Positions 1-64,000 of a stretch of 64,000 bases of DNA are shown here, in pieces. The stretch is taken from assembly GCA_004297205.1 (NCBI GenBank), contig SCUL01000002.1, positions 77,156 through 141,155 on the forward strand. The letters are read 5' to 3'. The position numbers and the translations under genes are program-made. The stretch comes from Patescibacteria group bacterium (GTDB lineage: Bacteria; Patescibacteriota; Patescibacteriia; 2-12-FULL-57-11). Each line of letters opens with the position of its first letter. Positions within the stretch are counted from its first letter, which is position 1. Under the pieces are notes generated by a model. That model saw nothing but the letters and a program-made list of their open reading frames with translations. It was not told where the DNA came from and searched no databases.

Positions 1-1085
1 TTCCAGGCGTCGACGAGCGGCTGGATGGCGTGGATGTAGCGGAACCGTTCCTGCACGCGGCGCCGACCGGTTTCGCCCAATCGCATCGCCTCGGCCGGAT
101 CGCGCCACAGGCGGAGCATGGCCTGGGCGATGTCGTTGGGATCCCGACCATCCACGAGCAGGCCGGTCTTTCCGTCGAGCACGGCCTCCGCGACGCCGCC
201 GCCCGCGCCGGCGACGACCGTCTTGCCGAAACCGTTGGCTTCCAGGAAGACCGTCCCGAATCCTTCCGGATCCAAATCGCTCGACTGCGTCGGCAACACG
301 AAGAAGGCGCACTGCGCATAGAGCGTGCGCAACTCGTCGTCCGTGGCCGTGCGCACCTGCACCGCGCCCTCGAGACCGAGCCGCTTCCGGTCATCCACCA
401 CTTCGGCGCGTTCCGGCCCATCCCCGACCATCACGACGCGCACCTCCGGCGCCTCGCGCAACGCCTCCTTGGTCGCGCGCAGGAGCGTACGGAATCCCTT
501 GCGCGGCACCATGCGACCGACGGCCAGGATGAACCGTTCGGACGGTTCGGGGACCGTCGCGGCCGGCGTCGGATCAATCGCCGGACAGGGCGGAACGACG
601 ACGCCGCTCACGCCGGGAGCGAGGGCCATCGCGCGCGCCAGTGTGTATTCACTGTTGGCGACGATCAGCGCCGCGCCGCGCAGCACCCGTTGCGTCAGAC
701 CCTTCTTGCGCGACTGCGCCTCCGCCCGGGCCAGATCCAACCCGTGAACGCAGACGATGTACGGCCGGCGCGTGATGCGCGCGGCCATCCAGGCCGCGGT
801 CCCGTAGGGCAGCACATGGCTGACGAGAACGGCATCGACCGAACGCTCGGTCACGATGCGGACGATCCGTGGGACGAGCGGGATCCAGCGCGGCCAGAGC
901 AGACGATGAGCGAACGTGCCCGTGTGCACCGGAAACGGCGCCACGACCTGCGGCGCGAGATCGGCAGGAACCAAAAGTTCGACCGACGCGTACGTGCAAA
1001 ATGCTTCGAGCACGCCGGCCAGATAGTTGGCGACGCCGCCGCGGACCGGCGGATATTCATCGGTGATGGCGAGCAGGCGCTTCAT
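1..1085 (-). CDS. glycosyltransferase family 4 (GT-B fold); 3' end continues beyond window start
   Basis: Absent from the ORF track because it has no in-window stop. Reverse-strand translation reads MKRLLAITDEYPP...VHGLDLA...EANGFGKTVVAGAGGGVAEAVLDGKTGLLVDGRDP...RYIHAIQPLVDAW, the typical GT4 C-terminal region. ATG at 1083-1085 overlaps the flippase TGA (ATGA). A GGAGA Shine-Dalgarno sits upstream. Confidence 0.7.
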   Translation of the reverse strand, partial: MKRLLAITDEYPPVRGGVANYLAGVLEAFCTYASVELLVPADLAPQVVAPFPVHTGTFAHRLLWPRWIPLVPRIVRIVTERSVDAVLVSHVLPYGTAAWMAARITRRPYIVCVHGLDLARAEAQSRKKGLTQRVLRGAALIVANSEYTLARAMALAPGVSGVVVPPCPAIDPTPAATVPEPSERFILAVGRMVPRKGFRTLLRATKEALREAPEVRVVMVGDGPERAEVVDDRKRLGLEGAVQVRTATDDELRTLYAQCAFFVLPTQSSDLDPEGFGTVFLEANGFGKTVVAGAGGGVAEAVLDGKTGLLVDGRDPNDIAQAMLRLWRDPAEAMRLGETGRRRVQERFRYIHAIQPLVDAW

Positions 1086-2551
1086 AGCGTCTCCGGACCG
1101 CGACGGCGGATGGTGTTCAGGAAAACACGGACCTCCGCGGGCGTCAGGACGCGCGTAGCGAGCAGACACGCGCCGTACACGAGGAAGCCGAGCAGGACGC
1201 TCGCCGGCAATGGCAGGGAGGCGCGCGTCAGCCAGACGGCCGCGCTCATGACGGCCGCGGCAAGAAGAATCCGCCCGACCATGCCGGGCAGAGCACGCAG
1301 GGACTGCCCGAGATAGCCGGCGGTCGCCGTAAAGTCGAGCCCGAAGAGCAGCACGTTCGAGGCCATGAAGGCCAACGCCGCGCCGGTCACGCCGAAGCGC
1401 GGGATCAACGCGATGTTGACGCCGACGTTGACGGCCGTGGTGATGCCGCGGTGCACGGAGTTGCGCTTCTCCATGCCGATGGCGTTCAGGAGCGAGCCGG
1501 TCGGGTAGGCCAGAAAGACCACGGGCAGCGCCGCGCTCATGATCAGGAACGGCAAGCGGGCATCGCCGTATTGCGGCCAGATGGTGGCCAGAATCTGATC
1601 CGTGAGCAGGAACAGCCCGGCGGACATGGGCAGCACGAGCATGAGCAGGTACGCGAAGGAGCGCTCGAACAGCACCGCCAGCCGCTCACGGGCGTGTACC
1701 GCGTAGTTCGACATGGACGGGTAGATGGCCGTGGCAAAGGCGCCGGGAACGAGCGTTTGCAGCGCCGTCGTGACTTTGGCCGGCACGGCGTAAATGCCGA
1801 CGTGGTAGGTGCCGAGTTCGCGCGGCGTGGAAAGGAACAACAGCAACACCGAGTCGGCCACGTTGTAGACTTTCTGGAAAACGTTGGAAAAAGCGAAGGC
1901 GGGCATGAGACGCAGCAGGTGCCGCGCCCGTGCCGGGTTGAAATCCGGACGCACGATCTTGCCGAGATGCCTCGCCCCCATCGAGAACAGGAACAGCATG
2001 TTGACGCAGCTGGCCGCGGACAACGCCGCCATCAGCATCACGGGGTTGCCGGTGGCGACGAGCGCGGTCGTCCCCAGCACGAGCGTCGTCGTCTGGAAGA
2101 CGATCAGCGACCAGGCTTCGATCCAGACCATCTGTCGCGCCCGGAACAGCGCATAGAACACGCTGGAGACGGCGTCGAACAGCAGAATGAACGAGGCGGG
2201 CACGAGCAACTCCAGCACCAACGATTCGCCGCGCACCATCATCACGACCCACAGCACGATGCCGGTCAGCGCCACGAGCGGCAGCTTGATGGCCAGCGCG
2301 GTGCGCGCCAGCGGCACGGCTTCCTCCTCATGCTTGGCGGCTTCCCGTGTCAGGAGCGGGAGCAGGCCCAGGTCGGTGCCGACCGCGGCCAGCGAGACGA
2401 CGGACAGAACGCCGAGGTAGACGCCGAGCGTCTCCGGAGCCAGGCGGCTCGAAAGCAGCCAAAAGTAGCCGAAAGAGATGACTTTCTGACCGACGACGGC
2501 CCCCGTGTACCACACGGTGTTGCGGACGATGGACCCAGCGGAATGCGCCAT
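1082..2551 (-). CDS. polysaccharide biosynthesis protein / oligosaccharide flippase (Wzx-like, MOP superfamily)
   Basis: 489 aa with about 12 predicted TM helices. Composition matches Wzx/MurJ-like MOP flippases. Translationally coupled to the downstream GT4. Confidence 0.75.
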   Translation of the reverse strand: MAHSAGSIVRNTVWYTGAVVGQKVISFGYFWLLSSRLAPETLGVYLGVLSVVSLAAVGTDLGLLPLLTREAAKHEEEAVPLARTALAIKLPLVALTGIVLWVVMMVRGESLVLELLVPASFILLFDAVSSVFYALFRARQMVWIEAWSLIVFQTTTLVLGTTALVATGNPVMLMAALSAASCVNMLFLFSMGARHLGKIVRPDFNPARARHLLRLMPAFAFSNVFQKVYNVADSVLLLFLSTPRELGTYHVGIYAVPAKVTTALQTLVPGAFATAIYPSMSNYAVHARERLAVLFERSFAYLLMLVLPMSAGLFLLTDQILATIWPQYGDARLPFLIMSAALPVVFLAYPTGSLLNAIGMEKRNSVHRGITTAVNVGVNIALIPRFGVTGAALAFMASNVLLFGLDFTATAGYLGQSLRALPGMVGRILLAAAVMSAAVWLTRASLPLPASVLLGFLVYGACLLATRVLTPAEVRVFLNTIRRRGPETL

Positions 2552-2585
2552 GAATTCCCGCCTATTTTCGCAGATTCACGGGTCA

Positions 2586-2614
2586 TTGACAAACCGCCTG
2601 CTTTCACGTAGGAC
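2586..2614 (+). promoter_or_regulatory. putative sigma70-type promoter for the small lipoprotein gene (-35 TTGACA, 17-nt spacer, weak -10 TAGGAC)
   Basis: Perfect TTGACA at 2586-2591 and TAGGAC at 2609-2614. GGAGG SD at 2621-2627 precedes ATG 2630. Confidence 0.3.
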
Positions 2615-2629
2615 TGGCCCGAGGAGGCC

Positions 2630-2851
2630 ATGGCCAAAGTCACCTACTCGCTGACGATCGTCGCAGCCTGTGTCATGGGCGCAGCGTGCGCGCCGGTCTC
2701 GACGAACGCCGCCGGACTCGAGGCACGCGCGGGCGTTGCCCGACAAATCGACTTCCTGAAGAAGTCCGCCTACTGCACCAACTGCGGCGCGCCGCGGACC
2801 TTCCGCATCATCCTGCAGCCGGAGAAAGCTCCGGAGGCGCCGCAGACGTAA
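2630..2851 (+). CDS. small secreted protein / lipoprotein, hypothetical (73 aa)
   Basis: Strong GGAGG RBS. Signal peptide with a lipobox-like VMGAAC. High GC3 typical of genuine coding sequence here. A terminator follows. Confidence 0.5.
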   Translation: MAKVTYSLTIVAACVMGAACAPVSTNAAGLEARAGVARQIDFLKKSAYCTNCGAPRTFRIILQPEKAPEAPQT

Positions 2852-2852
2852 A

Positions 2853-2899
2853 CCCCGCCACCCTTCTTTGCAGAAGATGATGGCGGGGCTCTTTTTTTC
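2853..2899. terminator. rho-independent terminator, probably bidirectional (small lipoprotein on +, rpsI on -)
   Basis: CCCCGCCAC...GTGGCGGGG stem followed by CTCTTTTTTT on the + strand. An A-run lies upstream for the minus-strand transcript. Confidence 0.7.
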
Positions 2900-2907
2900 C
2901 GGACGGT

Positions 2908-3429
2908 TTAGCGCTTGCTGAACTGGGGGGCGCGGCGTGCGGACTTGAGTCCGTACTTCTTGCGCTCTTTGACGCGCGCGTCGCGGGTCAAATAGCCCAT
3001 CTTGCGCAACGTCGGGCGGTAGGCCTCGTTCATGGTGATCAGCGCGCGGGCGATGCCCAGGCGGACCGCTTCGGCCTGGCCGCGGATGCCGCCGCCCTTC
3101 ACCAGGACGGAGACGTCGATGGTGGCATCCTGGCCGACGGCTTTTTGGGCCGAGCTCACGATGTGGAGCAATTCCGGAACCGTGAAGTAGTCTCCGACGG
3201 CGCGGCCGTTGATCACGATCTTGCCCGTGCCGGGCATGACGCGAACCTGGGCGACCGCTTCCTTGCGGCGGCCGAGCGTCTTCAGCATCCCTTCGGTCTT
3301 CATGTCGATGACCGGGGGCGCTTCCTTCACGACCTTCTTCACGACCGGCTTTGCGGTGCGCACCAGCGTTTTCTTCGCGGCGGGCTTCTTGGCGGGAGTC
3401 TTTTTTTCCATATCCTTTCGTACCATCAA
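2908..3429 (-). CDS. rpsI: 30S ribosomal protein S9 with a Lys/Ala-rich N-terminal extension
   Basis: C-terminal ...GGGIRGQAEAVRLGIARAL...RDARVKERKKYGLKSARRAPQFSKR is the canonical S9. A basic extension of about 45 aa precedes it. Confidence 0.95.
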   Translation of the reverse strand: MMVRKDMEKKTPAKKPAAKKTLVRTAKPVVKKVVKEAPPVIDMKTEGMLKTLGRRKEAVAQVRVMPGTGKIVINGRAVGDYFTVPELLHIVSSAQKAVGQDATIDVSVLVKGGGIRGQAEAVRLGIARALITMNEAYRPTLRKMGYLTRDARVKERKKYGLKSARRAPQFSKR

Positions 3430-3460
3430 GTTTCGTTAAGAGAACCGAAAGGACAAGGCG

Positions 3461-3823
3461 TCAGGCGCTGATCTTCAACCGCTTCATGCGCGGCGCCCGC
3501 AGCCGGTTGTGGGGCAACATGTTCAAAACGGCTTTGCGCACGATTTCGGTCGGCTTCTTCTCCTTGAGGCGGCGGAACGGCGTCTCCTTGAGGCCGCCCT
3601 GGTAGCCGGTGTAGTGCTTGTAGACCTTCTTCTCTTCCTTCTTGCCGGTGACGACGATCTTGGCGGCGTTGACGATGACGATGCTGTCGCCGGCATCCAT
3701 GTGCGGGGCATAGCTCGGCTTGTGCTTGCCCATGAGAAGCGTGGCGACGCGCGTCGCCAGCCGGCCCAAAACCTGGCCGGACGCGTCGATGGTGTGCACG
3801 GTGCGGGTAATTTTCGGCTGCAT
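3461..3823 (-). CDS. rplM: 50S ribosomal protein L13
   Basis: TRTVHTIDASGQVLGRLATRVATLLMGKHKP...VVIVNAAKIVVTGKK is the L13 signature. Sits immediately upstream of rpsI. Confidence 0.95.
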   Translation of the reverse strand: MQPKITRTVHTIDASGQVLGRLATRVATLLMGKHKPSYAPHMDAGDSIVIVNAAKIVVTGKKEEKKVYKHYTGYQGGLKETPFRRLKEKKPTEIVRKAVLNMLPHNRLRAPRMKRLKISA

Positions 3824-3824
3824 A

Positions 3825-4175
3825 TTAAACGAATTCCAGAATCACCATCTCGGCGGCGTCGCCCTGGCGGCGGCCGATCTTGGTGATGCGCGTGTAGCCA
3901 CCGACGCGCGCGGCATAGCGCGGGCCCAGGACTTCCACGGCCTTTTTCACGGCACCCTCGGTATACAAGGTCTCCCCCAGCCGACGTGCCGAAACCGGCG
4001 TCTTGGCTTTGGCAAGCGTAATCATCCGCTCCACCAGCGGCTGCACGGCCTGGGCCTTGGCCTTGGTGGTGCGGACCTTCTCGTACAACACCACGCTCGT
4101 GGCCAAACCCCGGAGCAGCGCGGTGCGCGGGGCGAGCTCGCGGGAGAGAACTTTTCCAGTATTCCGGTGGCGCAT
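3825..4175 (-). CDS. rplQ: 50S ribosomal protein L17
   Basis: MRHRNTGKVLSRELAPRTALLRGLATSVVLYEKVRTT is the L17 N-terminus. Follows rpoA. Confidence 0.95.
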   Translation of the reverse strand: MRHRNTGKVLSRELAPRTALLRGLATSVVLYEKVRTTKAKAQAVQPLVERMITLAKAKTPVSARRLGETLYTEGAVKKAVEVLGPRYAARVGGYTRITKIGRRQGDAAEMVILEFV

Positions 4176-4183
4176 AATCAGGA

Positions 4184-5011
4184 TCAGGAGGCCTTCTTTT
4201 TGGCGGTCTTCTTCTTGGGTTTATCTTCGCCGTCTTCGGCCGGCGATTCCGCCTCGGCCGGTGCGGCCAGCATCAGCGTGTCGTCCGCGGCCACGTCGAC
4301 CGGAACCGCTGCGGCGCCGGAACCCTCGAGATCGTTGATGAGCGCGAAGTGGCGCAGCACGATCTTATTGGCTTCGAGCACGGCCTCCTTCGGCGTGATC
4401 GAACCGTCGGTCTCAATGGTCATGACGAGCTTGTCGAAGTTGGTGACGTCGCCGACGCGGACGTTCTCCACGGCGAAGCCGACGTTGCGGACCGGAGAAA
4501 ACAGGGCGTCCACCGCGATCGTGCCGAGCTCCATCTTTTCCTTGCTGCGCTCTTCCGTGGGGCGGTAACCGCGGCCGCGTTCGATGGTCACTTCCATTTC
4601 CAACACCGCCTTCTTGTCGGTCAACGTGGCGATGTGGAGGTCCGGGTTCACGATCTCGATGTCCGAGTTCTTCTCAAAATCGCCAGCCGTGACCTTCTTT
4701 TCGCCGGTCACGTTCAAGCTGAGCTTGACCGGTTCCTCGGAGTAGCACTTCAGGCGGACCTGCTTGAGGTTCAGCACGAGCTCGAGCACGTCTTCCTTGA
4801 CGTTCGGCATGCCGGAAAATTCGTGCTGCACGCCCTTGATGCGGACGGCCGTGATGGCGGCGCCCGGGAGCGACGTCAGAAGCACGCGGCGGAGCGCATT
4901 GCCCACCGTGGTGCCGTAGCCCTGCGTGCAGGGCTCGACGGTCAGCACCGCCTCGTGGGGCTGGGTGCCGTCGCGCAATTCGATTTTCGACGGGTAGAGG
5001 ATGTCCTCCAT
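4184..5011 (-). CDS. rpoA: DNA-directed RNA polymerase subunit alpha, N-terminal domain only (no alpha-CTD)
   Basis: MEDILYPSKIEL...GYGTTVGNALRRVLLTSLPGAAITAVRIKGVQHEF matches the alpha NTD, about 235 aa. After LINDLEGS comes only a 40-aa acidic/Ala/Lys tail, and no CTD-like sequence is recognisable. True start is the internal Met (ATG 5011); the track ORF is 5' extended. Confidence 0.9.
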   Translation of the reverse strand: MEDILYPSKIELRDGTQPHEAVLTVEPCTQGYGTTVGNALRRVLLTSLPGAAITAVRIKGVQHEFSGMPNVKEDVLELVLNLKQVRLKCYSEEPVKLSLNVTGEKKVTAGDFEKNSDIEIVNPDLHIATLTDKKAVLEMEVTIERGRGYRPTEERSKEKMELGTIAVDALFSPVRNVGFAVENVRVGDVTNFDKLVMTIETDGSITPKEAVLEANKIVLRHFALINDLEGSGAAAVPVDVAADDTLMLAAPAEAESPAEDGEDKPKKKTAKKKAS

Positions 5012-5015
5012 AGCA

Positions 5016-5627
5016 TTAGCGGCTATAGAATTCGACGATAACTTTGGGGTCGAACGGCTGGCGCAACTCCTCACCCGCCGGCTCGGCCACGACTTTCCCG
5101 GACAAGGCGCCGGCGTCGAGGGAGAGCCAGCTCGGGAGCTGGGTGTTCTTGAGCTGTTCCGCGGCGGCCGTGAAGAACGGCGAGGTGCGGCTCTTGGGAC
5201 GGACGCTGATGACGTCGCCCGGACGGACCTGGGCGCTCGCCACGTCGACGCGCTTGCCGTTCACGTCGAAGTGGCCGTGGGAGACCATCTGGCGCGCCTG
5301 GAAGCGGTTGACGCAGAAACCGAGGCGGAAGACGACGTTGTCGAGACGCATTTCGAGCATGCGCACGAGCATCTCGGCGGTGTTGCCGCGGATGCGGGTC
5401 GACTTCTTGAAATAGTTGTAAAACTGCGTCTCTTTGACGCCGTAAATCTGCTTGGCCATCTGCTTTTCGCGCAGCTGGATGCCGTAGGGCGTGAGCCGGA
5501 TGCGGCGGGTCGGCCCGTGGGCGCCCGGCGGGAAGCTCCGCTTCAGCGCGGCGCACTTCTTGCGGCCGCAGAGGGAGACGCCGGCGCGGCGGCAGGGTTT
5601 GCAGGTGGTGATGACGGTACGCGGCAT
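5016..5627 (-). CDS. rpsD: 30S ribosomal protein S4 (zinc-binding type)
   Basis: CKPCRRAG...CGRKKC zinc knuckle, then ...YGIQLREKQMAKQIYGVKETQFYNYFKK... is canonical S4. Confidence 0.95.
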   Translation of the reverse strand: MPRTVITTCKPCRRAGVSLCGRKKCAALKRSFPPGAHGPTRRIRLTPYGIQLREKQMAKQIYGVKETQFYNYFKKSTRIRGNTAEMLVRMLEMRLDNVVFRLGFCVNRFQARQMVSHGHFDVNGKRVDVASAQVRPGDVISVRPKSRTSPFFTAAAEQLKNTQLPSWLSLDAGALSGKVVAEPAGEELRQPFDPKVIVEFYSR

Positions 5628-5628
5628 A

Positions 5629-6111
5629 TCAGATGCGGCGCGCGCCCGGCGGGCGGCAGCCGTTATGCGGGATCGGCGTCACGTCCTTGATGGTGGTGAC
5701 GGTCAAACCGTTGGCGTTCAGGGCGCGGATGGCGCCTTCGCGGCCGGCACCGATGCCCTTCACGAACACCGCGACCTCGCGCAGACCGACGTCCTTCAAC
5801 TTGTCGCAGACGTCCTTCACGGTGATGGAGGCGGCGTACGGTGTGGCCTTCTTCGGACCGGTGAAACCCATCTTCCCGGAGGACGACCAACCGAGCACGT
5901 TGCCGTGTGGGTCGGTCAGCGTGATGATCGTGTTGTTGTAGGTCGCCTGGACGTAGACGCGGCCGATCGGAACCGTGCGCACCGCTTTCTTCTTGCGGGC
6001 GCGGACGACGCCTTTCTTTCCGCCGGAGGCGAATCCGCCTTTGGCGGAGGCGCCGCCCTCATCGGCCTTCGCGTCGGCGGCGGGTGGAGTGATCACATCA
6101 AGCTCTTCCAT
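5629..6111 (-). CDS. rpsK: 30S ribosomal protein S11 with N-terminal extension containing the in-frame 33-nt palindromic element
   Basis: ...VPIGRVYVQATYNNTIITLTDPHGNVLGWSSSGKMGFTGPKKATPYAA is the S11 core. The extension holds EGGASAKGGFASGGKKG, encoded by the GGCGAATCCGCC element at 6018-6050. Confidence 0.95.
   Translation of the reverse strand: MEELDVITPPAADAKADEGGASAKGGFASGGKKGVVRARKKKAVRTVPIGRVYVQATYNNTIITLTDPHGNVLGWSSSGKMGFTGPKKATPYAASITVKDVCDKLKDVGLREVAVFVKGIGAGREGAIRALNANGLTVTTIKDVTPIPHNGCRPPGARRI
6018..6050. repeat. copy of the 33-nt GGCGGATCCGCC-core palindromic element inside the rpsK N-terminal extension
   Basis: CGCCGGAGGCGAATCCGCCTTTGGCGGAG is 32/33 identical to the mnmA copy. 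Confidence 0.75.
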
Positions 6112-6118
6112 AGATCCA

Positions 6119-6514
6119 TTAGGTCTTCATGCCGGCTTTGATGCGGCCGCTGCCCATCGTCTTGCGGACATTGCCGCGGACGGTGCGGGAGTTCGTCTTG
6201 GTGCGCTGGCCGCGCAACGGCAGGCGCTTGATGTGGCGGGTGCCGCGGTAGCTGCCGATTTCCTTGAGACGCTTGATGTTGGACATCACCTCGCGGCGCA
6301 GTTCGCCCTCCACGCGGTACTGTTTCTCGATGTGGTCGCGCAGCTTGTTGATCTCGTCCTCGGTCAGGGTCTGGACGCGCTTATTGCCGTCGATGCCGAC
6401 TTTCGCCAAGACGTCCTTGGCGCGCGTGGCGCCGACGCCATAGACATACTGCAGCGCGATGATGACGCGCTTGTTCTGGGGAAGAGTGACACCGGCGATG
6501 CGGGCGAGAGCCAT
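6119..6514 (-). CDS. rpsM: 30S ribosomal protein S13
   Basis: MALARIAGVTLPQNKRVIIALQYVYGVGATRAKDVL is the S13 N-terminus. Confidence 0.95.
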   Translation of the reverse strand: MALARIAGVTLPQNKRVIIALQYVYGVGATRAKDVLAKVGIDGNKRVQTLTEDEINKLRDHIEKQYRVEGELRREVMSNIKRLKEIGSYRGTRHIKRLPLRGQRTKTNSRTVRGNVRKTMGSGRIKAGMKT

Positions 6515-6530
6515 ATCAGGAAAAAGCGGC

Positions 6531-6644
6531 TTAGCCCTGCCGCTGTTTATGCTTGGCGATTTTGCAAATCACCACCAGCTTGCGGTTGCGGCGGATGACT
6601 TTGCAGTCGCGGCAGATTGGTTTGACCGACGAACGGACTTTCAT
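6531..6644 (-). CDS. rpmJ: 50S ribosomal protein L36 (38 aa)
   Basis: Below the ORF-track size cutoff. Reverse translation gives [37 protein letters not shown], canonical L36, between rpsM and infA. Confidence 0.85.
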
Positions 6645-6661
6645 GCGATAAAAAAATGGAC

Positions 6662-6892
6662 CTAAAACCTATATACGACCCGCCCTTTGGTGAGGTCGTA
6701 CGGCGTGAGTTCGACTTTGACCTGGTCGCCGGGCAGCAGGCGGATGCGGTTCATGCGCATCTTCCCCGACAGGTGACCAATGATGGTATGACCGTTTTCG
6801 AGAGTGATCTTGAAGGCGGCCGCCGGAAGCAGCTCCGTGACGGTGCCTTTCACCTCGATGAAGTCCTTAGACGGACTTTGCGCTTCACCCAT
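6662..6892 (-). CDS. infA: translation initiation factor IF-1
   Basis: [63 protein letters not shown] is the S1-like IF-1. Uses a TAG stop, which shows TAG is a genuine stop in this genome. Confidence 0.95.
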
Positions 6893-6956
6893 GTGCGGGA
6901 GAATCTAACACGACAGAAATGCTTGGGCAAGACGCCCAGGCCTCGAAACTGGGCAA

Positions 6957-6985
6957 ACTATACCTGGATGCCAAAAACCCGTCAA
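6957..6985 (-). promoter_or_regulatory. sigma70-type promoter upstream of infA (minus strand: TTGACG-17 nt-TATAGT)
   Basis: The reverse complement of 6957-6985 reads TTGACGggtttttggcatccaggTATAGT. A 6-bp hairpin (GCCCAG...CUGGGC) lies in the roughly 55-nt leader. Confidence 0.5.
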
Positions 6986-7028
6986 TAGAGCGGGTGGGGA
7001 CGGAAATCGGGGGCTGCATTGAGCGATT

Positions 7029-8834
7029 TTAGGCCTTCGGACCGGTCACGGCGGCCTTGATGCGACGGATCCCCGCGGCCACGGCTTCTTCCTTTTGGAT
7101 CTTAAAGCCGCCCAAATCCCCGGTGTGGGTGACGTGCGGGCCCCCGCAGATTTCCACGGAGAAGTAGCCCTTGTCCGGCGAACCGGCCCGGTAGACTTTG
7201 ATCTTGCCGCCCAGCTGGGCGTACTTGTCGTCAAAGTAGCCGATGGCACCCGCGGCCTTGGCCTCCTCCGTGGTCATCTCGTCGTAGTTCATGGGCAGGT
7301 CGTCGGCGATGGCCTGGTTGACCTGGCGTTCGACCTCCGCGAGCTGCTCGGCCGTGACCTTCTCGGGGTTGGTGAAATCGAAGCGCAGCCGCTCGCGCGT
7401 GATGTTGCTCCCCTTCTGCATGACGTGGTCGCCGAGCACGTTCTTCAGGGCGCGGTGCAGCAGGTGCGTGGCGGTGTGCAAACGGACGACTTCTTCCGAG
7501 TGATCGGCCAAACCGCCGGCAAATTTCTGTTCGCTGCCGGCGCGCGACAAGTCCTGGTGCTTCTTGAACTCCGCCTGGAAGCTTTCGCGGTCGACGCCCT
7601 GGCCGCGCTCTCGGGCCAACTCTTCCGTCAACTCAAGAGGAAACCCGTAGGTCGTATATAGAACGAAGGCGTCCTCGCCGGTGATGGCGCCGTTCTTGGC
7701 AAAGAGCTTCTCAAACTCCTTGAGGCCGTGCTCCAGGGTGCGGCGGAACTTCTGCTCTTCCTTCAGCAGCTCCGTGGCCACGCGCTCCCGATTCCGGCCG
7801 ACGTCGGGGTAGGCGTCCTGATACATCCGTACGACCTCGTCGGCCAGCGGCACGCAGAATTCTCCCTGAATGCCGAGCTGGCGGCCGAAACGGACCGCCC
7901 GGCGGATCAGACGACGCAGCACATAGCCCTGGTCGACGTTGGACGGAGTGACGCCGCGGTCGTCGCCGAGGATCATGACCGCTGCTTTGACATGGTCAGC
8001 GACGATGCGCATGGCGCGGGTTGTAGCCTCATCAGCACCGTAGTTTTTTCCGGACAGCGTTTCGAGCACGGCGAACAACGGCAGGAACAGATCCGTCTCG
8101 AACACCGTCTTCTTGCCGCTCAAGACGGCCACGGTGCGCTCCAAGCCCAGCCCCGTGTCCACGTTCTTCTTGGCGAGCGGCACGAGCGTCCCTTCCGGCG
8201 TCTTGGCGAACTGCATGAAGACGTCGTTCCAGATTTCCACCCAGCGCTCGTCTTTGGGATCGAACGTTTCGGGCGCGGGCGCGTCGCCCGTCCAGTAGAA
8301 CATTTCCGTGTCCGGACCCTGCGGCCCCGGGTGCTTGCCGCCGGCCGGCCACCAGTTGTCGTCCTTGCCGAGGTAGGCGATGCGCGTCTCGGGCACGCCG
8401 AGCGATTTCCAGATGGCGGCGGACTCCTCGTCGCGCGGCGCGTCGGGATCACCCGCGAACACAGTCACGGCGAGCTTTGCCGGCTTGATATTCAGCCACT
8501 TTTTGCCGGTCAAAAATTCCCAGCTCCAGCGGATGGCGTCGTCCTTGAAGTAGTCGCCCAAGGACCAGTTGCCGAGCATTTCGAAGAACGTCAGGTGGCG
8601 GTTGTCCCCCACTTCCTCAATGTCGCCGGTGCGGATGCACTTCTGCACGTCGGCGAGACGGGTGCCGCCGGGGTGCGGTTCGCCCAACAGAAACGGGACG
8701 AGCGGGTGCATGCCCGCCGTCGTAAACAGCACCGAGGGGTCGTTCTCGGGGACGAGCGAGGCGCTCGGGATGATGGTGTGTCCGCGCTCCTGGTAGAAAC
8801 GCAGGAACAAGGCACGCAGTTCGGAACCGGTCAT
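7029..8834 (-). CDS. alaS: alanine--tRNA ligase, short form (601 aa; catalytic, tRNA-recognition and editing domains, no C-Ala/DHHA1 domain)
   Basis: Class II motifs are present (FTTAGM...; FEMLGNWSLGDYFK; ...GLGLERTVAVLSG), as is the editing HxxxH motif (HTATHLLHRAL). The protein ends about 270 aa short of E. coli-type AlaRS. Confidence 0.9.
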   Translation of the reverse strand: MTGSELRALFLRFYQERGHTIIPSASLVPENDPSVLFTTAGMHPLVPFLLGEPHPGGTRLADVQKCIRTGDIEEVGDNRHLTFFEMLGNWSLGDYFKDDAIRWSWEFLTGKKWLNIKPAKLAVTVFAGDPDAPRDEESAAIWKSLGVPETRIAYLGKDDNWWPAGGKHPGPQGPDTEMFYWTGDAPAPETFDPKDERWVEIWNDVFMQFAKTPEGTLVPLAKKNVDTGLGLERTVAVLSGKKTVFETDLFLPLFAVLETLSGKNYGADEATTRAMRIVADHVKAAVMILGDDRGVTPSNVDQGYVLRRLIRRAVRFGRQLGIQGEFCVPLADEVVRMYQDAYPDVGRNRERVATELLKEEQKFRRTLEHGLKEFEKLFAKNGAITGEDAFVLYTTYGFPLELTEELARERGQGVDRESFQAEFKKHQDLSRAGSEQKFAGGLADHSEEVVRLHTATHLLHRALKNVLGDHVMQKGSNITRERLRFDFTNPEKVTAEQLAEVERQVNQAIADDLPMNYDEMTTEEAKAAGAIGYFDDKYAQLGGKIKVYRAGSPDKGYFSVEICGGPHVTHTGDLGGFKIQKEEAVAAGIRRIKAAVTGPKA

Positions 8835-8860
8835 AGCCGCCGCATCCTAGCAACAGCGGC

Positions 8861-9433
8861 TTAGCGGCACAAACCGCTCATGTCGCCCATGCAGCGCCAG
8901 GTTTTCTCGGACCCTTCGACGCGGATCTGCACCTCGTCGGTGGTCGACAATGCAATCGTCTTCACGATCATTTCCTTGATGCGCGGATCGTCGCAGGTGC
9001 CGGCCGAAATCGGCTGCGGCGAGATGTCGACGACCGTTTTGCCGTCCTCCTCCGTCACCGTGGCGCGGACCTCCTGCGCGCCGAACGGCGTGTAGAGGCC
9101 GAGCCTTTCGGCGTCGGCGTGGCGCACGGCGAACATCGTGTTCAGGTTCGTCTCAAGTGCCGGACGGTCGGAACGCGACACGATGACGCGCTGCAACATG
9201 AGCCGGTCTTCGCAGCCGAAGGTCGTGGCCACGGGAGAACGGTCGTAGGCCGTGGTATCGCTCATGGCCGTCAGCACGTAAGCCGCTTCGGCCGTGGTGG
9301 ACGGCGTCGGCCTGGACGGCGCGGACGGACCGCAACCTGCACCGATCAGCGTGAGACCGACGACGAGTGCGAGAAGTTTATTGCCAGACATAGTTTTGGA
9401 AAGCCCAATGAGCAAGTGACTTCGTTTCATCAA
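8861..9433 (-). CDS. lipoprotein, hypothetical
   Basis: Signal peptide with lipobox LTLIGAGC. No recognisable catalytic motif. Start may be the internal MSGNK Met. Confidence 0.6.
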   Translation of the reverse strand: MMKRSHLLIGLSKTMSGNKLLALVVGLTLIGAGCGPSAPSRPTPSTTAEAAYVLTAMSDTTAYDRSPVATTFGCEDRLMLQRVIVSRSDRPALETNLNTMFAVRHADAERLGLYTPFGAQEVRATVTEEDGKTVVDISPQPISAGTCDDPRIKEMIVKTIALSTTDEVQIRVEGSEKTWRCMGDMSGLCR

Positions 9434-10244
9434 AAGATTTGGCGCGGCTGTCCGCGCCGAGCGTCACCACGATCACCTCGCGGCCGTTCAACCGCGCCCG
9501 GACGGCAAGATTATACATCGACTCCTCCAGATAACCGGTTTTTCCGCCGGTGATATAGATGTCCGGGTCCACCACGAGCAGGCGGTTGGTGTTCTTGACC
9601 TCTTTGGCGACCGACGTGGGCGCGTAGGCCGTGAAGGTGTATTTCCCCGTGGTGGTGTAGCGGCGGATGTTGGGGTTGGCGAAGGCGTAGCGCGCCAGCC
9701 GGGCCAGGTCTCGCGCCGAGGAAACATTGCGCGCGTCCATGCCGGACGGGTCGTGGAAGACGGTATCCTTCATGCCGAGCGTGGCGGCGCGGATGTTCAT
9801 CTCGCGCAGAAAGACCTGGGGCGTCAGCCCCGAGGTGCGCATCAGGAGCATCGCCGTGTTATTGGTCGAGGCGATCATGGTGCTGGCAAAGGCGTCGCGC
9901 CACGTGAAGCGTGCACCCGCGTTCAGGCGCAGCCGCCCCCCGCCCACTTCGTCGGCCGAGGCGAGCGTGACCGCCCGGCTCCAGACGGGCTTCTGTTCGA
10001 GCGCGATGACCGCGGTCATCAGCTTGGTCAGCGAGGCGATGACGCGCGGATCGTCGGCGCGATGCTCGAAGAGCGCCTCGCCCGTGGCAGCGTCGATGAC
10101 GATGGCCGATTTCACGGTCAGCGTCTCCCGCAGGTACTTGGCGTACCCCGTTTTGAGGGCCGGCGCCGCGGGCGCGGCGGCCGCGACCTGCGGGAGAAGC
10201 ACGGAGATCCCAGCCAAAATGACTGCAGCGGTGCGATACCTCAT
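9378..10244 (-). CDS. D-alanyl-D-alanine carboxypeptidase (serine-type, S11 / PBP5-like, low molecular weight PBP)
   Basis: Signal peptide. SxxK (ASLTK), SxN (STNN) and KTG (GGKTGY) active-site triad motifs are present. True start is ATG 10244 (MRYRTAAVILAG); the track ORF is 5' extended. Confidence 0.85.
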   Translation of the reverse strand: MRYRTAAVILAGISVLLPQVAAAAPAAPALKTGYAKYLRETLTVKSAIVIDAATGEALFEHRADDPRVIASLTKLMTAVIALEQKPVWSRAVTLASADEVGGGRLRLNAGARFTWRDAFASTMIASTNNTAMLLMRTSGLTPQVFLREMNIRAATLGMKDTVFHDPSGMDARNVSSARDLARLARYAFANPNIRRYTTTGKYTFTAYAPTSVAKEVKNTNRLLVVDPDIYITGGKTGYLEESMYNLAVRARLNGREVIVVTLGADSRAKSFDETKSLAHWAFQNYVWQ

Positions 10245-10307
10245 GGCAAAACAATAACAAATACCCCCGCCTGTGGAAAGATCCGGTTGACCGCACCGGG
10301 GGGCGGC

Positions 10308-10676
10308 ATGGTACGGAAAATAGGTATGAAGGTCGTGCAAGATATCGTGCGCGCCAACGGATATGGCCTGGCCATCGCGGAGGGCGCGGGTATTGCCTGG
10401 CCGCTGCCGGACGCGTTGCGGTTCTGGGTCATCAAAAAGCAGCGACGCACGCCCCTGTTCGGCATGATCCGCCGCCGCACGCTGCATTGGAAGGTCGCCC
10501 ACCTGACCGAAGACAAGGGGCGTTGGAAAATGACGGTTTACGGACGGATGTTCCTGCCGGAAATGAAGCAGCTGGCGGGCAGCATCCGCCGCGACTCCGA
10601 GATGCACTGCATCGTCTTCCTCGGTGCCGAGCTGCCGCACCCGGTGACGCTGCGTCCCGATTTTACGACCGGCTGA
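10308..10676 (+). CDS. hypothetical protein (122 aa), divergent from the carboxypeptidase gene
   Basis: Part of track ORF 9753..10676 downstream of the region antisense to dacA. High GC3. No homology recognised. It could instead be non-coding. Confidence 0.3.
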   Translation: MVRKIGMKVVQDIVRANGYGLAIAEGAGIAWPLPDALRFWVIKKQRRTPLFGMIRRRTLHWKVAHLTEDKGRWKMTVYGRMFLPEMKQLAGSIRRDSEMHCIVFLGAELPHPVTLRPDFTTG

Positions 10677-10690
10677 CGACCGGCTTCAGC

Positions 10691-11080
10691 TCAAAAAGAA
10701 GCCACGCGTTCCCAGGAAAGAATCGTGATCGGGTTGGTGCTGGAGAGCTCGACCCGCAGACGGTAGAGGCGGGCGTTCACTTCCACCTCGGTCGTAAAAA
10801 CGGTATTGGAACCGCTCAGTTCTTTGGGCCGGATCGTACACGACAGTCCGTCGATGATGATGGTCTCGTTGCCGGCGTACTGCGCATCCTCGCTCAACCG
10901 GAGCAACGCCTGCTCCGCGCAGCCCTCCGCCAGGTATTTTGCGGCGATGTGGTCGTCCAGCCCGACCGACGTGGAAAGCTGTTGGAGCAGCACGCGGGTC
11001 GCGGAAATCGCGACCAACATCAATACGGTGCCGATGATGGTGACGCTGATGATCAAGCTGAAACCGGGTCGGTTATTCAT
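10691..11080 (-). CDS. pilin-like / pseudopilin protein (non-canonical prepilin N-terminus GFSLIISV, no Glu at +5)
   Basis: MNNRPGFSLIISVTIIGTVLMLVAIS hydrophobic N-terminus resembling type IV pilin class III signals. Start ATG 11080 overlaps the upstream pseudopilin stop. Confidence 0.55.
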   Translation of the reverse strand: MNNRPGFSLIISVTIIGTVLMLVAISATRVLLQQLSTSVGLDDHIAAKYLAEGCAEQALLRLSEDAQYAGNETIIIDGLSCTIRPKELSGSNTVFTTEVEVNARLYRLRVELSSTNPITILSWERVASF

Positions 11081-11555
11081 GGCGAAGCGTATACGTGAAC
11101 GCCGAGTCGATGCGGGGCGTTGCGCCGGACGCCGTGTCCGTTTCATACGTGACGGCGATCCGCACCGACGGCGGCGTGGCCGTCAACCGCGTCACCGTGA
11201 AGGCGGAGACGCGGACGGCATCGCTGGTGAGCGCGACCGGCGCCTGCAGACCGAGCGTCATGGTCATGACGCCGTCGGTCACTTGGAACGTGACGGGGTC
11301 GTCCGATGGGGTCGGCGAGTTGATGACGAGCTGCGTCGAGGTGGCGGACGCAGGGGTGATCACCGCCCCCGCCTGCCCCAGCCGTTCCACGATGGTGAGT
11401 TCCGCAAGCTGCTGGTTCGACACCAACTGCTGCTCGCCGGTGATGAGCGAGCGGGTGTTGAGTCCGGACAGCAGAATCGTCGTCAGCACCGCCATGCCGG
11501 AAACCAGCAGGGCGGTGTAGATGACGGTTTCGATGAGCGTGAAGCCGTGTCGCAC
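11073..11555 (-). CDS. prepilin-type N-terminal cleavage/methylation domain protein (minor pilin/pseudopilin)
   Basis: MRHGFTLIETVIYTALLVSG matches the canonical G/FTLIE prepilin peptidase site. Confidence 0.75.
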   Translation of the reverse strand: MRHGFTLIETVIYTALLVSGMAVLTTILLSGLNTRSLITGEQQLVSNQQLAELTIVERLGQAGAVITPASATSTQLVINSPTPSDDPVTFQVTDGVMTMTLGLQAPVALTSDAVRVSAFTVTRLTATPPSVRIAVTYETDTASGATPRIDSAFTYTLRHE

Positions 11556-11565
11556 ACGACGGGGG

Positions 11566-13011
11566 TTACGGAGTCGAGGTGAGGATGCGCAAGGCGTCGT
11601 TGCTCCGGACGGACACGTAGATGTTGTTGTCCGCGAAGTCGACGCCCGTCGCCATCTGCGGGAAGTTCAGGGATGCGTACTCCGTGATGTTGAGCAGATC
11701 GGAAATGTTGAGGATCTGGAATTCCTTGTTGCTGTTGGTGGTACCGGCAAAGATCAGGTTGTTCACGACGCACAGGATGTCGTTTACGTTCCCCTGCGTG
11801 TTGTATTCGTCGACGATCGTCATGTCCGTCGGGTTCGTCGAGTCGAGGACGATGATTTTGCCGTCCACGTTTCCCGTGAAAATCGTATTCGGGTCCTGGA
11901 AGGCGATGCTGATGTCGGCAAGTCCGTCATGGAGGTCGAAACTCCCCACCAAGGAAGGATTCGCCGGGTCGGTCATGTCGATGGTGGTGATGTCCTGGGA
12001 AGCGGACTCGCTGACGGCGTAGAGGTTGGTGGCGCTGACGGCGAAGTCGTTGATGTCGCCGCTGATGCCGTAGCTGGCCTCCACCACGGGACTCGCGGGA
12101 TTCGACACAGAATAGATGACGATTTCGCTGGAGGATCCCTCGGCGCGGCCGACCGCGACCCACCCGTCCGACGCCAGCACCGACAGGGCGTTGGCGCTTC
12201 CCGACATGTTGACCGAACCGATGCTCGCCGTTGAGGTGGGCGTCGTCACGTCGAAGACGATCAGCTCCTTGCCGTCGTTGGGTGAAGCGGCGTACAGCGT
12301 GTTGCCGGACAACGACAGGGAGTTGATGCCGCCGGAGCCGATGTCGACGCTCGTGACCAATGTCGGTGCCGCGGGATTCGACACGTCGAAGACGAAGAGG
12401 TCGGGCTTGGACGCGCTGGCCGCGACGCCGCTCACGAAGGCGTACGGCAGCTTGACGGCGATGTCCGTTCCTTGGTTTCCGGAACCGATGTCCGCCGAAC
12501 CGAGTACGACCGGATTGGACCAATCTCCCGTGGCGGAAAACGTCGAGCGGCAGTTGCTGGCAAGCGGCAGGGGTAGGCCCTGCCAGTGGGTGAGGCGGGA
12601 GGTTGCGGAGGCGACCGCGTTGCCGCCCCCCGCCGACGTCCATTGCACCGTCACGACCACCTCCCGGGCGTCGTCGCCGACGGCAATCACGACCACGGAA
12701 CGATGGTAGATGCCGTCCTGGACGTCCTCCGATCCGCTGAACGACCAAACGTTCCCGTTCAGAACCAACCCATGGGTACCGACGGCAAGGGCGTCCCAGT
12801 CGGTATTGCGGATCTGCCGCGCCGCCTCCTGGCCCTCCTGCGCCAGGTTCTGAGCGGCCTGTCGCTGGCGGCTGAGCGCATCCTGGGACAGGGCCGTGCC
12901 GAACAACGTGAACGCCGCCATCGTCAGGAGGACGAACAGCGCGAGCGCGATCATGACTTCGACGCTACTCTGTCCCCTTCTCCCACTCGACCACGCCATA
13001 GGGTGAAACAT
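11566..13011 (-). CDS. prepilin-type N-terminal domain protein fused to a large LVIVD-repeat beta-propeller domain
   Basis: N-terminus ...RRGQSSVEVMIALALFVLLTMAAF has G at -1 and E at +5. The C-terminal 400 aa carry repeated ...YAVS/..DITTIDMTDPANPSLVGSFDL.. units typical of LVIVD (PF08309) propellers. Likely start is Met at about 12999. Confidence 0.7.
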   Translation of the reverse strand: MFHPMAWSSGRRGQSSVEVMIALALFVLLTMAAFTLFGTALSQDALSRQRQAAQNLAQEGQEAARQIRNTDWDALAVGTHGLVLNGNVWSFSGSEDVQDGIYHRSVVVIAVGDDAREVVVTVQWTSAGGGNAVASATSRLTHWQGLPLPLASNCRSTFSATGDWSNPVVLGSADIGSGNQGTDIAVKLPYAFVSGVAASASKPDLFVFDVSNPAAPTLVTSVDIGSGGINSLSLSGNTLYAASPNDGKELIVFDVTTPTSTASIGSVNMSGSANALSVLASDGWVAVGRAEGSSSEIVIYSVSNPASPVVEASYGISGDINDFAVSATNLYAVSESASQDITTIDMTDPANPSLVGSFDLHDGLADISIAFQDPNTIFTGNVDGKIIVLDSTNPTDMTIVDEYNTQGNVNDILCVVNNLIFAGTTNSNKEFQILNISDLLNITEYASLNFPQMATGVDFADNNIYVSVRSNDALRILTSTP

Positions 13012-13414
13012 GGATGAAGTACGATTGATCGCCGTCTTTAAGCGTGAACGTTCCGTCCATGACCGGCCGGAGCGATCCCGAAGGAAAGACGATTTCCGTG
13101 AGGCCGGAGAGGGTAACGGGGCCCGGCAGATCGGTGGTCACGTCCTTGCTCGGGACGCGCGTCGCGTAGGTCGTGCCCGCGAAACGCACGACGTGATCCG
13201 TGAACACCGCGACCCCGTGCGCCTGATCGTCGGTTTGCGTGAAGGCGTCCGATCGCGCTTGGGCGATCTCCGCCGCAACGGTCTCCGCGGCGGCGGCCAA
13301 CCGTTGCGTGCTCAGGAAGGCGAAGGACAACGTGGCGCCGAGTCCCGCGAGCATGAGCATGAGCGCGAGCACGACGGTCGTTTCGATGAGGGTGAAGCCG
13401 CGCATGCCCGTCAA
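12965..13414 (-). CDS. prepilin-type N-terminal cleavage/methylation domain protein (pseudopilin, GspH/FimT-like size)
   Basis: MTGMRGFTLIETTVVLALMLMLAGLG is the canonical class III signal. Confidence 0.75.
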   Translation of the reverse strand: MTGMRGFTLIETTVVLALMLMLAGLGATLSFAFLSTQRLAAAAETVAAEIAQARSDAFTQTDDQAHGVAVFTDHVVRFAGTTYATRVPSKDVTTDLPGPVTLSGLTEIVFPSGSLRPVMDGTFTLKDGDQSYFIHVSPYGVVEWEKGTE

Positions 13415-14517
13415 CGCACCGTGTTTATTCCCTGCGTCAGCTGGTAGATCGGCGTGATGATGGAGATGGCGATGAACCCGACCAAGACGCCGATCAGCAC
13501 CATGAGCAACGGTTCGAGGATCGTGGTGAGATTTTTGGTGGCGTCATCGACCTCCCGTTCCATGACGGTGGACAGGTACTGGAAACACTCGTCGAGCCGC
13601 CCGGTTTCCTCGCCCACGCTGATCATCTGGCTGACGAATGGCGGGAAGAGACGGGGATTTTTGAGCATCTGCTCCGAAACGTTCCTCCCCTCCTGCACCG
13701 TCTCCCCGATCATGCTGAGTTCGTGCTGGTAGACGCGGTTGTTGATGGCGACGCTGGCGATTGAAAACCCCTCGACGATCGGAATGCCGGATTTCAGCAG
13801 CGTCGAGATGACGGCGGAAAGCTGGGTGATCTCCGTCTTGATGATGACCTGTCCGAGAATCGGCGCGCGAAGGAGGATCGCGTCGATGACGTAATGGAAG
13901 CGCGGCAGCCGCAGCAACAGGACGAAGGCGATGACGAAGACGATGGAACCCGCCAGAACGTAGACGCCGTAGGAAATCAGGAACCGCGACAGGTCCAAAA
14001 CGAGCTGGGTCGTCCATGGCAACTTCACGTTCAGGGAAATGAAGAGCGGCTGCAGCTGCGGGAGCAGGACGAAGAGCATGTACACGGCGATCGCCACCGT
14101 TCCCGCGATGACGATCACCGGATACAGCATGGCGCTGCGAATCTTGGACTGCAGATCGTGCGACTTTTCCAAATAGGCGCTGATGTGAAGGAAACTTTCG
14201 GTCATCGTCCCGGATTCTTCGCCGACGGACACGAGTTGCGTCAAAAGGTTGTTGAACAGGCGGGGCATCTTCTTCATGCTCGAGGATAGGAACTGGCCGG
14301 AAGAAACGTCGCTGAGCATGATGTGCAGCACCTGGTGCATCGTCTTCGACCGCACTTGGTTGTGCATGGCCAGCAGGCTCCGTTCGAGGGGCACGCCGGA
14401 TTCCGTCATGATGCCGAGGTATTTGAAAAGCGTGATCCGCTCCTTCGAAGAAATCCAGGCGAACTTCGGGAGACGGGTCGACCATGGCTGCCGTTCCTCT
14501 TTTTTGTCGCGGGCCAT
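13411..14517 (-). CDS. pilC: type IV pilus assembly platform protein PilC / GspF family
   Basis: Two GspF-type repeats with 3 TM segments, ...PLERSLLAMH...GEESG... and ...GEETGRLDE... motifs. Overlaps the pilB stop region. Confidence 0.9.
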   Translation of the reverse strand: MARDKKEERQPWSTRLPKFAWISSKERITLFKYLGIMTESGVPLERSLLAMHNQVRSKTMHQVLHIMLSDVSSGQFLSSSMKKMPRLFNNLLTQLVSVGEESGTMTESFLHISAYLEKSHDLQSKIRSAMLYPVIVIAGTVAIAVYMLFVLLPQLQPLFISLNVKLPWTTQLVLDLSRFLISYGVYVLAGSIVFVIAFVLLLRLPRFHYVIDAILLRAPILGQVIIKTEITQLSAVISTLLKSGIPIVEGFSIASVAINNRVYQHELSMIGETVQEGRNVSEQMLKNPRLFPPFVSQMISVGEETGRLDECFQYLSTVMEREVDDATKNLTTILEPLLMVLIGVLVGFIAISIITPIYQLTQGINTVR

Positions 14518-14521
14518 ACGG

Positions 14522-15829
14522 CTACTCCTGGATGACGCGCAAGACCTCCGCGATGGACGTCATGCCGTCCGCGGCTTTCCTGACCCCGTCCATGACCATG
14601 GTCGTCATGCCGCCCAGAACGGCCGCCTTGCGGATGGCGTCGGCGTTCTCGCGCTGCATGATCATGTGCCGGATTTGCTCGGTGATCTCCATCACCTCAT
14701 AGATGCCTATGCGGCCGGAGTACCCCGTGTTGTTGCATTCCTTGCAGCCGACGGGTTCCGCAAACAGGGTGTTTTTCGTCAGCATGTCCGCGGGAAGGAC
14801 GTCCTTGAGGCTGTTGCGTTCCACGGCGGTCAGGACCCGTTTCGTGGCGCAGGCCGTGCACAGTTTCCGGACCAGACGCTGACCGATGGCCACGTTGACG
14901 GTGGAGGCGATCAGGAAGGGTTCGATGCCCATGTCCAGCAGGCGCGGCAGCGTGACGGCGGCGTCGTTGGTATGCAGGGTCGAGAGCAGCAAGTGTCCGG
15001 TCATGGCCGCGTTGACGGCGATGCCGGCGGTCTCCTGGTCGCGGATCTCCCCCACCATGATGATGTTCGGATCCTGACGGACGATAGAGCGCAGCCCCTG
15101 CGCGAACGTCAGGTTGGTGCGGACGTTCACGGGAATCTGCGTGACGCCGGCCATGGCGTACTCGATGGGGTCCTCGATGGTGATGATCGAGCGCTGCCGC
15201 GTGTTCAGCACCTGCAGGATGGAGTACAGGGTGGTTGTCTTTCCGGAACCCGTCGGTCCGGTGGCCAGGATCATCCCATAGGACTTGTGGAGGCTGCTTT
15301 CCACCGTCCGCAAATCCTTCTCCGACATCCCCAGTTCGTGCAACGCGAGGGACTTGGCCTGACCGACCAACAGACGCATGACGATGTTCTCCCCGTGGTA
15401 GGTCGGCGTAATGGAGACGCGGACGTCCACCGGCATGTCGTCGAACACCATGCGGAAGCGGCCGTCCTGGGCCTCAAGGTGCGCGTCCGTGCGCAGCTCC
15501 GAAAGGACCTTCACGCGCGTAATGAGCATGGCATGGACGGCCTTCGGCAGCATCAGGACGTCGTGCAGAATGCCGTCAATGCGGTAGCGGATGACGATGA
15601 ACGCTTCCTCCGGCTCCACGTGGACGTCCGAGGCCCGCGAGGAATACGCGTACCGGACGATGCCGTCCGCGAGATCCTTGATCGTCGTGTTTTCCAGTTT
15701 CTGGATGCCGCGGAGCGCTAAAATCTGCTGGGAGTCCTGAACGGATTTCCGCAATTGCACTTCGATGGTTCCCTTTTCTTTTGTCTCGGCCGCCCGGGGT
15801 TTCATTTGCGGCATGTGCATGACATTCAT
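14522..15829 (-). CDS. pilB: type IV pilus assembly ATPase PilB / GspE family (short, no N1 domain)
   Basis: Walker A GPTGSGKTTT, Asp box, Walker B IIMVGEIRD and His box, plus the tetracysteine CTAC...CKEC motif of GspE/PilB. Confidence 0.9.
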   Translation of the reverse strand: MNVMHMPQMKPRAAETKEKGTIEVQLRKSVQDSQQILALRGIQKLENTTIKDLADGIVRYAYSSRASDVHVEPEEAFIVIRYRIDGILHDVLMLPKAVHAMLITRVKVLSELRTDAHLEAQDGRFRMVFDDMPVDVRVSITPTYHGENIVMRLLVGQAKSLALHELGMSEKDLRTVESSLHKSYGMILATGPTGSGKTTTLYSILQVLNTRQRSIITIEDPIEYAMAGVTQIPVNVRTNLTFAQGLRSIVRQDPNIIMVGEIRDQETAGIAVNAAMTGHLLLSTLHTNDAAVTLPRLLDMGIEPFLIASTVNVAIGQRLVRKLCTACATKRVLTAVERNSLKDVLPADMLTKNTLFAEPVGCKECNNTGYSGRIGIYEVMEITEQIRHMIMQRENADAIRKAAVLGGMTTMVMDGVRKAADGMTSIAEVLRVIQE

Positions 15830-15844
15830 ACACAGTATACGCGA

Positions 15845-15895
15845 TTGACGGTGGAAAAAATAGTTGTGTCATGTGGAAAAACATGATAGGTTATC
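15845..15895 (+). promoter_or_regulatory. AT-rich divergent promoter region between pilB and pilA (TTGACG -35-like at 15845-15850; -10 uncertain)
   Basis: The only AT-rich stretch in 20 kb (ggaaaaaatagttgtgtcatgtggaaaaacatgataggttatctgttgataag). I cannot assign a clean -10. Confidence 0.3.
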
Positions 15896-15920
15896 TGTTG
15901 ATAAGTCTTTTTTCCCAGGT

Positions 15921-16376
15921 ATGAGCATTCTCAAACGCCGGCGAGGTTTCACGCTGCTCGAAATCCTCATCGTGATGGCGCTTATCGCCATTTTGATAGG
16001 TATCGTCGTCGTCGCACTCAATCCCGCCCGCCAATTCGCTTCCGCGCGCAATTCGACGCGGTACGCGCACCTCAACACCGTCATGAGCGCCATCAGCTCC
16101 AACATGGCGGAGAACCGCGGGACGTTCACCTGCGCCAGCGGCGCCATCCCGGCGACGTCGACCCTCATGGCCTCCACGGGCGGCTACAACATCGCCCCGT
16201 GCCTTGTGACGAACTTCATCTCGTCCATGCCGGTCGATCCGTCCGACCCGGCCGCGATTTGGACGTCGACCAGCACCTACGCCTCCGGCTACGCCATTTC
16301 ACGCGGAGCTGACGGCCGCATCACGCTCGACGCCCCTTCGGCCGAGCTCGGCTCCTCGATCAGCCTGACGCGCTAA
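15921..16376 (+). CDS. pilA: type IV major pilin (PilA-like, class III signal)
   Basis: MSILKRRRGFTLLEILIVMALIAILIGIVVVALNP matches the textbook G/FTLLE site. Cys pair in the C-terminal half. AGGT RBS. A strong terminator follows. Confidence 0.85.
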   Translation: MSILKRRRGFTLLEILIVMALIAILIGIVVVALNPARQFASARNSTRYAHLNTVMSAISSNMAENRGTFTCASGAIPATSTLMASTGGYNIAPCLVTNFISSMPVDPSDPAAIWTSTSTYASGYAISRGADGRITLDAPSAELGSSISLTR

Positions 16377-16388
16377 CGAGCGACGCAA

Positions 16389-16418
16389 AACACCCCCGGT
16401 CGGGGGTGTTTTGTTTTT
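16389..16418. terminator. rho-independent terminator after pilA (also positioned for convergent mnmA)
   Basis: ACACCCCCGgtcGGGGGTGT stem plus TTTTGTTTTT. An A-run lies on the other side. Confidence 0.8.
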
Positions 16419-16434
16419 ACGGAACCGATCGTCC

Positions 16435-17556
16435 TCAGCCACCGATGACTCCCCCGCCCAGGCAGACGTCGCCGTCATAAAAGACGGCGGCCTGGCCGGA
16501 CGTGATGGCGCGCACCGGCGTCGAGAAGCGGACGCGCAACATGTCTCCCACCGCTGTGACTTCGGCGGCCACGATCTCCTGACGATGGCGGATGCGCACG
16601 CCAAGGCGTGCCGGCAGTGCCGGCGTCGCGGCAATCCAACGCGCGCCGCCGACCTGCATCTGATCGGAAAACAAGTCCTGCTCGTTCCGGGAGACGACCA
16701 CGCGACGTGACGCGGGGTCCGTCGCGACGACGTACCACGGCTCGCCGCCGCCTCCGCCGGAGGCGGATCCGCCTTTGGCGGAGATGCCGAGCCCGTGCCG
16801 CTGGCCGACGGTGAAGCGGTGGACGCCGCCGTGCCGCCCGAGCACCGCACTGTCCACGGAGACGATCTCGCCGGGCGCGTCGGGAATGCGCTGGCGCAGA
16901 AAATCCGGCAGCGCCACTTTGCCGACGAAGCAGATGCCCATCGACTCTTCCTTCTCGGCCGTCGGCAGACCACGGCGACGCGCTTCATCCCGGACCTGCG
17001 GCTTGGTGAGATGACCGATCGGAAACAGCGTCTGCGCCAGGAGCTTCTGCGGCAGACGGCACAAAAAATAGGTCTGATCTTTTTCCGCATCGGCAGCCTG
17101 AAGCAGCAGGCTCTCCCCTTCCGCACCTGCCCTGGAAGGGTGCCGCACCTGCGCGTAGTGTCCGGTGGCGATCCAGGCACACCCCTGGCGCTTCGCTTCC
17201 GCGGCCAGCGCCGGAAACTTCACGAATTCATTGCAACGCACGTCCGGATTCGGGGTGCGGCCGGCGGCATATTCGGCATACAGCGGCTCCACGACCGCGG
17301 CGCGGTAGACCTCTTCGGCATCGACCGTAACGAGCGGGATGCCGAGTTTGGCGGCCACGGCCAGCGCGTCACGCCGTTCGCTGCGCCAGGCGCAGGCGCC
17401 GCTCTCGTCCTTGGTGTCCGACCAGTTCTTCAAAAAACAACCGACCACGTCATTGCCCTGCTCGAGGAGCAACGCCGCTGCCAACGACGAATCCACCCCG
17501 CCGGACATGCCGACGAGGACGCGCCGTTCGCTGATGGGTCGCGTGGCCGTTTCCAT
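16435..17556 (-). CDS. mnmA: tRNA-specific 2-thiouridylase MnmA, with an in-frame Gly/Ser-rich insertion encoded by the 33-nt palindromic element
   Basis: PP-loop VLVGMSGGVDSS and catalytic Cys residues. The insertion ...[21 protein letters not shown]... is at 16751-16783. Start ATG 17556 (METATRPISERRVLVG). Confidence 0.9.
   Translation of the reverse strand: METATRPISERRVLVGMSGGVDSSLAAALLLEQGNDVVGCFLKNWSDTKDESGACAWRSERRDALAVAAKLGIPLVTVDAEEVYRAAVVEPLYAEYAAGRTPNPDVRCNEFVKFPALAAEAKRQGCAWIATGHYAQVRHPSRAGAEGESLLLQAADAEKDQTYFLCRLPQKLLAQTLFPIGHLTKPQVRDEARRRGLPTAEKEESMGICFVGKVALPDFLRQRIPDAPGEIVSVDSAVLGRHGGVHRFTVGQRHGLGISAKGGSASGGGGGEPWYVVATDPASRRVVVSRNEQDLFSDQMQVGGARWIAATPALPARLGVRIRHRQEIVAAEVTAVGDMLRVRFSTPVRAITSGQAAVFYDGDVCLGGGVIGG
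16751..16783. repeat. 33-nt GC-rich near-palindromic element CCTCCGCCGGAGGCGGATCCGCCTTTGGCGGAG, in-frame inside mnmA
   Basis: Near-identical copies lie at 6018-6050 (rpsK, one mismatch) and 39034-39065 (secA, inverted orientation). Confidence 0.8.
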
Positions 17557-17596
17557 GTGTTTCAAAAAAGAGAGGGCAGCGCACACGATGCGGCCC

Positions 17597-18088
17597 TCAC
17601 GAATCGCGGAGATGCTCGAACAGCTCTCGATACCGCCGGAGCAGCGCCACAAGCGTGTACCTGCTGTCCCCGGTCAGCTCCTCGACGGCCCACGGGGGAC
17701 AGATGATCTCGGCGTCGCCGGCATCCTCGAGGAGGCCGAACACCAAACCGCAGTCCGGCTGGACGATCCGCTCGATGATCCACTCGCGTCCCCGCCCTTC
17801 GCGCTTGTCGGTGCGGATACGGCTGGTGACGATGCGGAACACCTTCGGCTGGTCCTCGATGGCCTTCTTGACCACCTCGCCGGGCATCTTCATGTAGTGG
17901 ATCAGCTCGTCCTTTTCGAAGACCCGCACCGCGCCCTGTTCGGGACCCATCGGTCCTTCGAGGTACTCGGCCACGGTATCATTCGGGAACAGCGCGCAGA
18001 CCCGCCGTTCGCCCGCTCCTCCCTGCGTCATCTCGACCAGCCCCGGGAGGACGCGGAACACCCGGAACTTCTGGTGGTCGTCGTTCAT
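17597..18088 (-). CDS. hypothetical protein (164 aa)
   Basis: Start at the internal Met (MNDDHQKF...) preceded by a GGAGGAGGGAAG RBS. No family recognised. Confidence 0.5.
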   Translation of the reverse strand: MNDDHQKFRVFRVLPGLVEMTQGGAGERRVCALFPNDTVAEYLEGPMGPEQGAVRVFEKDELIHYMKMPGEVVKKAIEDQPKVFRIVTSRIRTDKREGRGREWIIERIVQPDCGLVFGLLEDAGDAEIICPPWAVEELTGDSRYTLVALLRRYRELFEHLRDS

Positions 18089-18141
18089 GTTGCTTCCCTC
18101 CTCCAGGGAAGAAGCAACCCTAACACCAAAAAACCGCCGCG

Positions 18142-18813
18142 TCAACCCTCCAGACGCGCTGTCACCCAGTCAGCAACCTGTTCCAGAAACGCGGGATACG
18201 TTTCAAACATCCGCGTGCCGTGCCCGGCGTCGGCGAACTGTTTAACGTCCGTTTTTGCCAACGAACGTTCCATCAACTTCTCGACGCTCGGACCGGAAAT
18301 CTCGTCGTCGGCGCTGCTGGCCAAAAAAACATGGCGGTCGCGCGTCAGGGACTGGATGAGCGGCATGGTGGCGACGTCGCGGTAATTCAAACCGGGCGAA
18401 AGCAGCACCGCACCCGGAACGTCGGCGTGCGCGGCCGCGTATTGCAAGGCAAGGTTGGCGCCGATGGAAGCGCCGACCAGCACGAGGTCGACGGTTCTGA
18501 CGCCGTGCGTCTTTTCAAGGAACGCGACCGCCGCTTCGACGTCTTTGATCTTGGCCTGATGCTCTGGATGCGCGAACGTCGTGTAGTCGAGCGTCCGACC
18601 GTCGGTTGTTTCGGTGCTTTTGCCGTGTCCACGGAAGTCGATGGCCAGGGACGAGACGCCGCGCACGGCGAGCGCTTCCATGAGCGGCGCGTAGGACTCC
18701 TTGGTTGCGGGCATCATGTGCAACAGCAGCGCCCAGCGTTTGCCGTCCCCCGCTTCGCGGACCGTGCCGACGATGCGGACGCCGTCGTCGGTGACGAACG
18801 TCACAGTGGTCAT
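18142..18813 (-). CDS. alpha/beta hydrolase (dienelactone hydrolase / esterase-like)
   Basis: Nucleophile elbow GASIGA (GxSxG) and HGxxxxxD-type catalytic residues near the C-terminus. About 220 aa. Confidence 0.75.
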   Translation of the reverse strand: MTTVTFVTDDGVRIVGTVREAGDGKRWALLLHMMPATKESYAPLMEALAVRGVSSLAIDFRGHGKSTETTDGRTLDYTTFAHPEHQAKIKDVEAAVAFLEKTHGVRTVDLVLVGASIGANLALQYAAAHADVPGAVLLSPGLNYRDVATMPLIQSLTRDRHVFLASSADDEISGPSVEKLMERSLAKTDVKQFADAGHGTRMFETYPAFLEQVADWVTARLEG

Positions 18814-20930
18814 GGCGATGCGGGTTGCGGCAGATCCTCGGCCGGCGTGGACGTGGCGCCGGTCAGCCGCTCGATGCGGGCCTGCAGTTCACGGTTGCCG
18901 GGCGCGAGCGCCGCGGCGGCCTCGTACCAACGCACCGCGTCGGCGGTGCTGCCGCGCTGCTCGAGGAGCTGGGCCAGCAGGAGGTAGGCGGACGGGTCGC
19001 CGCCGGCGGCGGAGGCGCTGGCCGCGATCTCTTCGGCCACGCGGACCGCCTCATCAATGCGGCCGGTCCGGGCCAGCAGCCCGGCGAGGCGGGCGCGGGC
19101 GATGAGCAGTGCCGGCGCGATGCGCACGGCGTCGCGATAGGCGGCTTCGGCGGCCGCGGTGTCCCCGCTCAGGTCGGCGAAGTCCCCGGCCGCGACGGCA
19201 AACGTCGGGTTGCTCGGTTCACGCACGCGGGCGGCGGCGATCCAACCGCTGAGTTCCGAAACGTCCGCGCCCGCGGCCGTCAGCTGCATGCCGACCGTGA
19301 TCGCCGCTTCCAAGGTGGCCGCGCTTTGCGTGCCGCTGACCGCGGCGCGGGTCCGTGCCAGCGCCGTTTCCAGCGTGGTCTTCAGGCCCGCTTCATCCGT
19401 CGCGCCGTCCGCGCGGAAGAGCGCCTGCAACGCGCCGATCGCCTGCCACTCCGGCGCCGCGTTCCAGCGCAGAAGGGCGGCATAGGCCTCATCCTGCGCG
19501 GCCGGATCGGTGGCCCGCAGCAAGCGTCCCGCGGCGTTCTGGGCTGCCGCCAACCAGACGGCAGCGGCCAGGAGGAGCACGGTCAGGGCCAGCAGGCCCG
19601 CCGTCAGCCAGCCGGCCAGGAGCGCCTGTCGGCCGCCGGTCTTGGCGGCGGATTCCGTGTCTCGCGCGACCAGCCAGCCGGCCAGGAGCGCCAGGGTCAG
19701 CAGGGCAGCTTGGGGCAGCAGAAGGATGCCTGCGGCAAAGGTCGCGGCTGCGGCGGCGGCAAAGACGCCGGCGGCCAGTGCCGCGCCGTCCGCATCCGGC
19801 GTGACGCGGCGGGCGAAGACGCGGCGGATGCCTTTGACCTGGGGCGGCGCGCCGATCAGTTTCCACCCGGCGGCAAACGACGCGCCGAGCGAGACGGCCA
19901 GCGCCAGCGTCCCGACCGGACCGAGTTCATACAGGAACTGCAACAGCGTCGAGGCCGGAACCGGAATGCGCACGTTCCAGAGCGCGGTCGTGTTCAACAA
20001 CTCGGGGCGGACGCGGGCGAAGGCCTCGGCGAAACCGCCGGGTCCGACGCCGGCGAAGGTCGCTGGCTCCTGCGTCCAGAGGCGCGCCAGGGCCGCGGCG
20101 GTTTCCGACTGACGGACGTTGATCTCCACCGGGAGATCGGCGACAAGCGGCGGTGGCAGGCGGACGAAGGACAGCACCAGGGCCGCGGCCGCCGCGACGA
20201 AAGCGGCCTGGGTGGTCGGCCGGTGGACCTGGTCGAAGCGCCGCACGACGTGGATGAGCAGCACGACCAGACCGACGAACAGGGCCGCCCAAGCGGCCGC
20301 GCGATCGGCGCGGACAAGCACGGCCAGATGCAGCAGGACGGCGACGAGCGCCACGGCGCGGGCCGGCACGGCGCGTCCGGCGGCCAGGGCGTACCCGAAG
20401 GCAAGCGGCATCGCGATGACGGAGAGCAGCGCCACGGCGGTCGGTGCCGCTGCAGCGAAGGCCGCGGGCACCGGCACGGCCGGCAGGAACGTCTTCAGCA
20501 GGAACAACGCTTGATGCGCCGTCAGGAGGCCAAGCACGACGGCCGGCAGCACGCTCCGTGCCCGGCCGGTGACGGCGGCGGCGACGAGGAAAGCGCCCGC
20601 AACGGCCAGCAGCAGCGTCGCGGAACCGGTCCACAGCGCCGCACTCCCCCAAAAGGCGCGGCCGGGATTTCCGCCCGCCGCGAGCGACACGAGCACGGCC
20701 AGGACGAAGACGCCGAGTCCGACCAGAAAGACGCGGTCCGGCCGCGGACGCAGCAGGGCCTCGCGCCCCGCGGTGCAGGCGGCAAGGACCAGCGCCAAAA
20801 CGAGCGCGGCGCGGGCGTCGCCGACCGGATCGGCCGCACCGGGCAGATACGCAAAAAGGGCCGCGGCAACGGCCAAAGCAACAAAGACGGCGGGCAGCGC
20901 TGCCCGCAGATCGGCAGGGGCGGTTTTCAT
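18810..20930 (-). CDS. polytopic membrane protein, O-antigen ligase-like (Wzy_C-type) with C-terminal TPR repeats
   Basis: About 12 TM helices. Loop motif ...STLLQFLYELGPVG... resembles the Wzy_C/O-antigen ligase signature. The last 200 aa are TPR-like Ala-rich repeats (AYRDAVRIAP..., AVRWYEAAAALAP...). Confidence 0.55.
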   Translation of the reverse strand: MKTAPADLRAALPAVFVALAVAAALFAYLPGAADPVGDARAALVLALVLAACTAGREALLRPRPDRVFLVGLGVFVLAVLVSLAAGGNPGRAFWGSAALWTGSATLLLAVAGAFLVAAAVTGRARSVLPAVVLGLLTAHQALFLLKTFLPAVPVPAAFAAAAPTAVALLSVIAMPLAFGYALAAGRAVPARAVALVAVLLHLAVLVRADRAAAWAALFVGLVVLLIHVVRRFDQVHRPTTQAAFVAAAAALVLSFVRLPPPLVADLPVEINVRQSETAAALARLWTQEPATFAGVGPGGFAEAFARVRPELLNTTALWNVRIPVPASTLLQFLYELGPVGTLALAVSLGASFAAGWKLIGAPPQVKGIRRVFARRVTPDADGAALAAGVFAAAAAATFAAGILLLPQAALLTLALLAGWLVARDTESAAKTGGRQALLAGWLTAGLLALTVLLLAAAVWLAAAQNAAGRLLRATDPAAQDEAYAALLRWNAAPEWQAIGALQALFRADGATDEAGLKTTLETALARTRAAVSGTQSAATLEAAITVGMQLTAAGADVSELSGWIAAARVREPSNPTFAVAAGDFADLSGDTAAAEAAYRDAVRIAPALLIARARLAGLLARTGRIDEAVRVAEEIAASASAAGGDPSAYLLLAQLLEQRGSTADAVRWYEAAAALAPGNRELQARIERLTGATSTPAEDLPQPASP

Positions 20931-20932
20931 GC

Positions 20933-21382
20933 TTACGGTGATGAACGGAACAAACGCTCCACCTCGTCCACCCAGCGGACGGCGTCAGGATCCTGTCCCT
21001 CGACGCGGCTCGGAACGGGCGGAGCGGCGGTACCAATGGCTGCCGGAATGGCGGCGGCAGGCACCGGGGAGGCAAAAATCCGGTCGAAGACGGCCACCAG
21101 TCCGCGGTCGGCGGAAGAACGGACTTCTTCGGCGCCGAGCGCCAAACGGCCCCAGCCGATCACCAGCACGTCTTCGGCGCGCAGCGTGACCTCGTCCCAC
21201 GAGGCCATGCCGCGACGCATCGAGTCCGAGAGCGCGGCCAGCGGATGGAAATCCGCGACGGCAGTTGCGAGGCGGTACGGCGCGGCCGCGAGATCCGTCC
21301 GCAGGTCGGAAAAATCCCGCGCCTGCACCGAGGCGGGCGCGAGCGTCAGACAGAACAGGAGGATGGCGACCAGGCGCTTCAT
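20933..21382 (-). CDS. secreted hypothetical protein (signal peptide)
   Basis: MKRLVAILLFCLTLAPASVQA signal peptide. No homology recognised. Confidence 0.5.
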   Translation of the reverse strand: MKRLVAILLFCLTLAPASVQARDFSDLRTDLAAAPYRLATAVADFHPLAALSDSMRRGMASWDEVTLRAEDVLVIGWGRLALGAEEVRSSADRGLVAVFDRIFASPVPAAAIPAAIGTAAPPVPSRVEGQDPDAVRWVDEVERLFRSSP

Positions 21383-23184
21383 GGCTGCTGCGGGTCATCG
21401 AACGAGACGACTTCGCCCGGCGCGGGGCGGCCTCCCGCTTTCTGGAACGGCACCGGTGTGGCGGCGGGGATTGCGGACAGGGGGACGTTCTTGGCCGGTT
21501 CCGGCGGCGCGGACTCGACGGGAATTGCCGCCGCTTGCTTGCGCTCCTCTTTTACGATTTTGAAACAGTCGTCGCAGAAGTACGGCCGGCTCGGATCCGG
21601 CTGGAAGGTCAGCTGCATGGTTTTGCCGCAGCGCGCGCAGACCGCGTCATAGGCCTGCTTGCCCGGCTTCGGCGCGGCGGGCTTCGCGGCCGGTTTGGCG
21701 GCGGCAGCCGGGGCGGAGGCGGCCTTTGCGGGAGGCGGAGGCGCCACAGGCGTCGTGGGACGCGGCGCGGCAGGGCGGGGCGCCGGGGCGCGCAACGCGG
21801 GCGCGGCGGCTGCGACCACGAACCGCGGCGCCGCGGGCCGGGGCGCGGCGGCAGCCGGAGCCGCGGCCGATACGGTCGGTGCCGCGCCGAGGAATCCGGC
21901 CCAACGCAGGATCTTTTCCTCGACCACGGCGCGCGGCTGGGCGTAGCGCTCGCGGGACACCTTGATGACGCGCTCCGTGCTGCCGGTGCGCGCATTGATC
22001 GGCGGCAGCGTGTTGGCGGAAAAAATCTCCGAGGCCACGCCGTCGATCATCAATTTGATGTAGACCTCGAACTTCGTCAGGTTGGTCAAATCCTCCGGAA
22101 TGAAGCGCGGCGCGACTTCCTGCTCCAGGAAAAGGGCGTCCGCGGCGCCGACGCGGAAGAAAATCATCGTGCCGACGTTGCCGAAGACGGCCGGACGCAC
22201 GTAGTCCTCGTCGAGCTGTTCGATGTACTGGTGGGCGACGATCAGGTTGAGCCGGTATTTGCGGGCCTCGGACAGAATATTGGCGAAGCTGGCCGTGGCG
22301 AAATTCTGGAATTCGTCGACGTACAGGTAAAAATCGCGGCGCTCCTCCTCGGCCATGTCGACGCGCTCCATGACGGCGAGCTGCAGCTGGGTGATGAGCA
22401 TGCCGCCCAACAGGCGCGAGGAGTCTTCGCCGATGCGTCCCTTGGCCAGGTTTATGATCAGGATCTTTCCCTCGTCCATGATCTCCCGCATGTTGATCGT
22501 GGACTTCACTTGGGCGACGATGTTGCGGATGATGGTGGCCGCCAAAAACTGACCGACCTTGTTCTGGATCGGGGCGATGGCCTCGTTGCGGAAGCGGTCC
22601 TCCCAACGCGCGTATTCATCGACCCAGAAGGCCTTCACCACCGGATCCTTCAGTACGGAGACGACGCGCTTGCGGAATTCCTTGTCGACCAGGATGCGGT
22701 TGATGCCGAGCAGCGTGGAATCGGGATATTCCAGGAGCGACAGGATGCACTGGTTGAGGATGTGCTCCATGCGCGCGCTCCAGACGTCCGGCCAGATCTT
22801 CTTGAAGACGCCCATCAGCCCCTGCGCCACGAGCGGCCGGTTGGCTTCGTCCACGGCCTCGAGCAGGTTGAAGCCGATCGGATATTCGATGTCCGCGGGG
22901 TTGAAGTAGACGACGTCGTTGATGCGCTCCGGCGGGATGAAGTCGAGCAGGCGCTCCGCCGTGTCGCCGTGCGGGTCGACATAGGCCACGCCGTGGCCGG
23001 CGTTGATGTCGTTCAGGATCATGTTTTCGAGGAGCGTCGTCTTGCCCATGCCGGTTTTGCCGAGCACGTAGACGTGCCGGCGCCGGTCGTCCGTCTTGAT
23101 GCCGAACTTGCGCCGCGCGTTGCGGTAGTTGGTCTCGGCGAAGAGGTTGATCTCGCTCTCGTGGTCGTGCGGGTAGGACGCCAT
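21379..23184 (-). CDS. P-loop ATPase of the VirD4/TraG/TrwB coupling-protein or HerA/FtsK-like family, with Pro/Ala-rich linker and C-terminal CxxC...CxxC zinc ribbon
   Basis: Walker A VLGKTGMGKTT. ...YVDPHGD...VVYFNPAD...IGFNLLE resembles T4CP nucleotide-binding-domain motifs. Walker B FYLYVDEFQNF. C-terminal CARCGKT...FCDDCF. No TM segment in this protein. Confidence 0.65.
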   Translation of the reverse strand: MASYPHDHESEINLFAETNYRNARRKFGIKTDDRRRHVYVLGKTGMGKTTLLENMILNDINAGHGVAYVDPHGDTAERLLDFIPPERINDVVYFNPADIEYPIGFNLLEAVDEANRPLVAQGLMGVFKKIWPDVWSARMEHILNQCILSLLEYPDSTLLGINRILVDKEFRKRVVSVLKDPVVKAFWVDEYARWEDRFRNEAIAPIQNKVGQFLAATIIRNIVAQVKSTINMREIMDEGKILIINLAKGRIGEDSSRLLGGMLITQLQLAVMERVDMAEEERRDFYLYVDEFQNFATASFANILSEARKYRLNLIVAHQYIEQLDEDYVRPAVFGNVGTMIFFRVGAADALFLEQEVAPRFIPEDLTNLTKFEVYIKLMIDGVASEIFSANTLPPINARTGSTERVIKVSRERYAQPRAVVEEKILRWAGFLGAAPTVSAAAPAAAAPRPAAPRFVVAAAAPALRAPAPRPAAPRPTTPVAPPPPAKAASAPAAAAKPAAKPAAPKPGKQAYDAVCARCGKTMQLTFQPDPSRPYFCDDCFKIVKEERKQAAAIPVESAPPEPAKNVPLSAIPAATPVPFQKAGGRPAPGEVVSFDDPQQP

Positions 23185-23187
23185 AGT

Positions 23188-24669
23188 CTACGCGCCGGGC
23201 AGGTTCGCCGGGGGCTCCCCCGTCGCGGCGGTCGGGGCCTGCTTGGGGGTGAATACCGGCGGCCGCTCGACCGGCAGGCGGATCGGCGGTTCGGCGCGCT
23301 TGGATTCGGCCTTCTTCAGGGACGGCGTCTTCACCAGGAGCGACGGGAAGTGCCAGATCGAAGCGAGCTCCTCGGTGGACAGGATGTAGTGCTGGGCGCC
23401 GCGCCAGTTGGAACGGTACTTGTACGCCAGGAAGATCGACTTGATGCGCTCGTTCGTCGTCTTGTAGAACGTGCCGGACAGGTAGAAAAAGATCGGGTTG
23501 AGCTGCCAGAAATAGTCGTACTTCGTGGTGACGGAGCCCGCGAACCCGAGCTTGTTCATGTTCAGCGTCGTGAACTGCTGCAGCGCGCCGCGCACGAAGG
23601 AGATGATCGTGCCGGTGCGGAACTTCTTCTTCGGCGCGATGTAGATGAAACGAATCTTGGTGTGCAGGCCGATCTTGGACAGCTTCTGTTCGACGCGTTC
23701 CACGACGAACCGTTCGCCCGGCGAGAGGTAGAGCATCTGGGAACGCACGTCGTCCTTCTTCTGCACCGGCTTGGCGGACTCGCCGCCGACCAGTCCTTGC
23801 ACGCCCAAGTCGAGCGCGTGCAGCGGCAGGTCCATGGCTTTGTCGAGCATCGTCGCTTTGGGCGTGACCTTGGTGCCGATCAGTTTCTTGACCAGCTTCT
23901 CGCCCTTCTCCTGCCAGTCCTGCTTGGTCGTGGTCACGAGCATCTGCAGCCACACCTGCTCGCCCGGCTGCAGCATGGCCAACGACTCCAACAGTCCGGC
24001 CATGGGATCCTTGAACTCGCCGGAGACCGGGTCGGTGAAATCCGCATGGGTCTTGAGCGGGTAGTATTCCGGCTTGCTCAGCACGAACTCCGAACCGAAC
24101 AGGCCCCACTCCTTGTTCGGCCACGGCCACTTCTGGGGCGCGTTCAGCACGTAGTCCTCGACCTCGGTGATTTCCGCTTCCGGGTACTGCGCGTAGACGA
24201 TGGCTTCCACGAGGTCGCGGTATTTGGACCAGACGCGGATCAGGAACTGGACGTAGCCTTCGATGGAGACGATTTCGAAACTGAACACCGGGTGCATTTT
24301 GCCTTCCCAGTACTTTTCCTTGCGCGTGTGGGTCGAGTGCGCGCCCAAGAGGTGCGCGAAGATGTTTTCGACGGCCTTCGGCGTCTGTTCCGTGGACTTC
24401 GGCACGTCGATGGCCAGCAGCACCGGGTTCACGCTCTGCATGAACTTGAACTGCCGCTCGTTGATCCAGATCCACCAGAACCCGCGCAACATGACGATGA
24501 GCATGGGGATCCAGCCGCCGGCACGGAAAAGCTCCCACATGATGATCAAGGGGTGCTGCGCTCCGAGCCAATCCATCCAGACGAGAATGGCGGCAACGTC
24601 GATGGTGATCGACGGCATAGGCGCACATAGTATAACACATGGAAAACAAAGAGGGGCATGGTCTGCCAT
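23188..24669 (-). CDS. membrane protein (2 N-terminal TM helices plus about 400-aa soluble domain), co-operonic partner of the VirD4/HerA-like ATPase
   Basis: 3-nt gap to the ATPase gene. Lower local GC. Trp/Tyr/Lys-rich. Probable start is Met at about 24621 (MPSITID...). No family recognised. Confidence 0.55.
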   Translation of the reverse strand: MADHAPLCFPCVILCAPMPSITIDVAAILVWMDWLGAQHPLIIMWELFRAGGWIPMLIVMLRGFWWIWINERQFKFMQSVNPVLLAIDVPKSTEQTPKAVENIFAHLLGAHSTHTRKEKYWEGKMHPVFSFEIVSIEGYVQFLIRVWSKYRDLVEAIVYAQYPEAEITEVEDYVLNAPQKWPWPNKEWGLFGSEFVLSKPEYYPLKTHADFTDPVSGEFKDPMAGLLESLAMLQPGEQVWLQMLVTTTKQDWQEKGEKLVKKLIGTKVTPKATMLDKAMDLPLHALDLGVQGLVGGESAKPVQKKDDVRSQMLYLSPGERFVVERVEQKLSKIGLHTKIRFIYIAPKKKFRTGTIISFVRGALQQFTTLNMNKLGFAGSVTTKYDYFWQLNPIFFYLSGTFYKTTNERIKSIFLAYKYRSNWRGAQHYILSTEELASIWHFPSLLVKTPSLKKAESKRAEPPIRLPVERPPVFTPKQAPTAATGEPPANLPGA

Positions 24670-24691
24670 GCCCCTCCCCGTGTGGATACTG

Positions 24692-25588
24692 TTACCGCCG
24701 GGACGACAGCTTCTGCCAGGTGACGAGGAGCGGCGAAGCGATGAAAATCGAGGAATACGTGCCCGCCACGATGCCGATGAGCAGTGCCAGGATGAAGTTC
24801 CGGGTCGAGACGCCGCCGAACAGATAAACGGCCAGGAGCACCAGGAAGACGGTCAGCGAGGTATTGAGGGAGCGGACGAAGGTTTCGCGGACCGACTCGG
24901 CCACCACGTCCTCGAACGGCTGGCCGGCGCGGCGGCGGAGATTCTCCCGGATGCGGTCGAACACCACGATGGTGTCGTGGACCGAGAAGCCGAGCACGGT
25001 CAGCACCGCCGTCACGAACAGCACGTCGATTTCCACGCCAGCGAAATGACCGAGGGCGGCGAACACGCCGGTCGGGATGATCACGTCGTGGAGCAGGGCG
25101 ATGATGGCGACGATCCCGTACTTCCAGGAAGAGACCGGCTTGGAGACGGAGCGGAAGGCGAAAGCAATGTAGGCGACGATGGCCGCGAGCACGAGGAGCA
25201 TGCCGCGGATGGAGCGGGAGCGCAGCTCCGAGCCCACCGACGGACCGACCGTCTCGTAGGACTGCTGGGTCACGGAAGCGTCGTCGCCGGCACCGAGCGC
25301 GGTCAACACCTTCTGGCGGCTGGCGTCGTCCGTGGCCTGGAGGCGCAGGATGGCTTCATTGTCCCCTACCGGCTGGACGTGGACGGTGCCGACCCCGGCC
25401 TCCGTGGCGCGCCGTTCGATCTCCTGCACCGCCGGACGCGCCGCGAAGCGGACCTGCAGGAGCGCGCCGCCGGTGAAGTCGATGCCGAGTTTGAGCCCCC
25501 ACAGCGCGATGGCGCCGATCGAAGCCGCGACCATCACGGCGGACAGCGCGTACCAGATCTTGCGGGTGGCGATGACGTTGAACTTCAT
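24692..25588 (-). CDS. secF: protein translocase subunit SecF
   Basis: MKFNVIATRKIWYALSAVMV..., 6 TM helices, and the conserved FTGG motif region. Start ATG 25588. Confidence 0.9.
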   Translation of the reverse strand: MKFNVIATRKIWYALSAVMVAASIGAIALWGLKLGIDFTGGALLQVRFAARPAVQEIERRATEAGVGTVHVQPVGDNEAILRLQATDDASRQKVLTALGAGDDASVTQQSYETVGPSVGSELRSRSIRGMLLVLAAIVAYIAFAFRSVSKPVSSWKYGIVAIIALLHDVIIPTGVFAALGHFAGVEIDVLFVTAVLTVLGFSVHDTIVVFDRIRENLRRRAGQPFEDVVAESVRETFVRSLNTSLTVFLVLLAVYLFGGVSTRNFILALLIGIVAGTYSSIFIASPLLVTWQKLSSRR

Positions 25589-25598
25589 AGGGGGTGCG

Positions 25599-27350
25599 TC
25601 AGGAACGCTTGGCAACACCGAAGATCCACAAGTGCTTTTCCATCCAGCGGCCGGCCAGCGCCCGCAGGAAGGTACGGGTCACGATGATGGCCGTGAACAT
25701 GGACACCAGGATGCCGATGGCCAGCGTGACGGCGAAACCTTTGACGAGCGAGGTGCCCAGCCAGGCCAGGATGGCGCAGGTGATGAGCGAGGAGGCGTTG
25801 GAGTCGCGGATCGACAGCCAAGCGCGGCGGAAGCCTTCATCCATGGCGTCGCGGATGGCCTTCCCGCTCCGCAATTCCTCCTTCATGCGTTCGAAAATCA
25901 GGATGTTGGCGTCCACGGCCATGCCCAGCGACAAGATGAACCCGGCGATGCCGGCCAGGGTCAGCGTCACGCCGATCATCTTGAACACCGCCAAGGTCAG
26001 CGCGGCGTAGACGACGAGCGCCACCGTGGCCACGACGCCCAGGAAGCGGTAGATGACGAACATGAACAGCGCCACGACGGCGAAGCCGAGCAGCCCGGCC
26101 ATCAGCGACTTGGCGAGCGACTCCGCGCCGAGCGACGCGCCGACCGTCTGCTGGTTGACCAGCGTGATCGGCACCGGCAGGGCGCCGGCGTTCAGGTTGC
26201 GCACCATCTGCTTGGCTTCCGGAATGGTGTACCGGCCGGTGATGACGGCTTCGCCCACCAGGATTTCCTGCTGGACCACCGGATCCGACAGCAGCACGCC
26301 GTCCAGGAAGATGGCGACCGGTTTGCCGACGTTCCGTTTGGTGATTTCGCCGAACAGCTTCGTCCCCTCGTCGTTGAACTGAAGGCCGATCTGGACGACG
26401 CCGGTCTGTTGGTCGAACAGGACGTTGGCGCGGCGCAGATGGGCGCCGGTGAGTCCGCTGTTTTTCCACTGTTCAGGTGGCACGATGTCTGTCTCCGCCA
26501 GCTTCTTGAACAGGATGTGGCTGGCGCGGTACTCGGGTACGGTGGAAGTGGCCGTGGTGCCGTCGGACAGCTCGAGCTCCGGACCGGCCGCTTCGCGCTC
26601 CCCGGTCTTTTTGATGATGTGGTAGCCGAAGGCGGTCGCCACCGGCGTCTTGCTGATCTCGTCCACCTTCAACGCGGCCACGGCGGTTTCGAATTCGGGC
26701 ACGGTGGTGCCGGCGGTGAACCAGTCGAGGTCGCCGCCGTTGTCCTTGCTGCCCGGGTCGTCGGACAGTTCCTTGGCCAGCGCGGCAAAGTCGGCGCCGG
26801 GCTCCCGCACGCGCTTCAAGGCGTCCTGCGCTTTCTTCTTGGCTTCGGCGTCGCTGTCGGCAAGCTGTTTCTTTTCCTCGGCGGTCAGCGGGCGGGCCGG
26901 TTCCGTGCTGACTTCCTTGAACTCCAACAGCGGCGTTTCGCCGATCTGGCGGATGGCCTCATTCACGTCCAGGATGCCGGCCAGGTCCACGATCAGGCGG
27001 TACTTGTCGCCGACGATCGCGGTCTGCACCAACGGTTCGGACACGCCAAAGGCGTTGACGCGCCGCTCGATCACCTCGCGCAGACCATTGAGCTGTTCGC
27101 GGCGGTCGGCTTCCGGCACGCTCTGCATGTCGGCCTCGTAGACGAGGTGGGAGCCGCCTTGAAGGTCGAGACCGAGCCGGAAGGCCTTGGTCGGGAACTC
27201 CGGCAACGGACCGCGGATGCGGTTCCAGACGGAGGGATCCACGAACAGGCCGGCCAGCGCGCCGACAACGAGGAGCAAAAGCGCGACCCAGCGCAGGCGG
27301 GCCGCCGGGGCGCGGAACAGCATGCCGAGGGGGTTGGAGGGAGTGGCCAT
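25599..27350 (-). CDS. secD: protein translocase subunit SecD with an inserted parvulin-type (PpiC) peptidyl-prolyl isomerase domain in the periplasmic P1 region
   Basis: SecD TM and P1 motifs are present (...[28 protein letters not shown]...[13 protein letters not shown]...). An inserted segment of about 100 aa reads ...[63 protein letters not shown], the parvulin signature. Start ATG 27350. Confidence 0.85.
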
Positions 27351-27589
27351 AACGGGCGGAATGGTACCCGAGCCGAACCGGGAGGCGCAAGGGTCGTCCC
27401 GGCCGTCCCCTTGCCTTCCTCCGGGGTCTGTGGGCATGCTGGACCCAAGACCCCCACCGCGTGCGGCGTTGCACCCCCCTCTTGGCAACGCCGACGTCGC
27501 GGTGGCGGTCCCCCCTTAGCGGGACGTTGGTCGCTCGGACGTCCTTTACCCGTGTGTATCGTCCGCCCCCCCAGACGATGCCGGGCGCT

Positions 27590-27646
27590 GCGACCACCGC
27601 CAGTTCCAGGGTTCTCTCTTCCTCTGGTCCAGGCGGTCTTTTTTTC
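27590..27646 (+). terminator. candidate rho-independent terminator inside the 365-nt secD/lipoprotein divergent intergenic region
   Basis: An imperfect long hairpin (ACCGCCAG...CCTCTGGTCCAGGCGGT) is followed by CTTTTTTT. There is no upstream + strand CDS, which suggests an ncRNA end. Confidence 0.35.
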
Positions 27647-27715
27647 CTGCTTTCCATGCTTGGCAAAGTATCATGCGTATCGATACCATTCACGTGTAAC
27701 GCATGACGTAATCTT

Positions 27716-28219
27716 ATGAAAAAATATCTGCCGATCTTGGCCGCGGTCCTGTTGCTCGGTGCGGGCTGCGCGTCTCCCGCAACTCCGTCCACGAACGCGC
27801 CGCGGGCGGCAGCCGATCCGGAGCCGCGGTGCGATGCCCTCTTGACCCTCGCTGAAGCGCAGCAGGTTTCCGGTCTTGCCTATGCCGTGCGTGATGCGAA
27901 AGCAACGACGATGGGCACAACCGTCGTGACCACCTGCACTTTTTACACCAACGAACGGACCACGGGCATCAAGCCCTTTACCATCCTGACGCGCTCCGCC
28001 GCATCGACTGTGGAAGTCAATGAAATCTTCGAAGCGAGCAAAACCGCCACCTATACCGATGGACAGCCGATCTCCGGCCTCGGCGACCAGGCGCTGTGGT
28101 CTCCGTCTTTCGGCCAGCTGTCGGTTCTGCGAGGTCAAACGTGGTTGATTGTGACTGCAACCAATAACCGGGTTCTTGCAACGAAGATCGCCGAGGCCCT
28201 CGCCCCGAAGCTCAAGTAA
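27716..28219 (+). CDS. lipoprotein, hypothetical (167 aa)
   Basis: MKKYLPILAAVLLLGAGC signal peptide with a canonical lipobox. TTGGCA-18-TACCAT promoter-like sequence at about 27659-27690. Confidence 0.7.
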   Translation: MKKYLPILAAVLLLGAGCASPATPSTNAPRAAADPEPRCDALLTLAEAQQVSGLAYAVRDAKATTMGTTVVTTCTFYTNERTTGIKPFTILTRSAASTVEVNEIFEASKTATYTDGQPISGLGDQALWSPSFGQLSVLRGQTWLIVTATNNRVLATKIAEALAPKLK

Positions 28220-28844
28220 GCGGCACGTCTCCCGCGACTTCTCCAAAAAAATCCTGGTGACGTGACTCGACGTGAGCCGCAAGTTCTTCGAGGTAGGCGA
28301 GCAGTTCTGGTTGACCGGCCATCTTGCTGCGCTTCAGGGCAAGCACCTCCTCGAACGCCAGTCCGTGTTTCTTCCAGATGCGACCGCCGTCCGCGGTCGT
28401 CGCAAGCATCGGTTCCAACTTGTCGAGCGCGTAAATGAAGCGGCTTTCCGGATCCTCGCGGCGCTCGTAGGCGGCAATGGCGTCGTGGAGGTCGGGAAAT
28501 TCTGAAAACTCCCTGCGCAGCCGTTCCGCCGCTGCGTGTTCACTCGCCGATTTCTCGGCCCGGGCCTTGGCGTCCTTCGTGTAGGCGAAAACGTCGCCGG
28601 CGTAAACCTCAACAAGGTCATGAATAAGCGCGTACCGCAACACCTTGTCCTGATCCAGCGGCAGCTTCAATGTCGAGACCGTATACCACGCCAACATGGC
28701 CAGTGAATAGCTGTGCTCGACGTCGTTTTCCAAACGCTCCTCGCCGATGATGAAAATCTCGCGGATCACGCGCCGGTAGGCGGTGAGCATCGCATAGAAT
28801 CGCTGGAGCTCGGGGAGGCCGGCCATACGTTCAGGATGTGACAT
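28212..28844 (-). CDS. HD-domain phosphohydrolase (YfbR-like 5'-deoxynucleotidase family)
   Basis: H...HD motif (...VEHSYSLAMLAWY...ALIHDLVEVYAGD...). The track ORF is 5' extended across the PPC gene. Start is Met at 28844, or 28826. Confidence 0.7.
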   Translation of the reverse strand: MSHPERMAGLPELQRFYAMLTAYRRVIREIFIIGEERLENDVEHSYSLAMLAWYTVSTLKLPLDQDKVLRYALIHDLVEVYAGDVFAYTKDAKARAEKSASEHAAAERLRREFSEFPDLHDAIAAYERREDPESRFIYALDKLEPMLATTADGGRIWKKHGLAFEEVLALKRSKMAGQPELLAYLEELAAHVESRHQDFFGEVAGDVPLT

Positions 28845-29235
28845 GGAATTCGGGAAAACCCGTTGCCTCGTCATGAATCCGACGATACACGACGTCGTCG
28901 AAGATGCCGAACACAACCTCGGCCGTGGTATCCACAACGCAGCCGTCCTTGAGGTGGCCGCCGATAACGGCACCGTCCTTGTCCGAAAGGCTGACGTGGA
29001 TGTGACAGCCGTCCGCGGCGATCGTTCCGGTTCCGGAAACGATTTCGAGCGGTCCCGCGATCGTACGGACGATTTGCGCGTCCGGCGTGGCGCCGGCCAT
29101 CCGCAAAACCGCCGTGCGCACCCCGCCGACCAGGGACAACAACACGCCCGCGCCGATCCTTCGTTCACGGGCGATGCGTTCGATCTCTTCCTTCAGCAGT
29201 TGTCCCGGCCGGAGCCGGAAGGAAATCTGTTTCAT
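28831..29235 (-). CDS. PPC domain protein (DUF296; PCC/AT-hook-associated fold)
   Basis: 134 aa with G-rich beta-strand pattern ...GAGVLLSLVGGVRTAVLR...GPLEIVSGTGTIA...HIHVSL... Its ATG overlaps the TGA of upstream DUF1653 (ATGA). Confidence 0.7.
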   Translation of the reverse strand: MKQISFRLRPGQLLKEEIERIARERRIGAGVLLSLVGGVRTAVLRMAGATPDAQIVRTIAGPLEIVSGTGTIAADGCHIHVSLSDKDGAVIGGHLKDGCVVDTTAEVVFGIFDDVVYRRIHDEATGFPEFHVTS

Positions 29236-29498
29236 ACCTCACGCACCCAGGCGAACCGCGGGCCTTTGTACTCCCCCACTTCGACGTGCTCGAGGAACAT
29301 GCCGAGCGGTCGGATCCAATACAGACCCGGATCGATCAACGACTAGTACACCACGAACTCCTGCGCCGGGTCCTCGCTGCTGCGCCCGACGAACCGCGCA
29401 TGATACACGCCGCCTTTGTAGTGGCGGTAGATGCCGGGGCGGAACCGTTGCGCGGCGTCGGAGAGCGGCGGGAGATCGGGGGACATGCCGATGCTCAT
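29232..29498 (-). pseudogene. DUF1653 family gene interrupted by an in-frame TAG (amber) at 29343-29345
   Basis: Frame from ATG 29498 reads MSIGMSPDLPPLSDAAQRFRPGIYRHYKGGVYHARFVGRSSEDPAQEFVVY*SLIDPGLYWIRPLGMFLEHVEVGEYKGPRFAWVREV*. Both halves match DUF1653 (YRHYKGG.Y ... Y..RPL.MFLE). Both ends are coupled to neighbours by ATGA overlaps. Confidence 0.6.
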
Positions 29499-30493
29499 CT
29501 CAGTGCATTAATCCTATCCCTGCTCATTTCTATCTGTTTTTCTCTTTCTTTCTCGTTTCTTTCCCAGATAGCAGACAATGTTTCCTTCACGTGACCGATG
29601 TTTTGACGCTGCACGACGTTACTGATCACGGAACCGGACGGATATTCAACAAAAACCGTCAAGGTATTGAACACCACCTGCCCGGATCTTGGGGTGAACA
29701 ATTGTTTATGAAGCTCGGGCGAACGCATGTGTACTCGTTCCTCAACCGACCGAAACGCGGCTTTCAGGTCTTCCTGATTCCCTAAAATGTCGAGGTGTTT
29801 CACGGCTTTGCCCGTCAATGCCGTCCCTGAAACCATCGGCAGAATACGGCGTTCAAGCGCCCAGTCAATTACCTCACCGGCATCATCGGCGTTGTCTTTG
29901 TACACCATGATGGAAACACCCATTCTCGTGAATCCGTTTTTATCCGGTTTGTTGAATCCGGCATCGATCATGGCACGTATCGCCTCATCTCTTTTTTCCG
30001 CATATTTCTTAACACCGGAGATTCTGTTCTCTTTTTCGGGGTCAAAACTATTCACTTTCACGACGAAGGAAACGGGATACTCCCTTAATTTTTCAATTGC
30101 GGTCGCATTCAATAGAGCGCCGTTCGTAAATACCGTGACATGCAGATCCAGCTCTCTGGCTTTTTCGAGAAGCGGCCAAATCTCTTTATTTGAAAAGGGC
30201 TCGCCGTGGCCCGCCAACAACAGATTCGTAATCCCGAGATTCTTTGCTTCCTCCAACAATTCAACGCTTTTTGCGACATCAACCGATTGTTGCGTCTTTT
30301 CTCTGTACGCATCGGTAAAACAATACACGCAGTTCAAATTACACTTCTCTCGTGGAAAGGAAATACTCAGCTGCAGGGGCCTATCGCGTTCCCAGGCTCG
30401 TTCAATGTCCTCGATGTCAAAATCAATTCCTTTCAGCTTGATGGGCTCGGGTTTCTCTACCTCCGGACTCGGAAAATATTCTCCAGATCTCAT
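29495..30493 (-). CDS. radical SAM protein (CxxxCxxC; function unknown)
   Basis: CNLNCVYCF cluster and GHGEPF glycine-rich SAM motif. 332 aa. No SPASM or twitch Cys cluster seen. Local GC is clearly lower than surrounding genes. Confidence 0.75.
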   Translation of the reverse strand: MRSGEYFPSPEVEKPEPIKLKGIDFDIEDIERAWERDRPLQLSISFPREKCNLNCVYCFTDAYREKTQQSVDVAKSVELLEEAKNLGITNLLLAGHGEPFSNKEIWPLLEKARELDLHVTVFTNGALLNATAIEKLREYPVSFVVKVNSFDPEKENRISGVKKYAEKRDEAIRAMIDAGFNKPDKNGFTRMGVSIMVYKDNADDAGEVIDWALERRILPMVSGTALTGKAVKHLDILGNQEDLKAAFRSVEERVHMRSPELHKQLFTPRSGQVVFNTLTVFVEYPSGSVISNVVQRQNIGHVKETLSAIWERNEKEREKQIEMSRDRINALR

Positions 30494-30518
30494 ATGCCAT
30501 CATCTTACACTACGAGTT

Positions 30519-31445
30519 TCATACCGGAATCTTTACCTTGGCAAGCTGCGACTCACGGATCGACAGGCCGAGGAACAACGCGAGCAGCAGGACGGTGTTG
30601 AGCGGCGCGACCCAGAAGCCGAACTCGCGTCCGAAACTTTCCAGCACCATCAGGCCGCCAAGCATGCCGATGGAATACATGGCGCCGTTCTTGAGATAGG
30701 CGAACTTGGAAATGACATCGATGCCGCGCACCGTCACCTCGCGGACGACGAGCGCGCCGATGCCGTTGCCGATCAGGATGAGCACCACGGACAGCGTGAA
30801 GGCGAAGGCGCCGATCACGCCGTCGATGGAGAACGACGCGTCGAGCACTTCGAGGTACAGCAGTTTGCTCCAGGCGCTCAGATGCGCGGTGTGCAGTTTC
30901 TTCTCCGTCTCCTCGGCGTTGCGCCGGAAACCGTCGGTCACGAAGAAGGCCGTGGCGCCGATGGAGGCGGACAGCGCCAGGATGGGATTCTCGCGCACCG
31001 CCAGGGCGATGACCTTGGTGATGAAAATCGAGGCGAAGGCGTAGAACCAGACGCTCTGGCGGTGGATGAAGTGCTCGACAAAGAAGGCGTACTTCTTCTC
31101 CTCCATGAACAGCCAGCCGAGAAAAACGAAGACGAGGTAGACGCCGCCGGCCAGCAGCAACAACGGCTTGGAATGCTCAAGCGCCGCACTGACCTTGTCC
31201 GGTTCCGTGAACACCAGACGCATCAGCTCCGGCAGCGGGATGTTGGTATTGGCAAGCCAGACAATGAGGAACGGCAGCACGCCGCGCACCACGAACACGG
31301 CCAAGAGCAGCCCCCAGAACAGGAAAAACTTCCGGTACTTCTCCGGCAGGGTCTTCAGGACGTGGGCGTTGACGATGGCGTTGTCGACCGAGCTGATGAC
31401 CTCGAAGACGACCAGCCCGAAGATGACGACGAGGGATTGCAGCAT
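30519..31445 (-). CDS. DUF475 family integral membrane protein
   Basis: MLQSLVVIFGLVVFEVISSVDNAIV... N-terminus and ...SFSIDGVIGAFAFT... are typical of DUF475. About 8 TM helices. Confidence 0.65.
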   Translation of the reverse strand: MLQSLVVIFGLVVFEVISSVDNAIVNAHVLKTLPEKYRKFFLFWGLLLAVFVVRGVLPFLIVWLANTNIPLPELMRLVFTEPDKVSAALEHSKPLLLLAGGVYLVFVFLGWLFMEEKKYAFFVEHFIHRQSVWFYAFASIFITKVIALAVRENPILALSASIGATAFFVTDGFRRNAEETEKKLHTAHLSAWSKLLYLEVLDASFSIDGVIGAFAFTLSVVLILIGNGIGALVVREVTVRGIDVISKFAYLKNGAMYSIGMLGGLMVLESFGREFGFWVAPLNTVLLLALFLGLSIRESQLAKVKIPV

Positions 31446-31446
31446 A

Positions 31447-32022
31447 TCAGCCTTGTGCCTTCAGGATCTCGTCGAGCAGCACCGGCAGCTCGGTCACGCC
31501 ATCGTCCCCTGAGAAATGCCCCATCTCTTCGAGGATGATCGTTTTGGCACCGAGCTTATTACGCATCGCGACTTCGTTCTCCAACGGCACGTAGCGGTCG
31601 TTGTCGGAAAAAATCGCCTCGATCCGGCCTGCGGCGCGTTTTGCACGCTCGGTGTCGAGCGGCGTCCGCAACCACTCCGCGGCGATCGGCCGTTCTTCAT
31701 CGCTGTCCGCATTCGTCAGGTGGTTGAGGAACCCCGCCACGAGATAGGCGCCGCCGACGCGTTGATCGTCCGAAAGGTCGGCGAGGTACCGCAAGATTGC
31801 CTGACAGCCCATGCTGTGCCCGACCAAGATTGTCTCCTCGTCCGCCGTGCCGACAACGGTCGCAAGAAACGGCACCCAGGTGCCGATGCGCGGCGTGTCG
31901 GTCTCCGGCATCTCCGGTGCTTCCACGGCGAACCCGCGGGATTCGAGTTCCCGCTTCAACCACGGGAACCAGCCATGCTCAGGTGTTCCGCTCCAGCCGT
32001 GGATCAGGAAAGCGCGTTTCAT
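31447..32022 (-). CDS. alpha/beta hydrolase, RBBP9/YdeN-like serine hydrolase family
   Basis: About 190 aa, MKRAFLIHGWSGTPEHGWFPWL... with a GHSMG nucleophile motif, matching the family. Confidence 0.75.
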   Translation of the reverse strand: MKRAFLIHGWSGTPEHGWFPWLKRELESRGFAVEAPEMPETDTPRIGTWVPFLATVVGTADEETILVGHSMGCQAILRYLADLSDDQRVGGAYLVAGFLNHLTNADSDEERPIAAEWLRTPLDTERAKRAAGRIEAIFSDNDRYVPLENEVAMRNKLGAKTIILEEMGHFSGDDGVTELPVLLDEILKAQG

Positions 32023-32052
32023 ATGGCTTTCAGAATGACAGAAACGCGGAAA

Positions 32053-32081
32053 GAAAAAAAGACGCGTGCCTCCTGCACGCG
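32053..32081 (-). terminator. rho-independent terminator ending the SET/ASCH/HD operon
   Basis: On the minus strand: CGCGTGCAGGAGGCACGCG hairpin followed by TCTTTTTTTCTTT. Confidence 0.55.
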
Positions 32082-32124
32082 CGACGCCCGCCCGGCGACG
32101 GTCAGCGGCGCTGCGGAGCGCCCC

Positions 32125-32355
32125 TCACCTCTGGCGCAGGCGGTGCGACGTCTGCAGCTTCACGGAGCGTTTCGTCGACGGCGGAAGCCGCACCCGTTTC
32201 TCCGGTAGGTCGGTCTCGCACCGCGTGACCCGCTCGCGTGCCAGCTTCTTGCGCGCCCGCTGCGCCGCCAACGAACCGACGACGAAATCACGAACGTTCA
32301 TCTTCACCTCTTCTCTAAAACTAGCACACGGACGCGTGCCGTCAACACGATGCAA
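32125..32355 (-). CDS. small basic hypothetical protein (possible; may instead be 3' UTR)
   Basis: 76-aa ORF (plausible start MNVRDF...) between the SET gene and the terminator. No RBS or homology. Confidence 0.25.
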   Translation of the reverse strand: MHRVDGTRPCASFREEVKMNVRDFVVGSLAAQRARKKLARERVTRCETDLPEKRVRLPPSTKRSVKLQTSHRLRQR

Positions 32356-32378
32356 TACGGCGACGCCTGCCAGCCCCG

Positions 32379-32756
32379 TCAGGGCCTCCCCTGTTCGAAC
32401 TCTCCATAATCTTGCAGGAGCTCCTCTCCGGCCTCGATGTCTCTGACGGCGACAAGCCGATACTCGGGCGCACCGGCGTCAACCGTGATGTTCCCGACGT
32501 CCGCATGGTTGCAGAAGCGGATGTCATCGAACGCTAGATGCCAGGTGCCATCGTTGAAGTATCCGTAATGACGGATCTGTTTCTGGGAAAAAACATCCAG
32601 CTTCTGGAAATCGGCATCGGAAATATCAACGTCCAAATTCGAACTCATTTTGTACACCAACGAACCCTTGGCGACGCGTTGATCGGCAAAAAGACCGATG
32701 CCGTGTACGGGACTTTTCTCCAGTCGTGTTTTGACGAAAAGCATATGAGAGATCAC
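32379..32756 (-). CDS. SET domain protein (putative protein-lysine methyltransferase), 125 aa
   Basis: GIGLFA...KGSLV N-terminal SET motif. ...RFCNHADVGNITV... (the NHSCxPN equivalent). ...VAVRDIEAGEELLQDYGE... is post-SET-like. ATG overlaps the ASCH TGA. Confidence 0.65.
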   Translation of the reverse strand: MISHMLFVKTRLEKSPVHGIGLFADQRVAKGSLVYKMSSNLDVDISDADFQKLDVFSQKQIRHYGYFNDGTWHLAFDDIRFCNHADVGNITVDAGAPEYRLVAVRDIEAGEELLQDYGEFEQGRP

Positions 32757-33082
32757 GGCCCCCGCAACTCGAAGGTGATCATCTTCACGGGCGTGTCCAA
32801 CGTCACCCGGTCGCCGTAATACTTCTTGTATGCCTCGAACATCTTTTTGCTGCTTTCAAACCGCTCATGCCCGACAAAATCCGCATCCGTGATCCCGCCG
32901 AGGCGCTTCTCCTTGATGGCCGTGATACGCGCCGACGCAAACTCTTCTCCGGTGGACTTATTCACAAGCGAAAGCTCATCGCCGACACGGAGATCCTTGT
33001 CATCAAACATCCGCCAGGTGGATTTCTTCTCACCAGACAGCACCAACGGCACGAGATGGTCGAACAACTTGAGGGTCTTCAT
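32753..33082 (-). CDS. ASCH domain protein (PUA-like fold), 109 aa
   Basis: MKTLKLFDHLVPLVLSGEKKSTWR... is the typical ASCH N-terminus. ATG 33082 overlaps the HD gene TGA (ATGA). Confidence 0.7.
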   Translation of the reverse strand: MKTLKLFDHLVPLVLSGEKKSTWRMFDDKDLRVGDELSLVNKSTGEEFASARITAIKEKRLGGITDADFVGHERFESSKKMFEAYKKYYGDRVTLDTPVKMITFELRGP

Positions 33083-33699
33083 TCTTTTTTCCAGGCGCGC
33101 GTTTCCTGCGCGCGGTCGACGAACCATTGGTCGGAGGCGTCGAACCACCAGGCATCCGGGTGCGTGGCGAGCATCCGCTCCCCCAGTTTCCTGCCGGCGT
33201 CGGTCTTCAGCCGTTTCACGGCAATGGCGATCCACTCGGTGGCTTTGATGTTCCCTTTCACCTCCTCGGCGCGCAGTGTGGCGATCCACTCCAGGTTGTC
33301 GGCATCCTTGACGATCTTCGCTTCCAGGGTCTCCTTGGCCTGTTCTTCCGTGTACAGGTCGGCGATCTCCTTCCCAAAGGGAACGCTCGCCGCAATGTCG
33401 GCGACGGCGTGCCCTTCGGCAAGGCGACCGTACCGCTGATGGATGTAGTTCAGGTCCGACGTCCTGCCTTCGCCCAAGTCATGCACGAGCGCCATGAGCA
33501 CGACCTTGTTCTTGTCGACGCGCGGCTCGAGGTGGCACAGCGCGTAGGCGATGAGCGCCGTGTGGAAGAGGTGCTCGGCCACCGACTGGCTGCCGCTGCC
33601 CAAAAACCACAACCCCGAGCGCGGCGTCTTGCTGTGGATGCTCGTTTCGTACACGAAGTTCGTGATCTGATCAAGCGGGTCTTTTTTTGCGTCAGGCAT
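33079..33699 (-). CDS. HD-domain phosphohydrolase (YfbR-like 5'-nucleotidase family)
   Basis: ...AEHLFHTALIAYAL...LMALVHDLGEGRTSD... carries the H..HD..D motifs. 206 aa. Confidence 0.75.
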   Translation of the reverse strand: MPDAKKDPLDQITNFVYETSIHSKTPRSGLWFLGSGSQSVAEHLFHTALIAYALCHLEPRVDKNKVVLMALVHDLGEGRTSDLNYIHQRYGRLAEGHAVADIAASVPFGKEIADLYTEEQAKETLEAKIVKDADNLEWIATLRAEEVKGNIKATEWIAIAVKRLKTDAGRKLGERMLATHPDAWWFDASDQWFVDRAQETRAWKKE

Positions 33700-33736
33700 A
33701 AATCATTTGTCATTCTGAGGGGCAGCGAAGAATCCT

Positions 33737-34411
33737 TCAAGCTGGATCCTGGAAGTGCTGCTGCCTCTTTCCCATATCGAGCGCCCAGATCTCTTTTTGC
33801 TCGCGGTAAATCACGTACAACAAACCGACGAATGCCGCGCCCAGCGTATACGGCAGGGCGAACACGAGGTTCGTTTTTCCAAAGGCGATCAGCAGCGTAT
33901 TGATCAGGATGAACAGCAGGCGGACTTCGGTCGGACCGATGCCGAGATGCGAGATGCGGAATTTGTTCGTCGCGGCCATCACCAAATAGGCGTTGACCAT
34001 GTAGCCGGCAAAGAGCGCGAACACGAAAAAGAAGACCCACTTGGATTTGTCGGGCAACAGGATCATGTACCCCACCATCAACGCGGCCAGAAAAAAGTAA
34101 TCGAGCAGGTGGTCCATGTAGTAGCCCCAGCGGACGAGTCCGGTCTTGCGCAGGCGGCCGACCGCGCCGTCCAAAGAGTCGGTCAGCCACTGCAGGGCGA
34201 TCATCGCCGACATGCCCCACAGCCAGCGGATGTCGTCCACCGCCAAAAAGCTGAAAAGCACGAGCAGTCCGCAAATCGGGATGGTCGCGAGCGTCAGGTG
34301 GTACGTTTCGACGGGCTTGGGAACTTTCGTCACCGCCCATTCCACAAAACGCCGCTCCAATGGATGCAGCAGCGACGCGCCTACTTTCTTATCTCCGGAA
34401 AAAGTTTCCAT
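33737..34411 (-). CDS. CDP-alcohol phosphatidyltransferase family protein
   Basis: D-G-x2-A-R-x8-G-x3-D-x3-D motif (DSLDGAVGRLRKTGLVRWGYYMDHLLD). 5-6 TM helices. Confidence 0.8.
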   Translation of the reverse strand: METFSGDKKVGASLLHPLERRFVEWAVTKVPKPVETYHLTLATIPICGLLVLFSFLAVDDIRWLWGMSAMIALQWLTDSLDGAVGRLRKTGLVRWGYYMDHLLDYFFLAALMVGYMILLPDKSKWVFFFVFALFAGYMVNAYLVMAATNKFRISHLGIGPTEVRLLFILINTLLIAFGKTNLVFALPYTLGAAFVGLLYVIYREQKEIWALDMGKRQQHFQDPA

Positions 34412-34417
34412 TGGTCG

Positions 34418-34804
34418 TTACGACAACCCCTTCTCCCGGTATTCCTTCTTGATCTGCCAATACATGCTCTCCGTGCCCGGCTCCTCCGTCCGGTTGCGCA
34501 TCAGCTCCGCCGGATACTTCTTGGCCACGTGCGCCAGCTTTTCACGAACGATCTGTTCGGTGTCGAGATTCAGCAGCACGGACATCTCCAATGCGTAGAT
34601 CAGCACGTCAGCAAGCTCTTTTTTGATCTGCTGCACCTTCTCCGGATTCTTGCGCACGTCTTCGAGCGACAGGTTTTCCCACTGGAACAATTCCAACAAC
34701 TCCGCGCCTTCGATCATGATCGACTTGGCGATATCAACCGGACGCAGGGTGTCCCAACGTCGGTCCTTGAGGTGTTGATAAACGTCTTTCTCGAGGTCCT
34801 TCAT
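34418..34804 (-). CDS. MazG-like nucleotide pyrophosphohydrolase (all-alpha NTP-PPase)
   Basis: EExxE-type metal motifs (EGAELLELF; ELADVLIYALE). 128 aa. Confidence 0.75.
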   Translation of the reverse strand: MKDLEKDVYQHLKDRRWDTLRPVDIAKSIMIEGAELLELFQWENLSLEDVRKNPEKVQQIKKELADVLIYALEMSVLLNLDTEQIVREKLAHVAKKYPAELMRNRTEEPGTESMYWQIKKEYREKGLS

Positions 34805-34962
34805 ACGGGATTCAGGGTGCCACCACGGGGTCTTGACAGCAAGCTGGTTCTATGACAGGCGCAGGCCGGGTGATTCAATACACCTGCTCGCGGGAGGGTT
34901 GGCATCCTTCCGGCTCCCATCGGGGCTACCATACCCTCTTTGGGCGACCGAGCGTACCCGCC

Positions 34963-35029
34963 ACCCGTCGGATTCAGACGCTGTGTTCACGCATTGCGTC
35001 TGATGCAGCTCCGACGGGTTCTTTTATTT
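34963..35029 (+). terminator. nested-hairpin rho-independent terminator on the + strand (also abutting the stop of the convergent 35024 gene)
   Basis: Outer stem ACCCGTCGG...CCGACGGGT and inner stem TCAGACGC...GCGTCTGA, followed by TCTTTTATTTCC. There is no + strand CDS upstream. Confidence 0.45.
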
Positions 35030-35605
35030 CCGCAGCTCGCGGTCGAATGCAAGAAAGTCCTTAAGGATTTCCGCGGTGGGTTTCTCCGCATCGAGGACTT
35101 TGGACTTCAAACCGTACCCCGTGGCGCAGCGGTTGAACTCGGCTTCGTACTTTGCGATGTAGTCGTCGAGGATGGCGCGGCGCTCCTCCGGCGTGGCTCC
35201 GTCCGGAAACAGCGCACGGTCGCGCTTGTGCTGGTCGGCTTCGATGCGGCGCAGCACGGTGTCCGTCGAAATACGCAGCAGCAAGATGGCGTCGAATCCG
35301 GCGATGCCGCTTCCGGCGATGGGAAAGACGTCACCGCGGACGATGTTGAGGTAATGGCCGTCGAATACAACGTCACCCGGGCGAGAGGTGATGTTCGTCA
35401 GCATTTCCTGAAACTTCCGGTCCGCATCGTCATTGTGGCTCAGTTTACGCAACGCGTCGTAATCACCGGGGATACCGAGGTAGTCCATGAAGGCGTGCGA
35501 CCCCTTGATGATTTCGAAACCAGGTGCCGCTTCTTTGATCGCATGCAGTAACGTCGTCTTCCCCGCCCCGTTGATGCCGCCGAGGTAGTACTTCATCATT
35601 GTCAT
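35024..35605 (-). CDS. P-loop NTPase / nucleotide-kinase-like protein
   Basis: Walker A GGINGAGKTT and lid-like R-rich segment. 193 aa. ATG overlaps the ppa stop. Confidence 0.6.
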   Translation of the reverse strand: MTMMKYYLGGINGAGKTTLLHAIKEAAPGFEIIKGSHAFMDYLGIPGDYDALRKLSHNDDADRKFQEMLTNITSRPGDVVFDGHYLNIVRGDVFPIAGSGIAGFDAILLLRISTDTVLRRIEADQHKRDRALFPDGATPEERRAILDDYIAKYEAEFNRCATGYGLKSKVLDAEKPTAEILKDFLAFDRELRK

Positions 35606-36060
35606 TCCCGCGGAGGCGGGGATCCAGAAATATCTGTGGACTGCTGCACGAGAGCAACTGCTTCATCCTTGCCGAAGAATTGACCAACCACGAGCTTTTT
35701 CCCTGGCAGGTGATCAAAAACGTGTGCAATGAAATTGCGAAGCTCGGTCTGAACACGCTCGTCAACAATGGGAGATTCTCCAGGAAGCGTTGCGAGTATC
35801 TTTGGATCGTTCTCACCCGTGTCGTCCATCTCGAACATGCCGATCGGTTCGACATCGATTGTCTCCCCGCTCTTGAGCGGCTTCGCCGTCAACACGAAGC
35901 AGTCGAGATTGTCTCCGTCGCCGCTCGTGGTGCCGATCACGAAGCCGTAGGCGTAGGGATAGGCCCGTGAGACCTCGACACTCTTACGGAACTCCAACGT
36001 CTTCTCATTGAAGATGTTCTTAGTCCGCGATCCGCGCTCGTTTTCGATGAAAACCTTCAT
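35602..36060 (-). CDS. ppa: inorganic pyrophosphatase (family I, short)
   Basis: ...YPYAYGFVIGTTSGDGDNLDCFVL... matches the YPxNYGFIPxT...DGDPLDVLV signature. Confidence 0.75.
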   Translation of the reverse strand: MKVFIENERGSRTKNIFNEKTLEFRKSVEVSRAYPYAYGFVIGTTSGDGDNLDCFVLTAKPLKSGETIDVEPIGMFEMDDTGENDPKILATLPGESPIVDERVQTELRNFIAHVFDHLPGKKLVVGQFFGKDEAVALVQQSTDISGSPPPRE

Positions 36061-36061
36061 G
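36032..36061. repeat. direct repeat copy A (covers the ppa start codon): CCGCGCTCGTTTTCGATGAAAACCTTCATG
   Basis: 28/30 identical to copy B at 37267-37296. Confidence 0.6.
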
Positions 36062-36503
36062 AAGGATCCTTCACTGCCGTTCGGGATGACAGGTAGGTGC
36101 GCACTCCTTCAAGAATGCCGCTGGTGAAATACTTCTCCAGATTCGAGGGGTCGACACGTAGCCACGCAGAACCTTCGTGTTCATGACTGAGCATCGGTTC
36201 ACCGCTTTCGTAATCACCGATGAAAAACACGTAGAGGATGGCGTCGCCATTTTTGGTCACATGGCGACCGATTGCCACAGGCGCAGGATGGAGACGATAC
36301 CGCACCTCACCGATCTCTTCCTGCACTTCGCGATTCAAGACGTCATGGAACGGCGCAGCGAGCTCATCGATATGGATGCGCCCGCCCGGAAAATCGTAGA
36401 AACCCGAATACTCACCGGTGTTTCTGGCAAGCAGGCCGAGCACCTCGTCGCCGCGGCGCAAGATGAGTTTCAACGAGACCCAATATTTTGCTTTCTCGGC
36501 CAT
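36057..36503 (-). CDS. Nudix hydrolase
   Basis: Nudix box GGRIHIDELAAPFHDVLNREVQEEIGE. True start ATG 36503 (MAEKAKYW...); the track ORF is 5' extended. Confidence 0.8.
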   Translation of the reverse strand: MAEKAKYWVSLKLILRRGDEVLGLLARNTGEYSGFYDFPGGRIHIDELAAPFHDVLNREVQEEIGEVRYRLHPAPVAIGRHVTKNGDAILYVFFIGDYESGEPMLSHEHEGSAWLRVDPSNLEKYFTSGILEGVRTYLSSRTAVKDPS

Positions 36504-36622
36504 AGATGTCAGGAATACTACCTGGAGGTGCGGGGAATTGCACCCCGGGCAGCCATCCTGGCAAGGAAAGCGCCGCGCCTGCCACCCCCAGGTTCCTTCA
36601 TCGTAGCCCTGAACCGGGACAT

Positions 36623-36651
36623 TGACCGGCCACACACTTTTCTGCTATTGT
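36623..36651 (+). promoter_or_regulatory. sigma70-like promoter (TTGACC-17-TATTGT) driving a short + strand transcript with no ORF
   Basis: -35 at 36623-36628 and -10 at 36646-36651 in an otherwise gene-free 225-nt gap. Confidence 0.35.
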
Positions 36652-36657
36652 CAAGAG

Positions 36658-36720
36658 GTCCTGGCAAGGATTGCACCGTACGCGAGCACAAACCGCCCTA
36701 CATGGGGGCGGTTTGTTTTT
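36658..36720 (+). ncRNA. candidate small RNA of about 60 nt (promoter plus intrinsic terminator, no ORF)
   Basis: The predicted TSS is about 6 nt downstream of the -10. The transcript ggtcctggcaaggattgcaccgtacgcgagcac ends in the AAACCGCCCtacatGGGGGCGGTTT-GTTTTT terminator. It contains motifs (TCCTGGCAAGGA, TTGCACC) that repeat 60-100 nt upstream. Confidence 0.3.
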
Positions 36721-36721
36721 G
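36688..36721 (+). terminator. rho-independent terminator
   Basis: AAACCGCCC-tacat-GGGGGCGGTTT followed by GTTTTTG. Confidence 0.6.
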
Positions 36722-36730
36722 AAGACAGAT

Positions 36731-37243
36731 TTAGGCCTCTATTGCCGTTTTTACACGTTCGACAACCTCGTCAGGTGAAAGGTCTTCCACGTCGATGATA
36801 GTTGCATGCGGTCGTTTTGCCTTCAGCTCATTCATCTCGTTCCAAAAACGTTCGCACTTCTCCGGCGTCAATAGACCATCTTCTCTGTATCCGCGATCAG
36901 CCGCGCGTTTCAAAACAACATCCTTGCTTGCCCAAAGAATGACTTCCGTCACATGCGCGTTCCGCTGCTTGGCGAGCGCGATCATGCGATCAAGTCGCGT
37001 CTCATCGAACATCATTTTTTCCACGATTACATCATGACCGGTCTGCATGTAGGCGTCGATCATCGCCAGCACGAGCAAAAAAGAAAACCGGTTACTTTCA
37101 TCTGCGTGTTCTCTGTATCCACTGATCTGTCTGCGAATGGCATCGATGTCAACAAGAAGCGAAAGCGGCATCGTCTGATGCAGAGCGGATGCCACGGTAC
37201 TCTTTCCTACGCCACAAGGCCCGTTGATGATCACGAGATTCAT
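36731..37243 (-). CDS. P-loop kinase-like protein (chloramphenicol-phosphotransferase / AAA_33-like fold)
   Basis: MNLVIINGPCGVGKSTVASAL Walker A at the extreme N-terminus. 170 aa. Lower GC (about 50%). Confidence 0.65.
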   Translation of the reverse strand: MNLVIINGPCGVGKSTVASALHQTMPLSLLVDIDAIRRQISGYREHADESNRFSFLLVLAMIDAYMQTGHDVIVEKMMFDETRLDRMIALAKQRNAHVTEVILWASKDVVLKRAADRGYREDGLLTPEKCERFWNEMNELKAKRPHATIIDVEDLSPDEVVERVKTAIEA

Positions 37244-37266
37244 ATAGCCCCAGCTTCTATCACGAC

Positions 37267-37296
37267 CCGCGTTCTTTTTCGATGAAAACCTTCATG
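37267..37296. repeat. direct repeat copy B: CCGCGTTCTTTTTCGATGAAAACCTTCATG, encoding a remnant MKVFIEKERGS* mini-ORF (37260..37295, minus)
   Basis: Duplicates the first 11 codons of ppa. Together with copy A it brackets the 1.2-kb Nudix / sRNA / P-loop kinase segment. Confidence 0.6.
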
Positions 37297-37324
37297 TCTT
37301 TCTGGACTCCCACGGGAATGACCG

Positions 37325-37951
37325 TTACCTGTTCGGCAAAGGAATGACTGTCGCACCGTTGCGATAGGCCTTCATGAACCGTTCCACGGGAACGCGGACG
37401 GAGGGTCGAGGAGGCAGTCCAGGGTCGTGGAGCAGAAGTTCGCCGCCATCGACGCCGTACAGGAGGACCGAGTGACCAATGCCTCTTTCCCTTTCATGCA
37501 GCACGCCAGAATCCACGAAGGCGATCACATAATGCGCTGCAAGAATATCTTTCCAATCGCTTGCGGAAGGATTCCGACGCTCCACCAGCTGCGCCTCGAC
37601 CATCCGCTGAGCGTCGCGCATTTCTTTTTCAAAACCCGGACTTGCATGCGCCTCCTGGTCGTCGACCCATGCCACATCACCGTGAAAGTAGCTCAGCAGG
37701 TAGGCACGTCCTTCACGGCAAAAGCGACCGTAATCGAAATCCGTCCAATAGCGCGTGCCGGGAAACAGCGTGTTCAATTCAATGATGCTCCGCGCAGGCC
37801 ACGTGTACAGGTCTTTCTGGAATCCCGTGATTGCGTCGGCCTCCGCCCAGGATATCGGGCGACCGATCGTTTCACCGAACATCCGAATGCAGGCCTGCAA
37901 ACAATGCAGGTCGTCCGACAGATTCCCGATGAAGATTGGTTCACGCGCCAT
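37325..37951 (-). CDS. hypothetical protein, possible papain-like (C39-like) cysteine peptidase fold
   Basis: Cys near the N-terminus (LHCLQAC), later GHSVLLYG and HDP, consistent with a Cys-His-Asp triad order. Weak assignment. Lower GC. Confidence 0.4.
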   Translation of the reverse strand: MAREPIFIGNLSDDLHCLQACIRMFGETIGRPISWAEADAITGFQKDLYTWPARSIIELNTLFPGTRYWTDFDYGRFCREGRAYLLSYFHGDVAWVDDQEAHASPGFEKEMRDAQRMVEAQLVERRNPSASDWKDILAAHYVIAFVDSGVLHERERGIGHSVLLYGVDGGELLLHDPGLPPRPSVRVPVERFMKAYRNGATVIPLPNR

Positions 37952-38006
37952 GGCACGTTTTCAGGTCAATCTGGATTCCCGCCTATTGGTGGGCAGGCAC
38001 TGGCAT

Positions 38007-38381
38007 TCAAAATGACCTTGTTGGGTCATAGTCCTGACCACCGACGACAATATCACCAAAACCCTTCTCTTTCGCCCACTTCACAATGCGTACACGACGC
38101 GGATCGTCCGGCTCTTCAAAGCCGTTTGTGAATGAAATGATTAGACCGCGGTAAGGATCGTACTTGTACCTGATTCCCTGCGACCCATCCCAAACCATCG
38201 GCGTAGCATGGCGCTGGGCGATTTCCGAGGTCATCATTTCGTAAGTCACCAAATCGTCACACACCCGAAATCCTTCTTGACGAAGAAATTCGACAATCGC
38301 CACAAGCCTATCGAAATCGGCGCGCTGCTTCTGCTCGCGTGCATCGATTGCTTCTGGATTCTGTCCAGACCGCTCAGACAT
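38007..38381 (-). CDS. hypothetical protein (124 aa)
   Basis: Start ATG 38381 (MSERSGQ...) lies 1 nt after the secA stop. No family recognised. Confidence 0.45.
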   Translation of the reverse strand: MSERSGQNPEAIDAREQKQRADFDRLVAIVEFLRQEGFRVCDDLVTYEMMTSEIAQRHATPMVWDGSQGIRYKYDPYRGLIISFTNGFEEPDDPRRVRIVKWAKEKGFGDIVVGGQDYDPTRSF

Positions 38382-38382
38382 A

Positions 38383-41181
<2,799 letters not shown>

Positions 41182-41254
41182 ACGGAACGGGGAAATCCTA
41201 CGGGAAAAAGCAAAACAAAACAAGGCCTCCCCCTGTGGCAGCATGGTTCTGAAA

Positions 41255-41578
41255 TCAGGCCAATCCCGTGTGCGTCTCGAGCCGCTCGATGCGTGATTCG
41301 TGCCTCTTCAGCCACTCTGTGGCGGCAAACCATTCCTCGTCAAGAAGCTTGAATTGACCAACGAGAAAATCAAGGGCGTTCATCATTTTCCTCTGATCCT
41401 CCTTGGTGAAGACATTCTCCTCAAGCCATTTCAATCGATCTTCATGGCCGTCAGCCAAATCATACAAACGACCCACCTGCCGACGAATTTCGGAGGTATC
41501 TTTTCGGATTTCACGAACGTCGACCTGAAGTTCGCTCACGTCGGTCCTGATTGTCTTTATCGTCTCCTCCTGATTCAT
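41255..41578 (-). CDS. small coiled-coil protein, paralog A (ends [12 protein letters not shown])
   Basis: 107 aa, [13 protein letters not shown]... Charged heptad pattern. Paralogous to 52400..52630 at both the protein and the nucleotide level. Confidence 0.5.
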
Positions 41579-41654
41579 ACACAACCATGATACGAACGAA
41601 CGCCGCCTTGCACCAGGCAGCGTCCGTGTCAAGTACCGCCCCCACCTCCCCCGA

Positions 41655-41675
41655 CCCCTCCTTGTCAAGGAGGGG
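41655..41675. repeat. perfect palindrome CCCCTCCTTG-t-CAAGGAGGGG (intergenic)
   Basis: Same family as the palindrome inside uvrC at 63332-63350 (C-run TTG n CAA G-run). Confidence 0.6.
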
Positions 41676-41759
41676 TGAGAATCCTGCTTGCAGATAAAAA
41701 AGGGACCGCGCAGCGTCAGCTGGCGGCCTTTGCCGACGAAACGGCCGATGTGACGCGGA

Positions 41760-42029
41760 TCAGGGCCGATCAGCGGAGAGCGCTCGTGAGACCCATGAAA
41801 AGCTGAGCCGGAGCACGACGATGAGAGGCAGGCAGACGAGCACCGCCGGCCACAGCAGGGCCACCACCCCCACAGCGACCACCCGCGTCGAACCTTCGCA
41901 CTCCCAACCGATCTGTTCGGGTGCGAATTCCTCCCAGAACCACGAGCCGATGGCACCCCCGACCGCCAAGTAAACGATCAACACCAATGGCCCGAAGTAT
42001 GCGAGTACCCCGATGATTGCGTAGTCCAT
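41760..42029 (-). CDS. small membrane protein (89 aa, 2-3 TM)
   Basis: Start MDYAIIGVLAYFG... with a GGAGG RBS. The track ORF is 5' extended. Confidence 0.45.
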   Translation of the reverse strand: MDYAIIGVLAYFGPLVLIVYLAVGGAIGSWFWEEFAPEQIGWECEGSTRVVAVGVVALLWPAVLVCLPLIVVLRLSFSWVSRALSADRP

Positions 42030-42092
42030 TCGATAAACCTCCTCTGATCGGCAGCGTATGCAAATCAATCCGGCGCGTCAAACAGGCATCCC

Positions 42093-42401
42093 TTACCGCG
42101 TCTCCTTGTATTGGATGACCTGCCGCTCCAGCGCGTCCTTCATGGCGTCGATGGCGGCGTACAGGTCTTCGTCCGTGGCTTCGGCGCGCAGCGTCTTGCC
42201 AGGAAGCTCGAGCATCACCTCGGCCCGGAAAATCTGCCCCTTGTTATGGTGGTTCGTCGTCTTCTCCACCTCGATCGAGGCGCGCTTCGGCTCCTGCACG
42301 GAAGACAGGAACTTCTCCATGTGCCGGATTTTCTCCTCGGCGTACTGGGCGATGGCCGGCGTCAGCTCGAAGCCGCCTGCTTTCATCTTAGCGATGTCCA
42401 T
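42093..42401 (-). CDS. hpf: ribosome hibernation promoting factor (RaiA/HPF family, short)
   Basis: ...ELTPAIAQYAEEKIRHMEKFL...AEVMLELPGKTLRAEATDEDLYAAIDAMKDALERQV matches the HPF/YfiA family. Confidence 0.9.
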   Translation of the reverse strand: MDIAKMKAGGFELTPAIAQYAEEKIRHMEKFLSSVQEPKRASIEVEKTTNHHNKGQIFRAEVMLELPGKTLRAEATDEDLYAAIDAMKDALERQVIQYKETR

Positions 42402-42431
42402 AGGCCTACGAAAATACGAATGTGCGCGAAA

Positions 42432-43415
42432 TTACGAATCGAAACCAATCAACTGGACCTCCTCCTCCAATTGTACCCCAAAACGGTTGCGGATCTTGGT
42501 CTTGATGAGCGAGACGAGCTGCATGACCTGATCGGCCGTGGCAGCGCCGCGGTTCAGGCAGAAGTTGCCGTGCTTGTCGGAAACCTCGGCGTCCCCGATC
42601 TTGGTGCCCTTCAGATCGGCTTGGTCGATCAGCCAGCCGGCCGGAATCGACTTGGCCTCCATGAACTCGGACGGAATGTCCGTTTCCTGGCGCAGCTTCC
42701 ACAAATCTTCCTTCCCGTTGAGCGTGACGTTCTTGAACATGCAGCCCGCGGAGCTCGCCCCCTGCGGCTGCTTTTCCTTGCGGGCGCGGATGATCTCATC
42801 AAGGCGCGACTTGCCGACCTTCTTGTCGCCGGGTCCGAGCGTCAACGTCACGTCGAGCACCACCGGCGCCGGATTCATGTGCTTGATGATGCTGTCGCGG
42901 TATTTGAACTTGCACTCGGCCCAGGTCATCAGCCGCTCGGCGTCGCTGCCCGGGTCGTAGATGCGGACCGTTTCCACGCTGTCCTTCATTTCGCCGCCGA
43001 AACAGCCGGCATTGCCGCGCACCGCGCCGCCGATCGTGCCCGGCAGGCCGATGGCCCACTCAAAGCCCGTCAGTCCGGCGTCGACCGTGGCCCGCGCCAA
43101 AAACGCGGAGAGCACGCCGGCATCCGCGGTGACGCGGTTGCCGTCCTGCCGCCAGCCGCGGAAGGCCGTCTGGATGACGAGCCCGCGGAAACCGGCGTCC
43201 GCGATGAGCACGTTGGAACCGCCGCCGATGATCACCCAGGGAATGTTCCGGCTGCGCGCAATGCGGATGGCATCAACCGCGTCCTGCGTCGTTTTCGCTT
43301 CCAGGTACGCGTCCGCAGGTCCGCCGATGCGGAAGTTCACGTGTTTGGCGAGCGGTTCGTCTTTCTTGAGCCGGTCGCCGAAGCGTTCGGCCAGTTCGGC
43401 GCGGGAGTCAGCCAT
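42432..43415 (-). CDS. murB: UDP-N-acetylenolpyruvoylglucosamine reductase
   Basis: FAD-binding ...FRIGGPADAYLEA...WVIIGGGSNVL..., then the MurB C-terminal domain. Start ATG 43415. Confidence 0.9.
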   Translation of the reverse strand: MADSRAELAERFGDRLKKDEPLAKHVNFRIGGPADAYLEAKTTQDAVDAIRIARSRNIPWVIIGGGSNVLIADAGFRGLVIQTAFRGWRQDGNRVTADAGVLSAFLARATVDAGLTGFEWAIGLPGTIGGAVRGNAGCFGGEMKDSVETVRIYDPGSDAERLMTWAECKFKYRDSIIKHMNPAPVVLDVTLTLGPGDKKVGKSRLDEIIRARKEKQPQGASSAGCMFKNVTLNGKEDLWKLRQETDIPSEFMEAKSIPAGWLIDQADLKGTKIGDAEVSDKHGNFCLNRGAATADQVMQLVSLIKTKIRNRFGVQLEEEVQLIGFDS

Positions 43416-43488
43416 ACGATCAGTCGTCAAAAGCGCCGCAATCCTACCACATCGGGCCGCCGCGGGCGAGGGCGGCACGCCGTCCGGT

Positions 43489-44898
43489 TCAGGTCCGCAC
43501 CAATTCGCGCGCCACGCGGTCGACGTTGCCCGCGCCCATCACGATGACCACGTCGCCCGGACGCAGGTGGCTGCGCAAGGTCTGCGCGCTGGCATCCACA
43601 TCGCCGCCGTAGAGCGCCTGGGCGCCTTCACGGTTGGCGGCGGCGGCAAGATCGGCGCTCGAGACCGTCTCCCCTTCTTCGCGGCCGGACACGGCGTAGA
43701 CGTCGGAAATCACGGCCACGTCGGGATGACGCAGGGCGGCGGCGAACTGGTCGAAGAGGCGCGCCGTGCGGGTGTGTTGGTGCGGCTGGAACAAAAGGAC
43801 GATGCGCCGCCCCGGATAAAACTCGCGAGCCGCCGCGATCGTGCCGGTGATGGCCGTGGGATGGTGGCCGTAGTCGGAAATGACGACCGGCCGGTCCGGC
43901 TCGCGCGCCGGCAGCACCCGCTGCGGAACCTTGCCGACGTACTCGAAGCGCCGCCAGATGCCGGGAAAACGGCCCAACGTGTCGGCGATGACGTCGAAGC
44001 GCACGCCGAGCGACAGACCCACGGCCGTGGCGCAGAGCGCGTTCATGACGTTGAAGCAGCCGGGGATGCGCAGAGTGATCTCGCCGAGCACTTTGCCGTG
44101 CCCCTCGGTATGGCGGACCTTGAACCGCTGCCGTCCCGCCTGGACCACGATGTCCTCGGCCACGAGCGAGGCGCTGCCGTTGAAGCCGTAGGTCACGGGC
44201 GGCACGGTCAGCTGCAGGTCGTCGCGCGAAATCGGATCGTCGGCATTCAGGATGACGATGCCCGATTCCGGCACATGCTCGATGAACTGTTGGAAGGCCT
44301 TGGTGATTTCGTCGATGCCGCTGTAAAAGTCGAAGTGATCGGCCTCGATGTTGGTGATCGCGGCCAGGTAGGGCGCGTACTGCAAAAACTTGGCCCGGTA
44401 TTCGTCGGCTTCGAGCACCAGCCATTCGGACGCGCCGACGCGCACGTTGCCCATGGGCAGCGACGGCACTTTGCTGCCGACGATGATGGTCGGATCCACG
44501 CCCGCGGCTTCCAGGATCAGGCCGACCATGGCCGTGGTCGTGCTTTTGCCGTTCGTCCCGGCAATGGCCACGGTTTTCATGCCGGCGGACAGGATGCCCA
44601 GAAATTCGCCGCCGGAGCGCTCCGGCACGTCGCGGCTCTTTGCCGCTTCACGGTCCGGATTCTCCGTGGGCACGGCTTCCGAGTAGATCAAAAGATCGGC
44701 CATGCGCGGCACGCCGGACTGGGCGTACGGCACGGCCACCGGAATGCCCAAGGCGATGAGCTCGTGGGTGATCTCGGAGTGCGCCGAATCGGAACCGGTC
44801 ACGGTCACGCCTTTCACTTTGAGGTACTTGGCGATGGCCGACATGCCGATGCCGCCGATGCCGACGCAATGCACCCGTTTGAGGGAACCAAGCTCCAT
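43489..44898 (-). CDS. murC: UDP-N-acetylmuramate--L-alanine ligase
   Basis: VHCVGIGGIGMSAIAKYL..., P-loop AIAGTNGKSTTT, and Mur ligase central and C-terminal domains. Confidence 0.9.
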   Translation of the reverse strand: MELGSLKRVHCVGIGGIGMSAIAKYLKVKGVTVTGSDSAHSEITHELIALGIPVAVPYAQSGVPRMADLLIYSEAVPTENPDREAAKSRDVPERSGGEFLGILSAGMKTVAIAGTNGKSTTTAMVGLILEAAGVDPTIIVGSKVPSLPMGNVRVGASEWLVLEADEYRAKFLQYAPYLAAITNIEADHFDFYSGIDEITKAFQQFIEHVPESGIVILNADDPISRDDLQLTVPPVTYGFNGSASLVAEDIVVQAGRQRFKVRHTEGHGKVLGEITLRIPGCFNVMNALCATAVGLSLGVRFDVIADTLGRFPGIWRRFEYVGKVPQRVLPAREPDRPVVISDYGHHPTAITGTIAAAREFYPGRRIVLLFQPHQHTRTARLFDQFAAALRHPDVAVISDVYAVSGREEGETVSSADLAAAANREGAQALYGGDVDASAQTLRSHLRPGDVVIVMGAGNVDRVARELVRT

Positions 44899-44973
44899 AT
44901 CGTGAGTATTCTACCGGGAATCGGAGGCAAAAAAAAGACGGCAGCCGAAGCCGCCGGGGCGCAGAGCGCCCGC

Positions 44974-45717
44974 CTACCGGGTCCAGTCGAACCCGATCTC
45001 CTCGTAGATGTTCTTGACCGCGCCCACCGGATCCTTGGCCTGCGTGATCTGCCGGCCCATGATGATGTTCGTGGCGCCGCTGGCGACGGCGTGTGCGGGC
45101 GTCCCGATGCGGTACTGATCGTGCGGGTCGGCGCCCGGGGAACGCACCCCCGGCGTTGCCGTATTCGGCTTCTGCGTCCACGAGACGATCTTCACCAAGT
45201 CGAGGTCCTGCGGCGAACAGATCAGGCACGGTCGCCGGGGATCCTTGAGCCCCTTGAAGGCCTTTTCCGTCAGCAGGAAGAAGCGGTGCTGCTGCTCGTT
45301 CGGGCGGCGGTCGAAGACGAGGCTGCAGTCGTCCTCCTCCATCGTCGTCAACACGCCGACCACGTAGATGTCGACCTCCTCCGGCGCCCCGTCGCAGGCG
45401 GCGCGGATGCCGGCGATGCCCGAAGCGGCCATCACCGTCATCATGTCCGCCCCAGCCTCGGCCAGGTACGCGGCCGTCTCCTTCATCACGTCCGGCGTGT
45501 TGTGGATCTTCGTGTCCGCGAAGATCCGGCCCCCGCCGGTCTCGGTCTTCATCCACCCGAGCATCTCGGGGCCGCATCCCTTGCGGAACAGCACCGAGCC
45601 CAGCTTCCAACCGCCGAGCTTCAGGTCGCGCAGGGCGTGGGCGAGACGCAAGATGTCGCTGCGCCCCATCTGGTCCGCCGCGATGATCAGCGGACTCCTT
45701 CGAATCGCAATGGTCAC
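44974..45717 (-). CDS. pyrF: orotidine 5'-phosphate decarboxylase
   Basis: ...LIIAADQ...FADTKIHNTPDVM... (the K.HDIPNT equivalent) ...ATNIIMGRQI... Start is GTG 45717, preceded by GGAGG. Confidence 0.8.
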   Translation of the reverse strand: MTIAIRRSPLIIAADQMGRSDILRLAHALRDLKLGGWKLGSVLFRKGCGPEMLGWMKTETGGGRIFADTKIHNTPDVMKETAAYLAEAGADMMTVMAASGIAGIRAACDGAPEEVDIYVVGVLTTMEEDDCSLVFDRRPNEQQHRFFLLTEKAFKGLKDPRRPCLICSPQDLDLVKIVSWTQKPNTATPGVRSPGADPHDQYRIGTPAHAVASGATNIIMGRQITQAKDPVGAVKNIYEEIGFDWTR

Positions 45718-45815
45718 GAGTACCTCCTCGCCGCCGAACCTACGCCCGTTGACGCGCCGGGTCAAGCGCCCCCTTCATCAATCACCGCGCCTGCGCTACA
45801 CTGCGCCGCGACCCT

Positions 45816-47114
45816 ATGTCCTTCCTTTCCGACGCGGATCCAGAAATCGCCCAAGACATCGAACAGGAAATCCAGCGCCAGCGGGACGGATTGGAGTTGA
45901 TCGCGTCCGAGAACATCGTGTCCCGGGCGGTCATCGAGGCGCTCGGCACCCCCCTGACCAACAAATACAGCGAAGGGTACTTTTCCAAACGCTACTACGG
46001 TGGCAACGAATTCATCGACCGGATCGAGGTGGCGGCCATCGAACGCGCCAAGAAGCTGTTCGGCGCCGAACACGCCAACGTCCAGCCGCATGCCGGCTCC
46101 CAGGCCAATCTGGCGGCCTACTTCGCGCTGGTCAAACCCGGCGACACCGTGCTGGCCATGAACCTGGCCCACGGCGGCCACCTCACGCACGGCTCGCCGG
46201 TCAACTTTTCCGGCCAGCTCTACCGCGTCGTTCCCTACGGCGTTTCCAAGGAGACGGAACGCATCGACATGGACGAGGTACGCGAGATCGCCATCCGTGA
46301 GAAGCCGAAAATGATCATCGCCGGTTTTTCCGCCTACCCGCGCCACCTCGACTTCGCCCGCTTCCGCGCCATCGCCGAGGAAGTCGGCGCCTATCTCCTC
46401 GTCGACATGGCCCACTTCGCGGGGCTGGTCGCCGCCAAGCTCCATCCCGACCCCATCCCCTACGCCGACGTGGTCACGACCACGACGCACAAGACACTCC
46501 GCGGTCCGCGCGGCGCCATGATCCTGTGCAAGACCGAAGATCGGCTGGCCGGCAACCGCACCGACAACAAGACCAAAGTGAAGACCTTGGCCCAGCGCAT
46601 CGACTCGGCCGTTTTCCCCGGCACCCAGGGCGGCCCGTTGGATCATGCGGTGGCCGCCAAAGCCGTGGCTTTCAAAGAAGCGATGCGCCCGGAGTTCGTG
46701 ACCTACCAGAAGCAGGTGCTGAAGAATGCGACCGTCCTGGCCGAAGCGCTCGCGGAACAGGGGCTGCGTATCATCTCCGGTGGGACGGACAACCACCTGG
46801 TCCTCGCCGACCTGACCCCGCTCGGCATCACCGGCAACGCCGCCGAGAAAGCGCTCGATGCGGTCTGCCTCTACGGCAACAAAAACATGATCCCGTTCGA
46901 CCCCCGCACGCCGTTCGATCCGTCCGGGCTGCGCCTGGGCACGCCCGCGCTCACCACCCGCGGCTGCGACGAGAAGGACGTGGCGGTCATCGCCGCGCTG
47001 ATCGGCCAGGTGCTGCGCGCGCCGGAAGACGCGAGTGTCCGCGAGCGCGTCCGCGCCAAGGTCAAAGAGATCGCCGACGCGCACCCGCTCTATCCCGGCT
47101 ACAGCGTCCTGTGA
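45816..47114 (+). CDS. glyA: serine hydroxymethyltransferase
   Basis: ...[28 protein letters not shown]...[17 protein letters not shown] matches the canonical SHMT PLP site. Confidence 0.95.
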
Positions 47115-47968
47115 CGATTTTGGACGGTAAAAAAATCGCCGCGGACATCCGCGCTCGGGTCAAAGCGGAGGTTGCGGCACTCGGCCGCCTGCCTGCCGGC
47201 AGGCATGGCACGCCGGGCCTGGGCGTCGTCCTGGTGGGCACCGATCCGGCCAGCCACACCTATGTCCGCCTCAAGGAGAAGGCCTGCGCCGAAGTCGGCA
47301 TCCGCTTCGAACGCACGCTGATTCCGGCCGCCGCCGCGCAGGACGACGTGTTGGCCGCGGTCCGCGCCTACAACGACCGCGCCGACATCGACGCCGTGCT
47401 CGTCCAGCTCCCCTTGCCCGACGGCATGGACGAAAACGCCGTCATCGCCGCCATGGACCCGGCCAAGGACGTCGACGGGTTCCATCCGGACAACCTGAAA
47501 CGCTTTTTGGCCGGCGAACCGATCGTCACGCCGGTCATCGTCAACGGCCTGTTGCAGCTCATTGCCGCCACCGGCATTCCCCTGCCCGGCGCGCGGGCGG
47601 CCGTCTTCGCCAATTCCACGATCTTCGCCGAACCGCTGCGCGTGGCGCTCGAGGCCCGCGGCATGCATGTCACGACGTCACTCGGAAAAAACCTGGCCGA
47701 CACCGCGCCGACCGTGGCCGGAGCCGACGTGGTCATCGTGGCCGTGGGGAAACCGGCCTACGTCCGCGCCAAGGATTGCAAAGACGGCGCCGTGCTCATC
47801 GACGTGGGAACGAACTGGCTGCCGGACGGCAGCTACGTCGGCGACGTGGATGCGGAAGGGGCCGAAGCCAAACCGGGCTGGCTGACGCCGGTGCCCGGCG
47901 GCGTCGGACCCGTGACCGTGGCCGCGCTCACGGAGAACGTCGTCGCGCTCAACCGCGCCCGGCACTGA
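47111..47968 (+). CDS. folD: bifunctional methylenetetrahydrofolate dehydrogenase / methenyl-THF cyclohydrolase
   Basis: GTG start overlaps the glyA TGA (GTGA). ...ILDGKKIA...[23 protein letters not shown]...[14 protein letters not shown] is the FolD signature. The track ORF 46526.. is a spurious 5' extension. Confidence 0.9.
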
Positions 47969-49112
47969 GGGCGATGTTCGTGACTTCGACCAGAACGGCC
48001 GCGCCAAAGGCCAGCATCACCAGGAAGGCCGCAAAGGGCGGCACGCGCATGATGCCTGCCGCGCGGACGCCCAGCTGCGTGCGGGCCGCGAGATAGGATG
48101 CCGCGATGAGCACGCCGCCGAGGCCGCCGACGACCCCGCCCGTGAAGCCGATGACCTGGATGAAACTCCGGGCGCCGAGCAGGAACATCAGGAGCGGCGG
48201 CAGCAGCGTCAAGGCCCAGGCCCACGGCTTGGGCAGTTTGTAATCCAGAAGAAAGACGTCGCGCAGATAGATCGACAACGGCAGGAACGAGGTCAGGATG
48301 CCGAGCAGCCCGAACACGGCGCCGATCGAGGCGATGCCCGGTCCGACGATGACGGCCAGGCCGGTCAGGCCCTCCTCCGTGGTCCGCAGACCGCCCGCGC
48401 CGGCGACGACCAGGCCGAACGCGGCCGTCAGTCCGACGGCGATGGATGTGCCGCGGACGACGGCCCAGGTCGCGGCGCGGTGGTCGGGTTTGAGGAGCTC
48501 GAACACCGTCGGCACGGCCGCGGCGCCGCCGAGCGCATACAGGACGACGCCGAACACCGCGAACATCCCGCGCGGCGCGAGCCACGTGAAGTTCTCCGGC
48601 CGTTCCGCGGGCAGGATGATGCCGAGCAGCACCAGGATGGCCAGGATCAGGAGGACGGTGAAAAACGTTTCGGCACGCGCCATGAACACCCGGCCGCGCA
48701 GGACGAGGGCCGTGAAAAACGCGAAAAAGAGAAGCGACACCCAGAACGGGTCAATGCTCGTGGTAAACGGGGCGAGCAGGGTGGCGCCGAAGCGTCCGGA
48801 GGCGATGGTGTAGGCCAGCAGCGTGCCATAGGCCGCCAGCGTGGTTGTGACGAAGGCCAGCCGCCGCGCCCAGGGGCCGAGATACGTGCCGGCCATTTTG
48901 ACGTCCCGCATCCGTTCCGTGGAGGCCGCCATGGTCTGCAGGAACATGACGTGCAGCGTCATCATGATGACGCCGGCGAATATCGTCACCGCCACCCCCC
49001 ACCACACGCCGCCGTGCACGTAGACGTACGGCACGCCAAAAAGGCCCACGCCGACGATGTAGCCGACCATGGTGCCGATGCCGATGAGCGCCGGGGAAAT
49101 CCTCCTGTGCAT
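47949..49112 (-). CDS. amino acid permease-like transporter (Trp/Tyr permease HAAAP-like; 11 TM)
   Basis: MHRRISPALIGIGTMVGYIVGVGLFGVPY... N-terminal G-rich motif and 11 predicted TM helices. True start ATG 49112. The remainder of track ORF 47949..50477 is antisense to dnaB. Confidence 0.5.
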   Translation of the reverse strand: MHRRISPALIGIGTMVGYIVGVGLFGVPYVYVHGGVWWGVAVTIFAGVIMMTLHVMFLQTMAASTERMRDVKMAGTYLGPWARRLAFVTTTLAAYGTLLAYTIASGRFGATLLAPFTTSIDPFWVSLLFFAFFTALVLRGRVFMARAETFFTVLLILAILVLLGIILPAERPENFTWLAPRGMFAVFGVVLYALGGAAAVPTVFELLKPDHRAATWAVVRGTSIAVGLTAAFGLVVAGAGGLRTTEEGLTGLAVIVGPGIASIGAVFGLLGILTSFLPLSIYLRDVFLLDYKLPKPWAWALTLLPPLLMFLLGARSFIQVIGFTGGVVGGLGGVLIAASYLAARTQLGVRAAGIMRVPPFAAFLVMLAFGAAVLVEVTNIALSAGRG

Positions 49113-49121
49113 GACGTGTGC

Positions 49122-49130
49122 ATTGTAGCA
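49122..49130 (-). promoter_or_regulatory. extended -10-like box TGCTACAAT placed 9 nt upstream of the permease ATG (possible leaderless or short-leader mRNA)
   Basis: The reverse complement of 49122-49130 is TGCTACAAT. No SD lies between it and the ATG. Confidence 0.3.
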
Positions 49131-49190
49131 AAAAACAGCCATCACGGGGCCCTCGACACGGCCAGTGCGGTTCCCTAAGATTGCCCTACT

Positions 49191-50654
49191 ATGGCTGGCT
49201 CGAAGGAATACATCCCGCCGCACAATATAGAGGCGGAGCAATCCCTCCTGGGTTCGCTTTTGATCGACCGCGACGCCATCATCAAAGTGGGCGATTTGGT
49301 GCAACCCGAGGACTTCTACACGGACGGCAACCGCCGGGTCTTCGAGGCCATGATGGAGCTGTTCCGCAAGCGCCAGCCGATCGACCTGCTGTCCTTGGCC
49401 AACCGGCTGGAGGAGCGCCAGGAGCTCGAAGGCGTGGGCGGACGCGCCGCGCTGGCGGAGCTGGCCAATGCCGTGCCCACGGCCTCGAACGTCGTCCATT
49501 ACGCCAACATCGTCCAAAAGAAAGCCACGCTGCGCCGCCTGATCCGCGCCTCGCAGGACATCACCGGACTCGGCTTCGACGAATCGGAAGAGGTCGAAGT
49601 GCTGCTCGACAAGGCCGAACAGAAACTCTTCAACGTCTCCCAGAAATACCTCAAGCAGTCGTTCGTGCCGATTACCGACGTGCTCGAAGCGGCCTTCGAG
49701 CGCATCGACGAGCTGCACCGCGATAAGGGGAAACTGCGCGGCGTGCCCAGCGGCTTCAAGGACATGGACAACCTGCTGGCCGGCTTGCAGCGTTCCGACC
49801 TGATCATTCTCGCCGCCCGTCCGTCCGTCGGAAAAACCTCGCTGGCGCTGGACATCGCCCGGCACGTGGCGGTGCGCGGCCGGACCGCGGTCGGCATCTT
49901 CTCGCTCGAAATGAGCAAGGAGCAGCTCGTCGACCGCCTGCTGTGCGCCGAAGCCGGCGTCGACCTGTGGCGCATGCGCACCGGCAAGCTGTCCGACAAC
50001 GACCAGCATTCCGACTTCTCCCGCATCGGCAGCGCCATGGGCGTGCTGTCCGAGGCGCCCATCTACATCGACGACCAACCCAACGCCAACATCATGGAGA
50101 TCCGCACCAAGGCGCGGCGCCTCCAGATGGAGCACGGGTTGGGCATGATCGTGCTCGACTACCTGCAGCTCATGGAATCGCACGGCGGCAGCAAGGGCGA
50201 CAACCGCGTCCAGGAAATCGCCGAGATCTCCCGCGGTCTCAAGGGCATCGCCCGCGAGCTCAATATCCCGGTCATTGCACTCTCCCAGCTGGCCCGCGCC
50301 GCCGAACTCTCCAAGCCGGCCATCCCCCGCCTGGCCCACCTGCGCGAGTCCGGATCCATCGAACAGGACGCCGACGTGGTACTCTTCATCTACCGCAAAG
50401 CCGCCGACCCCAACTACCGCCGCGACGAGCTGGCCCCGGAAGAACGGCACATCGCCGAAGTCCACGTCGCCAAACACCGCAACGGCCCGACCGGCATGGT
50501 CAAACTGTACTTCGACGAGGAACGCGCCTCGTTCAAGAGCCTGGACACGCGCACCACGGCGCTCCCGCCGCTGCCGCCGGCCGCGACCGGCCTCATGAAC
50601 GCGCCCCGGCCGATCGCCCCGCCGCCGGCCAAACCGCCCACAACCCCCTTCTAA
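49191..50654 (+). CDS. dnaB: replicative DNA helicase DnaB
   Basis: ...PPHNIEAEQSLLGSLLID..., Walker A ARPSVGKTSLAL, and the RecA-like C-terminal domain. C-terminal Pro-rich tail. Confidence 0.95.
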   Translation: MAGSKEYIPPHNIEAEQSLLGSLLIDRDAIIKVGDLVQPEDFYTDGNRRVFEAMMELFRKRQPIDLLSLANRLEERQELEGVGGRAALAELANAVPTASNVVHYANIVQKKATLRRLIRASQDITGLGFDESEEVEVLLDKAEQKLFNVSQKYLKQSFVPITDVLEAAFERIDELHRDKGKLRGVPSGFKDMDNLLAGLQRSDLIILAARPSVGKTSLALDIARHVAVRGRTAVGIFSLEMSKEQLVDRLLCAEAGVDLWRMRTGKLSDNDQHSDFSRIGSAMGVLSEAPIYIDDQPNANIMEIRTKARRLQMEHGLGMIVLDYLQLMESHGGSKGDNRVQEIAEISRGLKGIARELNIPVIALSQLARAAELSKPAIPRLAHLRESGSIEQDADVVLFIYRKAADPNYRRDELAPEERHIAEVHVAKHRNGPTGMVKLYFDEERASFKSLDTRTTALPPLPPAATGLMNAPRPIAPPPAKPPTTPF

Positions 50655-50662
50655 CCCTCGCT

Positions 50663-50944
50663 ATGTTTTCCAAACTCAAACAGTTCAAGCAGGCCAAGGA
50701 GCTCCACAGCAAGCTGTCCGGCGAACGCGCCGAAGGCAGCGGTAGCTGGGGCAAAGTGAAGATCGTCGTCAACGGCGCCATGGAGTTCGTGTCCGTGACC
50801 GTCGACCCGGAACTGATGAAGCCGGAAGAGAAGGACAAGCTCGAAGCGGCCATCAAGGAAGCCGGCACCAACGCCGTGCGCAACGCCCTCCAGATCATGG
50901 CCAAGAAGGCCCAGGAGATGGGCGCCGTCGCGCCGCAGCCGTAA
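50663..50944 (+). CDS. ybaB: nucleoid-associated protein YbaB/EbfC
   Basis: MFSKLKQFKQAKELHSKL...VKIVVNGAMEFVSVTVDPELM... Precedes recR as usual. Confidence 0.85.
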   Translation: MFSKLKQFKQAKELHSKLSGERAEGSGSWGKVKIVVNGAMEFVSVTVDPELMKPEEKDKLEAAIKEAGTNAVRNALQIMAKKAQEMGAVAPQP

Positions 50945-50946
50945 GA

Positions 50947-51549
50947 ATGCGTCCGTCGTTTCCTCCCGCGATTGAGAACCTCCTGCAGTCGCTGCGGCGG
51001 CTGCCCGGCGTCGGGCAGAAAACCGCCCTGCGCTACGCCTTTGCGTTGCTGCGCGCGCCGGCCGTGGACCGCGCCGCCTTTGCTCAGGCGCTGACCGATC
51101 TGAACCGCGGGCGGTTGGTCTGCTCCACCTGCTTCCACGTGGCCGGCAACGATCCCTGCATGTATTGTGCGGATCCGGAGCGCAGCAACCGCACCATCTG
51201 CGTGGTGGCCGAGCCGCAGGACTTGCTGGCCATCGAAGCCACCGGCGCCTACAAAGGCCGCTACCACGTGCTCGGCGGCGTCATCCGCCCGCTCGACGGC
51301 CTGCGACCGGAAGACCTGACCGTCACCCAGCTTGAGGAGCGCATCAAGAAGGGGAAGCCGGAAGAAGTGATTCTGGCGCTCGACCCGGACATGGACGGTG
51401 AAACCACGCTTCTCTATCTGCGCAAACGCCTGGCCGCACTCCCCGTCCGCCTCACCCGCTTGGCCCGCGGACTCCCAGTGGGCGGCGACCTGGAGTACGC
51501 CGATGAGACGACGCTCTCCGACGCACTCACCGGACGACGGGAGGCATAA
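50947..51549 (+). CDS. recR: recombination protein RecR
   Basis: ...LPGVGQKTALRYAF (HhH), C4 zinc finger CSTCFHVAGNDPCMYC, and Toprim domain. Confidence 0.95.
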   Translation: MRPSFPPAIENLLQSLRRLPGVGQKTALRYAFALLRAPAVDRAAFAQALTDLNRGRLVCSTCFHVAGNDPCMYCADPERSNRTICVVAEPQDLLAIEATGAYKGRYHVLGGVIRPLDGLRPEDLTVTQLEERIKKGKPEEVILALDPDMDGETTLLYLRKRLAALPVRLTRLARGLPVGGDLEYADETTLSDALTGRREA

Positions 51550-51550
51550 C

Positions 51551-51585
51551 AAAACCGGCCCTTCGCGGGGCCGGTTTTTGATTTC
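51551..51585. terminator. bidirectional rho-independent terminator between recR and the convergent hypothetical gene
   Basis: AAAACCGGCCC-ttcgc-GGGGCCGGTTTT with an A-run and a T-run on either side. Confidence 0.8.
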
Positions 51586-51931
51586 AGTGCAGCATCTCGG
51601 GGTACTCGGTCTCGGCGCGCTCACGCAGCATGTCCGCGAACGTGCGGTAGTCGTCGGCCTTCCAACCTTGCGTGAACATGATGCCGTGATACTGGCCGCT
51701 CTCCGGTTGGACGAGATGCTTGTTGAGGGCGGCGGCAACCTCGTCGAACTTGCGCGCCACGGAGACCATCAGGTTTTTGGCGGTCAGGCGGTCCGTGGCG
51801 TTTGCCTCCGCCCGCGCGTCGTTGACGTACAACTCCATCTTGGCGCGGAAGTCCTCGGGGGTCGGCCGGCCTGATTCCCACCGATCCTGCGTTTCCGCAT
51901 CTTGAGGGACGTGTTCCTGCATTTCCGGCAT
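51584..51931 (-). CDS. hypothetical protein (115 aa)
   Basis: No family recognised. Acidic. Confidence 0.45.
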   Translation of the reverse strand: MPEMQEHVPQDAETQDRWESGRPTPEDFRAKMELYVNDARAEANATDRLTAKNLMVSVARKFDEVAAALNKHLVQPESGQYHGIMFTQGWKADDYRTFADMLRERAETEYPEMLH

Positions 51932-51961
51932 AGCGGAGGATCATGAACAAACGCGGATACT

Positions 51962-51996
51962 CTAGCAAAACGCCGCCCTTTTGAGGAGCGGCGTTC
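51962..51996 (-). terminator. candidate terminator downstream of rplU
   Basis: On the minus strand: AACGCCGCTCCTCAAAAGGGCGGCGTT hairpin then TTGCT. Moderate U-tract. Confidence 0.4.
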
Positions 51997-51999
51997 GTA

Positions 52000-52314
52000 T
52001 CAGGCGATCTTTTCAATCTTGACCATGGTTTCCGGCTGGCGGTGGCCGACGCGCCGCTTGTAGCGGGTCTTCGGCTTGTACTTCACGACGGAGACTTTGT
52101 CGCCGACGCCGTGGGAGACGACGCGCGCCGTGACCTTGGCGCCGGTCAGGACCGGCTGGCCGATCTGGACGGCTTTGCCCTCGCCGTCGGCGACGAGCAG
52201 CACGTCCATATCAAGCACGTCACCCTCTTTGACGGGGACTTTTTCGATGCGGAGGGTCTGGCCCTCGGCCACTTTGTACTGTTTGCCGCCGGTGCGGACG
52301 ATGGCGAACGTCAT
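52000..52314 (-). CDS. rplU: 50S ribosomal protein L21
   Basis: MTFAIVRTGGKQYKVAEGQTLRIEK... is canonical L21. No rpmA (L27) gene follows it here. Confidence 0.9.
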   Translation of the reverse strand: MTFAIVRTGGKQYKVAEGQTLRIEKVPVKEGDVLDMDVLLVADGEGKAVQIGQPVLTGAKVTARVVSHGVGDKVSVVKYKPKTRYKRRVGHRQPETMVKIEKIA

Positions 52315-52399
52315 AGGTTTCGGTTCAGGATCGGTGCAATGATACAAGACCGCCGTGCGGCGGTCAAGGGGGCAAACTGGGGCCAAGCTGGGGGCTGTT

Positions 52400-52630
52400 T
52401 CAGACTAAACCCGTGTGCTTTTCGAGCCGGTCAACGCGGACCTCGATGCGGTCCGATCGGATATGCTGGGACAGCCGTTCTTGGTCCAGACGCTGGAGCA
52501 TGCCGGTATGGAGATCGAGCGTCGTCGTGACAAAATCTCGAAACTCATTGAACTCCTGCCGGAGCGGACGGAGATCCGAAACGATCTCCTTGATCTCGAC
52601 CAGTTCCCTGATGATTCTTTCCTCATTCAT
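52400..52630 (-). CDS. small coiled-coil protein, paralog B (ends RVDRLEKHTGLV)
   Basis: 76 aa, MNEERIIRELVEIKEIV... The 3' 60 nt are about 80% identical to the paralog at 41255. Confidence 0.5.
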   Translation of the reverse strand: MNEERIIRELVEIKEIVSDLRPLRQEFNEFRDFVTTTLDLHTGMLQRLDQERLSQHIRSDRIEVRVDRLEKHTGLV

Positions 52631-52680
52631 ACACACCAACAATACGTCTCTCCGCCGCCCGTCACAACAATCGTTCCCTG

Positions 52681-53130
52681 TCAAGACCGCATGATCTCCA
52701 CTGGATCGCCGATCTTGAGGCCGTGCTCCGCCGCGAATCCGGCCGGCAGTTCGATGACCGTGTCCGACTCCAAGCGCGGCAGGTAGGTCGGGAGGGGTTC
52801 CTCCGGCATGGCCGGCGGCGGCACGTTCGGCGCGATGTCCACGATCTTCCCGTCGCGCGCCCAGACGATGTCGATGGCGAAACGCATGTCCTTCATCCAG
52901 ATGGCGTGCTTTGCCGGCGACCGGAAGAGGAACGCCATGCCCGTGCCGTCCGGCAGGCTCTCGCGGTTGGAGAGGCCGCGGCGCTGCGTGGGAATGCTGG
53001 CGGCGATCTCGACCTGGACCACGGTCTCGCCGAAACGCGCCTCCCCCTTCCCATACCACTCCTGCGAAACGCGCAACCCGACGAAGGAGAGTGCAAAGGC
53101 CGCGGCCACGATGATCAGGACGTAACGCAT
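52681..53130 (-). CDS. DUF192 domain protein (COG1430), secreted
   Basis: Signal peptide plus ...GMAFLFRSPAKHAIWMKDMRFAIDIVWAR... typical of DUF192. Confidence 0.7.
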   Translation of the reverse strand: MRYVLIIVAAAFALSFVGLRVSQEWYGKGEARFGETVVQVEIAASIPTQRRGLSNRESLPDGTGMAFLFRSPAKHAIWMKDMRFAIDIVWARDGKIVDIAPNVPPPAMPEEPLPTYLPRLESDTVIELPAGFAAEHGLKIGDPVEIMRS

Positions 53131-53131
53131 G

Positions 53132-54223
53132 TCAGTGCTTATGCCGGACGCCGTGGTAGAGCGACGCGGCCATGGAAGCCATCAAGATGATCAGGACGAC
53201 GAAGGCCGCGGCCTTGGTGCGCGTCTGTGCGAACAGACCGATCAGCCCGAAGACGAGGGCGATGGCGTAGAGCGACAGCACGGCTGTGGGCACTGGCAAA
53301 CCGGCGTCCACCAAACGGAAATGCAGATGACGGCGGTCGCCGCGCGTCGGCGGCAGGCGTTGGGCCACGCGTTGCAGGATGACGCCGATCAGATCGAGCA
53401 GCGGAATGCCCAAGACGAGCAGCGTCGTGGCCACCTTGCTGCCGGAAATAACGGCCAGGATGCCGATGGCGTAACCGGCGAACAGTGAGCCGCCCTCGCC
53501 GAGGAAGACCTTCGCCGGCGACCAGTTCCAAGGAAGGAAACCCAGGAAGGCGCCGGCAATGACCAAGGCCAAAATCGCCGTTGCCGTCTGGCCGACCTCC
53601 GGCCGCAGCGCCACGAAGAACATGACGACGGCGGCGATGCCCGTGAGTCCGGTTACCAGGCCGTCGAGGCCGTCGAGGAACTTCGTCGTGTACATCAGCA
53701 GGAGCAGCCACAGCACGGTCAACGGATCCGCGGGAAACAGGATGCTGCCGAACGGCAGGGCGATGCGGGCCGCCTCAAAACTCAGGATGTCGCCGCCGAA
53801 CGGGCTGCGGACGTAGGGAATGTGGATGCCGCAGGCCACGGCGGTCAGCGCGGCCGCCACCGGGAAGAGGAACTGCACCGCCGGCTTCAGGTTGTAGCGG
53901 TCGTCGAGCCAGCCGCCGATCATCAGGATGGCGCCGCCCAGGATGAGCCCGATGATGGAGCGCGTGGGAATGGCCGGATTGAAGAGGACGCCGTTGAAGA
54001 CGCCCTGCTCCACGAACACGAGGAGCACGACGACGAGCGGCGCGAAAATGGCGATCCCGCCCAAGAGCGGCACGTCGCGTCCGTGCTTCTTGCGCTCCCC
54101 CGCCGGATGGTCCACGGCGCCGGTGCCGCGCGCCAGCGCCGCCACGGCCGGCGTCAGCAGCAGCGCGCCGAGAAAGGCCGCTGCCGAACCCGCCAGCAGG
54201 AACATGCCGAATGTCGCGTCCAT
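53132..54223 (-). CDS. glycosyltransferase family 4, WecA/TagO-like undecaprenyl-phosphate N-acetylhexosamine-1-phosphate transferase (MraY-related)
   Basis: ...AVDHPAGERKKHGRDVPLLGGIAIF... and FLDGLDGL motifs. 10-11 TM helices. Confidence 0.75.
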   Translation of the reverse strand: MDATFGMFLLAGSAAAFLGALLLTPAVAALARGTGAVDHPAGERKKHGRDVPLLGGIAIFAPLVVVLLVFVEQGVFNGVLFNPAIPTRSIIGLILGGAILMIGGWLDDRYNLKPAVQFLFPVAAALTAVACGIHIPYVRSPFGGDILSFEAARIALPFGSILFPADPLTVLWLLLLMYTTKFLDGLDGLVTGLTGIAAVVMFFVALRPEVGQTATAILALVIAGAFLGFLPWNWSPAKVFLGEGGSLFAGYAIGILAVISGSKVATTLLVLGIPLLDLIGVILQRVAQRLPPTRGDRRHLHFRLVDAGLPVPTAVLSLYAIALVFGLIGLFAQTRTKAAAFVVLIILMASMAASLYHGVRHKH

Positions 54224-54229
54224 ACAAGA

Positions 54230-56899
54230 CTAGACGGCCGGCGCCTTGTTCACGGTGATCTGTCCGCCGGCGCCGAACACCACCGTGTCGCGGCGGCTGA
54301 TCTTGTTGGACAGCAGGAATTCGGCCAGCGCGTCCTGGACCCGTTCCTGGATGACGCGGCGCAGCGGTCGGGCGCCGAAAACCGGATCGAACCCGGCGGC
54401 AGCCAGCTCGACGACCGCATCCTCCGAGACTTGCAGGGTGATGCCCTTTTCCGAGAGCTGTTTGGCGACGCCCACCAGCATGCGGCGCGCCACTTCGCGG
54501 ATTTCGTCCTCGGTCAGCGGGCGGAACAGGATGATGCCGTCGAAACGGTTCAGGAATTCCGGACGGAAATGCGGGCGCAGTTCCTTGTCCATGAGCTCCT
54601 GGCGCATGTCATCAAGCGTGCGGTTCTGGCGGATGCCGTCCTGGATGAACTGCGCGCCGGCGTTCGAGGTGGCAACCAGAACGACGTTCGTGAAATCCAC
54701 GGTGCGTCCGGCGGCGTCGGTCAGCCGGCCGTCGTCCATCACCTGCAGGAAGGCGTTGAGCACTTCCGGGCTGGCCTTTTCGAGTTCGTCCAGGAGCAGC
54801 AGCGCGAACGGCCGCGTGCGCACCGCTTCCGTCAGCAAGCCGCCCTGCCCGGAGCCCGGCACGCCCACGAGCCGGTACATGGCTTGGGCGTCCTGGTATT
54901 CCGACATGTCGAGCCGGACCATGGCCTCTTCGCTGCCGAAGTAGGTTTCGGCCACGGTCTTGGCAAGTTCGGTTTTTCCGACGCCGGTCGGCCCCAGGAA
55001 CAGGAAGTTGGCGATCGGCCGGTTGACGCTGCGCAGTTCGGCGCGGGCGCGGCGGATGGCGCGGGCCACGGCACTGACCGCTTCATCCTGGCCGACCATG
55101 CGGCGATGCATCTCTTCCTCCAGGTTCAGCAGCTTGGCACCCTCGTCCTGGGTCACGGCCGTCACCGGCACCTTGGCCTTTTCGGAAACGAGCGCGGCCA
55201 CGTCGTCGCCGGTCACCACGGCCTTCTCGCCGCGGCTGCCGCGCACGGCGTTGGCCACTTCCTTCAGCACTTCGATGGCTTTCTCCGGCAGGGCGCGCTC
55301 ATGCATGTAGCGCTCCGAGAGCACCACGGCTTTTTCCACGGCATCGTAGGAGAAATAGACTTTGTTCTGATGTTCGATGGCGCCGGCTTTGGCTTCCAAA
55401 ATGCGGATGGCCGAATTGGTGTCCGGCTCGTCCACCGGGACGCGCTCAAAGGTCTGACCGACGGCCGAGCGCTGCACGGCCGCGGCGTCGTCTTCCGGCG
55501 TGGTCGTGGCGATGGCCAACAGGCCGTACTTCTGCAGCCCGTCGGCCACGACGTCGGACAAATCGATGCTCCGCCCTCCGCCGGCCGAAATGCCGATCAA
55601 ACCGTGGATGTTGTGGATGGCGAGGACGACGTTGCCGGCGCGGCGTGCTTCGGCGAAGACGTTCTCCAGGCGCTCGGCCGCTTCGGACGGCGTGGCGCCG
55701 GCCACGACTTTGGGCACGGACAGCGCGATCAGCCGCTTGTCGGACAGGACCTGCGGCACGTCTTCTTCCACCATGCGCTGGGCGATGCCGAACAGCAGCG
55801 CCTCCTTGCCGGTACCGTGCGGGCCCACAAGCAGCACCGGCCGTCCGCCGCCTTCGAGCACGCGGAAGACGCGCGTCACCAAGTCGTCGCGCTCCACGAA
55901 CGGCGGCAGGTATCCGGCCAGCGCGAACGACGTGAGGTCGTCGGACAGCCGGTCGAGGTAGGGCGTGGCCAAGGACGTCATGGCCCGGTTGACCGGACCT
56001 TTGGGCCGGAAGCTGGCGCGCTTCCGGCCGGCGTGCCAGCGCTCGCGCAATTCGGTGGCCACGCGGATCCAGGCCGCGGCGTTCTCCACCTTTTCCGGCG
56101 GGCAGGCCAGATCGAGGAAAATCTCCTGGACGATCCCGGCCGGACGGACCAGGGCGAGCAGCACCTCCGTCGGGCGGACGCGGCTCTGCCGGGCGCGCGA
56201 GGCTTCGAGATAGGCATCGAACAGGGCGCGCACCGCTTCCGGGGAAAAGCGCAGCGGACCGTCGGCGCCGGCTTCGCCGCCCAGCGCCCGTTCGATGCGC
56301 TCCTTCATCGGTGCGCCGCCGATGCTGAGACGCGCCATCAACAAGCCGATGGACGGCGTGGAGACGAGTCCGCCGAGCAGATGGATCGGCGCGACGCGGC
56401 CATGGCCGAATTTGGCGGCCAGCTCAAAGGCGGTTTCGACGGCCTCCACGGCCTCGGCCGTGTAGGTGCGGGCCACGTCGTCCTTTTTGGCGGCGGCGGC
56501 GCGTTCCACTTCGGACCATTCCACTTCCTGCGGCGCGTCGGCCTCGCCCTCGCCGTACTTCTGACGACGGACGACGCCGAAGGCCTCGGACTCTTTGACG
56601 ATGCGATAGCCGAGATAGGCATCGGCCCACAAGGAGATCAGGAAGACGGTGGTGTACCAGCTCCCGGTCTTCAGCCAAAAGTCGGCGTTCAGGACGACCA
56701 GCGGGCCGCTGCTCAGCAGAAGCCAGCCGAAAAAGGCGGCGGCAACGACGCCGAACACGAGCAAGACGAAGTTCACGGCGCCGCGGACGGTCCGCTCGGC
56801 CCGGCGTTCCACGATGCTCAGACGGTCGATCGGCGTCCGCCACACCAGGTAGCGGTCGCCGACCTTGAGCGCGGCGCGGGAGAGTTCGGTGGACAGCAT
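54230..56899 (-). CDS. membrane-anchored Clp/Hsp100-type AAA+ ATPase (two nucleotide-binding domains; NBD1 Walker A and B degenerate)
   Basis: N-terminal TM helix. NBD1 has GPHGTGKEA instead of GxPGVGKT and VLAIHNIHGL instead of the hhhhDE Walker B. NBD2 is canonical: FLFLGPTGVGKTELAKT, LLLDELEKA, sensor ATSNAG. Start is Met 8 of the track ORF. Confidence 0.8.
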   Translation of the reverse strand: MLSTELSRAALKVGDRYLVWRTPIDRLSIVERRAERTVRGAVNFVLLVFGVVAAAFFGWLLLSSGPLVVLNADFWLKTGSWYTTVFLISLWADAYLGYRIVKESEAFGVVRRQKYGEGEADAPQEVEWSEVERAAAAKKDDVARTYTAEAVEAVETAFELAAKFGHGRVAPIHLLGGLVSTPSIGLLMARLSIGGAPMKERIERALGGEAGADGPLRFSPEAVRALFDAYLEASRARQSRVRPTEVLLALVRPAGIVQEIFLDLACPPEKVENAAAWIRVATELRERWHAGRKRASFRPKGPVNRAMTSLATPYLDRLSDDLTSFALAGYLPPFVERDDLVTRVFRVLEGGGRPVLLVGPHGTGKEALLFGIAQRMVEEDVPQVLSDKRLIALSVPKVVAGATPSEAAERLENVFAEARRAGNVVLAIHNIHGLIGISAGGGRSIDLSDVVADGLQKYGLLAIATTTPEDDAAAVQRSAVGQTFERVPVDEPDTNSAIRILEAKAGAIEHQNKVYFSYDAVEKAVVLSERYMHERALPEKAIEVLKEVANAVRGSRGEKAVVTGDDVAALVSEKAKVPVTAVTQDEGAKLLNLEEEMHRRMVGQDEAVSAVARAIRRARAELRSVNRPIANFLFLGPTGVGKTELAKTVAETYFGSEEAMVRLDMSEYQDAQAMYRLVGVPGSGQGGLLTEAVRTRPFALLLLDELEKASPEVLNAFLQVMDDGRLTDAAGRTVDFTNVVLVATSNAGAQFIQDGIRQNRTLDDMRQELMDKELRPHFRPEFLNRFDGIILFRPLTEDEIREVARRMLVGVAKQLSEKGITLQVSEDAVVELAAAGFDPVFGARPLRRVIQERVQDALAEFLLSNKISRRDTVVFGAGGQITVNKAPAV

Positions 56900-56900
56900 A

Positions 56901-57287
56901 TCAACGCGGCGGCGATGCAAGCGCGGCGAACTGGAACACCAGGAGCGCCACCAGCGCCGGCGGGAACGCCACCCACACCACCGCAGCCACCACGATCAGC
57001 ACCAGCGTGGCCAGATACCAGACGCCACGGACGATGATCTGGCCGAGACGCATGAAGAAGCTGATGATGCGGCCCCAGATGTCGGTCTGGCCGAACATCG
57101 GCACGAACAGGTTTTTGAGCCAGACGCCCAGCCCGATGGTGTGCCACTGGGCGCGTGCCTGCATCCCCAACCAGCCCAGGAACTTCAGGAAACCGGCCGT
57201 GTACCACCAGACTGGGAACGCCAAAGCGTCACCGACGAGGTCGAGGGCGACGAACCGCACGGCAGCCACGGCGGCATTCTGGGCCAT
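56901..57287 (-). CDS. small membrane protein (128 aa), immediately upstream of the Clp-type ATPase
   Basis: 3 predicted TM helices. Its stop abuts the ATPase start codon. Confidence 0.4.
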   Translation of the reverse strand: MAQNAAVAAVRFVALDLVGDALAFPVWWYTAGFLKFLGWLGMQARAQWHTIGLGVWLKNLFVPMFGQTDIWGRIISFFMRLGQIIVRGVWYLATLVLIVVAAVVWVAFPPALVALLVFQFAALASPPR

Positions 57288-57412
57288 ATGGAGAAAGTGT
57301 AACAGAAAAAAAGTGCTGCCGCGATGCCTGCTGCTGCAGGCGGGCGGCGCTGCACATGGGCATCGCGCCGCCCTTTTCGCCGTCTCGACGCAAAGCAGTT
57401 TGCGTCTCGTTC

Positions 57413-57443
57413 CGGCGAAAAAAAGAAGAGCGCGTCTGCGCTC
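57413..57443 (-). terminator. rho-independent terminator after the 57442..58035 gene
   Basis: On the minus strand: GAGCGCAGACGCGCTC hairpin followed by TTCTTTTTTTCGCC. Confidence 0.5.
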
Positions 57444-58035
57444 AGTTCGTCGCGGTGTCGGCTGCGCTGGTCACGACGACGTCGTCCTCGGCGAACAGCG
57501 GAATCACCTTGCCGCCCTCGACGCGCTGGCCGTACGGCGCTTCCGGGAACGGCCCATCCACGCGCTGCATGCCCAGACAGAGGTGCCAGCCGACCACGTC
57601 CTTGGCCCAGACGATGATGTTGCCATCCTCGTCCGTGCCGCGCACCGCGATCTGCAGGAAGCGGAAGGTCCGCGTCTTGTCTCCGTGCGTCGGGTGCCAA
57701 CCGTACTCGTCGCGCGCCCAGAAGAGCGGCTGCCCGTCCACGATACGGATCGACGCGGTGTTGATCTCCAGGTTCGCCCCCATCGACCACCGTCCCTGTC
57801 GCCCCGCGCAATAGAGAGACGCGCCGACGAGCAGCATCTCCCGACCCTCCAGCCGCACCAGGTGCACGGTCTCTCCCGGCACGCGGCTGACCGGCTCCAC
57901 CTCCGCGCCGATCGCCCGGAGCGCGCGGATCTCCGCACGCACCGCGCCCGGCAGCTTCCACCAGTCCCACACATCCAGGATCAGCAACGCCGCGCCGCCG
58001 ATCACCCGGATCCCGAACAGTACGAGTCGTCCCAC
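57442..58035 (-). CDS. membrane-anchored hypothetical protein (197 aa; N-terminal TM plus extracytoplasmic domain)
   Basis: GTG start at 58035, preceded by GGAGG and 4 nt. The rest of track ORF 57442..58401 overlaps tgt and is an artefact. Confidence 0.5.
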   Translation of the reverse strand: MGRLVLFGIRVIGGAALLILDVWDWWKLPGAVRAEIRALRAIGAEVEPVSRVPGETVHLVRLEGREMLLVGASLYCAGRQGRWSMGANLEINTASIRIVDGQPLFWARDEYGWHPTHGDKTRTFRFLQIAVRGTDEDGNIIVWAKDVVGWHLCLGMQRVDGPFPEAPYGQRVEGGKVIPLFAEDDVVVTSAADTATN

Positions 58036-58091
58036 GATACCTCCTGCGTTGGTGCCGCGAACGTACCGATTTTTTGACGGACTGTCAACCG

Positions 58092-59198
58092 TTACAGCGC
58101 GCCGCGTTGGATGTCGGCGCGGATCCGGCGCATCAGCTCCTGGTAAAAATACACGTTGTGGATCGTGGCCAGACGCGCAGCGAGCGGTTCGTCCACGGAA
58201 AAGAGATGGCGCACGTAGGCGCGGGAATGGTTTTTGCAGGTGAAACAGCCGCAGGTCGCATCGACCGGCGCGGCATCGGTGGTGAACTGTTCGTTGGTGA
58301 TGTGCAACAGTTCGTAAAAGTCGGGCGACTTTCCGAGCAGCGCGGCGTCCTTCCAGACGTAGAGCGTCCCGTGGCGGGCGTTGCGCGTCGGCAACACGCA
58401 ATCAAACATGTCGCAGCCGCGCTTCACGTATTCCACGATCTCATGCGGCTGGCCGGCGCCCATCCAATAGCGCGGCTTGTCCTGCGGCAGGATGCCGTTC
58501 ACGAGTTCGGTCAGGGCGTAACTCTCCGGGCGCGGCTCCCCCACCGACAGCCCGCCGTGGGCGTAGCCGTCAAAGCCGATCTTGATCAGCTCTTCGGCCG
58601 AGCGGCGGCGCAGGTTCGCAAACGTCGAACCCTGCACGATGCCGAACAATCTTCGTGTTCCCCGTTCGTGCTTGTCCCACCAGCTGCGCTGGCGCTTGGC
58701 CCAGCCGAGGGTGCGCTCCAGCGCCGCCGCGGCCTGTTGTTCCGTCACCGGAAAATCAACCAGGTCGTCCAAGATCATGGCGATGTCGGAACCGATGGCC
58801 TGCTGGACCTCCTGCGACTTTTCCGGGGTGAGCAGCTGCGGACTACCGTCGATGTGCGAACGGAAGACCACGCCGTCGTCGGAGACTTTGCGCATCGAGG
58901 CGAGCGACAGCACCTGATACCCGCCGGAGTCGGTCAGAATCGGTTTCTGCCAGCCCATCAGCCCGTGCGAGCCGCCCAGGGCGCGCAACGTCTCCACCCC
59001 CGGCCGCAGCATCAGGTGGTAAGTGTTGGAGAGGATGATCTGCGCACCCGCCGCCTCCAGATCCGGCACGTCGATCGTTTTGACCGCGCCCTTGGTGGCG
59101 ATCGTCATGAAACACGGCGTTTCCACAACGCCGTGGGCGAGCGTCAGCGTGCCGGTGCGCGCCGCGCTGTTCTTTGAAGACGTACCGACCGCGAACAT
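58092..59198 (-). CDS. tgt: queuine tRNA-ribosyltransferase
   Basis: ...GVVETPCFMTIATKGAVK..., catalytic Asp residues, and zinc site CGCFTCKNHSRAYVRHL. Confidence 0.9.
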   Translation of the reverse strand: MFAVGTSSKNSAARTGTLTLAHGVVETPCFMTIATKGAVKTIDVPDLEAAGAQIILSNTYHLMLRPGVETLRALGGSHGLMGWQKPILTDSGGYQVLSLASMRKVSDDGVVFRSHIDGSPQLLTPEKSQEVQQAIGSDIAMILDDLVDFPVTEQQAAAALERTLGWAKRQRSWWDKHERGTRRLFGIVQGSTFANLRRRSAEELIKIGFDGYAHGGLSVGEPRPESYALTELVNGILPQDKPRYWMGAGQPHEIVEYVKRGCDMFDCVLPTRNARHGTLYVWKDAALLGKSPDFYELLHITNEQFTTDAAPVDATCGCFTCKNHSRAYVRHLFSVDEPLAARLATIHNVYFYQELMRRIRADIQRGAL

Positions 59199-59229
59199 GG
59201 GGCGTGTATAGCACACGCCGCCGAAAACG

Positions 59230-59703
59230 TCACTTCTTCAGCTCCTGCAAATCCTTGAGCACTTCACCGGCGTGCCCGTCGGCTTTGACGTTCTCGTAGA
59301 CTTTGGCGATCTTGCCCTCCGGGGTGATCAGGAACGAGGTACGGCGGATGCCGTTGAACGTGCGGCCCATGAACTTTTTCTCGCCCCACACGCCGTAATC
59401 CTGGACGGTCTTCTTATCGACGTCCGCGAGCAGCGTGAAGGGCAATGCGTACTTGTCTGCGAACTTCTTGTGGCTGGCCACGGAATCGGTACTCACCCCG
59501 AGCACGGTCAGATCGAGCGAACGAAATTGCGTGAAGTTGTCGCGTACGCCGCAGGCTTCCTTGGTACAGCCCGGCGTGTCGTCCTTCGGATAGAAGTACA
59601 GCAGGACCCAGGAACCGGCGTGTTCCTGGAGCGTGTGCGTCTCGCCCTTCTGGTCCTGCAGGGAAAAGGCGGGTGCGGGCTGACCGACGGAGGGCAAGGG
59701 CAT
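59230..59703 (-). CDS. bcp: thiol peroxidase / peroxiredoxin (Bcp-type)
   Basis: ...VLLYFYPKDDTPGCTKEACG... is the peroxidatic Cys motif. Confidence 0.9.
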   Translation of the reverse strand: MPLPSVGQPAPAFSLQDQKGETHTLQEHAGSWVLLYFYPKDDTPGCTKEACGVRDNFTQFRSLDLTVLGVSTDSVASHKKFADKYALPFTLLADVDKKTVQDYGVWGEKKFMGRTFNGIRRTSFLITPEGKIAKVYENVKADGHAGEVLKDLQELKK

Positions 59704-59705
59704 GC

Positions 59706-60656
59706 TCAGGTGGTTACGCGACGATGGGTCATGCGGGCTGCGGCCACTTTAAAGAACGGCAACATCAGGTTCAAGACGAGCAGGATGACGACGAGCTTGG
59801 GGACGACGCGCTGTTCCGGAAAGAAGCGGTCGGCGATGTAGAGCGACAGCGTGAAGTTCATGTACACCATGCACAGCGCGATGGTGATGCGCTCCCCGAC
59901 CGAACGCCAGTACACCATCCGGTAGGACAACCAGATCAGGAACGCCAGCCAGAAAAACGTGACGACCAGGATCCCGACCGTGCGCCCATCCACGGCGAGC
60001 GCGATGCCGCCGCCCGTGCCCGAGGCGGTCGTCTTGCTGACGATGGAGGCGATCAGCACGCCGAACACGACGACGGACGCGGTGCGCCAGACCGCGTCGC
60101 CCTTGGCGACGATCTTGGGGGCGACGCGCTGGAACGCGTAGGCGATGGCGAACGGGAGGATGATGGCCTCGGCCAGCGAGCGCAGCATGCCGAGCGCGTC
60201 GATCGGCACGCTCTGACCGACGCTGAGCTGCATCACGAGCGGAATCGTGAACGGCGCAAGCAGCGAAGTCACCAGCACGATGATCAACGCCAGCGACGTC
60301 TTGCCGCCGAAGAAGTCGGCGATGAGCGCGATGGTCATGCCGGTGGGGCCGGAAAGCGCGATCAGGAAGGCCAGCGCCCAATCCGGCGCGATGGGCGCGA
60401 GGGGAAAGTAGACGGCAGCCGGCAGCGCCACAAGCATGAAACCGGCGGTCAGGATGTGCATCTTCCAATCCACCGCGTACTCCTTGATGTCCTTCATGTT
60501 CACCCGCAGCGCCGACAAGAAGAAGATGATCTGCAGGAGCAGGGTGTTCCAGGGATGGAAGAATGCAAAGACGCCGGGCGCCATGAGCCCGGCGACGAGT
60601 CCGATCAGAACGATGCTGATCTGGTTTTCAGAAAAAAGGGTGCGAAGGTCTTTCAT
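59706..60656 (-). CDS. transporter of the bile acid:sodium symporter (BASS / AbrB-like) superfamily
   Basis: 316 aa with 9-10 TM helices and an internally repeated topology. Assignment by composition and topology only. Confidence 0.5.
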   Translation of the reverse strand: MKDLRTLFSENQISIVLIGLVAGLMAPGVFAFFHPWNTLLLQIIFFLSALRVNMKDIKEYAVDWKMHILTAGFMLVALPAAVYFPLAPIAPDWALAFLIALSGPTGMTIALIADFFGGKTSLALIIVLVTSLLAPFTIPLVMQLSVGQSVPIDALGMLRSLAEAIILPFAIAYAFQRVAPKIVAKGDAVWRTASVVVFGVLIASIVSKTTASGTGGGIALAVDGRTVGILVVTFFWLAFLIWLSYRMVYWRSVGERITIALCMVYMNFTLSLYIADRFFPEQRVVPKLVVILLVLNLMLPFFKVAAARMTHRRVTT

Positions 60657-60659
60657 GGC

Positions 60660-61022
60660 TTAGCGCAAGGCGACTTCGCCGCCCGGCGCCACCAGATACT
60701 CTACCCGGTGCACCGGCACCATGCCGAGCGTGGCGATTTCCTCGGCCATGCCGGCCAGCGATTCCTTCTGGGCGAGTTCCACCTGCAACTTCTTGTTCCG
60801 TTCCTTCATGTCGGCCAAACGCGCCTCGGCCGCACGCAGCGCAAAACCCTGCGCAGCCACGACGTTGAGCTGGATCAGGTAGGCGACGCCGAGCGCGGCC
60901 ACGAGGGTGGCCAGCACATACGGCAGGAAACGCCCGACATGCGGAAAAACCGCGGCGCGGGCGTGCGAGGCCGCGGGCGGGGCGATGACGGACTTGTCGC
61001 ACGTTTGGAGGTAGCGGTTCAT
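60660..61022 (-). CDS. ftsL: cell division protein FtsL-like (TM plus coiled coil)
   Basis: Single TM (LPYVLATLVAALGVAYLIQL) then coiled coil. Sits directly after rsmH with an ATGA overlap, as in dcw clusters. Confidence 0.55.
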   Translation of the reverse strand: MNRYLQTCDKSVIAPPAASHARAAVFPHVGRFLPYVLATLVAALGVAYLIQLNVVAAQGFALRAAEARLADMKERNKKLQVELAQKESLAGMAEEIATLGMVPVHRVEYLVAPGGEVALR

Positions 61023-61906
61023 GAGATTTTTTCCGCGACGCGGAGCTTCGCGCTCCGGCTGCGGGGGTTTGTTTTGGTTTCGTTCGGCGTTGCAGTCAAA
61101 GGTTTCTTGGTGAGGATGGTGGCGCGGCCCTCCTGGGTCCAGCGCTGAAAGGCATGTTTGACGATGCGGTCTTCGAGGGAGTGGAAACTGATGACCGCGA
61201 GGCGTCCGCCGGGGGCGAGCAGCGTCAGGGCTGCCGCGAGTCCGCGGTCCAGGTTCTCCAGCTCGCCGTTCACGGCGATGCGCAGGGCCTGGAAGGTGCG
61301 GGTGGCGAAGTGGAGCTTGGCGCGGCGGTAGCCTGCAGGCACGGCCGAGCCGATGATCTCGACGAGCTGGGTCGTGGTCAGGATGCGTTGCTTCCGACGG
61401 CGCCGGACGATCGCTTTGGCGACGGCCAGGGCGTGCCGTTCCTCGCCGTACTCGCGCAGCAGCCGGGTCAGTTCGACCTCGGACATGCCGTTCACGAGTT
61501 CGGCCGCGGTCGTGTCCGCGTCCGGGGAAAACGTCATGCGCAACGGTTCGTCGCGCTTGAAGCTGAACCCCCTGCCGCTTTCCTCCAGCTGTTCGGAACG
61601 GATGCCGACGTCCAGCACGATGCCGGCCACGTCGCGGAAGCCGTGTGCGGCCGCGAGCTGCGCCATGTCGGCGTAGTTCCCGGCGGCGATGACCGTCCGC
61701 TTCTCGAACGGCTTGAGCCGTTCGGCGGCGGCGCGGCGGGCGTCCGGATCCAGGTCGATCCCGAGCAGCCGGCCGTCCGGAGCGGTCTGCTTCAGGATGG
61801 CGGCGGCGTGTCCCCCGTCTCCGAGCGTGCCGTCGATGGCATCGTCACCCGGATCGAGCGCCAAGCCGTCAAGCACCTCGGCGAGGAGCACGGGGAGATG
61901 CGCCAT
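61019..61906 (-). CDS. rsmH: 16S rRNA (cytosine1402-N4)-methyltransferase RsmH (MraW)
   Basis: MAHLPVLLAEVLDGLALDPGDDAIDGTLGDGGHA... SAM-binding motif. True start ATG 61906; the track ORF is 5' extended. Confidence 0.9.
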   Translation of the reverse strand: MAHLPVLLAEVLDGLALDPGDDAIDGTLGDGGHAAAILKQTAPDGRLLGIDLDPDARRAAAERLKPFEKRTVIAAGNYADMAQLAAAHGFRDVAGIVLDVGIRSEQLEESGRGFSFKRDEPLRMTFSPDADTTAAELVNGMSEVELTRLLREYGEERHALAVAKAIVRRRRKQRILTTTQLVEIIGSAVPAGYRRAKLHFATRTFQALRIAVNGELENLDRGLAAALTLLAPGGRLAVISFHSLEDRIVKHAFQRWTQEGRATILTKKPLTATPNETKTNPRSRSAKLRVAEKIS

Positions 61907-61907
61907 A

Positions 61908-62339
61908 TCAGACGCCCAGGTCTCCGAGCTTCTCGGCGATGTCGCCGGCGGCAGCTTCGGTGGACTTCCGGTACGTGGCCCAGGCAGCCGTGTCCCAGAC
62001 TTCCAATCGGTTGTAGAGCCCGGCAACCACGACCTCCTTGCCGAGACTTGCGTACGCACGCAGGTACTCGGGAACGAGGATGCGGCCTTGCTTGTCCGGC
62101 ACCACGTCCATGGCGCCGGACAAGAGCAAACGGGCAAACGCGCGGGTGTTGGCTTGGGAGGTCGGCAGCGCGGCCAGTTTCTTGGCGAGCGTTTCCCACT
62201 CGGCCTTTGGGTATAGAGAGAGACAAGCATCGATCCCTCTGGTGACCACCAGGCCTTTGGCAAGACGCGCACGGAACTTGACCGGCACTGCGAGCCGGCC
62301 CTTGTCGTCCATGGCGTGCTGATATTCGCCAATAAACAT
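61908..62339 (-). CDS. mraZ: transcriptional regulator MraZ
   Basis: MFIGEYQHAMDDKGRLAVPVKFRARL...GRILVPEYLR... contains two DxxxR MraZ motifs. GAGGA RBS. Confidence 0.9.
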   Translation of the reverse strand: MFIGEYQHAMDDKGRLAVPVKFRARLAKGLVVTRGIDACLSLYPKAEWETLAKKLAALPTSQANTRAFARLLLSGAMDVVPDKQGRILVPEYLRAYASLGKEVVVAGLYNRLEVWDTAAWATYRKSTEAAAGDIAEKLGDLGV

Positions 62340-62487
62340 AAGAGGCCGTCCTCGCATTCGACCTGTTCCCCATTTACACCCACTGACCCCCATTTTACAC
62401 CACAACTCCCCCACCTTCAACCCCGTTCCCCCACTCGGCTGTGGATAACAAAAGCGCCCCCCGGATAAGGGGCGCATGTTGGTTCAA

Positions 62488-63852
62488 TCAGGTACGTTTT
62501 CCCCGCAGCTTCCTGTGGTAGCCGATGGCAAAGCGATGGGCCTCGTCGCGCAGCCGCTGGAGGATGACCTTGTACTGCTCCACGACGCGGCCGAGCTCGA
62601 GCGCGTCCTTGGGATAGATCAGACGATCCTGCTTGCGATCGAAGCCCTTGGCGATACCGACGACCGGAATCGTCAGTTTTTTCTCGCGGAGGATCTCTTT
62701 GGCGATGTTCACCTGCCCCCAACCGCCGTCGATCATGATTAAATCTGGTAATGCCCATCCATCCTGTAGGGGCGCACCGATGTGTGCGCCCGGGCCGACA
62801 CGTCGGTCGGCCCCTACGGCTGTTGCCCGGGCGAAGCGGCGGCGCAGCACTTCGGCCAGCATGGCGTAGTCGTTCGCGCCTTTGACGGTTTTGATCTTGA
62901 ACTTGCGGTACTCCGACTTCTTCGGCTCGCCGTCCTCAAAGACGACCATCGAGCCGACGGCCGAGGTGCCGGAGATGTTGGAAATGTCGTAGCCCTCGAT
63001 GCGACCGAAGATGTTGATGGGCAGATCGTGCTGGCGCGGATGGCCGAACATGCCGCCTTCGTCGCGGGACAGCACGGCGATGTCATTGATGTGGCGCAGC
63101 GCGTAGAGCTGGCGCTTGGCCTTCTCGGCGTCCTCGTAGCGCTCTTCGGCCGCGGCCTTTTTCATGTCACGTTCCAATGCGCGCTCCACCCGTTCCGTCT
63201 TGCCTTCGAAAAACAGGATGAGCCGGCGGATGATCTTGGCGTAGTCGCGCTTCGAGATGGCGCCGACGCACACCCCAGGGCAGGCGCCGATGTGGTAGTC
63301 GAAGCACGGCCGGCCGCGGACCCCTCTTGGTCCCCCCTTGACAAGGGGGGAAGTTGGCGGGGGTTCGCACGTACTCCACGGAATGAACTTGCGCACCAGC
63401 TTCAGCGCCGCGCGCAACGCCGCCGGCTGCAGGTACGGACCGAACACCGCCTTGTACCGCCGTTTCCCTTCCCGCTCCAACTCATGTCCGCGTACGAACA
63501 GCGGCTTGGGATACGGATCGTTGCTGATTGCCAAATACAGGAAGGACTTGTCGTCCTTCTGCATGATGTTGTACTTCGGCAAGTGCTTCTTGATGAGATT
63601 GGCCTCGAGGATCAACGCCTCCAGGACGTTGCGCGTCGGTTGCACCTCGATCCGGTCGACTGCAGCAATCAGGTCGGCCACCTGGTAGCGGCTGATCTGT
63701 TCCTGGATGCGCCAATACGAAGTGACCCGCCGCTTGAGCGAGGTGGCTTTGCCGACGTAGATGACCCGCCCGCCGGCGTCCCTCATCAGGTAGACGCCGG
63801 GCTTTTCCGGCAGGCCGCCGGCCGGGAGTTGTACGCGATCGGGAATTGACAT
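62488..63852 (-). CDS. uvrC: excinuclease ABC subunit C, short form (GIY-YIG, UVR and RNase H-like domains; no C-terminal HhH2) with an in-frame palindromic insertion
   Basis: GIY-YIG (GVYLMRDAGGRVIYVGKA), Cys-rich region, UVR (ERYEDAEKAKRQLYAL), and RNase H-like domain (GYDISNISGTSAVGSMVVFEDGEPKKSEYRKFKIK). 454 aa. Confidence 0.85.
   Translation of the reverse strand: MSIPDRVQLPAGGLPEKPGVYLMRDAGGRVIYVGKATSLKRRVTSYWRIQEQISRYQVADLIAAVDRIEVQPTRNVLEALILEANLIKKHLPKYNIMQKDDKSFLYLAISNDPYPKPLFVRGHELEREGKRRYKAVFGPYLQPAALRAALKLVRKFIPWSTCEPPPTSPLVKGGPRGVRGRPCFDYHIGACPGVCVGAISKRDYAKIIRRLILFFEGKTERVERALERDMKKAAAEERYEDAEKAKRQLYALRHINDIAVLSRDEGGMFGHPRQHDLPINIFGRIEGYDISNISGTSAVGSMVVFEDGEPKKSEYRKFKIKTVKGANDYAMLAEVLRRRFARATAVGADRRVGPGAHIGAPLQDGWALPDLIMIDGGWGQVNIAKEILREKKLTIPVVGIAKGFDRKQDRLIYPKDALELGRVVEQYKVILQRLRDEAHRFAIGYHRKLRGKRT
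63332..63350. repeat. perfect palindrome CCCCCCTTG-a-CAAGGGGGG inside the uvrC Cys-rich region (encodes part of an 11-aa insertion ...PLVKGGPRGVRG...)
   Basis: Same family as the intergenic palindrome at 41655-41675. Confidence 0.6.
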
Positions 63853-63874
63853 GCCTCGCTTTTCATGATAGCAC
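63846..63874 (+). promoter_or_regulatory. putative promoter (TTGACA-17-TGnTAGCAC) for the partial gene at the window end
   Basis: TTGACA at 63846-63851 overlaps the uvrC start codon. GGAGG SD at 63881-63885. Confidence 0.35.
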
Positions 63875-63890
63875 GGGGGCGGAGGTCCGG

Positions 63891-64000
63891 ATGAACCTGT
63901 ACGACTACTGCCGCGCCTTGGCGCGGCACGCCGACCAGCGCGTCGGCGTGGCCGTCTGCAAAGACCTGGTCGAAGAGCACGCTCCCGTCCTCAACCGCGT
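63891..64000 (+). CDS. hypothetical protein, 5' end only (continues past window)
   Basis: GGAGGtccggATG. Reads MNLYDYCRALARHADQRVGVAVCKDLVEEHAPVLNR... with high GC3. Confidence 0.4.
   Translation, partial: MNLYDYCRALARHADQRVGVAVCKDLVEEHAPVLNR

Follow-up and report, generated by a model that had tools for sequence, protein, structure and literature searches.

The window analysed here is a stretch of 64,000 nucleotides from a patescibacterial genome of 856 kb, and at positions 28212-30493 it carries four closely packed minus-strand genes, encoding a radical SAM protein, a DUF1653 protein, a PPC/DUF296 protein and an HD_3 hydrolase (Table 1). A Pfam search confirmed all four families, each well above its gathering threshold: 77.8 bits against 29.5 for the radical SAM domain, 62.1 against 23.5 for DUF1653 (E 6e-17), 99.8 against 25 for PPC and 105.5 against 22.5 for HD. 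An earlier note on this DNA held that the four are joined by ATGA stop-to-start overlaps, which is true of the radical SAM/DUF1653 and DUF1653/PPC junctions but not of the PPC/HD junction, where alignment with the N-terminus of the HD protein of the closest relative (L004) places the HD start at ATG 28826, 4 nt past the PPC stop. The 220-aa HD call at NCBI starts at 28874 and overlaps PPC by 44 nt; orthologues give it no support, and on this alignment it is probably 16 codons too long. Further, the radical SAM/DUF1653 overlap may be incidental, since it is the second ATG of the DUF1653 frame (29486) that yields a protein of orthologue-like length, the same 84 aa as in P0014. The co-directional array extends beyond the four genes, as a Ser-hydrolase gene and a TerC gene precede the radical SAM gene, separated by 1 and 25 nt. 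The TerC gene is native, with 90% identity to that of L007, and the Ser-hydrolase gene is probably the first of the array; the sole strong terminator-like hairpin (32082..32062) lies just upstream of it. At the other end the array is closed by a convergent 167-aa ORF, without a Pfam match, whose 3' end extends over the last 8 nt of the HD gene. A sigma-70 promoter scan returned 2 sites where 1.7 were expected, and an Rfam search over 27000-33000 returned a single sub-threshold chance match.

Table 1. Features of the minus-strand array and its flanks, in window positions.
Feature	Position	Strand	Basis or remark
Convergent 167-aa ORF, lipoprotein-like signal (LLGAGC)	27716..28219	+	gene call also in Logan contig
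HD_3 / YfbR-like phosphohydrolase gene, 204 aa	28212..28826	-	PF13023
PPC/DUF296 gene, 134 aa, TAK04706.1 'DNA-binding protein'	28831..29235	-	PF03479
DUF1653 gene, inferred pseudogene	29232..29498	-	88 codons from ATG 29498, or 84 from ATG 29486
In-frame TAG, codon 52	29343..29345	-	codon alignment with L004 and L007; Logan contig L001
Radical SAM gene, 332 aa, TAK04707.1 (NCBI)	29495..30493	-	PF04055
TerC/DUF475 membrane protein gene	30519..31445	-	PF04332 and PF03741; 25-nt gap upstream of radical SAM gene
Ser-hydrolase gene (PF06821)	31447..32022	-	family match

The DUF1653 frame was found as the earlier note had described it, running from ATG 29498 to TGA 29232 with one internal TAG, and the family homology claimed for both sides of that codon was borne out by a single PF07866 match that spans the stop and covers profile positions 1-61 of 62. 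The frame is likewise homologous (E 3e-8) to the uncharacterised DUF1653 structure 3BE3. Intact orthologues are 83-85 aa long with 72-85% identity, the two nearest (85% and 75%) being 83-84 aa; every homologue retrieved is intact, and the window frame alone is interrupted. In the codon alignment the codon that is TAG here is CAG in both L004 and L007, the loci of the two nearest orthologues, and Gln occupies this position in all five of the closest homologues. No defect other than the TAG was found in the frame, and there is no sign of prolonged relaxed constraint, the window having 2 lineage-specific amino-acid changes and L004 having 5. A single C-to-T transition (CAG Gln52 to TAG) cuts the 84-88-aa protein to 51 aa, or to 47 from the second ATG, and thereby removes the family-invariant residues W61, R63, P64, F68, R81 and F82; given the loss of these residues, we infer that DUF1653 function has been lost and that the gene became a pseudogene very recently. 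No DUF1653 protein has been called at NCBI, as accessions TAK04705, TAK04706 and TAK04707 run consecutively and leave none between the flanking genes TAK04706 and TAK04707. In a protein database the 51-aa fragment clusters with unrelated 1208-aa proteins to which it has no BLASTP similarity, and this grouping was dismissed as a clustering artefact.

Whether the TAG is a genuine base, and whether it acts as a stop, bears directly on this reading. The earlier note had left the choice between a very recent pseudogene and a sequencing error; the pseudogene is favoured by the CAG of the orthologues, a working TAG and the otherwise intact frame, and the error is weakened by an identical Logan assembly. 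An organism with an intact CAG gene, misread in the consensus, would account for a one-base difference from the orthologues in a frame without further flaws. The sequence, moreover, is from a metagenome-assembled genome (MAG) of a lineage found in one sample only. However, Logan contig L001 (SRR8426588) matches at 100% identity over 4053 bp, TAG included, so that two different assemblers arrived at the same base, although from reads that may be the MAG's own. In addition, consensus substitutions are rare at normal Illumina coverage and NCBI likewise has no protein accession at this position, and an error of this kind is thus quite unlikely. It is even less probable that the gene remains functional through a suppressor tRNA, programmed read-through, or synthesis as two separate polypeptides, translation resuming at TTG 29339, an in-frame codon that could start a separate C-terminal piece of 35 aa. 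Such an explanation would fit the in-frame conservation that continues past the stop with all family-invariant residues present, and TAG is the rarest stop here, closing 6 of the 61 predicted genes of the window. However, the claim of the earlier note that infA ends in TAG, and that TAG is accordingly a real stop, proved correct, and TAG also terminates the ClpB-like and T2SSE genes, both with complete C-terminal Pfam domains; pyrrolysine decoding or reassignment of TAG was rejected in view of this termination of complete genes. A scan for in-frame stops with open, coding-like sequence on both sides gave two other same-strand TAG candidates (23188-23190 and 54230-54232), and both divide distinct adjacent genes. 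Further, no tRNA gene was found in the 64 kb of the 856-kb genome that was searched, the orthologues plainly encode Gln, and the TAG is followed by T, a context that gives efficient termination in Escherichia coli.

The radical SAM gene differs from its neighbours in several respects. Its 332-aa length, its CNLNCVYC and GHGEPF motifs and its lower GC content were all as first reported: GC is 47% (63% in the window as a whole), local values are 45-52% (about 60-65% on either side), and GC3 is 0.53 compared with about 0.85. On this composition the gene is foreign, and it would have been acquired horizontally in recent times, coming to lie between terC and DUF1653. The protein has the partial (beta/alpha)6 TIM-barrel fold, and C51, C55 and C58 form the CX3CX2C motif that in the radical SAM superfamily binds the SAM-cleaving [4Fe-4S] cluster. 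Only 8 relatives were found at E<=1e-30 among 1.84 billion representatives. Matches on viral contigs were limited to the core, at 29-30% identity, and disclosed no phage relative, and those in PADLOC and PHROGs were to the generic radical SAM core only. Some members of the clade are fused to a helical extension of about 320 aa that matches no known family, and an apparent AbiEi/AbiEii pair adjoins the relative in L009.

Common descent or a shared fold with SPASM enzymes was found, which places the protein in the lineage of SkfB, SuiB, anSME, CteB and PqqE and of the twitch enzymes MoaA and BtrN. However, the SPASM model PF13186 does not match it, and it has no cysteine outside CX3CX2C, so that it cannot bind auxiliary clusters; the SPASM cysteines are kept in five relatives (P0067, P0069, P0070, P0071 and P0072) and are missing in the window protein, P0066 and P0138. 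The enzyme descends from SPASM/twitch-type proteins and retains the SAM-cleaving [4Fe-4S] site alone. It further departs from these systems in that the roughly 45 residues before the cluster motif leave no room for an RRE/PqqD-like leader-binding domain, and in that no precursor peptide gene is evident. The subfamily assignment through NCBIfam/TIGRFAM profiles that had been proposed did not succeed, as 55 families matched, all far below cutoff, with scores of 50-66 bits for the MoaA, PqqE and tungsten-cofactor maturase equivalogs against cutoffs of 231-381. A viperin/pVip identity was rejected, since NF038283 gives 52 bits where 180 are needed and matches at profile positions 10-131 of 281, the PADLOC pVip match covers 8-153 of 257, again the generic core, the C-terminal nucleotide-binding part of viperin is unmatched, and neither a kinase nor a defence context accompanies the gene. 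The enzyme would most likely form a 5'-deoxyadenosyl radical and act on a small molecule rather than on a peptide requiring auxiliary clusters, and it would do so independently of the three genes that lie downstream. A far more speculative suggestion, which we regard as doubtful, is that the protein forms with P0066, L009, L010, P0068 and P0138 an undescribed SPASM-descended class without auxiliary clusters, horizontally mobile among uncultured small-genome bacteria and acting on a nucleotide or other small molecule, possibly in defence.

The two remaining genes are native. PPC is a common native gene of Patescibacteria, with 347 homologues at E<=1e-10 and 60-83% identity from Moran-, Uhr-, Nomura- and Wildermuthbacteria; elsewhere it follows secA and adjoins neither DUF1653 nor HD. 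The HD protein is 71% identical to that of L004, where the orthologous gene directly follows DUF1653, and it contains the metal-binding motif H...HD...D (VEHSY, IHDLVE, AGD) with H54, H85, D86 and D94 invariant in the alignment. It resembles the HD_3/YfbR-like 5'-deoxynucleotidases (PF12917, 37 bits), but the YfbR equivalog NF003009 scores 19 bits where its cutoff is 122, which makes this a family resemblance only.

It was also proposed that the radical SAM gene and its small partners form an operon. The four genes lie in a variable secA-secDF interval, and two relatives compared are collinear with the window except for the radical SAM gene, which is missing from both. Neither a radical SAM nor a PPC gene was found near DUF1653 at any of 85 loci (single-sequence phmmer within about 5 kb, many of the contigs being short), and the suggested search for conserved radical SAM-DUF1653 pairs thus yielded none; HD occurs near DUF1653 at three of these loci (L004-L006), all from one lineage. 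Conversely, DUF1653, PPC and HD are all absent from four loci of radical SAM relatives (L002, L003, L009 and L010). A 346-aa protein without a Pfam match, encoded upstream of DUF1653 in L004, was considered as a divergent radical SAM protein and rejected, as phmmer finds no similarity to the window enzyme; no homologue of it was found in the window. With no co-occurrence elsewhere, a foreign radical SAM gene and one junction lacking an overlap, the operon is unsupported. A real functional module, in which for example a nucleotide modified by the radical SAM enzyme would go on to be processed by the HD hydrolase, in the manner of viperin systems, is unlikely: the genes co-occur in no other genome examined, the radical SAM gene is compositionally foreign where the other three are native, one of the proposed partners, DUF1653, is inactivated, the viperin matches are to the generic core and far below cutoff, and the tight packing also takes in the unrelated terC and hydrolase genes.

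Taken together, the present data favour, with a probability of about 0.8, a recent C-to-T nonsense mutation in DUF1653, within a set of four genes that form no module and of which the radical SAM gene was horizontally acquired. The window belongs to a high-GC Patescibacteria (CPR) genome in which small genes unrelated to one another follow in close succession in the variable stretch between secA and secDF, as is usual in reduced CPR genomes, and the four genes would have separate histories, with HD_3 as the ancestral neighbour of DUF1653 and PPC as a common CPR gene that landed between the two. The neighbours are packed by chance and make up no conserved functional unit. The nonsense mutation is a routine instance, in a MAG, of a decaying gene or of variation among strains, and is in itself of little importance. 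Its main use lies in annotation, in that DUF1653 is to be treated here as a pseudogene and the NCBI start of the HD gene as probably too early, and ATGA overlaps in reduced CPR genomes are not to be taken as functional coupling. The one point of modest interest beyond this locus is the very rare clade of radical SAM proteins that lack SPASM cysteines, which, if characterised, would provide a data point on SPASM/twitch evolution after the loss of auxiliary clusters.

The earlier note described a radical SAM (rSAM)-DUF1653-PPC-HD operon joined throughout by ATGA overlaps. When frames were read on the minus strand of 28100-30700 and searched against Pfam, the four genes and the single in-frame TAG of DUF1653 proved real (the DUF1653 match, 62.1 bits over profile positions 1-61 of 62, crosses the TAG), and the joining held only in part. 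Alignment with the 71%-identical orthologue at L004/L005, loci of the closest lineage, places the HD start at ATG 28826, 4 nt 3' of the PPC stop, and the PPC/HD junction is therefore not an overlap. The NCBI call TAK04705.1 (220 aa, start 28874) begins 16 codons further upstream, which would give a 44-nt overlap with PPC; its 16 N-terminal residues are absent from the orthologues, and its start is probably a mis-called site. The closest DUF1653 orthologue has 84 aa, a length reached here from the second ATG (29486), and thus the rSAM/DUF1653 overlap may be a coincidence. Tight packing continues upstream through the TerC and Ser-hydrolase genes, so that the four genes do not form a self-contained block. 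Only one strong terminator-like hairpin is present, at 32082..32062.

Features of the gene array around the interrupted DUF1653 frame
Feature	Coordinates	Strand	Description
rSAM	30493..29495	-	332 aa; CNLNCVYC, GHGEPF; Pfam Radical_SAM 77.8 bits; TAK04707.1
DUF1653 frame	ATG 29498 to TGA 29232	-	88 codons; one TAG, 29345..29343
PPC	29235..28831	-	134 aa; Pfam PPC 99.8 bits; TAK04706.1
HD	end 28212	-	HD-type ORF; Pfam HD_3 105.5 bits; TAK04705.1
TerC/DUF475	31445..30519	co-directional	upstream of rSAM; 25-nt gap
Ser-hydrolase	32022..31447	co-directional	upstream of TerC/DUF475; 1-nt gap

Comparison with relatives supports the reading of DUF1653 as a very recent pseudogene, one of the two options raised previously. 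The nearest two loci, L004 (GCA_964648865.1; DUF1653 protein 85% identical) and L007 (GCA_041643055.1; 75%), have CAG at the position of the TAG, Gln stands there in all five closest homologues, and the frame is uninterrupted in 30 of 30 aligned homologues; one C-to-T transition accounts for the difference. With L007 as outgroup, private amino-acid replacements number two plus the stop in the window and five in L004. As the frame has no frameshift and no second stop, its inactivation is very recent. The truncated product would lack the family-invariant W61, R63, P64, F68, R81 and F82, from which we infer, reasonably, a loss of function. A structure from the family has been solved (3BE3, E 3e-8) but is uncharacterised, and the family is scarcely mentioned in the literature searched.

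The other option, a sequencing error at the TAG, is unlikely, as the 4053-bp Logan contig SRR8426588_388804, an independent assembly, matches window 26730-30782 at 100% identity, TAG included. This identity excludes an assembler-specific artefact, though the reads are possibly the same and an error common to them could persist. The 51-aa fragment is also called as a gene in that contig. The consecutive NCBI accessions leave no protein between PPC and rSAM, indicating that DUF1653 was not called there. Read-through of the TAG, by which DUF1653 would stay functional, is not supported either, as TAG genuinely terminates translation in this genome. It ends six of 61 genes in a set based on codon usage, including infA, as the earlier note had stated, a ClpB-like protein (15 residues past a complete D2-small domain) and a T2SSE ATPase (4 residues past a complete profile match). 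A scan for all in-frame stops with open, coding-like sequence on both sides returned two other gene-strand TAG sites, each parting distinct adjacent genes: 23188-23190 (DUF8128-like/TrwB-like, a pair separate in L004 too) and 54230-54232 (ClpB-like/MraY-like). The remaining TAG matches lie on the strand opposite predicted genes, and the 64-kb window contains no tRNA genes. The DUF8128-like gene (493 aa, ending in TAG) and the TrwB/VirD4-type coupling-protein-like ATPase gene (601 aa, with a treble-clef zinc finger) share a frame 3 nt apart at 21379-24669, and the pair is kept in L004 at 81-89% identity. Separately, the 51-aa fragment (29346-29498) is filed in a 90%-identity protein cluster with unrelated 1208-aa proteins; BLASTP found no similarity, and the grouping was dismissed as a database clustering artefact.

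An operon of rSAM with its small partners was not borne out, since the four genes did not occur together at the other loci examined. In 85 DUF1653 loci (5 close relatives and 80 metagenomic, with flanks of up to 5-8 kb each side) searched by phmmer with the window rSAM, PPC and HD proteins, neither rSAM nor PPC occurred beside DUF1653, and HD did so only in L004-L006, the closest lineage, directly abutting it. None of DUF1653, PPC and HD lies near the rSAM relatives at L009, L010, L002 and L003. PPC is among the commonest small Patescibacteria proteins (347 matches at E≤1e-10, 60-83% identical, in Moran-, Uhr-, Nomura- and Wildermuthbacteria), and its position in other genomes is after secA and ahead of a methyltransferase. 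Synteny mapped by tblastn is collinear between the window and both L004 and L007, running from secA (38383-41244) to secD, secF, DUF8128 and TrwB, with rSAM absent from both relatives. The secA-secD interval holds changing small genes (NUDIX, PPase, ASCH, SET, TerC, DUF1653 and HD, with Ham1, Maf, HIT, NTPase and methyltransferases also in relatives) and seems generally prone to gene turnover. Judged from these comparisons, the four-gene order is a lineage-specific juxtaposition, whose only ancestral part, for the window and L004 at the least, is DUF1653-HD. Further minus-strand genes at 32379-32756 and 35602-37951, including a SET-domain gene and genes near NUDIX and PPase, have GC 0.50-0.57 and GC3 0.56-0.65, below the genome's GC. 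The protein encoded upstream of DUF1653 in L004 (5169-6209) is 346 aa long and has neither a Pfam match nor a window homologue. A 795-aa plus-strand ORF antisense to secD (25332-27719) was rejected as a shadow ORF of a high-GC gene.

The rSAM gene stands apart in composition from the rest of the window (overall GC 63%): its GC is 0.47 and its GC3 0.53, where its neighbours have about 0.64 and 0.85, which indicates recent horizontal acquisition. Above 32% identity, an indexed search of 5.8 billion proteins returned nothing but the protein itself; when 1.84 billion representatives were scanned exhaustively with HMMER, eight relatives emerged at E≤1e-30, and the viral contigs searched held no close one. 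Its clade comprises P0066 (48% identical; encoded in L009), L010 and the fragments P0068 and P0138, with locus identities of 47% (L009) and 45% (L010), L002 and L003 being more distant. At L009:6040-7977 and L010:5986-8002 the enzyme carries a fused C-terminal extension, some 320 aa long, without Pfam matches. The extension is Lys-, Glu- and Asn-rich, and in L010 a frameshift splits the fusion into ORFs 5986-7659 and 7649-8002. The MAGs of both loci have low GC and small-genome-like gene content, and their YchF proteins (L009:3093-4157, L010:10195-11259) are 75% identical under the labels 'Gammaproteobacteria' and 'Bacillota'; at least one label is probably wrong. Directly 3' of the L009 fusion (8185-10070), two genes that overlap (204 and 424 aa) look, by eye, like a toxin-antitoxin pair of AbiEi/AbiEii type, with a nucleotidyltransferase as the toxin.

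The next relatives (P0067, P0069, P0070, P0071 and P0072; 27-36% identical) keep SPASM/twitch cysteines, and some match PF13186, whereas despite this ancestry all such cysteines are gone from the window rSAM, P0066 and P0138. The window protein stops short of the final CxxCxxxxxC block and has exactly three cysteines (51, 55 and 58). No NCBIfam equivalog came near its cutoff (the best, a tungsten-cofactor maturase, reached 66 bits, its cutoff being 380); viperin scored 52 against 180 bits, and pVip (PADLOC) and PHROG matches covered the generic core only. The roughly 45 residues ahead of the cluster motif leave no room for an RRE/PqqD-like leader-binding domain. We infer only that it would be a single-cluster enzyme making a 5'-deoxyadenosyl radical, with a small molecule a likelier substrate than a leader-dependent peptide. 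The finding is ordinary overall, and a rare, horizontally acquired rSAM clade with SPASM ancestry but without SPASM cysteines is its only mildly novel element.

Follow-up and report, generated by a model that had tools for sequence, protein, structure and literature searches.

The concept of house-cleaning NTP pyrophosphatases is said to go back to Galperin and colleagues in 2006, and the enzymes we compared under this heading are MazG/DCTPP1, Nudix/MutT, and Ham1/ITPase proteins, family I pyrophosphatases (PPases), and YfbR-type HD 5'-nucleotidases. The minimal mobile and mosaic elements of Neisseria, which are built around REP/dRS3, hold variable small gene sets between conserved flanking genes, and islands integrate at tRNA or tmRNA genes. 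Here we consider a block of small genes, all on the minus strand, in a 64-kb stretch (the window) of a Patescibacteria genome with 63% GC. The block is probably the secA-proximal piece of a lineage-specific, fast-reshuffling array of small and mostly independent genes, which occupies the secA-secD interval in a high-GC Patescibacteria clade. In the window, this array extends over 11 kb and comprises ~19 small genes arranged in a single direction. From secA to secD, the genes are:

38383..41244, minus strand: secA, the conserved upstream anchor of the array (GC3 0.863)
38007..38393, minus strand: 128-aa protein, no family assigned (ORF to 38459)
37325..37951, minus strand: papain-like (C39-like) cysteine peptidase, 208 aa (triad, fold)
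36731..37243, minus strand: kin2, AAA_33/Zeta/CPT-like P-loop kinase, 170 aa (Pfam)
36057..36503, minus strand: Nudix hydrolase, 148 aa from the ATG at 36503 (Pfam NUDIX)
35602..36060, minus strand: family I inorganic pyrophosphatase (PPase), short form, 152 aa (Pfam, 75 bits)
35024..35605, minus strand: kin1, AAA_17 P-loop kinase, 193 aa (Pfam)
34418..34804, minus strand: MazG-like all-alpha NTP pyrophosphohydrolase, 128 aa (Pfam PF12643, 38 bits, cutoff 27)
33737..34411, minus strand: CDP-alcohol phosphatidyltransferase, membrane protein, 224 aa (Pfam CDP-OH_P_transf, 35 bits, cutoff 22)
27488..33699, minus strand: remaining array genes from the CDP-alcohol phosphatidyltransferase side to secD (Pfam), among them the next eight
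33079-33699, minus strand: HD 5'-nucleotidase-like (YfbR-like), adjoining the block (Pfam)
32753-33082, minus strand: ASCH (Pfam)
32379-32756, minus strand: SET (Pfam; GC3 0.63)
31447-32022, minus strand: Ser_hydrolase (Pfam)
30519-31445, minus strand: TerC/DUF475 (Pfam; 90% identity to the protein of relative L082)
29495-30493, minus strand: radical SAM (Pfam; GC 0.47, GC3 0.53)
29229-29480, minus strand: DUF1653 pseudogene (Pfam; in-frame stop)
28212-29168, minus strand: second HD protein (Pfam)
25599-27488, minus strand: secD, far end of the array

The original prediction named seven genes between 33737 and 38381, and every assignment is borne out, by Pfam for six of them and by conserved residues and structure matches for the peptidase. 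One more gene, at 38007-38393, falls in this range. By Pfam and structure matches, the enzymes of the block belong to house-cleaning superfamilies, but every block protein scores far under the cutoffs of the NCBIfam equivalog models and the assignment is at the superfamily level; likewise, none of the block genes reached a family in PADLOC, PHROG, or NCBIfam. Among solved structures, 4qgp and DCTPP1/RS21-C6 come nearest to the MazG-like protein, the phosphatidyltransferase matches CEPT1 (8gyw), and kin2 is related to BH3686 (2bdt), 2vli, and PSTK. The PPase matches family I PPases in the PDB, although it is short (152 aa) compared with the house-cleaning enzymes and reads DGDNLDC. The Nudix protein is related to the MutT-related 3grn and, as read from the sequence, has a longer spacer than the textbook Nudix box. 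The AlphaFold model of kin1 (pLDDT 84) best matches archaeal-type adenylate kinases of Odinarchaeota and Sulfolobus (Foldseek, TM 0.74-0.76), and eight homologues share 44-79% identity with it. The 208-aa protein, previously described as a possible papain-like peptidase, has no Pfam match itself, and only seven homologues were found, two of which, both distant, match Peptidase_C39 (PF03412). Its Cys17, His160, and Asp176 are invariant, and a Foldseek search with its model (pLDDT 93) retrieved the C39 domains of PCAT1 and ComA, PeiR, and a phytochelatin-synthase-like protein, which together uphold that description. It shares the papain-like fold and Cys-His-Asp triad of the bacteriocin-processing, double-glycine C39 peptidases (TM about 0.5 to the query and about 0.7 to the target), but is a stand-alone protein with a ~60-residue helical insert, no ABC transporter part, and no evident substrate gene. 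The 128-aa protein had no match in Pfam, NCBIfam, PADLOC, or PHROG, its profile found nothing in Pfam or the PDB, and a search of 1.84 billion proteins yielded only 33 representatives, of which the closest is 45% identical.

A GC drop had been noted between 35.6 and 38.4 kb. For the 46 genes outside 27-42 kb, GC3 was 0.844 (sd 0.045, minimum 0.741), while the five genes at 35602-38393 lie 4-7 sd lower, with values of 0.654 (PPase), 0.617 (Nudix), 0.556 (kin2), 0.636 (peptidase), and 0.527 (128-aa protein, the block minimum). Their codon-usage distance B is 0.52-0.69 vs about 0.15-0.45 elsewhere, and the four genes at 33737-35605 are in the normal range (GC3 0.76-0.79). The drop is therefore present as described, except that the anomaly is not confined to it, as low GC3 recurs beyond the block in the radical SAM gene, the SET gene, and a gene at 41255-41956 (0.645). 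Array genes were also GC3-poorer than core genes in 6/6 genomes (window, L082, L083, L084, L161, and L162). The positional orthologues of PPase and kin2 have diverged about as much as core genes, with a PPase dS of 0.92 vs 0.54-0.81 for core (window vs L082) and a kin2 dS of 0.51 vs 0.49-0.89 (window vs L083). Because of this divergence (dS 0.5-0.9), the low GC is old rather than the mark of a recent import. It could derive from old imports from AT-richer donors followed by slow amelioration or, alternatively, from ongoing cassette exchange within the clade, between members whose GC is 50-64%. A point against the reshuffling array is that low GC3 has persisted past a dS of 0.5-0.9, which this explanation leaves unaccounted for.

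These values bear directly upon one of the two readings offered by the original prediction, namely that the block is a horizontally acquired island that manipulates (d)NTP pools as a defence (here taken as anti-phage) or anti-defence module. The compositional dip is real, the relatives differ in gene content, phages often carry MazG-like, Nudix, and kinase genes, and the block genes do have PHROG matches, albeit weak ones. The radical-SAM gene of the array has weak similarity to the viperin model, and on other contigs a tRNA-like RNA of the block has a large serine recombinase or an IS1 transposase as its neighbour. However, PPase and kin2 have orthologues at the same position in relatives, with a dS like that of core genes, the array gene pool is clade-restricted (orthologues at 60-90% identity in relatives), and the peptidase, kin1, and kin2 had no relatives on viral contigs. 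The PADLOC matches cover only P-loop or radical-SAM cores, with the Nudix protein at just 27 bits against candidate PDC-S07, and the radical-SAM protein scores 52 bits against a viperin cutoff of 180 (NCBIfam), its nearest solved structure being SuiB. ARAGORN found zero tRNA genes in the 64 kb, the genes annotated at 25.6-47 kb include neither an integrase nor a transposase, and no direct-repeat pair brackets the low-GC segment as a whole. Thus, we regard an island or defence module as highly improbable.

Comparison with relatives addresses the other reading, a nucleotide salvage and house-cleaning set. The related genomes seen number about six, mostly as short contigs; L082, L083, and L084 were found via SecA (73-93% identity), the window SecA being 100% identical to an NCBI Patescibacteria SecA and its relatives lying at 93, 84, and 73%. 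In these SecA-defined relatives the flanks keep their synteny, with the SHMT-pyrF-MurC-MurB-HPF-secA stretch upstream, and the content downstream differs. L082 has only PPase in common with the block (a positional orthologue at 79% identity), its SET and TerC counterparts falling outside the block; L083 joins secA, DUF6176, kin2, and Ham1, with kin2 at the secA end (88-89% identity) and the peptidase gene missing between secA and kin2; and L084 carries ASCH plus an AAA_33 kinase distinct from kin2. The 128-aa protein gene is missing in L082, L083, and L160. Further arrays drawn from the same pool are found in L158, L160, L161, and L162, including kin1 orthologues in L161 and L162, a 61% identical Nudix orthologue in L161, and an 88% identical phosphatidyltransferase in L158 that adjoins Peptidase_S51 and a peptidase homologue. 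Gene order and combination differ in every genome examined. Single genes recur in relatives in a new order and the block as a whole does not. Neither uniform GC nor conserved block synteny, the pair of outcomes named as counting against the original prediction, was found.

A conserved salvage operon, inherited vertically as a unit, of the kind usual in organisms that lack de novo nucleotide synthesis, and low in GC through weak expression, is thus unlikely. The kind of gene was correctly recognized, as the enzyme families suit salvage and house-cleaning and the same interval in relatives carries Ham1/ITPase, NTPase_I-T, HIT, CYTH, and PPase genes and further Nudix genes. The genes are also co-directional with secA and secD, PPase and kin2 are vertically inherited, and Nudix, PPase, and kin1 are translationally coupled, though through just two 4-nt ATGA overlaps (Nudix/PPase at 36057-36060 and PPase/kin1 at 35602-35605), where many had been reported in this range. 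Conversely, the block is not conserved across L082, L083, and L084, and gene 5'-end relics together with the DUF1653 pseudogene show ongoing rearrangement and decay. Weak expression alone is insufficient to explain a GC3 of 0.53-0.65, because core genes of modest expression (MurB, MurC, and pyrF) keep 0.84-0.92. The window also encodes pyrF, SHMT, and FolD-type genes, and complete loss of nucleotide-related biosynthesis can therefore not be assumed.

A reshuffling array is also supported by the junctions between the genes, several of which (window, L082, and L083) carry REP-like palindromes, with a gene 5'-end relic at two of these. The junction features in the window are:

37970..37983, minus strand: half REP-like element GGCGGGAATCCAGA, with the peptidase start codon 19 nt downstream (repeat family D1)
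37296..37322, minus strand: degenerate REP-like palindrome GTCATTCCCGTGGGAGTCCAGAAAGAC (repeat family D1)
37263..37296, minus strand: PPase 5'-end relic (MKVFIEKERGS*), one arm of a 34-nt direct repeat (repeat D2)
35601..35628, minus strand: REP-like palindrome TCTGGATCCCCGCCTCCGCGGGAATGAC (sequence comparison)
33706..33742, minus strand: linker conserved at the junction (92% identity to L082 14365-14401), with CTCAGAATGACAA at its end and the HD gene immediately downstream

The PPase relic matches 36028-36061 at 91% identity, including an exact 20-nt match, and a 14-codon kin1 relic precedes kin2 in L083. The final codons of PPase, stop included, are supplied by the palindrome at 35601..35628, as is the kin1 ATG. 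In L082, the junction linker comes straight after PPase, and kin1, MazG, and the phosphatidyltransferase therefore represent an insertion or deletion relative to that genome. REP-like copies lie just downstream of secA in L082 and L083, in the orientation opposite to that of the window copy, and their sequence ATTCCCGCGGAGGCGGGAATC differs from the Neisseria REP ATTCCCGCGCAGGCGGGAATC at one base in 21. The Neisseria REP/dRS3 elements likewise hold varied small gene sets between conserved flanks, but belong to another phylum, and the window has only one full REP-like copy in 64 kb, plus relics. In integron cassette arrays and integrase-less attC clusters, short genes similarly run in one direction with repeats at their junctions, and homology between genomes starts and stops at the coding sequence in kin2, as it does in cassettes. 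However, no IntI-type integrase is present in the annotated 25.6-47 kb, and on inspection the repeats at the junctions are hairpins of REP-like type that lack attC core sites.

Between kin2 and the Nudix gene there are two further elements:

36690..36715, minus strand: terminator-like hairpin 3' of kin2 (read from sequence)
36519..36594, minus strand: tRNA-like small RNA, ~75 nt (covariance model R1)

The hairpin, which has a conserved equivalent in L082, was not picked up by a consensus scan. The RNA scores 72 bits against model R1 (E 3.6e-14) and is overlapped by the first 44 codons of the full Nudix ORF, which runs to 36635. Its 7-bp acceptor-like stem has A73 and an invariant G3:U70 pair, and is joined by a D arm of reduced size, a hairpin in the centre, and a T arm of tmRNA type. 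Further copies were found in L082, L084, L161 (two), and 21 metagenome contigs, and the alignment displays strong covariation, as 98% of cells pair and 16/27 pairs have compensatory changes. ARAGORN did not call it, and it falls under the gathering score of every Rfam family, with weak matches to mascRNA-menRNA and the ends of the tmRNA model. The 7-bp acceptor, G3:U70, and A73 are shared with the tRNA-like domain of tmRNA, and the T arm is identical to that of tmRNAs from the same scan. It differs from tmRNA and from tRNA-like RNAs such as mascRNA in the combination of a length of ~75 nt, no mRNA-like part, pseudoknots, or encoded CCA, and a closing stem that runs 3-9 bp beyond the acceptor.

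An RNA of this type might itself have served as a site-specific integration target around which the array was built, with the low-GC secA-side segment as the remains. It lies inside the arrays of the window, L082, L084, L093, and L161 (twice), gene content on either side of it varies among relatives, and in other contigs a large serine recombinase (40 nt away in L092, L117, and L138) or an IS1 transposase (470 nt away in L100) is found beside it. The latter leave room for site-specific integration here. However, no recombinase is near the RNA in the window, L082, L084, or L161, the window has no duplicated 3' fragment of the RNA (att scar), the visible scars involve REP-like elements and gene 5' ends, and on other contigs its neighbours are translation genes such as tuf, rpsF, and rplL. 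Construction of the array by this route therefore seems quite improbable.

For the reshuffling array, the positions of the REP-like elements suggest that cassettes may turn over by recombination at these sites. The layout is consistent with three transcription units: kin2 by itself, ending at its hairpin; the tRNA-like RNA followed by the coupled Nudix-PPase-kin1; and, beyond a 218-nt spacer, MazG-CDP-alcohol phosphatidyltransferase-HD-ASCH-SET. Judging from family membership, the products would act as separate sanitizing and salvage enzymes instead of one pathway. The MazG/DCTPP1-like and Nudix enzymes would hydrolyze non-canonical or surplus nucleotides, the PPase would clear the PPi so released, and the YfbR-like HD protein beside the block would dephosphorylate (d)NMPs. 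The adenylate-kinase-like kin1 and AAA_33-type kin2 could re-phosphorylate nucleotides or other small substrates, and the phosphatidyltransferase would make a lipid head group with release of CMP. Two products, the C39-like peptidase and the 128-aa protein, would be unrelated passengers.

The truth lies between both earlier readings: the locus is an accessory array that is old and specific to the lineage, stands apart in composition, and reshuffles rapidly, and the block is a set of independent cassettes rather than a pathway operon. As a gene set, the block is ordinary, and it is the uncatalogued tRNA-like RNA that is worth following.

Nearly all genes of the window, which has a GC content of 63.4%, lie on the minus strand, and this is also true of every gene in the block at 33737-38381. 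From the secA side to the secD side, the block contains the following features.

38007-38393, minus strand: 128-aa protein of no known family
37325-37951, minus strand: 208-aa papain-like peptidase (predicted)
36731-37243, minus strand: kin2, an AAA_33/Zeta/CPT-like kinase
36519-36594, minus strand: tRNA-like RNA of about 75 nt, between kin2 and the Nudix gene
36057-36503, minus strand: Nudix hydrolase
35602-36060, minus strand: family I pyrophosphatase (PPase)
35024-35605, minus strand: kin1, an AAA_17 kinase
34418-34804, minus strand: MazG-like pyrophosphohydrolase
33737-34411, minus strand: CDP-alcohol phosphatidyltransferase (CDP-OH)

The original prediction had listed all of these protein families except the 128-aa protein, and Pfam, homologues and predicted structures support that list. 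Just two ATGA overlaps fall within the block rather than the many that had been claimed. Four of the assignments are clear from Pfam: PPase matches PF00719 (75 bits against a cutoff of 23.5), the Nudix protein belongs to the PF00293 superfamily (27.1 against 21.1), the MazG-like protein matches PF12643 (38.1 against 27) and has 4qgp and DCTPP1 as its closest relatives, and CDP-OH matches PF01066 (35.4 against 22). PPase also retains the active-site motif D-x-D-x-x-D, with DGDNLDC aligned to DGDPLDA of 4ecp, and CDP-OH carries D-G-x2-A-R...G-x3-D-x3-D as DSLDGAVGR...GYYMDHLLD, in which the A is replaced by G. At the level of NCBIfam equivalogs, PPase remained below the cutoff (58 vs 200 bits) and the Nudix protein scored far under those for MutT. 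No solved kinase matched kin1 at the sequence level; its predicted model aligned in Foldseek with OdinAK and the Sulfolobus adenylate kinase, both of the archaeal type, with TM scores of 0.74-0.76 and 19-21% identity. An exact look-up of the kin2 protein returned its source organism alone, and the 128-aa protein has 33 distant relatives and no Pfam or PDB match, even by profile. A canonical adk was also sought beside secY at 8861-9433 and ruled out, as that stretch is without a kinase domain; 9378-10640 encodes a D-Ala-D-Ala carboxypeptidase. Elsewhere in the window, a 706-aa ORF at 18810-20930 (minus) has an unusually high GC content of 0.737.

The 208-aa protein had been described as a possible papain-like peptidase. 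The protein itself has no Pfam match, PF03412 (Peptidase_C39) included; that domain is carried by two of its seven known homologues, and Cys17, His160 and Asp176 are invariant across all seven. Its AlphaFold model (pLDDT 93) resembles the C39 domains of PCAT1 and ComA, as well as PeiR and a phytochelatin-synthase-like enzyme. Because of the invariant triad, the two C39-bearing homologues and these model matches, we predict that the protein is a papain-like peptidase, which strengthens the earlier suggestion.

A protein search identified three contigs with related SecA proteins, namely L083 (93% identity), L082 (84%) and L084 (73%), while homologues of the peptidase (L158 and L160) and of kin1 (L161 and L162) led to four additional contigs. 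In a scan of species-representative genomes, the best SecA identity among the matches listed was 60%, and a tblastn search of its 80 secA loci with the block proteins, again among the matches listed, yielded scattered matches only. The gene order SHMT-pyrF-MurC-MurB-HPF-secA is kept upstream of secA, but the order downstream of it is not.

Gene content of the related contigs (identity to the window's protein in brackets)
L082, downstream of secA: unknown gene, PPase (79%), Peptidase_S51, NTPase_I-T, HIT, DUF1653, SET, TerC (90%)
L083, downstream of secA: DUF6176, kin2 orthologue (88-89%), Ham1 gene
L084, downstream of secA: ASCH and a different AAA_33 kinase
L160: secA, another Nudix gene, peptidase homologue
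L158: Nudix-like gene, peptidase homologue, S51, CDP-OH (88%)
L161: Cupin, kin1, CYTH, Nudix (61%), NTPase_I-T, further genes up to secD
L162: tRNA_edit, SET (72%), NTPase_I-T, kin1, Ser_hydrolase (65%), DUF1653, further genes

The contigs reached through the peptidase and kin1 homologues thus hold one gene pool in other orders. In the window, the secA-secD interval extends from 38.4 to 27.5 kb and contains about 19 genes in a single direction. Given that the same pool recurs in differing orders, the block is one part of the array that fills this interval. The block had alternatively been proposed to be a nucleotide salvage and house-cleaning set, and its genes are indeed of the house-cleaning type; they do not constitute a conserved operon, as they recur singly and reordered in relatives. 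For the same reason, they do not behave as a recently arrived island that is present or absent as a unit. Upstream of secA, the pyrF gene (OMP decarboxylase) at 44974-45765 (minus) is only 32% identical to its counterpart in L082 (5367-6143), whereas its neighbors are 77-88% identical, and this syntenic gene may have been replaced in place by a distant homologue. A 233-aa gene without a Pfam match between HPF and secA (41255-41956, minus) corresponds in L082 to two shorter genes with 44-50% identity, so it is either fast-evolving or split.

A drop in GC content had been noted within part of the block. The dip is real, and it is not limited to the block. For 46 genes outside 27-42 kb, the mean GC3 is 0.844 (sd 0.045, minimum 0.741), whereas the five genes at 35602-38393 range from 0.527 to 0.654 with codon usage deviating accordingly, and the four genes at 33737-35605 lie within the normal range (0.76-0.79). 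Three genes elsewhere share the low GC: a radical-SAM gene at 29495-30493 (minus), whose GC of 0.47 is the window's lowest (GC3 0.53) and which is missing at the corresponding position of L082, the SET gene (GC3 0.63) and the 233-aa gene at 41255-41956 (GC3 0.645). A composition unlike that of the host (0.53-0.65 vs 0.844 ± 0.045) is what a genomic island would exhibit. Flanking core genes exceed the array genes in GC3 in every relative examined.

GC3 of array and core genes in relatives
L082: array 0.67-0.77, except DUF1653 at 0.85; core (secA) 0.87
L083: array 0.59; flanking core 0.79
L084: array 0.34-0.38; flanking core 0.56
L161: array 0.47-0.82; core (secD) 0.90

Weak expression was considered as a cause of the low GC3 and rejected, because MurB, MurC and pyrF keep a GC3 of 0.84-0.92. 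Age could be assessed by dS for the two low-GC genes having positional orthologues. PPase differs from its L082 orthologue with a dS of 0.92 (core genes 0.54-0.81), and kin2 from its L083 orthologue with a dS of 0.51 (core genes 0.49-0.89). These core-like values indicate that both genes were already present when the lineages diverged, and therefore the GC3 dip does not result from recent import.

The second proposal for the block was an acquired dNTP-manipulating defence or anti-defence island. Recombinases are absent among all annotated genes from 25.6 to 47 kb, ARAGORN called neither a tRNA nor a tmRNA gene in the 64-kb window, and the 3' part of the tRNA-like RNA has no second copy in the window of the kind that an att-type duplication would leave. 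When ten proteins were compared with PADLOC, PHROGs and NCBIfam, all matches were either at the superfamily level or sub-threshold. Those in PADLOC-DB 2.0 consisted of P-loop matches to DndD/PbeC models and a 27-bit match of the Nudix protein to the candidate system PDC-S07, and the pVip matches of the radical-SAM gene covered the radical-SAM core only; partner genes were absent in every case. The latter gene similarly scored 52.4 vs 180 bits against viperin NF038283, again in the core only, and its closest solved structure is SuiB. Viral contigs contained no relatives of the peptidase, kin1 or kin2 in a scan mode that detects close relatives only; for the peptidase and kin1, only a few homologues are known, all of them within this clade. 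With neither a recombinase, a tRNA, a family-level match nor a viral match, and with core-like dS for PPase and kin2, a reading of the block as an island or anti-phage defence system is not supported.

The junctions between the genes carry repeats. A palindrome, TCTGGATCCCCGCCTCCGCGGGAATGAC, at 35601-35628 provides the last codons and stop of PPase together with the ATG of kin1. In L082 and L083 alike, the same element sits just past the end of secA, inverted relative to the window's copy, and L083 has an additional copy after kin2. In the form ATTCCCGCGGAGGCGGGAATC, it is one base off the most common Neisseria meningitidis REP, ATTCCCGCGCAGGCGGGAATC.

REP-like elements
Window: 35601-35628, 37296-37322, 37970-37983
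L082: 13104-13131, 13633-13680
L083: 5107-5134, 5705-5732

The 64-kb window has one full copy, and both L082 and L083 have at least two within 1.3 kb. Degenerate or half copies lie at 37970-37983, ahead of the peptidase gene, and at 37296-37322, ahead of kin2. The copy ahead of kin2 is directly followed by 34 nt left over from the 5' end of PPase (37263-37296), 91% identical to 36028-36061; together, this relic and the real start therefore form a direct repeat bracketing kin2, a hairpin, the tRNA-like RNA and the Nudix gene. At the equivalent place in L083, before its kin2, there is a 14-codon relic of kin1. Furthermore, a 37-nt stretch behind PPase in L082 has its match behind CDP-OH in the window, so that the two genomes differ by the insertion or loss of kin1-MazG-CDP-OH. 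Scars of this kind suggest that the junctions with repeats have been sites of recurrent local rearrangement, and the junction repeats themselves may be its cause. As regards an integron cassette array, no IntI integrase is present among the annotated genes from 25.6 to 47 kb, and by inspection the junction repeats are REP-like rather than attC-like. Between kin1 and the MazG-like gene, a spacer of 218 nt (34805-35023, minus) has a long hairpin, ACCCGTCGGA...TCCGACGGGT, with no Rfam match and no counterpart among the relatives fetched. A scan for promoter and terminator consensus sequences gave counts not above those of shuffles and hence was not used. Within the array, the DUF1653 homologue at 29229-29480 (minus), which shares 74% identity with its L082 counterpart, is interrupted in frame by a TAG codon in place of the CAG of L082 and is likely a pseudogene or a sequence error.

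The tRNA-like RNA also occurs in L082 (13799-13875), L084 (5716-5791) and twice inside the array of L161 (1515-1590 and 3839-3915), as well as in the contigs L086-L155. Its sequence is kept in L082 and L084, with 100% identity over 29 nt to the latter, the relative with 73% SecA identity. The fold has an acceptor-like stem of 7 bp containing G3:U70, with A73 left unpaired; it further includes a D-like hairpin of 2 bp, a central hairpin, a T arm and a closing stem running past the acceptor. In the window's copy, a local duplication seems to have overwritten the central hairpin. A metagenome scan with the T arm recovered tmRNA 3' ends and about 20 contigs with the same kind of element. In an alignment of 18 sequences, 98% of the cells pair, 16 of the 27 pairs exhibit compensatory changes, and the G:U pair is present in all 18; the covariation score is 0.52, vs 0.13 when shuffled and ≤0.15 with slid partners. 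Our own filter had a part in the choice of helix 1 of this alignment, but not in that of helices 2 and 3. The RNA was not called by ARAGORN and did not reach the gathering score of RF00005 or RF00023, its Rfam matches (mascRNA and tmRNA-end) all being sub-threshold, and no Rfam family was reached over 26-43 kb or in six RNA-bearing contigs. Our literature search found nothing relevant on an RNA of this type from Patescibacteria or the candidate phyla radiation.

Its neighbors elsewhere include Nudix, SET, secA and NTP_transf_6 genes, translation genes and an IS1 transposase, and in three contigs a large serine recombinase is 40 nt away. In L100, a 92-nt sequence called as 'tRNA-Stop (tta)' (4057-4148) comes after the RNA (3975-4051); in L116, it adjoins a second tRNA-like sequence (472-548, 549-621); and in L117, a small protein 650 nt away (2396-2770) weakly matches AlaX-type tRNA_SAD, its 20.6 bits falling short of the cutoff. 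A tentative and, on balance, rather improbable reading is that the RNA is a member of an undescribed Patescibacteria small-RNA family, the structural counterpart of a free-standing tRNA-like domain of tmRNA, whose invariant G3:U70 and A73 could be recognized by alanyl-tRNA synthetase, SmpB or RNase P. It might then serve as a processing or recombination landmark for secA-secD arrays, because it recurs inside them and beside recombinase genes.

Overall, the original observation is confirmed and its interpretation is right in part. The account best supported is an array of independent small genes that is old, specific to the clade and distinct in composition, and whose members are reshuffled in place at junctions that carry repeats. 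The gene set itself is ordinary, and a literature search on Nudix or salvage functions in these organisms returned nothing relevant; the tRNA-like RNA is the sole element meriting dedicated follow-up. The result for the gene block is thus mainly a clarification, with two by-products: a structured tRNA-like RNA with alanine-identity features, present in no RNA family library, and REP-like palindromes at cassette junctions that are nearly identical to the REP of Neisseria, a member of a very distant phylum. For the reduced genomes of Patescibacteria, a strong GC3 dip together with variable gene content need not signal a recent island or a defence system, which bears on how compositional outliers in these genomes are annotated.

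Follow-up and report, generated by a model that had tools for sequence, protein, structure and literature searches.

The start of ppa, the gene for a family I inorganic pyrophosphatase, occurs twice in the 64,000-nucleotide stretch of DNA, part of a metagenome-assembled genome (MAG) of the Patescibacteria, that we analysed (the window), and the upstream copy is, judged from its sequence, a pseudogene stub of ppa, 11 codons long and attached to a REP-type hairpin element. We lean towards reading this feature as the scar of an illegitimate recombination between two configurations of the gene island in which ppa lies.

The repeated start of ppa

The features on which this reading is based are the following (positions in the window):

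35602..36060, minus strand: intact ppa, family I inorganic pyrophosphatase, 152 aa
36028..36061, minus strand: repeat copy 1, one upstream base and the first 11 codons of intact ppa
37244..37259, minus strand: spacer of 16 nt from the stub stop to the kinase ATG
37257..37295, minus strand: stub ORF MKVFIEKERGS with the stops TGA and TAG; 16 nt separate the TGA from the kinase ATG
37263..37296, minus strand: repeat copy 2, one upstream base and 11 codons, truncated ppa start
37300..37322, minus strand: decayed REP-type element GTCATTCCCGTGGGAGTCCAGAA, one hairpin arm lost

A repeat search found the two copies, 36028-36061 and 37263-37296, as a direct repeat of 34 nt with 31/34 identical positions, 1235 nt apart; on the coding (minus) strand each comprises one nucleotide upstream, the ATG and 10 further codons. 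The earlier note had reported a direct repeat of about 30 bp, which is thus extended, and its translations were also recovered, namely MKVFIEKERGS followed by two stops for the stub and MKVFIENERGSRT for ppa. The exact 21-nt core TTTTCGATGAAAACCTTCATG has 2 matches in the 64 kb, even when 3 mismatches are permitted, and the expectation by chance is zero matches (100 dinucleotide shuffles). No third copy of the repeat is present in the 64-kb window, nor at any other gene start in it, and the only other direct repeat of at least 26 nt at 90% identity or more in the whole window is an unrelated, palindromic one of 37 nt. A widespread RBS-region motif, which had been named beforehand as a possible refutation, is ruled out by the presence of only two copies in 64 kb, the widespread element being instead the adjoining REP. 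The other refutation that had been envisaged, both repeats being carried by relatives, also failed: no relative has both copies, so that the duplication is lineage-specific. An independent Logan contig (L001, from SRR8426588) is 100% identical across 5,501 nt and contains both repeat copies.

The two copies are homologous from the base before the ATG to the end of codon 11, and the upstream contexts are unrelated, the REP element for the stub and the 3' end of a Nudix gene for ppa. Such a pattern fits two ppa genes in two contexts and not a duplication produced by a staggered cut; a simple tandem duplication is rejected because the sequences upstream of the two ATGs are unrelated. The decayed REP lies 4 nt upstream of the stub ATG, and the REP-to-ppa spacing in the related locus L002 is identical. 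The stub and its upstream REP align to the REP-ppa junction of this locus (1897-1945) over 49 nt (83.7%, E 3.8e-9). When folding was computed, the REP copy beside the stub proved to have lost its fold, as expected if the junction is dead. Inside the upstream ppa copy there is an abrupt joint from homologous to unrelated sequence that leaves a truncated fragment, as a recombination scar would; intact ppa is retained with its first 11 codons repeated upstream, as is also the case for target genes at att-type duplications.

The 16 nt that follow codon 11 of the stub match none of the loci compared. Between the junction GGGTCGTGATA and the secA end GGGGCGTGATA 10/11 positions agree, a score reached by 45/2000 shuffles in one of several tests; microhomology at the joint is weak, which counts against the reading that we lean towards. 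The stub agrees with the genome's own ppa at 31/34 positions, with an exact run of 20-21 nt, and with the ppa of L002 or L003 at 29/34. It needs no function, and the most that it would be is an upstream ORF of 11 codons that is translated and stops 16 nt short of the kinase start. These observations support the suggestion that the upstream copy duplicates the ppa start without being functional and is situated at a rearrangement joint.

The bracketed segment, the secA-secD island and its REP-type elements

The DNA between the two repeats, and that on either side of them, contains these further features:

35601..35629, plus strand: intact REP-type element, opposite to the genes, abutting the AAA_17 kinase start
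36057..36506, minus strand: Nudix hydrolase gene, its stop overlapping the ppa ATG (ATGA)
36515..36600, minus strand: tRNA-like structured leader upstream of the Nudix gene
36688..36716, minus strand: terminator-like hairpin after the kinase gene (-19.6 kcal/mol, z -5.3)
36731..37243, minus strand: AAA_33/CPT-like P-loop kinase gene, 170 aa, inherited with secA in the clade
37325..37951, minus strand: orf208, member of a C39-like papain-fold peptidase family
37941..37956, minus strand: duplicate of the secA 3' end, GTGCCATGGCGCGTGA, 15/16, behind the first cassette
38007..38393, minus strand: orf128/150, first cassette after secA, no family match
38383..38400, minus strand: true 3' end of secA, SEC-C motif (...KKCHGA, then stop), source of the 37956-37941 duplicate

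The content of the bracketed 1.2 kb is the one described from the sequence at the outset, that is, the AAA_33/CPT-like kinase, a hairpin with a structured leader, and the Nudix gene. The terminator-like hairpin is conserved with compensatory changes in L003, L049 and L050, and homologues of the leader precede ppa (L003), a CYTH gene (L049) and a Ham1-like gene (L050). No Rfam family reached its gathering score anywhere in the window; at a relaxed threshold the leader gave only a sub-threshold tRNA-like match (mascRNA, E 0.046), and ARAGORN found no tRNA. The last 9 codons of the Nudix gene derive from half of another palindromic element.

The segment had also been described as AT-richer than its surroundings, which is correct with respect to the window (its 53.4% GC, against 63.4% for the whole, ranks among the lowest 2% of 1.2-kb windows) but not with respect to the immediate flanks, which are equally low: ppa has 53.8% GC, orf150 52.8% and orf208 57.1%, and the island has 54-58% throughout 28-38.4 kb. 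The kinase gene has about 50% GC in every lineage, and this value, together with the equally low ppa and left flank, rules out a foreign low-GC cassette.

Kinase identity to the relatives follows that of secA (88.8% vs 91.9% in L051, 89.3% vs 91.1% in L052, 71.6% vs 59% in L053), and the kinase, on this comparison, behaves as a vertically inherited gene. In L053-L055 it directly follows secA, and in L051 and L052 it is also downstream of secA, but with inserts between the two genes. Orthology of the spacer 5' of the kinase among the window, L051 and L052 was considered and rejected, homology effectively ending at the kinase ATG. Upstream of ppa, L002 keeps a 3' remnant of the Nudix gene (67 nt, 86.6%, E 2.7e-17; 32 aa, E 9e-7) and in L003 a homologue of the leader immediately precedes ppa (87 nt, E 6.7e-9), so that parts of the supposed cassette are already linked to ppa in other lineages. 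A discrete foreign cassette is therefore not supported for the bracketed 1.2 kb, nor is the initial proposal of an inserted unit with a target duplication, given that the kinase tracks secA and that Nudix-ppa and leader-ppa links exist elsewhere.

The locus is part of a 10.9-kb low-GC island which lies between secA and secD and carries small nucleotide-housekeeping genes; both gene content and gene order differ in every relative (L002, L003, L045, L049, L050, L051 and L052). The gene called peptidase-like at first is indeed a member of a C39-like family, and all related loci lack orf150 and orf208, which lie left of the stub. The empty site that had been predicted, with the peptidase gene adjoining ppa, was not found, no related locus having orf208 beside ppa. 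Genome contigs retrieved with ppa came from relatives of at most 69% identity, with unrelated contexts except for a secA-ppa adjacency in L017 and L043. No recombinase was found by Pfam scans of all genes in 33.0-38.5 kb and 24.7-33.3 kb; the segment, whose genes are the kinase and Nudix genes only, contains no transposase or integrase, the island contains no integrase, and the repeat search found no inverted repeat pairs at the segment ends.

Other gene ends are also duplicated here. In five lineages (the window, L003, L052, L017 and L053) a copy of the secA 3' end follows the first cassette, and in the window the ATG of orf208 falls within this copy. L178 has a 34-nt repeat of SEC-C-end-like sequence on both sides of ppa, and in L017, L178 and L052 other single-gene cassettes lie between repeats of 28-47 nt that are copies of gene ends. 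In L017 and L178 ppa itself looks like a movable single-gene unit, each time with flanking direct repeats.

For intact copies of the REP-type element, a 29-nt imperfect palindrome, the computed folding energy is -13 to -15 kcal/mol (z -2.2 to -3.2). The 64-kb window has 1 intact and 2-3 degenerate copies, all inside the island, and the element occurs in contigs of 31-72% GC. Copies in the clade are mostly singlets; in metagenomes 51/123 copies have an inverted partner within 110 nt, with a median spacer of 14 nt. A forward REP lies 4-5 nt before a start codon in 9/11 cases in the clade, and the +4 offset is seen in 2/124 metagenome copies. In L002 ppa is placed between a forward and a reverse REP, and in the window the forward REP adjoins the stub and the reverse REP lies at the ppa 3' end. 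An independent parallel is present in the sister lineage L051, where the same kinase is preceded by a REP, 4 nt and a 26-30-nt stub of the AAA_17 kinase start, which matches at 27/30 positions (0/2000 shuffles) or 24/26 (E 5.8e-4). Homology of the segment after REP 752 of L002 to the stub of the window, which would have pointed to an older shared scar, was not significant (232/2000 and 108/2000 shuffles). A literature search for REP-derived peptides and for REPs in Patescibacteria returned nothing.

A proposed joint between two layouts and the alternatives to it

In the reading we lean towards, the first layout would have been '...C39-like gene - REP - ppa' and the second 'secA - kinase - terminator/leader - Nudix - ppa'. 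One illegitimate joint, of short or micro-homology, would have connected these alternative layouts at the place marked by the stub, and the recombinant would follow layout one up to ppa codon 11 and layout two from just 5' of the kinase, so that it would contain two ppa starts at a distance of 1.2 kb. The likeliest course would be that DNA of a related strain recombined here, a conserved flank (secA, or ppa and what lies downstream) serving as the anchor and an illegitimate joint near the edge of homology as the closure; this is homology-facilitated illegitimate recombination. Since the kinase has a conserved place downstream of secA, the kinase-to-ppa part would be the likelier resident and orf150 - orf208 - REP - ppa stub the likelier incoming DNA. 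As a statement at the level of the phylum, competence and homologous-recombination genes are common in Patescibacteria, and exchange is mostly among themselves (PMC12455944).

Pieces of both proposed parents are seen in the relatives: REP-ppa in L002 and the secA-kinase adjacency in L053-L055, with Nudix-ppa deduced from the L002 remnant. Against this reading, a complete parental layout is found in no single sampled relative, and a search of 1.8 billion cluster representatives, each standing for one 50%-identity cluster, gave for orf208 a closest homologue of only 55% identity. Also against it are the two near-equal stubs (33 nt here, 26-30 nt in L051), each between a REP and the same kinase, which suggest a non-random process that generic illegitimate recombination does not predict. 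The closer similarity of the stub to its own ppa (31/34 vs 29/34) fits an intragenomic origin equally well.

It could be supposed that a discrete 1.2-kb unit, made of kinase, leader and Nudix genes, entered a resident REP-ppa at its 5' end, either with a target or att duplication of 33-34 nt or by Campbell-type integration of a circle with short homology. This would account for direct repeats on both sides of the segment and for the forward REP-ppa-reverse REP order of L002, which looks like one unit that is split in the window; the gene-end repeats of 28-47 nt around other single-gene cassettes (L017, L178 and L052) and a length near the minimum for RecA-type recombination, as 34 nt is, would agree with it. 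We regard such an insertion as unlikely, however, because the kinase is apparently vertically inherited and syntenic with secA, the Nudix gene and the leader are linked to ppa in other lineages, the segment has the GC of ppa and of the left flank, no transposase or integrase lies in it, no terminal inverted repeats lie at its ends and no empty site was found. A duplication that begins exactly at the ATG is also left unexplained by a staggered cut.

Improbable to the same degree is a duplication followed by a deletion, in which an ancestor would have had a full ppa both after the REP and after the Nudix gene, most of the upstream one then being lost except for 11 codons. The greater similarity of the stub to the ppa of the same genome speaks for it, as does the behaviour of ppa as a movable single-gene unit with direct repeats in L017 and L178. 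However, no relative has two ppa genes, an extra step is required, and the L051 stub, from another gene at the same place, would oblige this two-step history to recur.

Still less probable, in our opinion, is that the secA-secD island is a genuine array of cassettes which a joining process of its own, so far undescribed, keeps in flux. If this were so, nucleotide-housekeeping modules would be joined beside a cross-taxon REP, 4 nt before start codons, and beside copies of the secA/SEC-C 3' end, leaving stubs of essential genes of 16-53 nt; the ppa stub and the L051 AAA_17 stub would be products of the same mechanism, and ppa a mobile single-gene cassette homing to the secA end (L017, L178).

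We give even less credit to a directed process, anchored at the REP, that would join ORF-sized modules about 30-38 nt downstream of it and leave stubs, its agent being a hairpin-recognising recombinase or transposase, or the stalling of replication at a protein-bound REP. Two independent stubs (ppa and AAA_17) that start 4 nt after a REP, measure 26-33 nt and precede the same kinase are what such a process would produce, and the position of forward REPs 4-5 nt before start codons in the clade (9/11, vs 2/124 at +4 generally) points in the same direction. However, the examples are two only, no recombinase or RAYT-type gene was identified in the island genes scanned, the REP beside the stub of the window is decayed, and the third candidate stub, after REP 752 of L002, is not significant.

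Finally, we find it hardly credible that the repeat is a match by chance, a regulatory or RBS motif common to both places, or the product of a chimeric metagenome assembly, even though the ppa N-terminus is conserved across CPR (MKVFIENE) and the source genome is a MAG, since zero matches are expected by chance, the 64 kb has only two copies, no other gene start carries one, 5.5 kb are the same in two assemblies, and the longest exact run, 21 nt, is below typical assembly k-mers and would not produce a mis-join.

Known systems and significance

Homology-facilitated illegitimate recombination, reportedly described in naturally transformable Acinetobacter and Streptococcus, is the system closest to the reading we lean towards: it has one homologous anchor and an illegitimate joint near the edge of homology, a joint inside the anchor can leave a short duplication, and genes of mobile elements are not needed. 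Unlike the junctions in those bacteria, the present one is seen in sequence only, its donor and recipient are putative, and the microhomology at the joint is weak. The term itself is in use (PMC6382021).

Islands inserted by integrases are comparable in that the inserted DNA has on each side a direct repeat, tens of bases long, which copies the end of an essential gene, and in that repeated insertions give arrays separated by repeat copies, to which the secA-end copies may be compared. Here, however, neither the bracketed DNA nor what lies next to it contains an integrase, each unit is one small gene, and the ppa repeat is at the 5' end of the gene with its boundary coinciding with the start codon. 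The island also resembles integron cassette arrays and the pdif modules of Acinetobacter plasmids, since all consist of single small genes in the same orientation that vary among close relatives and have short structured repeats between them. It differs in that no intI/attI or Xer-type site was identified and no integrase is present in the island; the hairpin precedes start codons by 4 nt, whereas attC is at the 3' ends of cassettes, and the boundaries carry fragments of neighbouring genes, unlike integron or Xer products. Target-site duplications of transposons and insertion sequences measure about 2-15 bp and are independent of gene boundaries, whereas the repeat has 34 nt and begins one base before the ppa ATG, and no transposase, terminal inverted repeats or empty site were found.

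REP elements are said to occur at the join points of duplications, and the present element likewise lies at the borders of rearranged segments. As in REP and REPIN sequences (defined in PMC3116915 and PMC3337134), its intact copies are hairpin-forming imperfect palindromes of 29 nt and inverted doublets occur in metagenomes. It departs from the described lineage-specific REP families in the far wider GC range of its host contigs (31-72%), and from REP/REPIN doublets in that the clade copies are mostly singlets located 4 nt before start codons. REP and REPIN families are further marked by many copies per genome and by a cognate RAYT transposase. It should be noted that the repeat under study is not a REP but coding sequence beside one.

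Taken alone, the repeat is a neutral and ordinary scar, and its value is that of a dated footprint. It indicates that an essential gene, ppa, lies where single genes are swapped between relatives in an uncultured bacterium with a reduced genome, and the stub offers a concrete joint from which the route of recombination may be read. Together with the L051 parallel and the secA-end copies, it marks the secA-secD interval as a recombination hot spot for nucleotide-sanitising genes in this clade. CPR bacteria depend on scavenged nucleotides and on DNA uptake, and the locus has a bearing on how they remodel their nucleotide-sanitising metabolism. For annotation, the intact REP at 35601..35629 encodes the C-terminus of the ppa product (SGSPPPRE, then stop), and this REP-derived tail, that of the Nudix protein and the 11-codon ORF should not be taken as functional novelties.

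The ppa start repeat and the genes around it

A repeat search of the window gave a 34-nt direct repeat at 36028-36061 and 37263-37296 (31/34 identical), bearing out the place where the earlier note had seen a duplicated ppa start. All genes at this locus lie on the minus strand, on which each copy consists of one base, ATG and another ten codons. The intact ppa gene (152 aa; MKVFIENERGSRT...) begins with the downstream copy, and the upstream copy, the stub, reads MKVFIEKERGS followed by TGA and TAG, so that its description as an orphan 11-codon remnant also stands. The 21-nt exact core has only two matches in 64 kb with up to three mismatches allowed, and none is expected from shuffled sequence, which rules out both a chance match and a shared motif; elsewhere the window holds one direct repeat of at least 26 nt and at least 90% identity, unrelated to this one. 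An independent Logan contig (L001, SRR8426588) matches the window at 100% over 5,501 nt, both copies included, and the pair is therefore not an assembly artefact.

The repeat lies in an island of about 16 small genes on one strand, which spans 10.9 kb from secA to secD (27488-38383) with 54-58% GC against a window average of 63.4%. Most of its genes belong to nucleotide house-cleaning or salvage (Nudix, ppa, two P-loop kinases, MazG-like, two HD, ASCH, SET and others). REP denotes a short palindromic hairpin element.

Features of the locus in minus-strand order
41244-38383, minus: secA
to 38007, minus: orf128/150
37985-37969, minus: partial REP
37956-37941, minus: 16-nt copy of the secA 3' end, holding the orf208 ATG
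37951-37325, minus: orf208
37322-37300, minus: decayed REP-type element
37295-37260, minus: ppa stub, after 4 nt
37259-37244, minus: 16-nt spacer, matching nothing in the loci compared
37243-36731, minus: AAA_33/CPT-like kinase
36716-36688, minus: strong hairpin
about 36600-36515, minus: structured leader
36506-36057, minus: Nudix
36060-35602, minus: ppa, start overlapping the Nudix stop (ATGA)
35601-35629, plus: reverse-oriented REP, forming the last eight ppa codons
then, minus: AAA_17 kinase, MazG-like, CDP-alcohol transferase, HD, ASCH, SET, Ser-hydrolase, TerC, radical SAM, second HD
27488-24692, minus: SecD, SecF

Two upstream contexts and the bracketed 1.2 kb

The window ppa protein is identical to EPO33_01840 of a Patescibacteria MAG, and the next-best proteins are 81%, 79% and then 67% identical. 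Related islands were gathered by context look-ups and tblastn, giving about ten loci, mostly short contigs. Their content differs in every relative, while the borders are always secA and secDF; neither the window's arrangement nor both repeat copies together occur in any of them.

Layouts in related loci (percentages are secA amino-acid identity)
L051, 91.9%: secA - DUF6176 - REP - AAA_17 stub - kinase - REP - Ham1
L052, 91.1%: secA - orf141 - decayed secA-end copy - kinase - REP - APH
L003, 83.8%: secA - orf137 - secA-end copy - REP - hairpin - leader - ppa - S51 ... SecD
L045, 80.2%: secA - ASCH - REP - Nudix - Ham1 ... SecD SecF
L002, 77.8%: secA - NUDIX_4 - REP - hairpin - second leader type - CYTH - Nudix remnant - REP - ppa - ASCH ... 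SecD
L053-L055, 59%: secA, 34 nt, kinase
L049, L050: island genes in further permutations
L017, L043 (distant CPR genomes): ppa directly after secA

The two repeat copies share nothing 5' of the base preceding ATG, where the stub follows a REP and ppa follows the Nudix 3' end. On this evidence the copies began as two ppa genes placed in different contexts, rather than arising by staggered-cut or simple tandem duplication. Together with 15 nt on its 5' side, the stub aligns with the REP-ppa junction of L002 (49 nt, 83.7%, E 3.8e-9), and the REP-to-start spacing is the same in both (CCAGAA, 4 nt, ATG). The REP next to the stub is short of one arm and no longer folds; for intact copies the fold has -13 to -15 kcal/mol.

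The 1.2 kb between the repeats, which the earlier note took for an inserted cassette, is probably not a discrete insert. Its kinase is 88.8% identical to that of L051 and 89.3% to that of L052, tracking secA; four lineages have it downstream of secA, though only L053-L055 as the immediate neighbour. The Nudix gene and the leader are linked to ppa in relatives: L002 keeps a 67-nt remnant of a window-type Nudix 3' end just 5' of ppa (86.6%, E 2.7e-17; 32 aa by tblastn), and L003 has a homologous leader immediately 5' of ppa. To the left of the stub, orf150 and orf208 were found in none of the related loci compared, and the closest orf208 homologue is 55% identical (in a search of 1.8 billion representatives of 50%-identity clusters, one from each). 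The segment does fall below the window average in GC but is not thereby set apart (kinase 50.3%, Nudix 54.7%), because ppa (53.8%), orf150 (52.8%) and orf208 (57.1%) are similarly low; the kinase has 46-51% across all lineages. Membership tests did not place the feature among transposon target duplications, integrase islands or integron cassettes.

Origin of the repeat and other gene-end fragments

The simplest account, which we hold with slightly better than even confidence, is that the repeat is an illegitimate-recombination scar, a single joint between two island layouts. One layout would end with orf208 - REP - ppa and the other would begin with secA end - kinase - hairpin - leader - Nudix - ppa; the recombinant would follow the first through ppa codon 11 and the second from just 5' of the kinase. 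The donor may have been a linear fragment from a related strain, with an ordinary homologous exchange in conserved flank as second crossover. One illegitimate joint with one homologous crossover would resemble homology-facilitated illegitimate recombination, which has been described in transformable bacteria. Patescibacteria are reported to have competence and recombination genes and to exchange mainly among themselves (PMC12455944). Structure alone does not designate the recipient, and we favour the kinase-to-ppa part as resident, with orf150 - orf208 - REP - stub incoming, because the kinase position downstream of secA is stable. The junction GGGTCGTGATA matches the secA end GGGGCGTGATA at 10/11 positions, a score reached by 45 of 2000 shuffles and one of several tests; the likeness would hint weakly that the joint fell where secA once bordered the kinase.

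That ppa was first duplicated and its upstream copy then deleted is unlikely: the stub does match the resident ppa best (31/34, as compared with 29/34 for L002 or L003), but this history takes one more step, and none of the relatives showed two ppa genes. We consider it similarly improbable that the 1.2 kb went in as an insert, leaving a long duplication of the target or att type, even though the REP and reverse REP around ppa resemble a split unit and other island cassettes are bracketed by 28-47-nt repeats, since no empty site turned up in the related loci, no recombinase among the island genes, and the segment lacks defined ends. A REP-anchored, distance-defined process, very doubtful with two cases, would account for the two similar stubs before the same kinase.

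The second of these stubs is in L051. There an intact REP, a 4-nt gap and then ATGAAGTACTACCTGCGCGGCATCAATGGG... stand before the kinase; this stub is the beginning of the gene for the AAA_17 kinase (27/30 to the window gene, 0/2000 shuffles; 24/26 to the window and L049) and runs into a stop 4 nt short of the kinase start codon. In L052 the last 20 to about 42 nt of secA are repeated in decayed form before the kinase, and this copy yields an ORF of 10 codons, its stop overlapping the kinase start codon. A 10-13-codon ORF precedes the kinase in all three sister lineages, ending 0-16 nt before ATG, and the window stub may possibly be a short translated upstream ORF today.

Five of ten loci repeat the secA 3' end (SEC-C motif codons plus the stop) after their first cassette.

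Copies of the secA 3' end
window 37941-37956 against 38383-38400, 15/16: behind orf150
L003 7708-7725, 18/18: behind orf137
L052 792-811, 18/20: behind orf141
L017 8454-8482, 28 nt: brackets ppa itself
L053 8174-8226, 51/53: end of a SEC-C protein

In L017, ppa stands cleanly inserted as a single gene, with the repeat on both sides, between secA and the secA terminator, and in L178 ppa is flanked by a SEC-C-end-like 34-nt repeat (31/34; 152-185 and 757-790). Border fragments of essential-gene ends thus appear in several loci and are a general island feature, not peculiar to the ppa repeat.

As to orf208, it has no Pfam or NCBIfam match itself and is a member of a C39-like papain-fold peptidase family: PF03412 is matched by 26 of 40 homologues, residues C17 and H160 never vary, and a profile of the family hits the ComA peptidase domain (E 1e-4). 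A SEC-C motif is present in about 10 of 150 homologues (9 C-terminal, 1 N-terminal) and could be a source of homology to the secA end.

Palindromic elements and structured leaders

Less ordinary than the scar is its context, a cassette-like nucleotide-housekeeping island between secA and secD with recurrent gene-terminus duplications and a cross-taxon REP at start codons. The 29-nt REP motif GTCATTCCCGCGGA[AG]GCGGGAATCCAGAA recurs with hardly a change in at least 120 stretches of JGI metagenomes (L058-L177); among the matches listed, host contigs range from 31 to 72% GC, and an inverted partner accompanies 51 of 123 distinct copies (median spacer 14 nt). Such inverted doublets are REPIN-like (PMC3116915), but the cross-taxon conservation is unusual for REP/REPIN families, and our literature search returned nothing on this 29-nt hairpin element. 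In the clade, 9 of 11 forward copies and the decayed stub-side copy lie 4-5 nt before a start codon; ATG stands at +4 in 2 of 124 metagenome copies among the matches listed.

A reverse REP forms the ppa 3' end in the window (35602-35629, SGSPPPRE*), L002 and L003, and the clade protein therefore has 152 aa rather than 143-145. The last nine Nudix codons (36057-36091) are half of another palindrome, recurring at L002 2713-2740 (27/28). Separately, a 37-nt palindromic repeat (TCCGCCGGAGGCGAATCCGCCTTTGGCGGAGGCGCCG) is found at 6019-6055, 16753-16789 and 39034-39070; copies are 92% identical, and a 78% copy inside the secA coding region is reminiscent of in-frame palindromic element insertions.

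The leader just 5' of Nudix (36515-36600, minus) is tRNA-like, about 75-85 nt long, with homologues at L003 7892-7976, L049 1508-1594 and 3830-3915, and L050 1508-1581, preceding differing house-cleaning genes across relatives. An 11-bp stem closes the structure, which also comprises a variable arm and a T-arm-like hairpin (GGGGTGCAATTCCCC) that is invariant; the consensus fold has 27 pairs, 10 with compensatory changes. ARAGORN called no tRNA in it, and the best Rfam match was sub-threshold (mascRNA-menRNA, E 0.046); a role as processing signal or as a new cis-regulatory RNA is conceivable. A second structured leader of about 170 nt, with no Rfam match, lies 5' of the MazG-like gene (34806-35022, minus) and recurs 5' of CYTH (L002, about 890-1060) and DUF1653 (L049 4352-4522), with 42 predicted pairs in its consensus fold.
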